Shown here in pieces: positions 1-34,795 of a stretch of DNA of 34,795 nucleotides; positions within the stretch are counted from its first letter, which is position 1; each line of letters starts with the position of its first letter. A model generated the notes under the pieces. The model was not told the DNA's origin. It saw only the letters and a list, made by a program, of their open reading frames with translations, and ran no database searches. The translations under genes were made by a program, and so were the position numbers. The DNA is from Limisphaerales bacterium (lineage in GTDB: Bacteria; Patescibacteriota; JACMRA01), in contig JBIIDY010000002.1 in the NCBI GenBank assembly GCA_044238065.1, positions 1 to 34,795 on the forward strand, written 5' to 3'.

Positions 1-93
1 TTGGTTAAAAATTTCAGAATTATTAGCGGAATTTGTAGATATAGACTGAATAAAATAGCTAAAAGATTTAATTTAATTTGTGGAATTTGTAAC

Positions 94-483
94 CTAAAAA
101 ATGTTTAACGCAAGAGGTCTATTATGTCCAATGGTTCTTTTCCAAACAATAGTATTCCTAAAATTCCCTTCGCCAAAGATTTTATCCAAAATATAAACCC
201 GAATGTAGGCGTCCGCATGCCAGTCGCAGTGGAGATAAAAACTCCCGGTTGGTTTGAGAATGCGATGAATTTCTTGCACTCTTTCTTTGAGCCAGCCGAT
301 ATAGTGATCCACTCCGCCACTCCACCGATCTTCAAAACTCCGCACTTCGCCCTTGTCGCCCCAAATCACTTCGTAGTTACGATTAGAGAAAAACGGCGGA
401 TCAATGTAGCAAAGGTCAACACTTTCACTAGGTAAATTTTGGAGAGTTTGGAGGCAATCGCCGAGGATGAGAGAGTTTAGCAT
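94..483 (-). pseudogene. N-terminal fragment (129 aa) of a beta-class N4-cytosine/N6-adenine DNA methyltransferase; the C-terminal SAM-binding half is missing
   Basis: The translation starts MLNSLILGDCLQTL and contains catalytic motif IV DPPF (LCYIDPPFFSNRNYE) and GSFYLHCDWH, typical of the N4/N6 MTase family. The ORF stops after 129 aa, and no FxGxG motif I is visible in any frame of nt 1-93. Confidence 0.7.
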
Positions 484-559
484 AAAAAAAAGTTGACTGG
501 AATAAAAACTTGTGATATAATACGATTATCATAATTTTTAATTTATTTTTTTGTCAAAG
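445..559. repeat. Repeat unit R1: methyltransferase 5' codons (minus strand) plus bidirectional promoter region
   Basis: The core gcataaaaaaa[a]g/cttgactggaataaaaacttgtga[t/c]ataatacgatta[t/c][c/t]ataatttttaatttatttttttgtcaaag is shared nearly base-for-base with 1029-1143 and slightly less well with 1751-1866. Confidence 0.9.
493..557. promoter_or_regulatory. Overlapping face-to-face promoter pair in R1
   Basis: Plus strand: TTGACT (493-498), 17 nt, TGaTATAAT (513-521, extended -10). Minus strand: TTGACA (557-552), 18 nt, TATGAT (533-528). The two -10 boxes are 6 nt apart and point at each other, so the predicted start sites overlap. Confidence 0.65.
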
Positions 560-564
560 TGTGT

Positions 565-1027
565 ATGGAAAAATTACCAAATTCTGAAAAACCAAAAATA
601 ACCAAAGATGAAGTAAATCAATTAGTATATACAGAGGATTTTCAACAAATGCCAAACGGAGATGCTAAAATAAGCAAAAACAATCTTTAAAGAATATACT
701 AATAATAATCGTTTTACTGGTGAATGCTACGATATAGAGAAATTATTGTTAATAAGTTTTTATGTTTTGGGAAGCGGGGCAAATGTAGTTGAAGATAATA
801 ATTATTACATCTGTACACCATACGATCAAACAATAATTAATTGCCTCGTAATAAGATTTGGAAGACCTGACTTAGCTTGTCACAGTGAAGTAAAAGGTCT
901 GGGCAGTGAACCACACATACATATTCATCAAAATAAAAAATCCAAAGAAATTAATTATGGCTATGAAACTACTAAATTCATTGGTAAAAATCTACATGTT
1001 ATGGTTAGACAAGATGAGTATTATTAG
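565..1027 (+). pseudogene. Cassette-1 cargo: hypothetical ~150-aa gene apparently split by a +1 frameshift in an A-rich run
   Basis: ATG at 565 opens a 41-codon ORF (MEKLPNSEKPKITKDEVNQLVYTEDFQQMPNGDAKISKNNL) ending at 690. The next frame is open from 674 to 1027 (AKTIFKEYTNNNRFTGECYDIEKLLLISFYVLG...), overlapping at aaaataagcaaaaacaat. The second part contains RPDLACHSEVK, a possible PD...ExK signature. Confidence 0.4.
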
Positions 1028-1028
1028 A

Positions 1029-1143
1029 ACTTCCAAACCGCCAGCCGAGAATTAGAGAGTTGAGCATAAAAAAACTTGACTGGAATAAAAACTTGTGACA
1101 TAATACGATTATTATAATTTTTAATTTATTTTTTTGTCAAAGA
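1029..1143. repeat. Repeat unit R2: orphan MTase start stub (MLNSLILGWRFG on minus strand) plus promoter region
   Basis: Hand alignment to R1 shows only a few substitutions or indels across the ~80-bp core. No methyltransferase body is attached. Confidence 0.9.
1076..1140. promoter_or_regulatory. Overlapping face-to-face promoter pair in R2
   Basis: Plus strand: TTGACT (1076-1081), 17 nt, CATAAT (1099-1104). Minus strand: TTGACA (1140-1135), 18 nt, TATAAT (1116-1111). The leftward promoter has only an MTase stub ahead of it and would read antisense into the 565-1027 ORF. Confidence 0.6.
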
Positions 1144-1713
1144 ATGAGTCTTGAATTTTCTCCCCACGAAACTGTTGATATAGAAACATTTATGATTGTA
1201 CTTGGCGGTATGTTGCCAAATAGGGATAACCATTTTTACTTTAATGGGCAAGGAGAAGAAAATTCTACTGTTCGTTTTGTAATTGCTGATTGTACTCATT
1301 TAGAACGAGAATTTGAAATAGATACTGATTATTCTACACAAAAAGAGCAGTCGATAACTTTTCATTTCATTCCTTTTGGGAGAAAAAATCTTGCTTTGAA
1401 TAACGATAGGGAAAAACTTTTGTCAAAAATTGGAACTTTAATGACTTTAGTTTTGATTTACGAAAAAGCTGTTGAAAATAATGTGGATTATCTCTTGGTT
1501 AATACTAGATTCGAAAAGCTACATAATTTTATAGTTAATAATTTAGGTTATAACTTGATTACCAACACAGATGAGGGTGAGTATTTAAATTATAAAAAAT
1601 CTATAGTAGAAATTTCTTATAAAATAGTAAATGTAAAGTTAGAAATTAGTGGTTTATGTTCTAAAAATAAAATAACAGAAAAAGAAATAAAAGCAGTTTT
1701 TTGTATTAAATAA
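1144..1713 (+). CDS. Cassette-2 cargo: hypothetical protein (189 aa)
   Basis: The ATG lies directly after R2. It is a long ORF in AT-rich DNA with no motif I can assign. Confidence 0.55.
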   Translation: MSLEFSPHETVDIETFMIVLGGMLPNRDNHFYFNGQGEENSTVRFVIADCTHLEREFEIDTDYSTQKEQSITFHFIPFGRKNLALNNDREKLLSKIGTLMTLVLIYEKAVENNVDYLLVNTRFEKLHNFIVNNLGYNLITNTDEGEYLNYKKSIVEISYKIVNVKLEISGLCSKNKITEKEIKAVFCIK

Positions 1714-1750
1714 AATTACTAGAAAATAGGTAATTTAAAAACTTTCTAAA

Positions 1751-1866
1751 ACTTTCCAAACCACCCGCCAAGGATGAGAGAGTTTAGCATAAAAAAAACT
1801 TGACTGGAATAAAAACTTTTAATATAATACGGATATTATAATTTTTAATTTAATTTTTTGTTAAAG
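1751..1866. repeat. Repeat unit R3: orphan MTase start stub (MLNSLILGGWFGKF on minus strand) plus promoter region
   Basis: Hand alignment to R1 and R2. It is more diverged in the -10 and 5'UTR part (cttttaatataatacggatattataa). Confidence 0.85.
1800..1864. promoter_or_regulatory. Overlapping face-to-face promoter pair in R3
   Basis: Plus strand: TTGACT (1800-1805), 17 nt, TATAAT (1823-1828). Minus strand: TTAACA (1864-1859), 18 nt, TATAAT (1840-1835). Confidence 0.55.
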
Positions 1867-1894
1867 GATTGGAATTTTTAGTAAAAAAATAATC

Positions 1895-2872
1895 ATGAAA
1901 AATTTTTCGTCACATGAGATGAGAGAAGTTCCTTTGGAAAGAGGTGAAGCTTTGCGAAATATAAAATTTATTGATGGAATAAGAGAAGCTGTTTTTATGT
2001 TAAATATTTCCCCACATAATATTATACATATAGGTGGTACGGCGATATTTTATCACACTCAAAAAAAAATACTGGATTTTCTTAGAGAGAAACACCCTTC
2101 AAAACATAAAACAGAATTAACAAGATTGGCAAGCTTCATAGCCAAAACAATGTATAGAGGTACACATGATATTGATCTAATTACTAAACAAGAATCTGAC
2201 ATTTCGCAAATTATTGGAAAAATGGAAAATAATAATTTAGGCTGCTTTGTCAAAAAGGAAATTTCTCATTTGGAAAGTAAGAGGAAGCTTGGGTTTAGAT
2301 TAAATAGGAATCCATATTCATTCTATAAAAAAAAGCAAGAATATAGCGACTATCCTAATACAGATATTTTTGAAATGGATGAATATTTTTTTACAAAACG
2401 TGAAGATTCGTATTTGCTTCATTTTAATGAAAGAATAGTTGAGTGTAATACTGGTTCGGATTGGGATAATAATAATTTTCCAATTATTAAAGAAAACCCA
2501 CTTTTATTAGATCTTGAAGATGAAAAAGGATTGGTTTGCGTTCCTACATTGCTAGATTGTTTTTTATTTAAAACAGATATTATCACTTTTAGTAAATCTG
2601 GGCTAAGACCAAAAGATTGTGTGGATATTTTATTTTTAGTTAGTAACTTTAGTCAAACAGACTCTAAAAATGCTATTATGGAAATAAAAAATAGTCCTGA
2701 CGCTAAAAAAAAGTTTTTAGAATTAAATAATTTATTATCAAATAAGGATAAAGTTATCCAAGAATTTAGCTTGGGTGTCGGCTATTCTTTTAAAGAAAAT
2801 ATAGGAAATGCTATTTTTTGTGAGAAAAAATTAAATGAATTTAAAAAACAAATGGACAGATATAAAAATTAA
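1895..2872 (+). CDS. Cassette-3 cargo: Pol-beta-superfamily nucleotidyltransferase resembling AbiEii/AbiGii (DUF1814) type IV toxins
   Basis: An N-terminal HIGGTAIFYHT is followed by RGTHDIDLI, matching the hGG...R.[ST].DIDh pattern of AbiEii-type NTases. The spacing between the two motifs is longer than usual. Confidence 0.45.
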   Translation: MKNFSSHEMREVPLERGEALRNIKFIDGIREAVFMLNISPHNIIHIGGTAIFYHTQKKILDFLREKHPSKHKTELTRLASFIAKTMYRGTHDIDLITKQESDISQIIGKMENNNLGCFVKKEISHLESKRKLGFRLNRNPYSFYKKKQEYSDYPNTDIFEMDEYFFTKREDSYLLHFNERIVECNTGSDWDNNNFPIIKENPLLLDLEDEKGLVCVPTLLDCFLFKTDIITFSKSGLRPKDCVDILFLVSNFSQTDSKNAIMEIKNSPDAKKKFLELNNLLSNKDKVIQEFSLGVGYSFKENIGNAIFCEKKLNEFKKQMDRYKN

Positions 2873-2932
2873 ACTACATCAATAACCAAAAAACTATTTT
2901 AGACTGGGAAAATTGTCAATAGGAAATACAAA

Positions 2933-2996
2933 ACCACCAAACCATCTACCGAGGATGAGAGGTTTGAACATAAAAAAACCTTGGCTGGAATAAAAA
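2933..2996. repeat. Repeat unit R4: degenerate partial copy (stub MFKPLILGRWFGG on minus strand; -35 mutated to ttggct; -10 half absent)
   Basis: accaccaaaccatctaccgaggatgagaggtttgaacataaaaaaaccttggctggaataaaaa aligns to the left half of R2 and R3. Confidence 0.7.
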
Positions 2997-3100
2997 AATA
3001 CATTTATTAAACTTGTTACTATTTATACCTTGAAACTATCAATAAGTTTCACTTCTCTAAGTGTAAGATTTGGTCGTGGAATGGGTATAATCAAGTTTTT

Positions 3101-3628
3101 TTAGGACTTTTTTTGGAAAGTAGACAGGTATAAAAAAGCGATGGGGCCGATATGCCAAATCCAAGGGACAATTGACCACAAATTGACCTCTTCTACCGTA
3201 ATCACATATTCTTCTGGGTAGCTATTTTTATAACCTCCCAAAAAACGGATAAACCATTTTGGCCACCATTCTCTCGGCATTGGCTGGCTTGGAAAACTAA
3301 GATTGAGAATATAAATAAAAAAACCTAAAACCAACATTCCAAAAAACCAAATTTGCCAAGATTTTTCAAACTCACCTTTGGCGAATAAGTCCAATTTCTC
3401 CACCACAAATTTGCGAATTAATAATGTAATAACCAAGCAAACAAAGAATAAAACAAGCCAAATTGGACCGTCAGTTTGAATTTTAAAATTAAGAGAAGAG
3501 AGAAGACTCAGAATCCACGCCGCAACCCTACCAATCAAATCCTGGGCAACCTGGAAAACGAAAAAAGAAATCAAAGTGGCAACATAGTAAGCAGATAGCA
3601 GACTTTTGCTAAACTTAAATTCTTTCAT
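3101..3628 (-). CDS. Hypothetical multi-pass membrane protein (175 aa)
   Basis: The ORF has several hydrophobic segments (LISFFVFQVA, IWLVLFFVCLVITLLI, IWFFGMLVLGFFIYIL). Confidence 0.5.
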   Translation of the reverse strand: MKEFKFSKSLLSAYYVATLISFFVFQVAQDLIGRVAAWILSLLSSLNFKIQTDGPIWLVLFFVCLVITLLIRKFVVEKLDLFAKGEFEKSWQIWFFGMLVLGFFIYILNLSFPSQPMPREWWPKWFIRFLGGYKNSYPEEYVITVEEVNLWSIVPWIWHIGPIAFLYLSTFQKKS

Positions 3629-3831
3629 ATTTTATATTTATAATAAGATTTTTTCAAAACTTGGAAATTTGAGTTTTTGATTTTTGAAATTTTTTACCCA
3701 ATTTGTTTTGATTATGGGCTTTAATAAAAAAGTTAAACAAAATTAGAGCCAATTTAATAATAGCCAATTTAATCAATTTTAGAATTAAACGATTTAGATA
3801 ATTTTTCAATTTTTTTTATAGGGTTAAATTT

Positions 3832-4068
3832 CTAAGCAACTACTTCAGCGTTATTTTCTACGACTTTGAAAGTAATAGTTTTGGAAACTGGTGAACAACT
3901 TTGAATTTCTACAGCTTGACCAATTGTAAAAAGTGAAGAATCTGAGCAACTACACGCATATCGCTTTTTGACTTTGAAAGATTTTTTGTATTTTGTGTGA
4001 GTTTTTTTGCGGAAAACAGTAACAATTACAGCTTTGGTCATTTTGTTGGATGTGATAACACCTGTCAT
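3832..4068 (-). CDS. rpsQ: 30S ribosomal protein S17 (divergent, stand-alone)
   Basis: GVITSNKMTKAVIVTV...HTKYKKSFKVKKRY...IGQAVEIQSCSPVSKTITFKVVE aligns along its length with the E. coli S17 pattern GRVVSDKMEKSIVV...HPIYGKFIKRTTK...GDVVEIRECRPLSKTKSW.LV. Confidence 0.8.
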   Translation of the reverse strand: MTGVITSNKMTKAVIVTVFRKKTHTKYKKSFKVKKRYACSCSDSSLFTIGQAVEIQSCSPVSKTITFKVVENNAEVVA

Positions 4069-4547
4069 AAATTATGTTAAAAAAGGTATAAAAAATGTAG
4101 AAAATTGGTTGATATTTTTTTGAAAACTAAGAAAAACAAGTTTAAATTTTCAGGAAAAGAGCAAAAACACGTTGAATTGACTATTTATAATAAATAAAAT
4201 TTTGTCAAATAAATAACCATAAAACCTTATCAAATCTTTTCCAATCTTCAAAAAATATAGTAATTTTCAAAGTTTCTACAATTTTTATCATTATTTTTAC
4301 GATTATTTCATTATTTTTTATACAAGCTTTATTTTATTTCTGTCTTGATTTATTCAAAATTCTGGGATTAAAACTTGGGGATATCCACAGCGATTCTTGG
4401 AAATTTCTAACTTTCAGGATAAATTGACCAAAAGAAAAATTTGTTTCAAAATAATCAAAATTATGCTTTTTTTATGTTTTCGTAAAATGTCTCAAATAAA
4501 ATGTCTCAAACTGTAATTCCAAAATATCTTTATCAAAAACGTCAAAC

Positions 4548-4577
4548 TTGACAAAAATTAAAAATAAGGCTTATAAT
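4548..4577 (+). promoter_or_regulatory. Sigma70-type promoter upstream of 4669-5172
   Basis: TTGACA (4548-4553), 18 nt, TATAAT (4572-4577). Confidence 0.5.
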
Positions 4578-4668
4578 TCCTTCTTGCCAATTTATCAACA
4601 AAAATTAAAAACCAAAATTCAAAAAGTAAAATTATCAATCAAATTTTTTCAACCAATTCCCCTAAAAT

Positions 4669-5172
4669 ATGAAAAATAATAATTCAACTTCCAAAATACA
4701 ACCAAACTTTTTGGCTCAAATTTTTTCAAAATCAACTCTTGCAAAATTGGCTTTTTTACCTTTTGTTTTGGCATTATTTTTGGCCGTATCAATTTCAGGT
4801 TTTGCCGAAGAAGAAAATTTGACCCCAGCTTCACCAGCCATTCCTGTGGCCCCTTCCTTTGACCAAACTCAAAGCACTGCTTCATCAGAAATTTCCAGTT
4901 CCTCTGTTTCCAGCTCCAGTCTTTCCAGTTCGTTATCCAGCAGTTTATCTTCTTCAGTTTTTTCTAGTCTTTCCAATAATTCAAGTTTGTCCAGTAAATC
5001 CCTAGATTTGGTTTTACTAGCCAGCACGAACCAAGATAACACGGTTAGAACAGGAGGATTTTCCACTTTATTGATTTTTATGACAATTTTCATGGGAATT
5101 ATCGGCTTTCAGTATCGCAACTTTATCCTAAAAAATCGTGGTTTGAAAACCAAAGAAAAAAGGATCAAGTAA
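4669..5172 (+). CDS. Secreted Ser-rich low-complexity protein with a C-terminal sorting-signal-like anchor
   Basis: It has an N-terminal signal-like segment (LAFLPFVLALFLAVSISGFA) and a long S-rich tract. The C-terminus reads VRTGG, then a hydrophobic stretch (FSTLLIFMTIFMGIIGF), then a basic tail (KNRGLKTKEKRIK). Confidence 0.6.
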   Translation: MKNNNSTSKIQPNFLAQIFSKSTLAKLAFLPFVLALFLAVSISGFAEEENLTPASPAIPVAPSFDQTQSTASSEISSSSVSSSSLSSSLSSSLSSSVFSSLSNNSSLSSKSLDLVLLASTNQDNTVRTGGFSTLLIFMTIFMGIIGFQYRNFILKNRGLKTKEKRIK

Positions 5173-5385
5173 CCAAATCTGGCTTGCAAATTTCTCAACC
5201 CTCTTTCAAAGCTCAAACACAGAAAATACAGAAAAAAATATAGAAAAGTCATTTTTATTTGAAATACTACGGATTAAATTGAGTCAAATTTGAAATTGAT
5301 AAGAGTTATAATTTTTGTAGACTTATAATTTTGAGGCTTTTTCAGGCTTTTTATTTAAAAAAACTCGAGTAAAAATCAAATGAAT

Positions 5386-5411
5386 CTCTGGAAATATGTC
5401 TATTAAAAAAA
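5386..5411 (+). repeat. 26-bp exact repeat, copy 1 (ctctggaaatatgtctattaaaaaaa)
   Basis: It is identical to 16785-16810. It contains ATGTCTATTAAAAAAA, which opens only an 11-codon ORF here. Confidence 0.85.
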
Positions 5412-5454
5412 TATCAAAGAAAACTAATTGAAATACCAACTTTAATCAGTCAAA

Positions 5455-6237
5455 TTAGGAAAGCTTATCATTTTTGTCAAAAAGTGTGCCGCTAAAAATG
5501 GCCAAATCTTCAGTTTCCAAAACAGAATTTACCCGTTTACCGTTCGTCAAAAAAACCTTAATCCCAGCCTCATTTGCCCTGCTGATAGCCTGGAGTTTGG
5601 CTCGCATTCCGCCAGTTCCCAGTGTGGATTTACCACTTGCCATTGACAGAATTTTTTCATCTATTTTTTGGATTTTCTTGATAATTTTGGCATCAGGGTT
5701 TTCTTTCGGATTCATATCATAAAGCCCGTTAATGTCAGACAAAATAACCAATTTATCTGCCCCAATCGCCAAAGATACTTCTACCGCCAGACTATCATTA
5801 TCCGTGAAAATAGTGTCAATTTCTTCAGTGGAAACGGCATCATTTTCGTTAATAATCGGCACAATTCCCATTTCTAAAGCCTTGTAAAGACAGTTTTTGA
5901 AATCTTGAAGGTTGCGAGAATTGAGAAAAATACTGGAGGTGATCAGGTGTTGAGAGACAATTCTATCACCAAAACAAGTCTGCCAGCGACTCATCAAAAC
6001 CGCCTGCCCAACGGAAGCACAAATCTGCTTGGTGGTAATTTCCTCATTTTTTGGCCTTTCTGTCATAGCCAAAGTACGCATACCACAGCCGATTGCCCCC
6101 GAAGAAATCAAGATCACTTTTATACCTTTTTGAACGAGTTTTTCAGTTTGTTTAGCAATATTGGACATTATCTCCAAATCCAATTTGCCAGAATCATCGG
6201 TAATTGTGGTCGTGCCAATTTTGATTAAATAAAGCAT
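5455..6237 (-). CDS. proB: Glutamate 5-kinase (short form without PUA domain)
   Basis: SSGAIGCG, IVPIINENDAVSTEEI, DNDSLAVEVSLAIGADKLVILSDINGLYDMNPKENPDAKII and GTGGMRAKL match ProB and amino-acid-kinase motifs. Confidence 0.85.
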   Translation of the reverse strand: MLYLIKIGTTTITDDSGKLDLEIMSNIAKQTEKLVQKGIKVILISSGAIGCGMRTLAMTERPKNEEITTKQICASVGQAVLMSRWQTCFGDRIVSQHLITSSIFLNSRNLQDFKNCLYKALEMGIVPIINENDAVSTEEIDTIFTDNDSLAVEVSLAIGADKLVILSDINGLYDMNPKENPDAKIIKKIQKIDEKILSMASGKSTLGTGGMRAKLQAISRANEAGIKVFLTNGKRVNSVLETEDLAIFSGTLFDKNDKLS

Positions 6238-6569
6238 AAAAATGAGTCAAGGTTGAAAAATGATTATAAAAGTATTGGTGGGAAAATTGGTGGAAATTAT
6301 ACAAAAGTTTGATGATTTTTAAGTTTGCTTTGGACTTATTTTCAGAATTTTTGAGATTTTTTCAACTTTGTCAAAAAGTACTTAATTTCAATAAAATAAA
6401 TTGTTTTTAGTTTAGTTTTCAACAAGTTCTAAAATAGAATAAATTTTGCTAAATTGTCAATTGCTACTTTGAGGCATTACCAGTATTGCCAAAATATCCT
6501 CCAGAGAACTCAAAATTCTTACCAGCTTATACTTGACTTGGTTTTTTACCGATTATTTCCCGCTTTCCC

Positions 6570-6708
6570 GTCATTGCGAATGAGTGACCAAGTGGAGCCA
6601 TAGGAAACAGAGGCTAGGAAACAGAGGCTAACGAAGTAACCTTTTAACACTTTATATTTAGCTTTACCAGATTTTACCACTAGATCACTTCATTTCATTC
6701 GTGATGAC
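6570..6708 (+). repeat. GC-rich MITE-like dispersed element, short copy
   Basis: gtcattgcgaatgagtg...aacagaggctaacgaagtaac...tagctttaccagattttaccactagatcacttcatttcattcgtgatgac has the same ends and internal blocks as 20290-20566. The ends are imperfect inverted repeats (GTCATTGCGAATGA versus the reverse complement GTCATCACGAATGA). Confidence 0.7.
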
Positions 6709-6835
6709 ACCCTGCGGCTTGTTTATGCCAAAATTTATACCGTAAAATAACTCTGCTAATCAATGGCGACGCAGTGGTCGCCTCTACAAGGGGAATTTTT
6801 TGTTCCAAGTTTTCTAATTTTGTAATTTTGATTTT

Positions 6836-7510
6836 CTACATTTTGGTTTTAAAATCGTCCAAAAAGTGCTTGGCAATTAGGTTTTGCCCATTTTCTCTAC
6901 TAATTCCTCGTGTTTGGAGATATTCTTGGAGTTGGCGATCTATAAACGAAGTTGTTGTGTTGTGAACACATTTTTTGGGTAATTGATAAACTTCCAAAAA
7001 CGGAGAGATTTTATTTTGAATTTTTTCACCCAAAATTAAGTTGTGATTTTGGAAACTAGCTTGACAATTTTGCCCTTTGATTATAATTTTTGCCAAAAGA
7101 TCCAGATTATTTTTGACCAAAAAAGCCGAGTTTATGTTGACTTGACAGTCATTTGCCATTTGCCAAACAACAATTTGAATTTCCACTATCTTATCAATTT
7201 CTCCAAAAACTTGAACTTCACTTTGAGAATTTTCCCCAATTTGCCAGATATTGATAATTAATTTTAATTTATTGTTTTTCGTTTTTTTTACTTGATTTGC
7301 CACTTTGTCTGTTTCCAATTTTTCCAAAAAAGAAATTTTTAAAAACAAGCTAGAATTAGCCAATTGAACGATGTTGAGATTACGACTTTCGGTAGGATTT
7401 TTTATTTCCAAATAGTGTTTGCCAATTATTTCAATATTTTCGAGTTCAATCACCAAGCTTTCCTTTTCCTGCACCACTTCTTTTTGCAAAATATATTGAT
7501 TTTTTTTCAT
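6836..7510 (-). CDS. SufB/SufD-family Fe-S assembly protein (short, orphan)
   Basis: The C-terminal ISPFLEVYQLPKKCVHNTTTSFIDRQLQEYLQTRGISRENGQNLIAKHFL matches the P.LEI..d.V.c.HgaT.g.ld.eqlfYL.sRGi....A..li..gF pattern of SufBD proteins. Confidence 0.6.
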   Translation of the reverse strand: MKKNQYILQKEVVQEKESLVIELENIEIIGKHYLEIKNPTESRNLNIVQLANSSLFLKISFLEKLETDKVANQVKKTKNNKLKLIINIWQIGENSQSEVQVFGEIDKIVEIQIVVWQMANDCQVNINSAFLVKNNLDLLAKIIIKGQNCQASFQNHNLILGEKIQNKISPFLEVYQLPKKCVHNTTTSFIDRQLQEYLQTRGISRENGQNLIAKHFLDDFKTKM

Positions 7511-7679
7511 ATTTATAATTTAATAAACTTAATTTTCACAACTTTTTCACATTTACCATAATTATCTTCGTGCAAAATTAAAACTTTTATTTGATATAGT
7601 GCAATATGGTATTCAGTTTTGACATAAGGTTTGTTTTAATTGGTGTTTTTTCTCGTTTGAGGTATGGTTTTTACTCCAG

Positions 7680-8153
7680 TCAGTCTTTACTGAGTTTGTC
7701 TCCGCTGAAATACCAATTTTGGGTAATTTTCACCATATTTTGGCAATTAAACATTTCATTTTGACAAAAACCCGTGTCTGAAATGTAGTAATAATAACTT
7801 GCTTTGAAAAATAAATTGATTTGGGTGGTAAATTCTCCAAAAACTATCTTTCCGTTCTCAAATTTGGTTTTAATTTCTCCAAAGTTGGATTTAAAAATTA
7901 GCTGATGTAGTTTTTTGGCTTGAGTATTTTCTATATCACTTTCGCAAGCAGAATTGAAAAAATTTTCACCTTTTATGGTAATTTGCGTGCAATAATCCAT
8001 TCCAGAATTTGAAGCCAAAAAATAGGTAACTTTTTCTTGTTCAAGAAGACTTATTAACTGAGTTGGGAATGGTCTTTTAGTGTTAAAAAAGCCAATGATA
8101 ATAAAAAGACAAATTAATGTGACAATGACAGAAAATAACTTTGAAATAAACAT
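7680..8153 (-). CDS. Hypothetical protein with N-terminal membrane anchor or signal (157 aa)
   Basis: The ORF has an N-terminal hydrophobic segment (LFSVIVTLICLFIIIGFF). Confidence 0.5.
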   Translation of the reverse strand: MFISKLFSVIVTLICLFIIIGFFNTKRPFPTQLISLLEQEKVTYFLASNSGMDYCTQITIKGENFFNSACESDIENTQAKKLHQLIFKSNFGEIKTKFENGKIVFGEFTTQINLFFKASYYYYISDTGFCQNEMFNCQNMVKITQNWYFSGDKLSKD

Positions 8154-8207
8154 ATTTTGAACTGAATTTTTTAATCTTATTTTAGTTATTCTTTACCGAA
8201 TAGATTT

Positions 8208-8846
8208 CTAAATTTTAACCTCTTTCAAATCTGAATTTTCTTTTTTGAAGTTGTAAAATAAATAAAAAATGAGATCAATCAGACCAGCTATGGCGAATAA
8301 GTAGTAATATAAAACGTTTGTACTTACAAAGGTGTCCTCAAAACCTTCAAAAGCTAGAAATAGTGCTACAAACACCAACATAAAAAATGTATTTAGCCAA
8401 ACCCAATAATATTTTTTAAAGCTCAAAAACATAGCATTAAACAAGTTTATAATCATTTGAAATGGTAAAGTAATAAGTAAGTCCAATCGCCAATACAAGC
8501 AATCATTCCTACCAGTATCAAAACAATTAGGTGCGTAAATAGCTAAACTTATAAAATTCCACATAATACAAAAGATGAAAAGTGGCAAAACAAACATTAC
8601 GATAAATAACGGTATTTTTACATTTTTTCTCTGTAGCTGTGTATTACGAATTTGTTTGACTACGTATAAAAGCAAATATGGAATCCAAATTGTAGGTAAA
8701 AAGCTTTCCAAAATATAACTTGGAGTTTGGAGTTGAAATACTAAAAATATCAAGGTAATTATTATTACAGGTAAATAAATAACCAAAATCCACCAATAAC
8801 TAACTGGTTTTTTATTTTGTGTTTTTACTAAATTTTCACCAGGCAT
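8208..8846 (-). CDS. Hypothetical polytopic membrane protein (212 aa)
   Basis: The ORF has at least five hydrophobic helices. Confidence 0.5.
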   Translation of the reverse strand: MPGENLVKTQNKKPVSYWWILVIYLPVIIITLIFLVFQLQTPSYILESFLPTIWIPYLLLYVVKQIRNTQLQRKNVKIPLFIVMFVLPLFIFCIMWNFISLAIYAPNCFDTGRNDCLYWRLDLLITLPFQMIINLFNAMFLSFKKYYWVWLNTFFMLVFVALFLAFEGFEDTFVSTNVLYYYLFAIAGLIDLIFYLFYNFKKENSDLKEVKI

Positions 8847-8957
8847 ACAAGGTTTATTTTAGTGTAAAATTTTTAGGAATTAGCTGTAAAAATCAAAAAA
8901 ACCTTATTAAAAAATAAAGTCTTAGTGAGTTTAAAATAATTTAGAAAAATATAGGAA

Positions 8958-9176
8958 TTAACTAGCTTTTTTACCCATTCTTTCCATTAATTCTGCTTTT
9001 TTATTGTATTCAAAAATACGAATCGCTTTTTGCTTTTGGAGAAGTTTGGATTTTGGCTTGATCCAGTTTAAGGTTTTGCGAACTCTGCCAGTAAGTCCAC
9101 TTTTTTTCACTCTTTTGAGAAAGGTTGCGACAACTTTTTGGGTAGTTGTGTCAGGTTGGCGTTTGACGAGAATCAT
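8958..9176 (-). CDS. rpsU: 30S ribosomal protein S21
   Basis: The size (72 aa), basic composition and the pattern FLKRVKKSGLTGRVRK...KPKSKLLQKQKA parallel E. coli S21 ([34 protein letters not shown]). Confidence 0.7.
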   Translation of the reverse strand: MILVKRQPDTTTQKVVATFLKRVKKSGLTGRVRKTLNWIKPKSKLLQKQKAIRIFEYNKKAELMERMGKKAS

Positions 9177-9274
9177 AAATAGAAATTATAAAGTTGTTAA
9201 ATTTTTTAGTATTATTGGCTAATTTAAAGTGTTTTTTCGCAAGTTAAAATTTTTTTCAAATTAATTATACGAAT

Positions 9275-9796
9275 TTATTCAGCTTTAGCAGCTTTGATTC
9301 CACGGGCTACACTAGCTGGGATTTCTTTGATAGCGATTGCTAATTTGGCTGTAATTTGGTTGATTGAACCAGCTACCATCGCCATAGAATCGTTGAAAGT
9401 TGGAGTATCAGCTAGCTTTTTGGCATCCTCTGCACTCAAGAATTCTCCATTGACAATACAACCTAAAATTTCAAAATTATCTGAAAAGTCTTTTTTGACA
9501 GCTTTGATAATGATTTTTGGAACAGTAACTTCATCGCTTTTGGCAGCATCTTCCATAAAAGCTAAATAAGTTTGACCAATTAAAGCTGGTGTTTTGAAAG
9601 CCTTTTGGATCAAAGTGTTTTTTGCCACTTGAACGATGACACCCTGCCCACGAGCTTGGGAACGAAATTCATGATTTGAGACGGAGTTAGTTGCTTTGCA
9701 GCCTTTGGTGGTGAGTAATAAAACCGCTTTTTGACCAGCATAACAAGTATTTAGTTGATCAAAAATTACAGTTTTTTGTTTGCGAGTAAGTGCCAT
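9275..9796 (-). CDS. rplJ: 50S ribosomal protein L10
   Basis: MALTRKQKTVIFDQL...AVLLLTTKG...HEFRSQARGQGVIVQVAKNTLIQKAF matches the L10 N-terminal pattern (MALNLQDKQAIV...[22 protein letters not shown]). Confidence 0.85.
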   Translation of the reverse strand: MALTRKQKTVIFDQLNTCYAGQKAVLLLTTKGCKATNSVSNHEFRSQARGQGVIVQVAKNTLIQKAFKTPALIGQTYLAFMEDAAKSDEVTVPKIIIKAVKKDFSDNFEILGCIVNGEFLSAEDAKKLADTPTFNDSMAMVAGSINQITAKLAIAIKEIPASVARGIKAAKAE

Positions 9797-9922
9797 AAAT
9801 TGTTTTTCAAAAATAGTTTCAAAAGTTTAAATTAGTTTATTGGAATTATGAAATTAGAGTATTATTTTTTTTACGATTTTTAGTACTTACAATATCTTAA
9901 AATTTTCAAGATTTATTAGTTA

Positions 9923-10570
9923 CTATTTTTCCTCTTTAGCAGCATCTTTAACACCCTTGACAACTTCAGTTACCACGGTAGTTTCGGTTTCAGTTTCTAC
10001 GGTTTGACCAGATAGAATGACAAGAGGTAGATCGCTTTCAGTTATTATCTTGTAATTTTCGTTTAATGGTAAGTCGGTGATTTTGATAGAATCGTGAATA
10101 TGAGCCAAGTTAGTTACATCTATTTGAATTTCTTCAGGTAAATTATTTGGCAAAGCTTCAATTTTAACTTCGTCGATATTGATAACCAAAACACCACCTT
10201 CTTCCTTGATGCCAAGTGCTTCACCAACGTAAACCAGTGGAACAGAAGCGGTAATTTTTTCTTTGAGATTAACTGCCAAAAAATCAACGTGGCGTAAAAC
10301 CCCTTTAACTGGATGAATGTCAATATCCTGAACCAAAGAAGGTTGGATTTTAGTTTTGCCTTTTTCATCGGTGATTTCTATGTTGACGACATGGGTTGTG
10401 CCAGCAGTTTTGATGGTTTTGTAGGCAGTTTTGTAGTCAATTTCTATCGCTTGAGAGCCAGTTTTTTTGGAATAGACGACAGCTGGTAAGAGTCCAGTTC
10501 GGATAAGTTTTTTGGCTTGATGTCCGAGCATGGTGCGGACTTTGGCTGGAAGGGTAATGGTGGTAGACAT
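9923..10570 (-). CDS. rplY: 50S ribosomal protein L25 / general stress protein Ctc
   Basis: LPAKVRTMLGHQAKKLIRTGLLPAVVYSKK...HVVNIEI...VQDIDIHPVKGVLRHVDFLAV is the typical L25/Ctc fold signature, followed by an acidic C-terminal extension. Confidence 0.85.
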   Translation of the reverse strand: MSTTITLPAKVRTMLGHQAKKLIRTGLLPAVVYSKKTGSQAIEIDYKTAYKTIKTAGTTHVVNIEITDEKGKTKIQPSLVQDIDIHPVKGVLRHVDFLAVNLKEKITASVPLVYVGEALGIKEEGGVLVINIDEVKIEALPNNLPEEIQIDVTNLAHIHDSIKITDLPLNENYKIITESDLPLVILSGQTVETETETTVVTEVVKGVKDAAKEEK

Positions 10571-10703
10571 TTCAAAATAGTCAGAAAATAAAAAATTGCG
10601 ATTTGAATTGTGGTTGTAATCAGTAGTTACAATTGCGCGTAAAATTAGTCAAAATAGATTTTTGAAAATTGTCAAATTTATTTCTTAACATGGTAAAAAA
10701 TTC

Positions 10704-10732
10704 TTGACAGGCCTTAATTTTTGTGCTATAAT
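10704..10732 (+). promoter_or_regulatory. Consensus extended -10 sigma70 promoter for the 10767-13964 gene pair
   Basis: TTGACA (10704-10709), 17 nt, TGcTATAAT (10724-10732). Confidence 0.7.
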
Positions 10733-10766
10733 ACATTTCATATTAACTAAATCACTAAAAACTACT

Positions 10767-12083
10767 ATGGATAATACAATAATAAAATTACGCGGCAGTA
10801 AAAAAGAAATTACAAACAACATTGGGGGGGTATCAATAACAGAAACTATAACTTACATTCTTACGCAATGTATTGCCCAACTCAATATTGACAAGACCCT
10901 AATACAGCAGTTTTTGTCAAAACTTGAATCTTTAGATAAACCTTTAACAAGCGATGGTTTGCTGGCTATGTTGAATGATAAGGAAATGGGCGTAGAAACA
11001 TTGGGTATTATTCTTAAGCTTTCTTATGTCAAGGAAAATGGTACAGGTGAAAATCGATCTTTAGAATGGCAAGTATCTTCAGAAAAATTAGCAAAACTAC
11101 TCAATGATTTGTATAATTCTCATGAAGCTAAAGAATACATGGATACACTGCTTGGTAGCATTGTAGCTTATAAGGGTCATTGTGGGATTAAAAATAAAAA
11201 TAATAACCATTTTGAATTATACCCAATTGATTACGGAACTCGTAAAACTAGAGGAATGATTTTATCCGAAGCTCCACAAATTAGACAGATAATAGAAAAC
11301 AACCTTGCAATATCACACGAAGTTAGACAGCTTTTTTTTGCTTTTGGTATGTATGAAATTTTTGATGTGATTGGTCCGTATTTAGATGATCCAAACTTTA
11401 GAGCCATTTTGCGAACAGAACTGAATAATGGAGGCAGATCTGAAACCATATTAACTGTTGCTGATATTATTTCTATAATTTGCTTAGAAAATCCTAGTAA
11501 AGATGAAACTACATATGGTAAAAATAGGCATTGGGACTATTGGAAAAATATATCTGAAGCTATAGGGAGCCCTACAACGCAACAAGACTCTAAACAAATT
11601 GGCGATGCTTACGGTTTAGGCAGCCAAATTTTAGAAAGATATGCGTCAAAATATGAGAATGAACCAAAATATAAAGAATTAGATGCTGTATGGGAAATTA
11701 TTTCACAATTGTATGATGAAGGTGAAATGCCTGATAAAAAGGAATTTGATGAAAAGATTGAATTATATGAAAGGCTAAATTCTACTAGAAATATAGTAAA
11801 TTATGAAACATATCTAAAATTGCAAGCTATGAAAAAAATAGCTGAATATTTAGGTTATGACGAAAGTTTGAGTGTGTTTTACGAATCAGAAGGTGAAGAT
11901 TTTGATGGCACAATAGAAAAGATAACCAAAGGGGTTGAGGTGGCAGACAATGAAGCTTTGAAAGAATTATACCGTATTTTATCTGCAGAAAAAACAAAAT
12001 CACCTGAAGAGATAAATAAACAAAAAGAAGTTGATGAAAAAGATGGAGAAGGGGAAAATGATCTTGATGATATATGGGGTTAA
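10767..12083 (+). CDS. Hypothetical protein (438 aa) with acidic C-terminal tail
   Basis: This is a long ORF. I prefer the ATG at 10767 (MDNTIIKLRGS) because the TTG at 10704 in the ORF track coincides with the -35 box. I recognise no P-loop, nuclease or other motif. Confidence 0.65.
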   Translation: MDNTIIKLRGSKKEITNNIGGVSITETITYILTQCIAQLNIDKTLIQQFLSKLESLDKPLTSDGLLAMLNDKEMGVETLGIILKLSYVKENGTGENRSLEWQVSSEKLAKLLNDLYNSHEAKEYMDTLLGSIVAYKGHCGIKNKNNNHFELYPIDYGTRKTRGMILSEAPQIRQIIENNLAISHEVRQLFFAFGMYEIFDVIGPYLDDPNFRAILRTELNNGGRSETILTVADIISIICLENPSKDETTYGKNRHWDYWKNISEAIGSPTTQQDSKQIGDAYGLGSQILERYASKYENEPKYKELDAVWEIISQLYDEGEMPDKKEFDEKIELYERLNSTRNIVNYETYLKLQAMKKIAEYLGYDESLSVFYESEGEDFDGTIEKITKGVEVADNEALKELYRILSAEKTKSPEEINKQKEVDEKDGEGENDLDDIWG

Positions 12084-12110
12084 ATTTTTTAAGATTAATT
12101 ATTTTAATAT

Positions 12111-13964
12111 ATGGAAAAAAGGTTATCTATAGTACATTTACCAAGTGAAAATTCAGTGGAGGAAATTCCCAATTCAGTGATTAATTATGAATCGCTGCGT
12201 GGTGCTTTATCACCATCTGAATATGAAGCGTTATACGAATCAATTTCACATATTGCGTTGTCAATGTGTCTGGTAGATTGGACCAAAAAAGGATTTCCTA
12301 CTAATAGAGAGGCGGAAAATTTGGATACTCTTGAGCGAATAAAATCTTTTATTAAAAAAATAGAAAGCCTTTTAAATCTTATTCTCAGTGAAAAAAACAC
12401 TAAAGAATTACAGGATTTAATTTCAAAAGAAGCGGAAAAAGCAAAGGTCGAATCAAGAAGAATACTTTTAGAGAAAAGAAGAATACTTTTAGAGAAAATT
12501 AAACAGCTTCATCCAGATATTTCAAATAATCAAAATTTAGATGATCAACAACATTTGGAATTATTGGAATTAAAAAATTTATTGCAAGAACTGAGAGATT
12601 TAAATAAAAAACCTGGTAATACAAACATAGATGAAATAAAAGAAACTGTTTTAAAGGATCTTATTTTATATACAAATGATAATGGTGTGGAAGGTGTGAA
12701 AAAATTTATACGAAACAACCCTCTTGCCAGAAAAATGCTTGAATTAATTAAACCAGAAATAGATTTTTTTGGAATAATATGCAAGAAACCAGAACTGGTA
12801 GAAAACTTTGCTAAAGAAAATAATGATAAAATAAGGCAAAGTTATGATAGTGCAGCACAGCAAGAAAGAGCTGAAACTGAACGCAATAATCAAAAAATAC
12901 AAACCCAAAGGGATGATGTTGTCCAAGGTATTATTCGGGTAGACGAGGAAATATTTAACTTAGATTGGTGTATAAAGCATTTAAAAAATTTTATCAGATC
13001 AAGAGATGTAAGTACACATTGGATAGATGTTGATTTTTCAGATAAAATTAATTACAAGATGACAAAAGAAATTACTTTAATAAATGAAATTTTAGACAGT
13101 TGTCTACTTTATAAAGAAGAAATATCTAGCTTAGAAAGTAATTATACTAATTTGTATAAAGAATTGGAAAATTTAAAAAATATGTTTTCAGGGATTGAAG
13201 ATACTAATAAACTAGTTAAACTCTATATTAAAATTATTAATTCATTTAGTTCTTGGAAATTAGACATTTCATCCTTAACTACTTTTGAATTCTATAAATA
13301 TGGTATTTATGAAAAAACTAAAAGCTTTCCCAGCGATACAAAAGTAAATGAAAAAAATATAACTGAATTAATTAATCATGGTTATTTAGAAAAATGTGCT
13401 GAGAAAATTAATTACAGAACATGTTTTAGCGATAATGATAGCCAGTGGAATGACAAAGGAAATAAAGATGGAGTTCATTACTTATTAGAAAAAGTTACTA
13501 AAATTAACAAAACTTACATATCCTTAAAAATTTTATCCTCAATAATAAAGTCAGTTCAAGAACCCATGAAGATTGAAGAATATATAATAAACATAGAAAG
13601 TATGTTGGAAATACTTACAGAGTATAGTAAAGGAAGGGGGGAACTAGCAAAAAAAGCATCGGATTTAGCCCCTTACATACTTACTGTCTTGGAACTGGCA
13701 AAGTTAAAAATGGTGAAAAAACGAGCATCTTTAGAGCTGGAGAGGAGTAATATACCAAAGAGTAAATCAACCCTATCCTCACAACAAATAGAAAAAAATA
13801 TTGAAAATTTGGTAGATCAATTTGGTCAGCTATTAGAAAATATTCAAATAACATGTAACTTAGTAGATCATTCATCTCCACAATTGGTTTTATCCAAATT
13901 TGCACCTTGGAAAAGCCTTTCAGAATTATACCAAGAATTGAAAAAAATATCAATTAGTGAATAA
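12111..13964 (+). CDS. Hypothetical coiled-coil-rich protein (617 aa)
   Basis: This long ORF starts 27 nt after the previous stop, so the two are probably co-transcribed. It has heptad-like K/E/L-rich segments and contains an RDVSTH (Rx4H) string. Confidence 0.65.
   Translation: MEKRLSIVHLPSENSVEEIPNSVINYESLRGALSPSEYEALYESISHIALSMCLVDWTKKGFPTNREAENLDTLERIKSFIKKIESLLNLILSEKNTKELQDLISKEAEKAKVESRRILLEKRRILLEKIKQLHPDISNNQNLDDQQHLELLELKNLLQELRDLNKKPGNTNIDEIKETVLKDLILYTNDNGVEGVKKFIRNNPLARKMLELIKPEIDFFGIICKKPELVENFAKENNDKIRQSYDSAAQQERAETERNNQKIQTQRDDVVQGIIRVDEEIFNLDWCIKHLKNFIRSRDVSTHWIDVDFSDKINYKMTKEITLINEILDSCLLYKEEISSLESNYTNLYKELENLKNMFSGIEDTNKLVKLYIKIINSFSSWKLDISSLTTFEFYKYGIYEKTKSFPSDTKVNEKNITELINHGYLEKCAEKINYRTCFSDNDSQWNDKGNKDGVHYLLEKVTKINKTYISLKILSSIIKSVQEPMKIEEYIINIESMLEILTEYSKGRGELAKKASDLAPYILTVLELAKLKMVKKRASLELERSNIPKSKSTLSSQQIEKNIENLVDQFGQLLENIQITCNLVDHSSPQLVLSKFAPWKSLSELYQELKKISISE
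12456..12497 (+). repeat. Perfect in-frame 21-bp tandem duplication (agaagaatacttttagagaaa x2)
   Basis: Read directly from the sequence. It encodes RRILLEK RRILLEK. Confidence 0.95.
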
Positions 13965-14004
13965 AAAAATTAATTCCAATTATAAAGTTATATCAACTCG
14001 AAGC

Positions 14005-14709
14005 CTACTCCAAAATCCTTATAAAATTGAGATTGATTTGCCCTTTTTCATTTATTTGCCCGATTTGACATTCCAGGGTTTGCCCAATTTGAACCACGTC
14101 TTCGGCTTTGGTGCCACGGGTTTTGGAAAGACTGGAAATGTGAATCATCCCTTCCTTGCCTTCAAAATTAATAAAAGCCCCAAAACTTTCTATGCGAAAA
14201 ACCTTCCCGGAAACGATTTCTCCAACCTCGTAATTTTTGATAAGTCCCAAAATTTTGGATTTAGCGGCTAGGACATTTTCCATATCTCTGCCATAAATAA
14301 AGGTTTCGCCAGTGTCGTTATTCAAATCAATTTCTACGCTAAATTCAGTTTGCATTCCGTTAATTATAGAGCCACCGGAGCCGATAACATCACGAATTTT
14401 GTCAATCGGAACCAACATTCTGACCACTTTTGGTGCGTTTTCACTAATAGCTTGATTTGGCTCATTGATGACTTTTTTCATTTCGTCCAAAATATGAATT
14501 CTAGCCTTCTTTGATTCCAATAGGGCATTTTTGAGAATTTGGCTTGTCAGTCCCGCCACTTTATTATCCAGCTGAATGGCTGTCACACCGTCACGAGTTC
14601 CCGTAACCTTAAAATCCATATCGGCGTGGTGATCTTCCCAGCCCAAAATATCGGTAATTAAGGTAAATTCGTTATTTTGAGAGTTTGGTTGAGGGTACAA
14701 AATGGACAT
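14005..14709 (-). CDS. pnp: Polynucleotide phosphorylase C-terminal third only (end of second RNase PH domain, KH and S1); a truncated gene or stand-alone RNA-binding protein
   Basis: LITDILGWEDHHADMDFKVTGTRDGVTAIQLDNKV matches the PNPase GDMDFKVAGT..GITALQMDIK block. The KH GxxG motif is VIGSGGSIING, and the S1 domain reads VGEIVSGKVFRIESFGAFINFEGKEGMIHIS. About 470 N-terminal residues are missing, and only ~350 bp of AT-rich non-coding DNA lies upstream. Confidence 0.8.
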   Translation of the reverse strand: MSILYPQPNSQNNEFTLITDILGWEDHHADMDFKVTGTRDGVTAIQLDNKVAGLTSQILKNALLESKKARIHILDEMKKVINEPNQAISENAPKVVRMLVPIDKIRDVIGSGGSIINGMQTEFSVEIDLNNDTGETFIYGRDMENVLAAKSKILGLIKNYEVGEIVSGKVFRIESFGAFINFEGKEGMIHISSLSKTRGTKAEDVVQIGQTLECQIGQINEKGQINLNFIRILE

Positions 14710-15055
14710 ATTGATTTTGAAATAAATTTTGAAATTAGGGTTAAGTGGGATTTTTAGATTAATTTTAAATTATTTTAAGAGGTTTTTAATTCTAAAATAT
14801 TTCAAGTAAAATTAAGTCAACAAAAATAACAGTCTTCTGGAGAGTTCTAATTTGACAAAAAATAATTTAGTATTTATTAAAAAACTTGACTTTAGAAACA
14901 TTATTTTACTTTTTTTTAAGTTATGAGAATTATTTTTTTCTTGTCAATTTTCTAAAAATAGTTTTAAATAAATTGAGTTGAAAAATAGGTTGAAAAATAG
15001 CCTTATTTTTACTTTATACTAACCAACTTTTTATACAACTTTTCATAAAATCTAT

Positions 15056-15433
15056 ATGCCAAAATCAAAAAAAACTATTATTGCCGTCGTAGTTGCTATT
15101 ATTTTAATCATTATTGCTGTTATAGCTATTGTTGCTAATAATAGAGATCGTGGTAATAGTTCTAAAAACAGCAATTCATCATCACTATCTTCATCAAGCT
15201 CTCAATCAGTTATTTCTTCTAGTGTGAGCTCACAGCAGCTTTCAGTACCAAGCAACAGTCCAGACCAAGAGATGAATATTAACCCTATTGCTCCACTTCC
15301 AGTCCCACAGGTAGATGGTGAAATTTCAATGAGCAATACCCCTATGAGTGATGCCCCTACAAGTGTAACCAGTAGTTTGGAGACATCTTCAACTCCAGTA
15401 AGTTCAACTCCTTTAGCTTCAGCTAACCCTTAA
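15056..15433 (+). CDS. N-terminally anchored Ser/Pro-rich low-complexity protein (125 aa)
   Basis: A TM helix (IIAVVVAIILIIIAVIAIV) is followed by S-rich and P-rich tracts. Confidence 0.55.
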   Translation: MPKSKKTIIAVVVAIILIIIAVIAIVANNRDRGNSSKNSNSSSLSSSSSQSVISSSVSSQQLSVPSNSPDQEMNINPIAPLPVPQVDGEISMSNTPMSDAPTSVTSSLETSSTPVSSTPLASANP

Positions 15434-15818
15434 TTTATCCTGTGCCCATTTTCTAAAAACTTTTATATTTTTTTTTGGTCATTTTTTATATTTTACCGAA
15501 AATAAAATAATTGTTAATAGAGATGGGTATTTGGTCAAAATCTAACCAACGATTACAAACCAAGGCAAAATAAAGTAAAAATTTGAAGCCTGTGAGTTTT
15601 TATACCATTTTTAACAGCTGCACTAATTGAATTTTTTTTACTAATTCAGATATTTTTTGAATTAAAAACTTTAACTTCAAGGATAATTTCAAACCTAATT
15701 TCAGGTCTATTTTTTAAAATTTTTGTTCTTAATTCATTTAATTGATCAGTGAAAGATCTTTGGGTTTTTGTTACAAATGGTATCAAAATTATTTTTGTTG
15801 AATTATTTTTTATTTTTT

Positions 15819-16559
15819 ATGCTCAAAACCAAAATTAAACTTTTAAAAAAAGAAAAACTTGCTCCGCAAACTTACTTTTTAGAATTTTTTTGCCCCGATA
15901 AAATAGAGCTCAAAGCTGGACAATTCGCTAATTTTAATATCCCAGTGGAAAACAAACTGGAAAATTCGAACCAGACTCAAACAGAAAATGAAGGAAAATC
16001 CACAGTATGGCGATCTTACTCTTTTTGTGGTCTAAAAAATACTGATGAAGGTCAAATTTGGCAATTTTTGGTCAGTTCTAAAATGGGAGGGCCAGCCAGC
16101 CAGCTTTTTGATAAATGTGAAGTTGGTTTGGAAATTAACGCGATGGCACCGATTGGACGCTTTAGGGTTATTAATTCTTCGTCGGAAAAAATTTTTGTTT
16201 GTACAGGCACGGGAATTGCCCCTTTTGTGGCGATGATTGAAGAGAGTTTGAAACTTGCCAAGACTACTTTATTTTTTGGAACAAGTGCGGAGATTGGTGA
16301 TTATGGGCGAGTTTTATGCGACAAATTCCTAGATCATCCTAATTTTAGAATGTATTCAGGAATGTTTCCGGATAGAGTTGACAATGAAACTGAATTTGTT
16401 AAAAATGGCACCGTGACCGAGCTTTTACCAATAGTTTTGACTGATTTTGAAAAAGAGTTTTATCTTTGTGGTAACCCCTTTATGGTTCAAGATGTAGAAA
16501 AAATGCTACTTGAAAAAGGAGTTCAAACGATCGTCAAAGAAAATTTTGGCAAAATATAA
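15819..16559 (+). CDS. Ferredoxin-NADP reductase-like FAD/NAD(P)-binding oxidoreductase
   Basis: It has the FAD-binding RxYS motif (WRSYSF), GGPASQ, and the NAD(P)-binding IFVCTGTGIAPF. I prefer the ATG at 15819 over the TTG at 15768. Confidence 0.7.
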   Translation: MLKTKIKLLKKEKLAPQTYFLEFFCPDKIELKAGQFANFNIPVENKLENSNQTQTENEGKSTVWRSYSFCGLKNTDEGQIWQFLVSSKMGGPASQLFDKCEVGLEINAMAPIGRFRVINSSSEKIFVCTGTGIAPFVAMIEESLKLAKTTLFFGTSAEIGDYGRVLCDKFLDHPNFRMYSGMFPDRVDNETEFVKNGTVTELLPIVLTDFEKEFYLCGNPFMVQDVEKMLLEKGVQTIVKENFGKI

Positions 16560-16660
16560 AAATTCTATAAAAAAAATAAACCTCTTTTCTAATTCTAATC
16601 GTTAAATCTTACAAATTTTCGCTACCAATTTCTCCAAAAAAACCAATTTCGTCATAAAAA

Positions 16661-16743
16661 TTCACTTTTTCAAAACCAATTTTCACTTACTTTTGGCCAA
16701 ACTTTGCGAAATCTAAATACTTTTTCAAAACCTGAAAATTTTC
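16661..16743 (+). repeat. ~85-bp dispersed repeat, copy A (inverted partner at 30622-30706)
   Basis: The reverse complement gaaaattttcaggttttgaaaaagtatttagatttcgcaaagttt...gttttgaaaaagtgaa aligns with taaaattttcaggttttggaaaagtgtttagatttcaaaaagttt...gttttggaaaagtgaa at 30622-30706. Confidence 0.8.
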
Positions 16744-16784
16744 TAAATTATATTTTTGGAGGTTGTTCTAAAAACTAACCAAAA

Positions 16785-16810
16785 CTCTGGAAATATGTCT
16801 ATTAAAAAAA
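16785..16810 (+). repeat. 26-bp exact repeat, copy 2 (ctctggaaatatgtctattaaaaaaa)
   Basis: It is identical to 5386-5411. Here its ATG opens only a 7-codon ORF. Confidence 0.85.
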
Positions 16811-16974
16811 CTAACTAACGGAGATGTTTAAGAAAAATAACAAAGCTCAATCAAAAAAACAAACCAATTTCAAAAAAGTAGAATTATTAAAAAATCCAGT
16901 AAAAATCAATTTTAAAAAAACAACCAACTTATTCAAGTATTTTCAACCACTTTCAAACATTTTAGTAAAAATTT

Positions 16975-17421
16975 ATGACTACTCAACTCAACGATAAGCA
17001 AAATGAACTATTAACAGAATTAAAAATTGATCCAAAATCTCCTGATTTAGTGGCGGAAATTACTGCCAAAATTGAAGCTTTAAAAAATAGTCAAAAAACC
17101 GAAATTCGCACCGTTTTGAAATTACCACTGAAACTTGCTCCCTACAAATTCGCCGTTTTACCACTGATGAAAAAGGATGGACTTCGAGAACTTGCCTTTT
17201 CAATCTACACCAATCTTAGAAAACAAGGGATTAGTTGTGATTTTGATGATTCTGGTAGTATTGGCAAAAGATACCGAAGGCAGGACGAAAATGGCACCCC
17301 GTTTTGTATTTGTGTGGACTACGAAACTTTGGAAAATAGCACCGTAACTGTCAGAAACCGAGATACTATGGAACAAACTCGTGTAGCAGTCGCCAACCTA
17401 AAAACCTTTGTGATGAATTAG
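16975..17421 (+). CDS. glyQS: Glycyl-tRNA synthetase C-terminal anticodon-binding domain only; a truncated gene or stand-alone HGTP-anticodon protein
   Basis: LKLAPYKFAVLPL...DDSGSIGKRYRRQDENGTPFCICVDYETLENSTVTVRNRDTMEQTRV matches the class II GlyRS C-terminal domain (IGKRYRRQDEIGTP). The catalytic core is absent, and the upstream 415 bp is stop-rich in all frames. Confidence 0.8.
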   Translation: MTTQLNDKQNELLTELKIDPKSPDLVAEITAKIEALKNSQKTEIRTVLKLPLKLAPYKFAVLPLMKKDGLRELAFSIYTNLRKQGISCDFDDSGSIGKRYRRQDENGTPFCICVDYETLENSTVTVRNRDTMEQTRVAVANLKTFVMN

Positions 17422-17714
17422 GATTTATTACAGGACATATACCCAAAACCATACCAAAACTGATAAACTCCTGTATCCAAAATTCCCACCTTGTATATTT
17501 TCTCTCAAGAAAATGTGTTGAAGCGTGGCTGATGTCTATTCCTGTAAGAAACGGGTTGAACGCAGTGATATGGGGAGTTCTTTAGATTTTTATTGGTTTG
17601 CCTGTCAAAATTAATGTGGGTTTGAGTTTAAAGTAAAAATTGGAAAATTGGAAGAGGAGATTTTGCGCGTGAAAAATGGGGTTGTAGTGGAAGCCACCCT
17701 GTTTCCAGAAAATA

Positions 17715-17846
17715 TTGGAGGAATTTGGCGACGAGGGCATCGCCTCTACAGGGGAATTTGGACACCGCCCACTAGAAACCCAAATTGACGAATTAGTTTT
17801 TGAGATGTGTGAGCTGACAAAGGGTGAAATTTCTGTAATTGTGCAA
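17715..17846 (+). pseudogene. Possible remnant of the C-terminal tail of a type IIG/BREX-type methyltransferase-restriction enzyme
   Basis: ETQIDELVFEMCELTKGEISVIVQ resembles the widespread C-terminal IDxLVYxLYGLTEEEIxIVE tail. The local GC content is higher than the surroundings, and an imperfect hairpin follows (ttgccttgggc...gcccgaaggcaa). Confidence 0.35.
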
Positions 17847-17947
17847 GTTGCCTTGGGCTTGAGTATAAAAAAACCTGCCCGAAGGCAAGTCAAAAACTGT
17901 GCAGAAAATCACAAAAATAGTGTGAAAGCCTGTTGAAAAACAAAAGT

Positions 17948-18418
17948 TTAGCTTTCTTTTGGAGTATCTTTGATTTTGATATTGACAGATTTTGGTTGAG
18001 TTTGTGGCGTTTTGTGGATAATAATGCGTAAAACTCCTCTGTCATATTCAGCCTCTACAGGTTTTTGATGGTCAATTTCTTTTGACAAGACGACGCTGCG
18101 GCGGAAAGATGAAAAAGCTTGCCACTCACGACGGATAAAATTACCAACTTTATTTTCAGAGTCTGCGTCGGTTTCATCGCTATCTTTGACCTCTTCTTGG
18201 TAGCTAATACTCAAAACCTTATCCTCAATTTCCACTTTGAGTAGGCTTGGGTCAATAGATGGAAGGCTCAGGCTTACCTCAAAACTCTCTGGAAATTCTT
18301 GGATGTTGAGAGCTGGGACATAACTGGTTGCGGTACGGCTAAAACTAGAGCTAATCGGGCGAAAAAAATCATCATTAAAAAAAGTGTCCAACATATTATT
18401 AACAAGGCGAGTAGACAT
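17948..18418 (-). CDS. hsp20: Hsp20/alpha-crystallin small heat-shock protein
   Basis: The alpha-crystallin domain pattern is present: PALNIQEFPESFEVSLSLPSIDPSLLKVEIEDKVLSISYQ...FRRSVVLSKEIDHQKPVEAEYDRGVLRIIIHK. Confidence 0.85.
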   Translation of the reverse strand: MSTRLVNNMLDTFFNDDFFRPISSSFSRTATSYVPALNIQEFPESFEVSLSLPSIDPSLLKVEIEDKVLSISYQEEVKDSDETDADSENKVGNFIRREWQAFSSFRRSVVLSKEIDHQKPVEAEYDRGVLRIIIHKTPQTQPKSVNIKIKDTPKES

Positions 18419-18570
18419 AAGATAAAAAAGTAAAATTTAAAAAAATATAGAACTTTGATAAAGTAAAATTTTATGAAAAGTGTCGACAGGTTTTCAAAAA
18501 AATAATAAATTATCAAAATTTTAAGTTACCATTTTTATTGATTATAAAAGTTAAAAGTGGTAACGTTGTT

Positions 18571-18606
18571 ATTATAACATTAGCAATGTATTTTGTCAAG
18601 TGCTAA
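18571..18606 (-). promoter_or_regulatory. Consensus promoter overlapped by a CIRCE-like inverted repeat, upstream of hsp20
   Basis: The minus strand reads TTAGCACTTGACAAAATACATTGCTAA (18606-18580). This has TTAGCA-N15-TGCTAA, the same geometry as CIRCE (TTAGCACTC-N9-GAGTGCTAA). Embedded in it is TTGACA (18599-18594), 17 nt, TATAAT (18576-18571). Confidence 0.5.
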
Positions 18607-19111
18607 TTTTTGGTACATACTTTAAGACAAGATTTGGAAGTCATTTTTTGGAATTGGGTAAAAAGTATTTAGAATAATTTGGACAATTACACTAATTTTG
18701 CTAAACTTAAAATCCCCACTTGCTACGCCCACAACCAGTTTAAAGAGATTACAGCCCCAAAGTTTTGAAAAAGTGTTGATTTTAAGCCAAGAAAAGATAT
18801 TCAGATTTTCTAAATTTTCCAAACCAATTTAAAATTTCACTAAAAAACTTAATTAAAACAAGGCTTATTTACCTTCAGTTAAAAACCAAAAAATAATCGT
18901 GAAAAGTCAGTTACAAATTATTTCTTCGTAAAATTGGCATAAAAAAAGTAAAGCTTGAATTTATTTTGGCGAGATTTTGGTTGGAAATTTGAATTTAATA
19001 AGTTTTATTTGGAGTTTGATAAACTTGGGGTGTGTAAGGTTTAAAGAGGGCAAACTTGCTCCCTCTAAAAAACAAAATTTAGACAATTCCTAGAATTTCA
19101 CTGTTTAGAAT

Positions 19112-20002
19112 TTAGATTTTGTGGTCTAGTCTTTTGCCAAAAAAGATCAAACCACTTGCCAGTTTTGGGTTATTTTCCACTTGTCTAATTTCCCACCTTT
19201 CCAAATCCCTAACAGATTCTTTAAAAGCAGAATCAAATTCTGGCTGACTAATTTTTAGCTCAAAAACTTTGTTAACTTTTTCCTTCCATTGGGTGATTTC
19301 TTGCTTATTTTCAGCATTTTCACTATCTTCACTCCATTTATTTTTAACTAATTTTCTAGTAGATTGCAAAACTTCTTCACTGTTTTTTTTCCATTCATCA
19401 CCAAGCTCCAAATCTTGTAATTTTTCAAAACTCTTTTCAAATTCTGGTAAAAGTTTATTCTGGTCTTCTAGCCCACTAATACAAAATTTATTAATTTGGA
19501 TTTGCCAATCAAAAACTAAATTAACCTGATTTTCCATTTTAAGGTGCCAATCACTTATATTTTGTAAATAATCTTGATTAGTCGTGGTCGTCTTTTTCAA
19601 AAAACTATAACTCTGAAAAAAGGATAAATTTTGAATTTCCTCTTCAGTTTGATGAATTTTAGATTTGTAACTATTTATCTGATCTTGAAAGTTTTGCCAC
19701 TTTAATTTTTGGGTAGAAAGCATTTGAGTAGCCTTATCTTCATTATTTTGGCAAGGTTTGGTAGTGTTTTGCCATTCCATTTTTTGGGTCTCCACCTGCT
19801 CAAAAACATTAAAAATGATAACTTTATACCTGTTAGTTTGGATAATTTCGTTTTCCATCGCTTTGGGGTGAAGTGTGGTTAGCCACATAATTCCGTTCAG
19901 ACAACTCAAGGTCAATGTCAAAAAGATGATAATTTGCCAAACTTGCCAGCTAACCCAGTTGTGGGAAGGTGTGGAATTTTTGACAAGGGAAGATAAAGAC
20001 AA
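19112..20002 (-). CDS. Hypothetical N-terminally anchored protein (296 aa, TTG start)
   Basis: This long ORF has one N-terminal TM segment (VWQIIIFLTLTLSCLNGIMWL) and W/Q/K-rich repeats (KMEWQN, KLKWQN, ITQWKEK). Confidence 0.5.
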   Translation of the reverse strand: MSLSSLVKNSTPSHNWVSWQVWQIIIFLTLTLSCLNGIMWLTTLHPKAMENEIIQTNRYKVIIFNVFEQVETQKMEWQNTTKPCQNNEDKATQMLSTQKLKWQNFQDQINSYKSKIHQTEEEIQNLSFFQSYSFLKKTTTTNQDYLQNISDWHLKMENQVNLVFDWQIQINKFCISGLEDQNKLLPEFEKSFEKLQDLELGDEWKKNSEEVLQSTRKLVKNKWSEDSENAENKQEITQWKEKVNKVFELKISQPEFDSAFKESVRDLERWEIRQVENNPKLASGLIFFGKRLDHKI

Positions 20003-20289
20003 AAAGATAGGTAAAAATGGAAAAAGTTAAAATTTCAAAGTTATGAGAAACAGCCCTGGAAAATAAGGATTTGTTTTCTTTATAATTTCTTTATAAATTC
20101 ATTATATCTCAAAAAAAAGACTCTGTCAAAAAACCAAATTTCCTGTTAAATTTCCTGTTAAATTAATCTAAGAATATCTTTGAAAATAAGTAAAAATACC
20201 TTGAAAACATTTGACAGGAAGGCTTTATACCCAAAAGCCAACTTATATAGTAGTTAATTCATAATTTTCACGCCATTGCGGGCTTCTCT

Positions 20290-20566
20290 GTCATTGCGAA
20301 TGAGTGTAACGAATGGGTGCGGGAACAAAGAGACCAAGCGAGCGTAGCGAACAGACCCAAAGGGAACAGAGGCTAACGAAGCAATCTTCTGGGTCAATGC
20401 GTTTCCCCCCCCCACTACCCCGAATGAGTGTATGGGAACGAAGTGAATAAGCGATAGTGAATGTGGAAAGAGCGACCAGACTAAAGAGAACAGAGTATAG
20501 CGAAGCAATCTTTTTTTAGCTTTATTAAATTTTACCACAAGATCACTTCATTCCATTCATGATGAC
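20290..20566 (+). repeat. GC-rich MITE-like dispersed element, long copy with internally duplicated core
   Basis: It has the same termini as 6570-6708 (gtcattgcgaatgagtg ... tagctttattaaattttaccacaagatcacttcattccattcatgatgac). Two internal ...gaatgagtg...cgaagcaatct blocks replace the single block of the short copy. An extra right-end copy, ttcattcgtgatgac, lies at 20607-20621. Confidence 0.7.
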
Positions 20567-20804
20567 AGCCTGTAGTTTTGTTCTTTACTGGTTAAGTTAA
20601 TTATTTTTCATTCGTGATGACCCTGACCTTTTGGTTTTTCAAGGTTCAAGCTGCTTATATTTACAAACTTTTTTCAAATTGCCAAGTATGAGTTAATGCT
20701 GGGTTGGGCATAGCTTTTCACCTAGTCGCTTCTTTCCCGCAACCCTTCGCAAAGAGGTGATAAAATAATCTAAATAAAATGAACTTCTAGAAAATAAACC
20801 TTTG

Positions 20805-21617
20805 CTACTTCATCTTGCTAATTTTATTTTGCCAGTTGATATTTTTGACTATAATTTTGGTACAATAAATTTCTTTTTGCTCTATTTGATTGACAACCCA
20901 AACCAGATTCAAAACTGTGTTAATTTTGGCAACAAACCATGGGCCTCCCGAAAGATTGAGATTTTGCCTTTGACCAGTGGTGTATAAAAAAGCTCCTTTG
21001 TGACTACCTAAAACCCGATAAACCTCTCCATTTTCCCAATTTTTCAAAAAAACCTGTTTTCTATTTTCTACAATTTGATCCAAAATTTTATCGTAAGATT
21101 CCTGGTTATTAATTATTTCTTGGTTTTTTGGCTTATTTTTGTCAACCTCATCACTATTATTCTCATCATTCTTTTGCCAGTTTTGTTCGCCAAACTTTTT
21201 CAAAAATTCCCAATCAATAGCCAAAATCTGCTTTTTAGTGAGTTTTTTTAGACTTTGTTCCAAAGATTTCATGTCCGAAAAATTTCTAAATTCCAAATAT
21301 TCTTTTTTAGCCTCAAAATCTAATTCCGTTTTGTCATTGGTGTTAATTTTGGTAATAATCAACCCATTTTTTCGCCCGATACTTTCTAGTAACATTTGAC
21401 TAAGCGAAGTCTGCCCCACAAAACAGAGGCCTTGAGAATCTTTCTTGGCAGCCGTAATCAGCCCATTTTCTTCAGCGAATTCACGAACTTTGGCTTTGTT
21501 CTCAAACTCTCCAACTGGTAATAAAATTTTGGAAAGTTGCTCTTTTTTAATTTGCCACAAGAAATAAGACTGATCTTTGGCTGGATCTTTGGCTTTGAGA
21601 AGTTGGTATTTGGACAT
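20805..21617 (-). CDS. mnmA: tRNA 2-thiouridylase MnmA C-terminal portion only (PP-loop ATPase domain missing), with a long low-complexity insertion
   Basis: KDQSYFLWQIKKEQLSKILLPVGEFENKAKVREFAEENGLITAAKKDSQGLCFVG matches the MnmA block KDQSYFL..L....L....FPLG...K.EVR.IA...GL..A.K.DSQGICF. No SGGVDSS motif is present. The ATG at 21617 (MSKYQLLKAK) is the first plausible start. Confidence 0.75.
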   Translation of the reverse strand: MSKYQLLKAKDPAKDQSYFLWQIKKEQLSKILLPVGEFENKAKVREFAEENGLITAAKKDSQGLCFVGQTSLSQMLLESIGRKNGLIITKINTNDKTELDFEAKKEYLEFRNFSDMKSLEQSLKKLTKKQILAIDWEFLKKFGEQNWQKNDENNSDEVDKNKPKNQEIINNQESYDKILDQIVENRKQVFLKNWENGEVYRVLGSHKGAFLYTTGQRQNLNLSGGPWFVAKINTVLNLVWVVNQIEQKEIYCTKIIVKNINWQNKISKMK

Positions 21618-22324
21618 TGGAATTGTGAATTTGGTATTAGATTTTGTCAGAATTTCTGTAACTAAATTTCTGTAGAATTTTGAAAACTGGTTATGTAATT
21701 TTTTACTAAAAAAGACAAAAAAAGATAAATAACTACAATTGGTAAAAAAAACGAGGAAATAGTCAAAAAAGTAATTTTGTGATAATTTCAAATTTTTGGC
21801 TCAAACATTACAATAAATCTAAAAAAAACGTTTTGGATTTAAATAATTCTTGGAGTAAATTGGTTTTTAAAAAATTGGTTTCCAGATATTTTCTAGTAGT
21901 CAAAATGCCAAAAAACCGTGAAATAATTTTGTTAAATTGTCAATTCTTTGAATTTGTTCGTAACGTTTCTATTTACTTTGGTCGCCGATTTGCTTTAATC
22001 TTTCTCTTGGTAATTGCATTCTCGCACCTAGTCTTCTACAGGAATTGCCCAAAGCCAAAAAGCTATTTTCCAAGCCACAAAATATTAAAAAGTTTAGCTT
22101 GAGTTTTGGAATTGAAAGGCAAATTTTATCTTTATTTTGAAACGTTTTGAAATTTTATAGTTTCGTTTTAATAATTATTTTTTGGTTTTCAGCTAGATTT
22201 TATTGATAGTATTTTGACAAAATTTTACCACAAATGTGAATTATTAAGCGTTGTGATTGATAAAACTTGACAAAAATTACAGCTTTGCTTTTGGTTATTT
22301 TATACACAGAATCAAAACATTATT

Positions 22325-22699
22325 ATGGCCATCACACGCAAAATTGACAATAGCTTGGTTGACACAAATCTAGTCACCGATTCCAAAATTCAACCCTTGG
22401 ACGAGAAAAACACCGAAAAAAAAGTTGCAAAAACAGCTCCCAAGTCCAAAAAACCCAATTTTATCTCAACTACAATTGAAGAACTAAGACTGGTTGAATG
22501 GCCAAATCTAGCTTATATCTGGCGATGGGCGAGTGTGATTATTATTTTTACTTTTTTCTTGTCAATTTTTATGGGCGGACTTGACCATATCTTGGCAAAT
22601 AGTATCAAATTTGTTGACTGTAGTTCACCACAATCAGGTAAAAGAACTGTTGGGGAATGTGTCGGTGAATTTGCTAAAAATATAACTGGACAAAAATAA
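22325..22699 (+). CDS. secE: Preprotein translocase subunit SecE (with C-terminal extension)
   Basis: FISTTIEELRLVEWPNLAYIWRWASVIIIFTFFLSIFMGGLDHIL matches the SecE signature (..E..KV.WP.......t..V.......l..lD...). Confidence 0.8.
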   Translation: MAITRKIDNSLVDTNLVTDSKIQPLDEKNTEKKVAKTAPKSKKPNFISTTIEELRLVEWPNLAYIWRWASVIIIFTFFLSIFMGGLDHILANSIKFVDCSSPQSGKRTVGECVGEFAKNITGQK

Positions 22700-22767
22700 T
22701 TCAACTTTTTTCCATTTTTTTTATGGAAGGTTGTCCTAAATTTCATTTCTTTCTTTTTTCGAGCCAT

Positions 22768-22995
22768 ATGTCTAAAAAGTTGCTAACAATAATTTCACTG
22801 ATTTTAGTATTTGTATTTGCTTTTTTTTACTATATTTTTAACGGTGTGTATGTACCAACTTGGCAAAATGAGCATAACAAATGTTTACAAGGCGATGATG
22901 ATATTGCGGCAACTTGCATTAACGAAAAAAGGCAACGGTGGTGGCAATTTGACTTTTTGTATAAAAACAGATTTATTGGCACTCACAAAAACTAA
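22768..22995 (+). CDS. Small hypothetical membrane-anchored protein (75 aa)
   Basis: The ATG at 22768 gives MSKKLLTIISLILVFVFAFFYYIF, one TM helix followed by a Cys-containing tail. Confidence 0.4.
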   Translation: MSKKLLTIISLILVFVFAFFYYIFNGVYVPTWQNEHNKCLQGDDDIAATCINEKRQRWWQFDFLYKNRFIGTHKN

Positions 22996-23036
22996 GAAAT
23001 TTTTGACATGGTTTTTATCATTTTTCCAACATTGTT

Positions 23037-24539
23037 TTGATTTTTAAACTAAATTTTGTATTTCAAATCGGCTTAAAGTTTATAGCAATTGCTTTAGGTC
23101 TTTGGATTTATCGCTGGCAAAATAACTATATTTCCGTTGATGGATTGGCTGATCTTACCAAAATTTCCGCCTACACTGGAATAATACTTGGCATTATCAA
23201 CTTAGGAATTCCACCCACTATCCAAAAATTTTATACTAATAATTTAGCCAATTTTCAAGAAAAAAAACTAAATTTTGCTCACTTTTGGCAGGCTTTTTTG
23301 GTTTTGAGGCTCGTTTCTTATTTGGTGGGAACTGTGGTAATTTTAGTATCTTTCAGGCTTTCCAACACCGAAAACTTATTGTCAATTTTGGGTATTTGGA
23401 CGGCACAATTTATTCTAATTTTGGATCTAAATTTTCGCTCGGTTTGCGACGCTTCTGGTCGTTCTTGGCAGTTTAGTTTGACTGATTTTCTAGGCAAATT
23501 CGTTTTGGTTTGTGGGCTTTTTTTGAAAACTTCTGATTTGGGAGTTTATTTTTTTGGACAAAACCTGCCAAATAACGCGGTCAACTGGTTTATAATTTTT
23601 TCAATTTTGGCTTATTCTGTGGCTTTAGGAGTAGATTTTTGGCTGCAAAGGGATTTGACTTTTTTTGGCAAGGGCAAGGGTTTCAAAGCGATAATTTTAG
23701 AGATACTTTTTGGAATTCTAGGAGTTTTTAAGATTCAAAACTGGCAAATTTGGTTCAAAATCTGGCAAAGTCATTACAAAGAGATATTTTTTTTGGGCGG
23801 GGCGTCTCTGGTGGCAGGCCTTTTTCTTCGCACGGATATTTTATTTTTGGGATTTACCAAGGTTGATAACGTCAGCTTGAACGGCTACAACAACAGCTAC
23901 CGACTTTTTGAAATTGCTTCGGTGATTCCCACCTTGATAGCTCCCGTACTTGCCAGTCAATTCATCCAAAAAATCAATCAGAATAAAACCACCATTACAC
24001 AAGACTTTTCACAAAATTCAGACAACTCACCAAACTTGACTGAAAATAATCCAACAGATAATCAAAATCAACCAAATCCGCTTGATAACTTTTCTAATTC
24101 TTCAAAAACTTCAAAGAATATTCCCAATAATTCCACCAAAAATTTCCAAATTCTCCAGCAGTTTTTACTCCAAATGACATTATTAGGTATTGTTTGTATG
24201 ATTTTAATGTTTACCTTATCGCCGCTGGGTTTATGGCTGATTGATCCCAGAAAACGCTTTTGGACAGAGTCATTATCCGTCATTTTACCTTTATCGTTGA
24301 TTTTGATTTTTAATGGGCTGTCAACGTTTGTTAGCTTTGTGACGGTTTTTTTGGGCAATTCGCATTTTGAGTTGATTTTAAGCTTGGCAAACTTGGGCGT
24401 GGCAACTTTGTTATACTTCCTTTTGATTCCAAATTTTGGGATTATGGGGGCAGCGACGGCGACTTTGGGAATTTATATTTTTGATCTAATTTTCCGTTTT
24501 TTCCTCTTTTGGAAAGTCTGGAAGGGGTGTGAAACTTGA
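23037..24539 (+). CDS. Polytopic MOP-superfamily (Wzx/MurJ-like) polysaccharide or lipid flippase with an internal N/Q/S-rich insertion
   Basis: This is a ~500-aa protein with 12 or more hydrophobic helices, and its size and topology are typical of oligosaccharide flippases. A hydrophilic insert (QNSDNSPNLTENNPTDNQNQPNPLDNFSNSSKTSKN) separates the two halves. The family assignment rests on topology only. Confidence 0.45.
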   Translation: MIFKLNFVFQIGLKFIAIALGLWIYRWQNNYISVDGLADLTKISAYTGIILGIINLGIPPTIQKFYTNNLANFQEKKLNFAHFWQAFLVLRLVSYLVGTVVILVSFRLSNTENLLSILGIWTAQFILILDLNFRSVCDASGRSWQFSLTDFLGKFVLVCGLFLKTSDLGVYFFGQNLPNNAVNWFIIFSILAYSVALGVDFWLQRDLTFFGKGKGFKAIILEILFGILGVFKIQNWQIWFKIWQSHYKEIFFLGGASLVAGLFLRTDILFLGFTKVDNVSLNGYNNSYRLFEIASVIPTLIAPVLASQFIQKINQNKTTITQDFSQNSDNSPNLTENNPTDNQNQPNPLDNFSNSSKTSKNIPNNSTKNFQILQQFLLQMTLLGIVCMILMFTLSPLGLWLIDPRKRFWTESLSVILPLSLILIFNGLSTFVSFVTVFLGNSHFELILSLANLGVATLLYFLLIPNFGIMGAATATLGIYIFDLIFRFFLFWKVWKGCET

Positions 24540-24657
24540 CAATAAATCTTAAACTTTTCACCAATAAGTAGTGAAAAAAAGATAATCTAAAAATTCTAAA
24601 ATAGAGGGCAATAAAATAACTGCTGCGAAATTTGGTGATTTAAAAAAATTATATACT

Positions 24658-27600
24658 ATGTCTGAAGAATTACTACAACGAGGGTTAAACCTAAATCCTG
24701 AAAAAATAGGAACTTGGGATTTTTATAATATTGGAGCGACTACGATTAAAGCTCTGAAAAACTATAAAATTATTCCAAACAGAGACTATAAGGGCTTTGA
24801 AACACGAAAGCCAGATGGTTTAATTGTGGATAAAAAAGGTGTGATGGCGGTCGTTGAAAATAAAAACATTTCAAAATTTAAATCCTTAAAAGATAAGCAA
24901 AAGGCTGTACAGCAAGGCTTGGAAGTGGCTCAAGTTTTGGGTGCAAAAATTGTAATTGCCACTGATTCGGTTAATACTACTTGGATAAATGCTCTCAATG
25001 GTGAAGAAATTTTGGACGAAAAAGGTAGAGAAATAAAAACCGTGTTTGATCCTAAAAACCCTGATATTGCAAAATTGATTGAAAGAATGGTTGATTGTGT
25101 GAGAGTGGATAATTCAAAACTTATTGAACCAAGATTAAAAGATCCAACTAAACTGGCAAAAAGTGTCTGGCAAGATTTGTGGAGTGTGAGCGGAGCTACT
25201 CCTGAAAATTGTCTTTATACTTTTGTAGAATTGTTTATTTTTAAATATTTAAGTGATTTAGGGGTTTTAAAAGGTCGTCTTAGTTATCAATTTTTAATGG
25301 GTCAATTTCAAGAAGAAACTGAAGAAGAAGTTTTGACTTACTATGCAGATACTATTAGAAAAAGAGTAAAAGAACTGTTTCCTGCTGGAAATGATGGTAC
25401 AACAATTATCAATGGGACTATATTTGTAAGTAAAGATGATGTAGCTGTAAAAGGCTATGGTACTGTTTTTAAGAAAATTCTAGTTAAATTTGGGGATGAG
25501 CGAGAAGGTGGGGGAGAATTAACTAATATTGATAAAGATTTTAAGAGTAAACTGTTTGAAACATTTCTAAAAGAAAGTATAAGCAAGAAAAATTTAGGTC
25601 AGTTCTTTACTCCTTTAAAGGTTGTAAAAGCTATGGTGGAAATGGCAAAAAGTGAGATAAAACCAGGAATTTCTATTTGCGATCCTGCCTGCGGTGTTGG
25701 TAAATTTTTACTTGAACCTTTGATTGCTGGTGATAATATTGAACAGTTTTTTGAGGTAAAAAATGGTAAATTAAATACCAAAATAGATCTTTGGGGTGTT
25801 GATAAAGGTTTCGATAAAGATGAGCAAAGAACAATTATTTTAGCTAAAGCAAATATGTTGATATATCTTTCTGATTTAATTAGAAAGCACAGTGATATTA
25901 CCCCGCAGTTTGCTGAATTTTTTAACAAATCTTTTGAACTGAAAAACAAAAATATTTTAGGAACTCTTCAAGACACCAAAAAAGATGAGTTTGATTTAAT
26001 TTTAGCCAACCCACCGTATGTAACCAGTGGTAGTAGCAATCTAAAAGACGAAATAGCTAAAAATGGAGATTTGCAAGCCTATTACAAAATTAACGGAATG
26101 GGCGTGGAAGGTTTATTTATGGAATGGATAATTAGAGCTTTAAAACCTGGTGGCAAGGCTTTTATTGTAGTTCCAGATGGTATTTTTAATCGTCAAAATG
26201 ACAAAAATCTGAGACAATTTATTATTGACGAATGTTTTATTGATGGCATTATTTCTTTGCCAATTAAAACTTTCTTTACTACCCCAAAAAAAACCTATAT
26301 TTTAGCTATCACAAAAAAGCAAAACAAATCTGAAATTCAAAAAGACCCAGTATTTACCTACTTAGTAAGTGAGGTTGGTGAAAGTAGAGATATTTACAGA
26401 TTTGATATTGAGCAGAATGATTTGCAAAAAGCAGTTGAGCTATTTAATGCATTCAAATTTAGTAAAGATTATTTTGTAAAAAACAATATAGATACAAGAT
26501 GTAAGTTACAACCCTTTGAGAGGCTTAACCCTGAAGACAATTGGACAGTAGAAAAATGGTGGTCAACAGAAGAACAAATTGAGCTTGGTATCTTAGAAAA
26601 AGATAAAACTATAGCATTTGAAGAGGTTCCAGCTTTACTTGATGAAATAGCTGAAAATATTTTAAGCTTTAAAGAGGAAATTAACGAGCTAAGTCAAAAA
26701 AAAAAGATTGAAATAGGCCTCCAAGAATATAAAATTGAAGATTTGTTTGATTTAAATATCAAAACCAATACTAGTAAGTTTACTAAAAGTTTTGTAGAAC
26801 AAAATAAGGGAAATATTCCAGTTTATTCAGCTTCTAAATTTGAAGATACCCCAGATTATGGATATGTAAAAGACAATTTATTAGGTATAAAATATTTTGA
26901 AGATTGTTTGACTTGGAATATTGATGGTTCTATTGGTAAAGCTTTTATCAGAAAGGGAAGGTTCAGTTTATCAGAAAAAGTAATACCTTTGGTTTTAAGA
27001 GAAAAATTTAAAGAAAAATTTAATCTAAAGTTTTTGAAATATGAAATAGAAAATGAATTTGCTAAAAAGGGTTTTGATTTTTCAAACAAGGCTGGTAAAG
27101 GTAAGATAAAAGACATTTTGATTGAAATACCTATCTCTCAAAGCGGTGAAATTGACTATGAAAAACAACAAGAAATCATTGAAAAATACGAATACACTGA
27201 AAAACTAAAACAAAAAATTGAAGAATATAAAAAACAAATTAAAGAAATACAAGTTGAGATTACTAATGATTATGAGGTAAAAATTATTAAAATAGGGAGT
27301 ATTTTTGACTTTAAAAAAGGTACTAATGAGTTTAATAAAACAAAAATAGAGTTAGAAAAAGGCAAGTATCCTGTTTATTCTGGGCAAACTTTAAATAATG
27401 GAATTATTGGATTTTCTAATAAATGGCAATACGATGGTGAATTTATAAGAATTACTACCGTTGGAGTTAATGCTGGGTATGTTGATCTTGTAAAAAGTAA
27501 ATTTTCGCTGGCTCAGAATAATGGCATTCTAATCAAAAACACAAATATAAATTTTCTAGATATAAACTATATCTTTTTATCTTTAAAAATAAAAACTGAC

Positions 27601-27804
27601 GGACTTGCAAAGGGTGACAGTCAAAAAAGTCTATTAAAATCACAAATATTGGAAATACAAATCCCAATCCCAGTAATACCATCAGGTGAATTTGACTTAG
27701 AGGCTCAACAAGAAATCGCCAGTAAATACCAAAAAATAGAGCAAATCAAACAAAGTATTTTAGTAGAGCTTGATAAAATATCAAAAACTGAAATTGAATT
27801 GTAA
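24658..27804 (+). CDS. Single-polypeptide restriction-modification-specificity enzyme (type IIB AloI/CjeI-like architecture): N-terminal PD-(D/E)xK nuclease, gamma-class N6-adenine MTase and two HsdS-like TRDs
   Basis: The nuclease motif is RKPD(53)GLIVDKKGVMAVVE(67)NK(69). The MTase motifs are GQFFTP (X), ICDPACGVGKFLLE (I) and LILANPPY (IV, aa 448-454). There are two HsdS-type target-recognition domains (aa ~690-830 and ~875-1010). Each TRD is followed by a conserved helical spacer (EIDYEKQQEIIEKYE and EFDLEAQQEIASKYQ). Confidence 0.8.
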   Translation: MSEELLQRGLNLNPEKIGTWDFYNIGATTIKALKNYKIIPNRDYKGFETRKPDGLIVDKKGVMAVVENKNISKFKSLKDKQKAVQQGLEVAQVLGAKIVIATDSVNTTWINALNGEEILDEKGREIKTVFDPKNPDIAKLIERMVDCVRVDNSKLIEPRLKDPTKLAKSVWQDLWSVSGATPENCLYTFVELFIFKYLSDLGVLKGRLSYQFLMGQFQEETEEEVLTYYADTIRKRVKELFPAGNDGTTIINGTIFVSKDDVAVKGYGTVFKKILVKFGDEREGGGELTNIDKDFKSKLFETFLKESISKKNLGQFFTPLKVVKAMVEMAKSEIKPGISICDPACGVGKFLLEPLIAGDNIEQFFEVKNGKLNTKIDLWGVDKGFDKDEQRTIILAKANMLIYLSDLIRKHSDITPQFAEFFNKSFELKNKNILGTLQDTKKDEFDLILANPPYVTSGSSNLKDEIAKNGDLQAYYKINGMGVEGLFMEWIIRALKPGGKAFIVVPDGIFNRQNDKNLRQFIIDECFIDGIISLPIKTFFTTPKKTYILAITKKQNKSEIQKDPVFTYLVSEVGESRDIYRFDIEQNDLQKAVELFNAFKFSKDYFVKNNIDTRCKLQPFERLNPEDNWTVEKWWSTEEQIELGILEKDKTIAFEEVPALLDEIAENILSFKEEINELSQKKKIEIGLQEYKIEDLFDLNIKTNTSKFTKSFVEQNKGNIPVYSASKFEDTPDYGYVKDNLLGIKYFEDCLTWNIDGSIGKAFIRKGRFSLSEKVIPLVLREKFKEKFNLKFLKYEIENEFAKKGFDFSNKAGKGKIKDILIEIPISQSGEIDYEKQQEIIEKYEYTEKLKQKIEEYKKQIKEIQVEITNDYEVKIIKIGSIFDFKKGTNEFNKTKIELEKGKYPVYSGQTLNNGIIGFSNKWQYDGEFIRITTVGVNAGYVDLVKSKFSLAQNNGILIKNTNINFLDINYIFLSLKIKTDGLAKGDSQKSLLKSQILEIQIPIPVIPSGEFDLEAQQEIASKYQKIEQIKQSILVELDKISKTEIEL

Positions 27805-28374
27805 AACCTGATTTTATGAGTTGCTCCAAACTAAACTACCAAACTTATTTTGCAAATACCATTGAGAAAGCAACCAGCTTAAACTTGTGGATGGCGAGTG
27901 GCAGTGGCAAAAATTTAATGTAGATATTTCTGAGCTAATTTGGACAAGAAACTTTTTTGATGGTTATTTGATCCGTATTTATGATTTGGATTACCACCTT
28001 TTGTGTAGTTTGAAAATTGGCTGGGAATGTAAAAATTTAGAACCTGGCCAAATAAAAATTGAAGTAGAAAATAATGTTTTTGATAATGCTTAAAAAAAAT
28101 ATAAAAACTTAACAAACAGCAATCTCCCAAATTCAAGAAATAGAAAAAAAGATTGAGGTTTTGAATGAAATTTTGAACTCGGTAAAATGCCAAAAAACTG
28201 TGAACAAATTTCGCTAAAAATTCCAAAATTGAATAACAAAAATTAGCACCAATTTTTAGGAATATGTGCATTACCAAGCAATGAATAGTATCTTCTGAAA
28301 AGATTAAATTTTATAAATAATCCAAAAAGACCGCATCTATTTGCCGGGTAAGTTAATTTTTTTGATTCAAAACT

Positions 28375-29505
28375 CTATTCCTCTTCAATTTCTTCTATAT
28401 CTTCGTCGTCTTCATCTTCATCAGATTTTGGATTATAAGATTGACCCGCTTTGATTTTTTCCTTAAATTTGGCGATGATTAAGTCTTTAGCTTGGTATTT
28501 TTCTTCTGGGTGAGCGTTGAGCCAGTTGAGTGCGTTGTTTCTACCAACTCCCATTTTGTGATCAGTGCCATCAATGTTGAGAGAGTAAGTATTGCCATTC
28601 TTTTGAATTACATCGTAAGTTGGGCCAATATCCACGATTTCTCCAGCCAAAGAAAAAATCCCTGGTTCGCCAAACATCATGTCAGTTTCCACAATTTTGA
28701 AAGGTGGTGCCATTTTATTCTTGATAACCTTGACTTTAATTTTCATTCCCACATCCTCCGTGCCATCTTTGAGCATGGCGACTTTGCGAACATCGAGGCG
28801 AACCGATGAATAAAATTTGAGAGCTTGTCCGCCAGTTGTGGTCTCGGGGTTGCCAAACATTACGCCAATTTTGAGACGAATTTGGTTGATAAAAATGACA
28901 ATTGTGTTAGATTTACTAATAGCTCCGGTCAATTTGCGAAGGGCTTGGGACATAAGTCTTGCCTGAACACCCATTTGGGAATCTCCCATGTTTCCTTCAA
29001 TTTCACTGCGAGGAACCAGGGCAGCTACCGAGTCAATAACGATCACGTCAAAAGCGTTGGAGCGAACCAGATTATCAACGATTTCCAAAGCCTCTTCACC
29101 GTTACCGGGCTGGCTAACATACAAGTCATCAATATTCACTCCAAATTTGGTTGCCCAAGAAGAGTCAAAAGCGTGTTCAGCATCAATAAAAGCGGCAATT
29201 CCACCATTTTTTTGAGATTGTGCGATAGTTGACAAGGCAAGGCTAGTTTTACCGCTACTTTCTGGGCCAAAAATTTCTATAATTCTACCGTGTGGCAGTC
29301 CACCGATACCGATTGCAAGATCAACAGAAAGCGAGCCAGTGGAGGTAACTTTGACATCAAGGTTGGCGTTTTGATTCATTTTCATGATACTGCCCGCACC
29401 AAAAGTACTGGTAATTTGTTTGGTTATCAATTCCGCCATTTTTAGCTTTTCAGCTGCATTTGTTGGCATTGGATTGTCAGTAGTTGTGGTTGTTTTTTTG
29501 GCCAT
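28375..29505 (-). CDS. recA: Recombinase RecA
   Basis: It has the Walker A motif [12 protein letters not shown], plus [12 protein letters not shown] and [18 protein letters not shown]...[14 protein letters not shown], and an acidic tail. Confidence 0.97.
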
Positions 29506-29896
29506 AATTAGGTTGGGTTTTTTGTAATTTTGTAAAAGATAAACAAACTATTTGATGATGCATTAAAGATATTTGGTCAAAAGTTTAATTCACAGTTTTG
29601 GTAAATTAGCGTTTAAATTAGTTCCATTTACTGGTTTTAGTTACCTGTTTTTGGTTGATTTTTACTTTGGAAATCGAGGTTTTAAAAATTTTTTAAAATG
29701 ATGTGATTTCAAGTATTTTCACCAAAGATAAAACAATAAATAAAACAACAAGCAAAACTAGAAATTAGCCTTATCAAGACAAGAATAAAAAAGGTAATTT
29801 ATCAGGAAACTTAATCGTGAAATTAGTTTTTTGTGAGAAATGGGAAATGGAAATTGTTCTAAAAATAGTGAATCATCCTGCAGTTTTGAGTTAATT

Positions 29897-30307
29897 TTAT
29901 TGACCGCTGGCAGCTTGAAGCATTCCCATAAGATCGCCCATCGCTCCACTTTCTTGCATTTTTTTAACGACTTCACCTTGAACTTTGCTGATAGCATCTT
30001 GCACAGCCTCAATAATGGAACTTGCCATAAATTTTTGCCCACGAGAATTCAAATCTGCACTCCTTGTAGAATCAGTCTCGTCTTTAGCCAATTTAAAAAA
30101 GTTTTCATAAACGAAAATCACCAAATTTGGGTCAATAACGATGTCTAAAATAGTCTGATCACCGCGAACTTTAACTGTAACTTTACCATTTTTGCTGGTT
30201 CCAGTTACCACGATTTCGTTAAGAAGTTTTTGAAGTTTGTCTTGTTGAGCTTTGAGTTTGAGAGCGTTTGCGGCTGCACTGCCTGCATTTTGAAGATTTT
30301 GAAGCAT
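29897..30307 (-). CDS. ybaB: YbaB/EbfC-family nucleoid-associated protein
   Basis: LKLKAQQDKLQKLLNEIVVTGTSKNGKVTVKVRGDQTILDIVIDPNLV matches the YbaB pattern (MQ..Q.E......V.G.SG.GLVKVT.NG......V.IDPSL). Confidence 0.8.
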   Translation of the reverse strand: MLQNLQNAGSAAANALKLKAQQDKLQKLLNEIVVTGTSKNGKVTVKVRGDQTILDIVIDPNLVIFVYENFFKLAKDETDSTRSADLNSRGQKFMASSIIEAVQDAISKVQGEVVKKMQESGAMGDLMGMLQAASGQ

Positions 30308-30621
30308 AAAAAAAATTAAAAAGTAAATGTGAAAAAGGGTAAAAAATAATTTAGGAAATTGCCAAAAATTTCAAGTTTATTATGAAAATTGCCAATACTG
30401 AAAGCATCAAATAAAATTTAATTTGTGTCAAATGAATAAATCAAAGTCAAAATAAAGGTTAAAACAAACTCATATTTTTCAGCTTAAAATAAAGGCTTTA
30501 TCGCTACTAAAATAAAAATTGTCAAAGTTCCAAGCAAAATTAATTTTTTCTATTCTGGTTCTAAAAGCAGGTCTTCTTGATTTCACTTGGTTTTTACAAC
30601 AGTCTCAAAAAATAAAATTAT

Positions 30622-30706
30622 GTAAAATTTTCAGGTTTTGGAAAAGTGTTTAGATTTCAAAAAGTTTCACCAAAATAAGTCAAAAACGGGTTTTGGAAAA
30701 GTGAAG
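30622..30706 (-). repeat. ~85-bp dispersed repeat, copy B (inverted relative to 16661-16743)
   Basis: See copy A. It contains an internal direct repeat ggttttggaaaagtg at both ends. Confidence 0.8.
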
Positions 30707-30711
30707 GTAAT

Positions 30712-31293
30712 TCACAACCTCTCTGGAAACTGATACATTGAGTTATTATTTAAATAAATAATATGGTCGATGAAACCCAGATTTTTAGCTTCTATTGCTG
30801 AAATATATTTAGTTAAAGGGAACATTTCTTTGAATTTGTCATAAGTAATTTTAGTTCTCCAAGTTGTTAATTCTATAAATTGCAGATGTGATTCTTTTTG
30901 AAAAGCTCCATAGTCCTCAAATTCGTCAAAATAAATTGGATTTTTGACAGTGTGTGAACTAGAATGGATCTTAAAACGAGAAAGTTTCGTTGCGTACCTA
31001 TTTTTCCCAGCTTGTAAAATCATAAAAGCAGCTGAACCACACCAAGAATCAACTAAAATGTTGACATCTTTTTTAGAATTCTGAATATGTTCAAAAAGAG
31101 CAAAAGCTGGTAGTAAATTTCCTCCGCCACTACAAATAGTCAATAAAATTTCATTTATATTCTCATCTAGGTTGGCTTTATCAATATCAGCAATAACTTT
31201 TTGACAGGAAGTATAATTAACCTCATCAAATAAATAAGTAAAATAAGTTTTAGAATGATAAATTTGATTTTGGAAAATTTCTAAATCGGACAT
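30712..31293 (-). CDS. ClpP-family (S14) serine-protease-like protein, divergent and solitary
   Basis: ILLTICSGGGNLLPAFALFEHIQNSKKDVNILVDSWCGSAAFMILQAGKNRYATKLSRFKIHSS aligns with ClpP [48 protein letters not shown]...RVMIHQP. The catalytic Ser and His positions are kept. The Asp position is not obviously kept. Confidence 0.6.
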   Translation of the reverse strand: MSDLEIFQNQIYHSKTYFTYLFDEVNYTSCQKVIADIDKANLDENINEILLTICSGGGNLLPAFALFEHIQNSKKDVNILVDSWCGSAAFMILQAGKNRYATKLSRFKIHSSSHTVKNPIYFDEFEDYGAFQKESHLQFIELTTWRTKITYDKFKEMFPLTKYISAIEAKNLGFIDHIIYLNNNSMYQFPERL

Positions 31294-31424
31294 AAAAAAA
31301 ATCGCAATATTCCACGATTATAAATAAATTTTAATTATGAGTAATAATAAGTCTTTTACTTTTTTTATCCTTTTTGTTTCATTGTTTTCCAGTGTTTTAT
31401 TAATTTTTAATTTCATATTTAAAG

Positions 31425-31510
31425 TGGTGCCGCGGGAGAGACTCGAACTCTCACACTATTGCTAGCATTGGATTTTGAGTCCAACGTGTCTACCATTCCA
31501 CCACCACGGC
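31425..31510 (-). tRNA. tRNA-Leu (anticodon CAA), type II with long variable arm, CCA encoded
   Basis: The reverse complement folds as GCCGTGG/CCGCGGC acceptor, anticodon arm TTGGA-CTCAAAA-TCCAA, a 15-nt variable arm and T arm GAGAG-TTCGAGT-CTCTC, ending ACCA. Total length is 86 nt. Confidence 0.9.
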
Positions 31511-31657
31511 TTTAAAATTTATGCTATTTTGAGGCTGATTTTTTAAATTTTTACAATATTTTGTTTGACCTATTTTTAACTAATTTTGTAAAATCTTTTG
31601 ATTTTTTTGATAGTTTTTTTTCTTAAAACATTCTTATTTAGAATTATCAAATATATT

Positions 31658-31733
31658 TGGTGGTCCCGATGGGATTCGAACCCATGACCAAAGGATTAAA
31701 AGTCCTCTGCTCTACCAGCTGAGCTACAGAACC
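31658..31733 (-). tRNA. tRNA-Lys (anticodon UUU), CCA encoded
   Basis: The reverse complement is GGTTCTGTAGCTCAGCTGGTAGAGCAGAGGACTTTTAATCCTTTGGTCATGGGTTCGAATCCCATCGGGACCACCA. It folds as a canonical 76-nt cloverleaf with anticodon loop CTTTTAA. Confidence 0.92.
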
Positions 31734-32329
31734 AGAATTTTTAAAGACAAATGTTAATGTAGTTATTTTTTGAAGTCAAAACACATAACTAACCTTGACT
31801 AATTGACACATATTTTGTTTTTTTTGTCAAGTAATTTTATTTTCAGGTTTAGAAAATTTCAGTTTTTATCATAAAAATTTCCCTTTATTTCGTGGTTTTA
31901 GCAAAAATTACAACTATAAATTCACCAGTATTTTTTTCATTTTTGAGTAATTATTTTTTGAATTTCACCATCAATTATTCTGACAAATTAACTCTAGGAA
32001 AACTAGGAAACCATCAGCCTTATTCCTTCAAACAGAAGCTAGATTTAAAAATTTAACAAACTTTTTCCAAAAAATATCATTGAACAATTGTGATTATCTG
32101 TTAATTAACTCTAAAAAATTACGTTCAACAAAAATTTCTATTTCTAAAAATTGACAAAATTAAGTTTTACTAGTTATTTTTTGAGTAATCTTTAAGTTAC
32201 TTTTTTGCCATTTCCAATTCTTTTTTTCACCGCTTTTGCTGAAAATTTAAATTTAGTCTCGCCAAAAGTTCCACAATTTCCGCTGAAGAATTTAACCTTT
32301 AAATTTCACACTTGATTTTCTATATTTTT

Positions 32330-34123
32330 ATGAATATTTCTCTGCTTCAAAACTTGCCTAAAACTTCCAAAATTGCTTTGATTGGATTAGGGGCTGAAAA
32401 TTTACAGTTCCTCACTTGGCTAATAAAAACAGTCAAAATAAACCCAGATCAAATCGTCATCGCTGACCAAAAATTACCAAATCTGGAAAACCAAGAAATT
32501 CTAAAAGAGTTGAAAATTCCTGAAATAAACAAAGTTTTTGGTGATAATTATCTGGGCATTTTGGCAAGTTCTGTGGATGAAGATCCCAACTTAATCAAAA
32601 ATCCCCAGTCCAAAAATTCCGAAATTAGCAAAAATCTGGAAATAAAATATGTTTTCAAGTCCCCCGGTATTTGGAGTTTGAAGACCGAATTTGTTAGTTT
32701 TCGTAGTCTTAATGGGCAGGACAGTGTTTTGAGTCCATTGGTTTTCTTTCTTGCCAAATTTCGAGACCAGATTATTGGCGTGACTGGCACCAAAGGTAAA
32801 ACGACCACCAGCAGTTTAATCACGCATTTATTGACCAAAAAGGGATTTTCTGTGAATTATTGCGGCAATACGACTGGAATTTCACCCTACAATTTTTGGA
32901 CAGATTTAGAAAGTATTGTTGATGAAAATGTTTATTTTGTCGTAGAATTATCATCTTTTCAGCTTCAAGATTTAGGTTTTTCTAAGATTTCCCCCAAAGT
33001 GGCAGTGATTACTAATTATTTTGTGGATCATCTGGATCAGCATGGCAATAAAGAGGAATACTGGCAAAGTAAAAATCAGCTATTTCTCCACCAGTTGTCG
33101 GGTGATTTTTTAGTTGCGAATGACCAGATTAGTCCATTAATTCCTTCCAAAATAGTAAATAACTCAACCCAAATTCTGGTCAATTCCGAAATGGTTCAAG
33201 CGATTAATTCCCAAATTTCTCACGAGCTTATCGGCGAGCATAACCAAATCAATCTAAGTTTAGCTGTTTTGACCGTTCAAATTATTACCAAAATTGTTGC
33301 TAAAGTCAACCAAAAACCAAACACAATTGAAAATGAAAATGCACCTGAAACAAATTTTTTACTCAACGATTTTACAGACTTGATTGAAGATTTGGCTTAT
33401 TATTCCATTCTTTTGAGAGATTTTCAAAATGTCCAGCACCGCTTGGAACTAGTCAAAACTAAAAATTTTAAAACTGTAAAAGAGTTAGAAAACAATGAGT
33501 TAACGGTGAAATTTTGGGATGATGGGGCAGCTACTGAGCCGGATGCTGTGATCGCCTGTGTCAAATCCTTGACGGAAAATAACCAAAAACTGTGGCTATG
33601 GCTCACGGGCGTGGATAAAGGTGGAAATTTGGATGAACTAGCGGAAATACTATTGACAAAAATAACTAAAAACGAGGTTTGGAAAATCACTTTATGCGGG
33701 CAAGTTGGGCAAAATCTGTGGCAAAAAATCCTTGAAATTCAACAAAACCAAAGTGGAAATCAAACTGAAAATCAAACTGAAAAATTTGGAAAGCTGGAAA
33801 AATCACAAAAGGAAAATTTGGAAAGCTGGAAAAATGACTGGAAAAATAGGATAATTTTGGCAAAAAGTTTCAGGGAATGTTTGAATAGCTTAAATTTTGT
33901 AATGGAAATCGCATCTTTTGAAAATTTTTACAATGGTAATTTAGAAATGGAATCAAGTGTAAATTTGGTTGAAAATCTAACTAAAAACTTGGAAAATTCT
34001 AATTTAGCGAACCAAAAAATGGTTTTAAATATCGCCTTGTCGCCGGTTGGTTCCTCTTTTGATGAATTTAGTAATTATAAAGAGCGTAGTCAGTTTTGGC
34101 TCAATTGGATTGCTAAAATTTGA
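32330..34123 (+). CDS. murD: UDP-N-acetylmuramoylalanine--D-glutamate ligase MurD, expanded by low-complexity insertions
   Basis: IALIGLGAEN, IIGVTGTKGKTTT, VVELSSFQLQDL, VITNYFVDHLDQHG, GEHNQINLSLAV, HRLELV and LSPVGSSFDEFSNYKERSQFW match Mur ligase and MurD motifs. I prefer the ATG at 32330. Confidence 0.8.
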   Translation: MNISLLQNLPKTSKIALIGLGAENLQFLTWLIKTVKINPDQIVIADQKLPNLENQEILKELKIPEINKVFGDNYLGILASSVDEDPNLIKNPQSKNSEISKNLEIKYVFKSPGIWSLKTEFVSFRSLNGQDSVLSPLVFFLAKFRDQIIGVTGTKGKTTTSSLITHLLTKKGFSVNYCGNTTGISPYNFWTDLESIVDENVYFVVELSSFQLQDLGFSKISPKVAVITNYFVDHLDQHGNKEEYWQSKNQLFLHQLSGDFLVANDQISPLIPSKIVNNSTQILVNSEMVQAINSQISHELIGEHNQINLSLAVLTVQIITKIVAKVNQKPNTIENENAPETNFLLNDFTDLIEDLAYYSILLRDFQNVQHRLELVKTKNFKTVKELENNELTVKFWDDGAATEPDAVIACVKSLTENNQKLWLWLTGVDKGGNLDELAEILLTKITKNEVWKITLCGQVGQNLWQKILEIQQNQSGNQTENQTEKFGKLEKSQKENLESWKNDWKNRIILAKSFRECLNSLNFVMEIASFENFYNGNLEMESSVNLVENLTKNLENSNLANQKMVLNIALSPVGSSFDEFSNYKERSQFWLNWIAKI

Positions 34124-34251
34124 CATCTAGAACTCCAATCAGCTTTCAGATAATCGTGATTTTGCTAGATTTAATAACCTCAATTCTTTGATTGAATTCA
34201 CAGAAAATTAAGAACTTTATTTGATAATTGGTATTACTACTAAAAAACTAA

Positions 34252-34479
<228 letters not shown>

Positions 34480-34482
34480 TAG

Positions 34483-34795
34483 TTATAATCCAATACCACC
34501 AGGTCCACCAGGTCCGAAATCTGGCGACGGCAACAAATCATCACCAGTACCATTACTGCTACTGCTTATTACACCAGCACTACTGCTTATTACACCAGCA
34601 CTACTGCTTATTACACTAGCACTACTATTTTGGCTTGAGGTTGATGAGCCACCTCCATCACCGCCGACAGTGGCAGTATTCAAAAAGTTCAAAATACTAG
34701 CAACAATACCATATGCAGCTACCGAAATAATCAAAGCTACAATCGCATTAATAATCATCTTCTTACCTTTTTCAGGTCCCTTTTCAGAGTCAGTC
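34483..34795 (-). CDS. N-terminally anchored Ser/Gly-rich low-complexity protein (reading frame open to the window edge)
   Basis: A TM helix (IINAIVALIISVAAYGIVASIL) is followed by an S-rich tract with SSAGVIS repeats and a GPGGPGG tail. There is no in-frame stop between the ATG at 34758 and nt 34795. Confidence 0.5.
   Translation of the reverse strand, partial: TDSEKGPEKGKKMIINAIVALIISVAAYGIVASILNFLNTATVGGDGGGSSTSSQNSSASVISSSAGVISSSAGVISSSSNGTGDDLLPSPDFGPGGPGGIGL
34561..34623. repeat. Three tandem 21-bp units (actgcttattacac[c/t]agcact) inside the Ser-rich gene
   Basis: Read directly from the sequence. The units occupy 34561-34581, 34582-34602 and 34603-34623, with one substitution in the third. 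Confidence 0.9.

Follow-up and report, generated by a model that had tools for sequence, protein, structure and literature searches.

A strain-variable array of single-gene cassettes separated by repeat units with predicted divergent promoters and the first codons of a DNA methyltransferase gene

In an uncultured freshwater bacterium, the array is bordered by a DNA-methyltransferase gene on one side and by a conserved flank with a membrane-protein gene and rpsQ on the other. The whole stretch of DNA analysed, 34.8 kb in length, is referred to here as the window. Three full repeat units of ~101–115 nt (445/459–559, 1029/1042–1143 and 1751/1766–1866) and one half unit (2933–2996) were identified among the cargo genes. 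The features are as follows.

1–125, plus strand: right end of an insertion sequence (IS) with an HTH_Tnp_4 + DDE_Tnp_4 transposase and terminal inverted repeat TTTAACGCAAGAGGTCTATTA; interrupts the methyltransferase gene
94–483, minus strand: methyltransferase fragment, the N-terminal 129 aa of an N6/N4 (beta-class) DNA methyltransferase; last few codons derived from the IS
445–559: unit 1, with methyltransferase codons 1–8 on the minus strand (ATG at 483) and a predicted divergent control region
493–521: predicted plus-strand promoter of unit 1, TTGACT-17-TATAAT, with TG
557–528: predicted minus-strand promoter of unit 1, TTGACA-18-TATGAT
565–1027, plus strand: cargo 1 (A'/D'), a pseudogene chimera with ORFs at 565–690 (41 aa) and 746–1027
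1029–1143: unit 2, with the D-tail (CCAAACC) and a stub ORF from 1067 to 1005 (MLNSLILGWRFGSSNNTHLV)
1076–1104 and 1140–1111: predicted plus-strand and minus-strand promoters of unit 2, the latter matching the consensus at 12/12 positions
1144–1713, plus strand: cargo B, 189 aa, an orphan protein with no family match
1751–1866: unit 3, with the B-tail and a stub ORF from 1790 to 1746 (MLNSLILGGWFGKF)
1800–1828 and 1864–1835: predicted plus-strand and minus-strand promoters of unit 3
1895–2872, plus strand: cargo C, 325 aa
2933–2996: terminal half unit, with the C-tail and a decayed stub ORF from 2971 to 2894 (MFKPLILGRWFGGF...)
3101–3628, minus strand: gene for a predicted membrane protein of 175 aa in the conserved right flank; in every strain the array has its fixed end here
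3832–4068: rpsQ, in the right flank beyond the gene for the 175-aa membrane protein

The 101-nt cores of the full units are 87–92% identical to one another and form direct repeats of ~100 bp. The repeat occurs at the four places named by an earlier, sequence-only reading, with the fourth copy degenerate. The 19-nt core TTGACTGGAATAAAAACTT, with up to 3 mismatches allowed, was found in the window 4 times where 0.1 would be expected, and 0 of 100 shuffles reached that count. The array is reproduced with 100% identity in the independent assemblies Logan SRR27422089 (across window positions 926–6698) and ENA ERZ27280204 (1748–3107), and the gene order of a 34.6-kb JGI contig matches that of the window. 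These matches indicate that the array is genuine. The left edge of the contig does fall inside a repeat (the IS), as might be the case if repeats had been collapsed or mis-joined; however, different samples and assemblers yield the same joins, and the 8–13% difference between units allows contigs built at k=141 to tell them apart, so that an assembly artefact is hardly credible. No RNA family was detected at E ≤ 1 by an Rfam search of window positions 1–4500, and no terminator was predicted within 1–4200. An alternative genetic code with UGA read as glycine was rejected, since UGA readthrough does not lengthen the real genes.

Each full unit contains methyltransferase codons 1–8 together with a predicted pair of sigma-70 promoters, which overlap, point in opposite directions and come close to consensus in a promoter-match scan. 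The ~115-bp unit therefore corresponds to the complete predicted divergent control region of the methyltransferase, plus its start codon and 8 codons. The plus-strand promoters (TTGACT-N17-TATAAT/CATAAT), already recognized in copies 1–3 by the sequence-only reading, are among the top promoter-like matches within positions 1–4200, and their −35 hexamer is invariant across six full unit variants from three strains. That reading had overlooked the divergent minus-strand promoter of each unit (TTAACA or TTGACA-N18-TATAAT/TATGAT); the top promoter-like matches on both strands come from the units. In the terminal half unit the −35 element is mutated (TTGGCT), the −10 element is missing and the homology stops at GGAATAAAAA. 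The right edge of the unit reads GTYAAAG, and the cargo gene starts 1–31 nt beyond it; the two edges (YCCAAAC ... GTYAAAG) have only AAC/GTT triplets in common. The proposed layout of a promoter-per-gene cassette array is supported at the level of predicted promoters.

On the minus strand, the stub reads MLNSLILG in copies 1–3 and MFKPLILG in copy 4, and the stub ORFs stop after 14–25 codons. The variant continuation G[WGR][RW]FG is common to copies 2–4 and absent from copy 1, as noted before. Only copy 1 is attached to a methyltransferase body, which is matched by Pfam N6_N4_Mtase (E=1e-14, profile positions 1–84 of 221) and by PADLOC MTase_II (E=1e-29). The truncation of this gene stands and is caused by insertion of the IS, a full copy of which is found in L004 and the same end of which occupies positions 1–54 of L051. 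The IS is separate from the cassette system. In the related strain L051, the orthologue is an intact 594-aa protein covering N6_N4_Mtase positions 1–219 of 221; its C-terminal half gives a sub-threshold Mrr_cat match (20.3 bits against a cutoff of 21). The full catalytic and AdoMet-binding domains expected of a type II restriction-modification (R-M) methyltransferase are thus complete in L051 and interrupted by the IS in the window. The earlier description of a decayed type II R-M system holds for the window strain only and does not apply to its relatives with the intact gene. Profile searches identified no restriction gene separate from the methyltransferase and no nuclease signature in any cargo. 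No cassette array accompanies P0006, an 85% relative, or P0007, a methyltransferase relative at greater distance.

The cargo genes are unrelated to one another. Cargo 1 was previously taken as one ORF, which proved wrong: ~37 first codons of cassette gene A are joined out of frame, at about position 675, to what remains of cassette gene D, namely its 3' two-thirds, whose frame is open from ~674 to 1027, and the junction represents a microhomology deletion. The full-length counterparts are 76 aa (gene A, in relatives) and 172 aa (gene D, in L053). Cargo B has only 2 homologues among 5.8e9 proteins, and its AlphaFold model is of low confidence (pLDDT 54). Cargos A, B, D and E have no match in Pfam, NCBIfam, PHROGs, PADLOC or PDB sequence searches, and no relatives of cargos C, B or E were found in GTDB representatives or IMG/VR. 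Overall, the cargos sit in sequence clusters of 1–8 members. A PRTase-like motif in cargo E (ILVVSEALNTGGN) was noticed by eye and found no support from any search.

Cargo C belongs to a family with 45 cluster representatives among 1.84e9, in whose alignment G47, G48, R88, G89, D92, D94, K129, D162, D221, K226 and D244 are invariant. This motif set (GG, RGTxDxD, D, K...RxKDxxD) resembles that of AbiE, a type IV toxin-antitoxin system, and 8 of 38 family members match PF08843 AbiEii (best E=5.6e-6). In contrast, the window protein itself stays below threshold (PADLOC AbiEii, E=0.01; DUF6036, E=0.003; no Pfam AbiEii match), and the upstream AbiEi antitoxin gene of AbiE systems is absent, as unit 3 directly precedes cargo C with no partner ORF. 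Foldseek places Pol-beta-type nucleotidyltransferases, including 4ok0, at the top for a low-confidence query model (pLDDT 54). These similarities hint that cargo C may be a distant AbiEii-like nucleotidyltransferase of the Pol-beta fold. The abortive-infection assignment made earlier agrees with the motif set and with some relatives, and not with the score of the protein itself. A defence or addiction role of the cargo is plausible, although the label of a defence or addiction island was overstated, being based on one weak AbiEii-like similarity among cargos otherwise devoid of a detectable family.

The comparison of strains revealed differences in both gene content and order. From the methyltransferase to the right flank, the window carries A'/D', B and C, L051 carries A+B and C, and L053 carries A+B, D and E. 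Cargos D and E of L053 are not in L051; the window lacks E and retains only the D' remnant, and cargo C is not in L053. The cassette order is permuted, with B before D in L053 and D' before B in the window. C-type and E-type ends occur together in one sample, ERZ27280204. The expectation that cargo would differ between strains is borne out across all three, and the opposite picture, a static arrangement of housekeeping cargo, fails because the contents differ. The array might be a passive relic without cassette function, left behind as a decaying genome full of repeats underwent one segmental duplication after another and was rearranged illegitimately or through IS and MITE elements; the strain differences would then be due to simple deletions. 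Several observations fit such a history: IS and MITE-like elements abound in the genome together with several truncated-looking genes, cargo C of L051 is split by MITE-like insertions, the A'/D' chimera arose by a microhomology deletion, the window methyltransferase is disrupted by an IS and the cargos are orphans. However, the occurrence of D and E only in L053, where C is missing, would require a much longer common ancestral array if deletions alone were at work, and deletions do not account for the permuted order. The conserved promoter hexamers and stub codons, the stubs having changed at synonymous sites only, also speak against a relic, as does gene B, whose 5' end is only ~65% identical between strains and whose body is 98–100% identical, indicating recombination with a pool of diverged alleles. 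We consider the relic unlikely.

Further signs of exchange were found at the two ends of the array and within the units. Between strains, identity is 91.8–96.7% on the methyltransferase side and 98.9–99.6% in the right flank, and on the methyltransferase side the window and L051 show no similarity past the conserved N-terminal part; this far greater divergence indicates imported DNA. Downstream of D, the window and L053 share an identical unit as far as TTTGT; it leads to B in the window and to E in L053. In the unit after B the haplotypes switch near the −35 element, and the terminal units switch in an A-run. These breakpoints at varying positions within the unit, seen among about 4 haplotypes and hence reflecting few events, fit homologous crossover and not one fixed cleavage site.

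The left junction of the units is more uniform. In all four tails the stub is joined at the same codon with CCAAACC in common, the L003 haplotype passes into unrelated DNA exactly after CCAAAC, and the methyltransferase has an inverse CCAAAC at almost the same offset. Within codons 1–8, all 7 of 7 changes of the B, D and E tails relative to the resident gene are synonymous (P about 2e-4), and the D stub has CTC and ATT in common with the methyltransferase allele of L051, in line with the earlier proposal that the stubs do not derive from the resident allele. These features would be expected if a recombinase encoded elsewhere (of tyrosine, serine, Xer or other type) inserted cassettes as circles between codons 8 and 9 of the methyltransferase, where the cassette's own promoter and 8 codons would restore the gene and push the previous N-terminus and promoter inward. 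Under such site-specific displacement the stubs would be former real N-termini, for which synonymous-only changes are expected, and decay is indeed greatest in the most distal unit. A comparable case would be the stacking of islands at tRNA or ssrA genes, which leaves repeated gene-end stubs, and the ssrA islands of Dehalococcoides, whose tandem ssrA-end repeats stem from serial integration, offer a precedent (PMC3146451). On the other hand, the exchange points lie at differing positions, the order of cassettes is permuted, and the unit has neither dyad symmetry nor a hairpin. CCAAACC as a dispersed site was rejected, as its 9 occurrences in the window against 5.2 expected are no enrichment, and a look-alike at 18819 has no stub. 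Judged by eye, a dif/Xer-like site in the unit seems improbable, the palindrome spacing being unfitting and not conserved.

A recombinase gene, which such insertion would call for, was not found nearby. Pfam analysis of the 33 largest ORFs of the 34.8-kb window (41–1048 aa, including every non-overlapping ORF ≥100 aa) revealed neither an integrase nor, apart from the IS remnant, a transposase domain; the cassettes likewise have none, and no integrase was called in the 13.9-kb L051 contig. The earlier statement that no recombinase is visible in the window therefore remains valid except for the IS remnant and RecA, which is encoded at 28375–29505, is at most 62% identical to that of any GTDB representative and has its best matches across several phyla. 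Overall, we view site-specific displacement as rather unlikely. Beyond the locus, the 19-mer core gave only chance single matches, be it in genomes of GTDB representatives, in metagenome contigs of JGI or in IMG/VR, and the tail/stub junction pattern (27 specified bases) gave zero matches in GTDB representatives and IMG/VR.

With about an even chance of being right, our preferred reading is a strain-variable, integrase-free array of single-gene cassettes, with the promoter units as portable sites at which homologous recombination reshuffles it. As direct repeats of this length and identity, the units make general RecA-type recombination between them possible, and we infer that cassettes could thereby be deleted, duplicated or re-ordered, excised as circles with one unit and re-inserted at any unit, or possibly swapped in from other strains. 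The rightward promoter, predicted to be strong, and the AU-rich leader of a unit would drive the downstream cargo gene, and an acquired ORF would gain both ready-made. The overlapping leftward promoter, also predicted to be strong, would lead into the methyltransferase start codon and 8 codons. As the leftward promoter of the next unit faces the 3' end of each cargo gene, convergent antisense transcription is expected. The shared stub codon and CCAAACC and the L003 break after CCAAAC are not predictions of plain homologous recombination, which alone also leaves the first arrival of a new ORF between two units unexplained. A bolder possibility, which we regard as doubtful, is a previously undescribed integrase-free gene-capture platform, in which the highly conserved methyltransferase 5' end and bidirectional promoter serve as both recombination handle and expression signal, new cassettes push the old N-terminus and promoter inward, and the displaced leftward promoter or micro-ORF acts as a built-in antisense regulator of adjacent, possibly toxic cargo, as in a promoter-carrying functional analogue of integrons for defence or addiction genes driven by RecA or a host recombinase.

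If the units do act as recombination handles and two-way promoters, expressed accessory arrays can be built and reshuffled without an integron integrase, a widely shared gene lending its control region and opening codons. The displacement-array principle of Rhs/CdiA 3' ends would then hold for a 5' end and promoter too, those of a restriction-modification gene, and the locus would be a natural example of cassettes each with a sense and a convergent antisense promoter. Because the cargos are such extreme orphans, these arrays may be worth searching, in uncultured lineages, for defence or toxin genes not yet described.

Among known systems, integron arrays and CALINs share single-ORF, strain-variable cassettes, repeats of ~60–140 bp between them and ORF starts a few nucleotides from the repeat edge. 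The likeness to integrons drawn earlier nevertheless fails on two counts, the integrase and attC structure: the array has no IntI integrase, and its repeats are neither imperfect palindromes nor single-strand folders, as ssDNA hairpin folding of the full units on both strands showed no excess over shuffles (z = −0.5 to +1.8). An integron with attC sites was therefore rejected. Moreover, the repeats here are putative bidirectional promoters in duplex DNA; most cassettes of integrons, by contrast, have no promoter of their own and rely on Pc. In the minimal mobile elements of Neisseria and in defence-island hot spots, accessory genes are swapped between conserved flanks by homologous recombination without mobility genes of their own. 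Differing accessory genes in one slot between conserved flanks are likewise found here, but those systems are not known to have internal repeated promoter units or gene stubs, and they exchange via the flanking genes. Accretion of integrative elements (at tRNA, ssrA or fda, PMC3146451; IME/CIME, PMC5704250) similarly leaves target gene-end stubs as direct repeats between cargo. Those elements, however, are kilobases long, at least one carries an integrase, they duplicate the 3' end of a gene and their crossover is fixed, whereas the cassettes here span 0.6–1.1 kb with one ORF and no integrase, repeat a 5' end with its promoter and break linkage at no fewer than three positions in the unit.

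In the orphan-module arrays of Rhs/CdiA, as here, each of several unrelated, strain-variable modules follows a stub that repeats a conserved part of the main gene, displaced modules accumulate beside the main gene and decay with distance, and there is no dedicated recombinase. In the Rhs model, homologous recombination with circular intermediates makes arrays of displaced stubs (Jackson et al. 2009, PMC2935791), and the scheme preferred here would move this tip displacement from the 3' end to the 5' end and promoter. The differences are that the repeated part is the 5' end (only 8 codons) and promoter instead of a 3' core; that the cargo has an ORF to itself, on the strand opposite the stub and not fused to it in frame, where Rhs/CdiA modules carry a toxin tip read in frame and an immunity gene; and that each module appears to retain a strong predicted promoter of its own, so that none would be silent. 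By analogy, the array is best read as closer to Rhs tip displacement than to an integron.

Repeat scanning and ORF reading re-derived the repeat reported in the sequence-only reading, whose description of it proved correct. The features of the window are:

1 to about 125: right end of an insertion sequence (IS), also found at 1-54 of the related contig L051, and whole with terminal inverted repeats in the related contig L004
459-559, 1042-1142 and 1766-1866: units of 101-115 nt (by direct reading and repeat scan)
445-559, 1029-1143 and 1751-1866: the unit copies with the methyltransferase stub (minus strand) included
2933-2996: half copy of the unit
24658-27804: fused ORF of 1048 aa with N6_Mtase and two type I specificity (Methylase_S) domains

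The 101-nt unit cores share 87-92% identity. The 19-nt core TTGACTGGAATAAAAACTT, with up to three mismatches, matches four times in the 34.8-kb window against 0.1 expected, a count reached in no shuffle. The minus strand of the unit copies carries an ATG and the residues MLNSLILG (MFKPLILG in copy 4); copy 1 reads through into the N6_N4 methyltransferase, and the stubs of copies 2-4 run on as G[WGR][RW]FG and stop after 14-25 codons. The plus-strand promoter proposed earlier for each unit is indeed predicted by sequence match (TTGACT-N17-TATAAT, with CATAAT in copy 2), but a predicted minus-strand promoter in each unit (TTGACA/TTAACA-N18-TATAAT/TATGAT) had been overlooked. Units hold six of the seven strongest promoter-like matches in 1-4200, and in each unit the two predicted -10 boxes are no more than about 10 nt apart. 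Given predicted promoters on both strands, the unit appears to comprise the first eight methyltransferase codons together with the gene's entire divergent control region. No terminator-like site was found anywhere in 1-4200, so each cargo is expected to be transcribed from its own unit, and the leftward promoter of the next unit would be expected to drive antisense transcription that meets the cargo 3' end. An Rfam search of the array region gave no match, and single-strand folding of the units does not exceed that of shuffled controls (z = -0.5 to +1.8), indicating that they are not attC-like.

The array repeats are not an assembly artefact, a possibility raised with the first description, as independent assemblies carry the same joins. 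These are reproduced at 100% identity in Logan assembly SRR27422089 (window 926-6698) and in ENA MEGAHIT contig ERZ27280204 (window 1748-3107), and the gene order is identical in a 34.6-kb JGI contig. The units differ from one another by 8-13% and are therefore resolvable by k=141 assembly.

Contigs of closely related strains were retrieved from public assemblies with the cargo proteins and the flanking S17 protein as queries. The locus position is constant, with the methyltransferase on one side and, on the other, a 175-aa membrane-protein gene and then rpsQ. The question of whether the cargo varies among strains is answered by the haplotypes, in which both content and order of the cassette genes A to E differ:

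L051: intact 594-aa methyltransferase, unit, A (76 aa) and B (189 aa), unit, broken C, half unit
L053 (GCA_943355195.1): methyltransferase, unit, A and B, unit, D (172 aa), unit, E (232 aa), half unit
Window: unit, A'/D' (chimera of A and D), unit, B, unit, C, half unit
L003: methyltransferase, unit, A'/D'', then unrelated DNA (Na/Ca-exchanger gene) right after TTCCAAAC

Array ends of the C type and the E type co-occur in sample ERZ27280204. In L051, A and B are separated by merely a degenerate right half unit, and the window gene B is preceded by its own full unit. Cargo C of L051 is broken by two MITE-like insertions (10207-10602 and 11143-11365), one holding a 116-nt tandem pair and the other bearing the terminal inverted repeats GACCTATTTCCTAATTCC / GGAATTAGGAAAGAGGTC. 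The first window cargo, initially read as a single ORF at 565-1027, is not one: frame 1 ends in a stop codon at 690, and another frame stays open from about 674 to 1027. Gene A contributes its first ~37 codons, which run out of frame into the final two-thirds of a D-type gene across a short A-rich microhomology, and this join accounts for the window's A'/D' cargo. Between the window and L051, gene B shows about 65% nucleotide identity over its first ~15 codons and 98-100% over the remainder, a pattern indicative of recombination with a pool of diverged alleles.

The methyltransferase (heading METHYLTRANSFERASE) has an intact orthologue of 594 aa with a complete N6_N4_Mtase domain, followed by a below-threshold Mrr_cat match, and this orthologue may be a fused modification-restriction enzyme. 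The gene is interrupted in the window strain only, by a multi-copy IS with the inverted repeat TTTAACGCAAG[A/G]GGTCTATTA and a transposase (HTH_Tnp_4 and DDE_Tnp_4) split into two ORFs. The truncation noted in the sequence-only reading thus stands, and its cause is IS insertion, as the whole IS in L004 indicates; the multi-copy IS is probably also the reason for the contig end. The methyltransferase alleles of the window and L051 (leftwards from 135 and 8327, respectively) are homologous over the N-terminal 542 nt only, at 93.5% identity, so the presumed target-recognition regions differ between the two. As the alleles differ though the right flank is 99.6% identical, the methyltransferase is polymorphic in the population. 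Between strains, identity is 91.8-96.7% on the methyltransferase side versus 98.9-99.6% on the right flank. The N-terminal ~110 residues share 70-85% identity with methyltransferases of many phyla (all of the 120 homologue matches listed, P0005-P0124, are 111-226 aa long), and this conservation makes the region a good homology anchor for imported DNA. No array lies next to the 80-85% identical relatives from other organisms (P0006 and P0007). Downstream of P0006 (85% identity, 222 aa), an IS200/IS605 Y1 transposase was seen in four different contexts (L061-L064).

Exchange points were located by aligning eight unit variants. The unit after D is identical in the window (before B) and in L053 (before E), including the distinctive CATAAT -10, with divergence confined to the right edge (TTTGT|YAAAG). 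For the unit after B, the left part is common to all strains, whereas the right part is of one type before C and of another before D, with the switch near the -35. In the terminal half units, the left parts are cassette-specific and the right part is identical, with the switch in an A-run. The three cases fit no single crossover point, and these few independent events argue, on the alignment, for homologous recombination at variable positions in the unit.

The main rival is site-specific displacement, by which the stubs would once have been working N-termini pushed inward by later insertions. It would explain why codon 8 is the last stub codon before the tail in all four cassettes (B, C, D and E), each tail having CCAAACC a few nucleotides beyond the junction, why the methyltransferase carries the inverse CCAAAC at a near-identical offset, and why the L003 haplotype breaks exactly at the CCAAAC motif. 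Relative to the resident codons 1-8, the B, D and E stubs carry seven differences, every one a synonymous change at a third position (P about 2e-4 if substitutions were random), and two of those in the D stub are common to the L051 methyltransferase allele. Stub C, the most distal, has three non-synonymous changes, and its promoter is decayed. Conversion from methyltransferase alleles would also fit these stub patterns, as would a function of the 14-25-aa stub peptides. CCAAACC shows no enrichment in the window, and no candidate recombinase was identified; as first observed, the window holds no integrase or resolvase domain, and its sole transposase domain belongs to the IS remnant at the left end. 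Site-specific displacement is for these two reasons, the unenriched motif and the lack of a recombinase candidate, ranked below homologous recombination between units.

Under homologous recombination, the units most likely act as portable expression signals as well as recombination substrates. Recombination of two units would delete or loop out the intervening cassettes, a one-unit circle could re-enter at any unit, and unequal exchange would duplicate and re-order cassettes. Segments from other strains could be exchanged in, bounded by two units or by the conserved methyltransferase 5' domain and one unit. By analogy, this would be the published displacement scheme of Rhs tips (PMC2935791) moved onto a gene 5' end and its promoter.

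Cargo C has 2 homologues in a set of 5.8 billion proteins and 45 cluster representatives in a set of 1.84 billion. The invariant columns of the family (G47 G48, R88 G89, D92, D94, K129, D162, D221, K226 and D244, with R238, K240 and D241 nearly invariant) follow a motif order which, judged from the alignment, is that of Pol-beta-type nucleotidyltransferases of the AbiEii/DUF1814 kind. The earlier assignment of an abortive-infection-type nucleotidyltransferase gains some support from the family motifs and from Pfam AbiEii matches in 8 of 38 members (best E=5.6e-6), but the window protein itself gives sub-threshold matches alone (DUF6036, GrpB, and PADLOC AbiEii at E=0.01). Its AlphaFold model is of low confidence (pLDDT 54), and the best Foldseek matches to it are Pol beta/lambda, TdT, small alarmone synthetases and the H. 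pylori putative nucleotidyltransferase 4ok0. Cargo C has no AbiEi-like partner gene, and its homologues elsewhere lack units, standing singly among housekeeping genes (L049) or occurring as tandem paralogues (L050). Cargos A, B, D and E match no family in Pfam, NCBIfam, PHROGs or PADLOC, and alignments of E and of the C family match no PDB sequence. A, D and E fall in sequence clusters of one or two members and C in a cluster of eight; no relatives of B, C and E were found in GTDB representative genomes, nor of B and C in IMG/VR. A diverged B homologue (66% aa) lies without a unit on the 631-bp contig L162 of the same sample (ENA ERZ27280204), directly followed by a short ORF starting with MNRKNNSIREIFQRMHKMGKKVAEIAQ that is cut off at the contig end. 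The R-M neighbourhood, the variability among strains and the AbiEii-like member make defence or addiction a reasonable guess at the cargo role.

The window (GC 31.7%) is chromosomal, encoding RecA, ribosomal proteins L10, L25 and S17, SecE, ClpP and a Mur ligase. RecA (28375-29505) shares at most 62% identity with any GTDB species representative, its best matches being scattered over several phyla, which indicates a deep-branching, uncultured lineage. Some sample codes, by their names, presumably stem from lake-metagenome studies. The 1048-aa fused ORF looks, from its domains, like a fused M+S type I/IIG-like enzyme and a second R-M-type gene of the window. The rpsQ gene (S17, 3832-4068) stands alone beside the membrane-protein flank, with other ribosomal-protein genes absent within several kb. 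Several housekeeping ORFs are seemingly truncated: SufBD core keeps its C-terminal part only (6836-7510), a 148-aa ORF at 16975-17421 holds the HGTP anticodon domain alone, and MnmA at 20805-21791 is without its N-terminal part. Reading UGA as sense was rejected because it does not lengthen real genes, so the standard genetic code applies; nor does a code change mend the truncated ORFs. Together with the IS/MITE-like load, they suggest ongoing gene decay or unusual gene structures. Two dispersed intergenic pairs, one direct (6555-6714 vs 20275-20572, 81-87% identity) and one inverted (16661-16757 vs 30609-30705, 77% over 97 nt), are possibly further MITE-like elements unrelated to the unit.

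A non-exhaustive text search found no description of an array whose repeat is a bidirectional promoter plus a methyltransferase 5' stub, and we know of none; its known distribution is one lineage. Integrons, the analogy drawn earlier, resemble the array in having single-ORF cassettes, repeats of similar size and content that varies by strain, but the array lacks the integrase and attC structure that define integrons. Rhs/CdiA orphan arrays share the logic of a stub plus a variable module, whereas here the cargo is unfused to the stub and, judging by its predicted promoters, not silent. Tandem island accretion at tRNA/ssrA genes (PMC3146451, PMC5704250) likewise leaves repeated gene-end stubs, but here the integrase is absent, the cassettes are tiny and the exchange points variable. 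By analogy, we rate the array as belonging with displacement or cassette arrays in hypervariable loci.

Follow-up and report, generated by a model that had tools for sequence, protein, structure and literature searches.

Face-to-face predicted promoters, probably copied from a methylase control region, head the genes of a strain-variable array in a lake bacterium

The locus described here raises the question of why two near-consensus promoters should point at each other across a gap of 6 nt, and why this arrangement should recur along an array of ORFan genes. The window analysed, a 34,795-nucleotide stretch that forms the start of contig C122, comes from a genome (G000) of 1.5 Mb in 182 contigs with 33% GC; the genomes of its relatives measure 0.7-1.6 Mb, so that the DNA probably stems from a lake-water bacterium of the candidate-phyla-radiation type. 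The window holds three copies of a unit of about 111 nt (R1, R2 and R3) and the left part only of a fourth (R4), and no other copy is present in the genome. The reading that we consider probable is that the face-to-face pair is the compact control region of a DNA methylase gene and its divergent neighbour, which was copied together with eight methylase codons into the unit that now heads the genes of the array and serves as their recombination joint, and that the leftward promoters of those copies that face only a stub of the methylase gene are passengers. The features on which this reading rests are collected in Table 1.

Table 1. Features at the left end of the window. Positions are those of the window; leftward sites are numbered in the direction in which they are read.
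Feature	Position	Strand	Description
IS right end	1-121	+	C-terminus of DDE_Tnp_4 transposase, stop 106-108; Pfam DDE_Tnp_4 E=4e-10
Methylase 5' fragment	94-483	-	N6/N4 DNA methyltransferase; homology 122-483; stop 94-96 within the IS; pseudogene
Unit R1	449-559		Methylase-facing; methylase ATG 481-483 (-), A-tract 484-491, + promoter, - promoter
R1 rightward predicted promoter	493-498, 516-521	+	TTGACT 493-498, 17-nt spacer, TATAAT 516-521, TG 513-514
R1 leftward predicted promoter	557-552, 533-528	-	TTGACA 557-552, 18-nt spacer, TATGAT 533-528
76-aa gene fragment	565-674	+	First 110 nt; aligns to L120 5712-5821 and L123
172-aa gene fragment	675-1027	+	3' two-thirds; 89% identity to L123 2377-2857
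Unit R2	1033-1142		Stub copy; stub ATG 1065-1067 (-); also 3' of the 172-aa gene in L142, L143, L123
R2 rightward predicted promoter	1076-1104	+	TTGACT-17-CATAAT, with TG
R2 leftward predicted promoter	1140-1111	-	TTGACA-18-TATAAT, 12/12 match
189-aa cargo gene	1144-1713	+	Intact ORFan
Unit R3	1756-1866		Stub copy; 100% identical in L120-L128
R3 rightward predicted promoter	1800-1828	+	TTGACT-17-TATAAT, without TG
R3 leftward predicted promoter	1864-1835	-	TTAACA-18-TATAAT
325-aa cargo gene	1895-2872	+	Intact here; weak nucleotidyltransferase signatures (DUF6036, GrpB, AbiEii-like)
R4 partial unit	2937-2996		Stub, A-tract, TTGGCT and GGAATAAAAA; homology ends after 2996
175-aa membrane protein gene	3101-3628	-	Conserved right flank of the array; syntenic in L120-L141
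S17 gene	3832-4068		Beyond the 175-aa gene in the right flank

To locate the promoters we used a scan for consensus hexamers of the E. coli type, the use of which in this lineage rests on their genome-wide enrichment and orientation. The original prediction had placed two opposed promoters in R1 with -10 boxes 6 nt apart, and the scan found sites exactly there; the same 6-nt gap separates the opposing -10 boxes of R2 and R3. The further claim that R2 and R3 preserve the geometry of R1 held for the gap and for the presence of both promoters, but the boxes themselves have not all been kept, the rightward -10 box of R2 being CATAAT and R3 lacking the TG. Across all eight distinct units that we recognised, 10-12 of the 12 hexamer positions match the sigma-70 consensus, at spacings of 17 and 18 nt.

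Sites of this quality are rare in the genome, where only 182 match at 11 or more of the 12 hexamer positions (0.12 per kb of the 1.5 Mb, both strands counted). The sites of R1-R3 are six of the seven best promoter matches within positions 1-4000, and only four face-to-face near-consensus pairs exist genome-wide, two of them at this locus. The other two pairs lie at C65:12474-12571 and C79:10206-10257, that on C65 between divergent ORFs 166 nt apart. Of the sites matching at 11 or more positions, 68% fall outside long ORFs, though long ORFs cover 69% of the DNA, and 43 are aimed at a nearby ORF start compared with 15 that are aimed away, so that, as far as placement can tell, they have the distribution that genuine promoters would have here. 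The rarity of such sites, taken together with their promoter-like placement and orientation, argues that the pairs did not arise by chance. Taking the usual 7 nt from the -10 box to the start, each promoter is predicted to start transcription inside the -10 box of the other. The rightward promoter looks like the stronger of the two, given its A-tract at the position of an UP element, its 17-nt spacing and its extended -10.

Where the pair came from became clear from other strains. Searches that started from the 189-aa protein cluster, from the 172-aa protein and from the 175-aa protein of the right flank returned syntenic contigs from lake metagenomes, representing one deposited MAG and no fewer than 15 other samples; they include L123 (GCA_943355195.1), L142 (ERZ27280204 k141_2077328) and L120, a locus of 10.8 kb. 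Genes for FtsZ, G6PD, SufBD, S17, proB and L10/L25 flank the locus, which places it in a bacterial chromosome and not in the genome of a T4-type phage. In the relatives the ATG of the methylase gene and the ATG of the 76-aa gene are 81 nt apart with the same promoter pair between them, and a unit identical to R1 adjoins the methylase gene in L123. Three alleles of the methylase, with units Ua, Ub and Ug, all retain the pair; differences affect 0-4 of the 81 intergenic positions, compared with about 10% in the methylase coding part. The ancestral unit carries a rightward TTGACT-17-TGaTATAAT with an A-tract upstream at the place of an UP element, and a leftward TTGACA-18-TATAAT. Comparison between strains thus shows the pair in what would be its native setting, as the control region of the methylase gene and the divergent 76-aa/189-aa genes.

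The methylase of the related loci is an intact protein of 594 aa (L120:3847-5631), in which N6_N4_Mtase spans residues 22-322 and is followed by a sub-threshold match to Mrr_cat. It belongs with other proteins of about 550-600 aa in which an N6/N4 methylase is joined to an Mrr-like PD-(D/E)xK region (L023, L024, L120:3847-5631). Its closest relatives, with 72-80% amino acid identity over the N-terminus, are those of L023 and L024, IMG/VR contigs classed as viral, and the regions upstream of these IMG/VR relatives are unrelated to the unit. The unit is likewise absent from the methylase paralogues of this genome and its relatives, and a search of 40 relatives gave no real match. Beyond the lineage, the 19-mer TTGACTGGAATAAAAACTT had 15 matches among the GTDB species representatives, all attributable to chance, and the hexamer-neutral pattern GGAATAAAAAN{23,27}ATTTTTAATTTA hit 88 loci in IMG/VR and the JGI metagenomes, again all by chance.

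One could ask whether the leftward site is a promoter at all. The right half of the unit (about 522-559) might instead be an AT-rich 5' leader and translation start of the cargo genes, the methylase being transcribed from elsewhere or by read-through. Since in five of six cassettes the cargo ATG is preceded, at a distance of 1-9 nt, by TGT(C/T)AAAG, the right half may indeed double as a translation-start leader. It also occurs on its own: a lone degenerate right half (about 75% alike), with no left half, stands before the 189-aa gene and 3' of the 76-aa gene (L120:5965-6000, L123:1458-1493), and in runs X2 and X4, aligned to 515-567, a right half is found in another context, between GGGATTGGCT and the start of a different gene, TGGACAGAACAAAATCC. 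A leader with no promoter in it is nevertheless hard to reconcile with a match of 11-12/12 at an 18-nt spacing, given the scarcity of such sites, and the match lies about 37 nt ahead of the methylase ATG, at the very place where a promoter for that gene is required. Moreover, the scan found no other candidate promoter in the 81-nt intergenic region, and the pair has been kept beside all three methylase alleles. We judge it quite improbable that the right half is a leader only.

If both sites are promoters, their opposed placement has a simple reason, as 81 nt offer too little room for two divergent sigma-70-type promoters placed back to back, each with a leader of about 35 nt. RNA polymerase covers a promoter from about -55 to +20. 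With this footprint and -10 boxes 6 nt apart, a polymerase bound at either promoter would cover the other, and the two would compete. Simultaneous occupancy of an R1-type pair therefore appears implausible, and mutual exclusion would follow from the geometry. At the methylase-facing copy, one polymerase would thus be accommodated at a time, with the two promoters contending for the same DNA; the predicted transcripts overlap by only about 8 nt, so that the expected effect is competition between the promoters and not the pairing of antisense RNA.

Promoter pairs that face each other are known from coliphage 186 (pR/pL) and from the bioA/bioBFCD control region of E. coli, where they are governed by the repressors CI and BirA, respectively. 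The unit resembles these in that the opposed promoters are close enough for interference or shared control, but the 186 and bio pairs answer to a repressor and no regulator was identified for the unit here. The 186 pair is mentioned in PMC3675496. A closer counterpart is the region between the M and R genes of Ecl18kI, whose promoters face each other and were shown by experiment to compete (Protsenko et al. 2009, PMC2760811). As in Ecl18kI/SsoII (PMC2760811), a methylase and a divergent neighbour are controlled from one short intergenic region and two promoters oppose each other, here at the level of sequence; that a polymerase at one promoter competes with the other is, for the unit, what its geometry leads one to expect. 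The differences are considerable. In Ecl18kI 50 bp separate the starts and the R promoter is located within the M gene, whereas in our unit the predicted starts are separated by about 8 nt and both promoters are intergenic. The balance in Ecl18kI is tipped by an N-terminal HTH of the methylase and a palindromic operator, and neither was found here: no N-terminal HTH was matched in the methylase, in which the N6_N4_Mtase domain begins at residue 22, and no inverted repeat that could form such an operator was reported within the unit. Repetition of the kind seen in our locus is not known for the Ecl18kI region.

The partner genes differ as well. The original prediction had built on the shared intergenic regions of divergent methylase and endonuclease genes, a premise that does not carry over to this locus: the partner of the Ecl18kI methylase is a restriction endonuclease, but the partners here are ORFans and not recognisable restriction enzymes, and it is the methylase itself that has the weak Mrr-like domain. 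The 76-, 189- and 172-aa partner proteins matched no nuclease or other family, and the 76-aa protein matched no HTH family of the sort expected of a C-protein-type controller.

In the genome at hand, moreover, the methylase gene has been cut by an IS and the first cargo gene is a pseudogene. The methylase fragment matches the 594-aa L120 protein over residues 1-122 at 94% identity and covers only profile positions 1-84 of the 221 of Pfam N6_N4_Mtase. Homology to the relatives stops at 121, where the IS end begins, which indicates that the methylase is dead in this genome. The IS end is present as an identical stretch of 121-125 nt at no fewer than 23 contig ends of the genome and reaches a depth of 950 in run X1, the probable source run, compared with 23 for the locus (about 40-fold). 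Copies lie at the ends of C4, C20, C21, C31, C32, C41, C42, C56, C61 and others, their flanks begin with TTA, ATA or TTG, and this DDE_Tnp_4 element explains much of the fragmentation of the assembly. Cargo 1 consists of fragments of the 76-aa and 172-aa genes fused out of frame at 674/675, and is thus a chimeric pseudogene. We considered a frameshift in the A-run at 674-690 and rejected it, as 674/675 is the junction of two different genes. Other strains have the 76-aa gene in intact form, with the 189-aa gene downstream of it.

The genes that follow the units have hardly any relatives. Among 5.8 billion proteins, the 189-aa protein has only its own 90% cluster and one relative of 151 aa, and the 325-aa protein has two relatives only, in unrelated contexts. 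No cargo gene gave a solid match to a family in Pfam, NCBIfam, PHROG or PADLOC, and the AlphaFold models of the 325-aa and 189-aa proteins (pLDDT 54) were too poor for a fold search. In strains of the L120 type, the 325-aa gene is split by a MITE-like insert (L120:7164-7558) into ORFs of 148 and 155 aa. Dozens of copies of this MITE-like repeat, of about 280-395 nt, are scattered through the window's genome, for example at C18:5122-5401 and, three times, on C2.

How the control region spread is recorded in the stubs. In R2, R3 and R4 the methylase gene is reduced to its first eight codons (MLNSLILG), which are followed by CCAAACC, a motif that the true gene lacks, and then by unrelated sequence, in agreement with the earlier view that the leftward promoters of R2 and R3 face stubs only. 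In all stub types CCAAACC lies at an equal distance from the ATG and thus marks one left boundary. This common boundary points to a single event in which the region and eight methylase codons were duplicated, and not to truncations that recurred independently, the copies now standing before each cassette. The motif occurs at 1033-1042, 1756-1765 and 2937-2946, corresponding to 449-458 of R1, and true methylase genes carry its reverse complement, GTTTGG, at about that place; the difference may reflect a small inversion at the original duplication junction. CCAAACC also permits a weak hairpin in the leftward transcript of some copies. The unit copies are 87-96% identical. R4 forms the right end of the array and is joined there to the flank that is conserved in all strains.

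No RNA element was recognised in the unit, which matched no Rfam family and had no significant fold on either strand (z -0.24 to +1.17). A search of positions 1-4000 gave no terminator-like sites, and the hairpins at the stubs are weak and inconsistent between copies. As no convincing terminator lies between, a leftward transcript from a stub copy would run into the preceding gene, and the leftward promoters of these copies, if active, would yield short transcripts of a stub mini-ORF or antisense RNA into the preceding cargo gene.

Are these stub-facing promoters maintained for such a purpose? The original prediction had argued for function from the survival of the leftward boxes in the stub copies and had proposed checking whether substitutions avoid the four hexamers more than the spacers. 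No such avoidance is apparent. Variable positions number 3 of 24 in the hexamers and 5 of 43 elsewhere for R1-R3, and 3 of 24 and 7 of 43 for the eight distinct units, other samples included (Fisher p=1), a comparison of little power with only 10 variable positions among the eight units, and a weak one also because the rightward promoters before cargo genes are no better conserved than the spacers either. All three hexamer changes lead away from the consensus: a T>C at -12 in the rightward -10 box of R2 and Ud, a T>C within the leftward -10 box of Ua, which faces the methylase, and a G>A in the leftward -35 box of the stub units R3 (Ue) and Ud; the first and the third fall on key bases. Stub-facing leftward promoters score 11-12/12, equal to the methylase-facing ones.

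Selection on the stub-facing promoters would imply that every cargo gene lies between a promoter of its own and the opposing promoter of the next unit, and that antisense transcription or interference silences a possibly toxic cargo or renders its expression bistable. The promoters are undecayed, with 11/12 matches in R3 and Ud and 12/12 in R2, Uf and Uf', and the full matches are also compatible with retention by selection. The lack of a convincing terminator before the preceding gene and the weak likeness of one cargo gene to an AbiEii-type nucleotidyltransferase toxin would suit this idea too. It is weakened by hexamers that vary as much as the spacers and by the -35 G>A in two stub units, and from the partial R4 it is evident that a unit can do without its right half when no cargo comes after it. 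In addition, the copies are young and recombining, so that boxes would be retained without selection, and near-identical copies acting as recombination joints are the simpler cause of the conservation on which the original prediction had relied. We consider it unlikely that the stub-facing promoters are kept by selection; nothing in the sequences indicates that they are, and a selected antisense role appears unsupported.

A bolder proposal, and in our opinion a long shot, is that the unit acts as a two-way switch, which drives the downstream ORFan cassette and blocks or antisense-silences the upstream one. With one polymerase per unit, cells would settle into different expression patterns of the array, and the unit would double as the homology for moves between strains. 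Were this true, it would amount to a diversification of a defence/toxin gene set, free of recombinases and of rearrangements, in a small-genome bacterium.

Comparison of strains shows that the units recombine. Between common flanks (the methylase gene on one side, the 175-aa/S17 genes on the other) we found at least four architectures in at least 15 samples. In architecture A, the methylase gene is followed by the 76-aa and 189-aa genes, R3, the 325-aa gene split by the MITE, and R4; in B, by the 76-aa and 189-aa genes, Uf, the 172-aa gene, Ud, a 232-aa gene and R4'; and in C, by the 172-aa gene, R2 and the 189-aa gene. The window itself has the IS-cut methylase gene, the fused 76-aa and 172-aa fragments, R2, the 189-aa gene, R3, the 325-aa gene and R4. 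Metagenome assemblies may be strain chimeras, and the architectures are to be read accordingly, with A present in at least nine contigs and B, C and the arrangement of L142 on 1-3 contigs each.

The units at the joints are mosaics. After the 189-aa gene comes the S3 stub, which is combined with the Ue core where the next gene is the 325-aa one and with the Uf core where it is the 172-aa one. The S2 stub comes after the 172-aa gene and leads to either the 189-aa or the 232-aa gene. A unit's left half thus moves together with the upstream gene and its right half with the downstream gene, which is the outcome expected from homologous crossovers inside the unit. Contigs of other lake runs contain the same unit types and further joints (structural variants), and a further cargo start from these runs (X6) matches the 172-aa gene of L123. 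In run X1 the depth falls from 23.5 (98-955) to 11.6 (926-3600), and about half of the X1 population may carry a different continuation after cargo 1 (926-955). Recombination inside units shuffles the cassettes, with the unit supplying both a portable promoter and the homology.

The same joints could be taken as the mark of a dedicated, integron-like site-specific recombination, in which the hexamer dyad or an inverted CCAAACC...GTTTAG motif is the site of a recombinase and the likeness to promoters is secondary. The array is cassette-like with a unit at every joint, the stubs share a boundary, and contigs of run X2 join 1142 to 1756 and 1797 to 2980, which brings the end of a unit next to where the following one starts, on sides of only 30-35 nt. 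Joints that go back along the array are also present in contigs. L142, which runs from the end of the 172-aa gene through R2, the 189-aa gene, Uf' and the 172-aa gene to R2, has an exact terminal overlap of 126 nt (1-126 = 1366-1491), which would fit a circular molecule of two cassettes but also a tandem duplication or an assembly that mixes two strains; the joints that go back can likewise be explained by tandem copies or by chimeric contigs. No integrase or recombinase gene is found in the 10.8 kb of L120 or in the flanks of the window, the unit does not fold significantly on either strand, and crossovers fall at varied points of the mosaic units, as homologous recombination predicts. Each cassette, unlike those of integrons, has a promoter of its own. 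We regard a dedicated recombination site as highly improbable, and homologous recombination between copied control regions as the better account.

Two known cassette systems invite comparison. The array shares with integrons its single-gene cassettes in the same orientation, a conserved junction repeat and a content that varies between strains, but integrons possess an integrase and a folded attC, neither of which was found, and here crossovers are spread within the repeat; an integron reading was rejected on the lack of an integrase and of an attC-like fold and on the promoter in every cassette. The promoter-early stem-loop (PeSL) cassettes of T4-type phages (Arbiol et al. 2010, PMC2839356; PMC4122927) are more alike. 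They too are short repeats with a strong sigma-70-like promoter that flank ORFans in a hypervariable region, and recombination between them shuffles, deletes and replaces genes among close relatives. PeSL repeats each contain a stem-loop terminator, whereas the unit is without one and has instead a second, opposing promoter and the stub of a methylase start. PeSLs are a feature of phages, while our unit lies in a bacterial chromosome beside core genes. PeSLs also give rise to excised mini-circles; the terminal overlap of L142 and the joints that go back could be traces of such molecules here, but equally of tandem copies or chimeric assembly. We place the locus with two known kinds, the face-to-face promoters of the Ecl18kI type and promoter cassettes like those of PeSL.

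If both promoters fire, the pair would be a natural case of competing promoters in a very compact form, with 6 nt between the -10 boxes. The context may matter more: in an uncultured lake bacterium with a small genome, a promoter repeat derived from the start of a methylase gene forms the joints at which an ORFan array is shuffled, so that the PeSL principle of T4-type phages appears in a cellular chromosome. For annotation, the locus teaches that a well-conserved promoter within a repeat need not be under selection.
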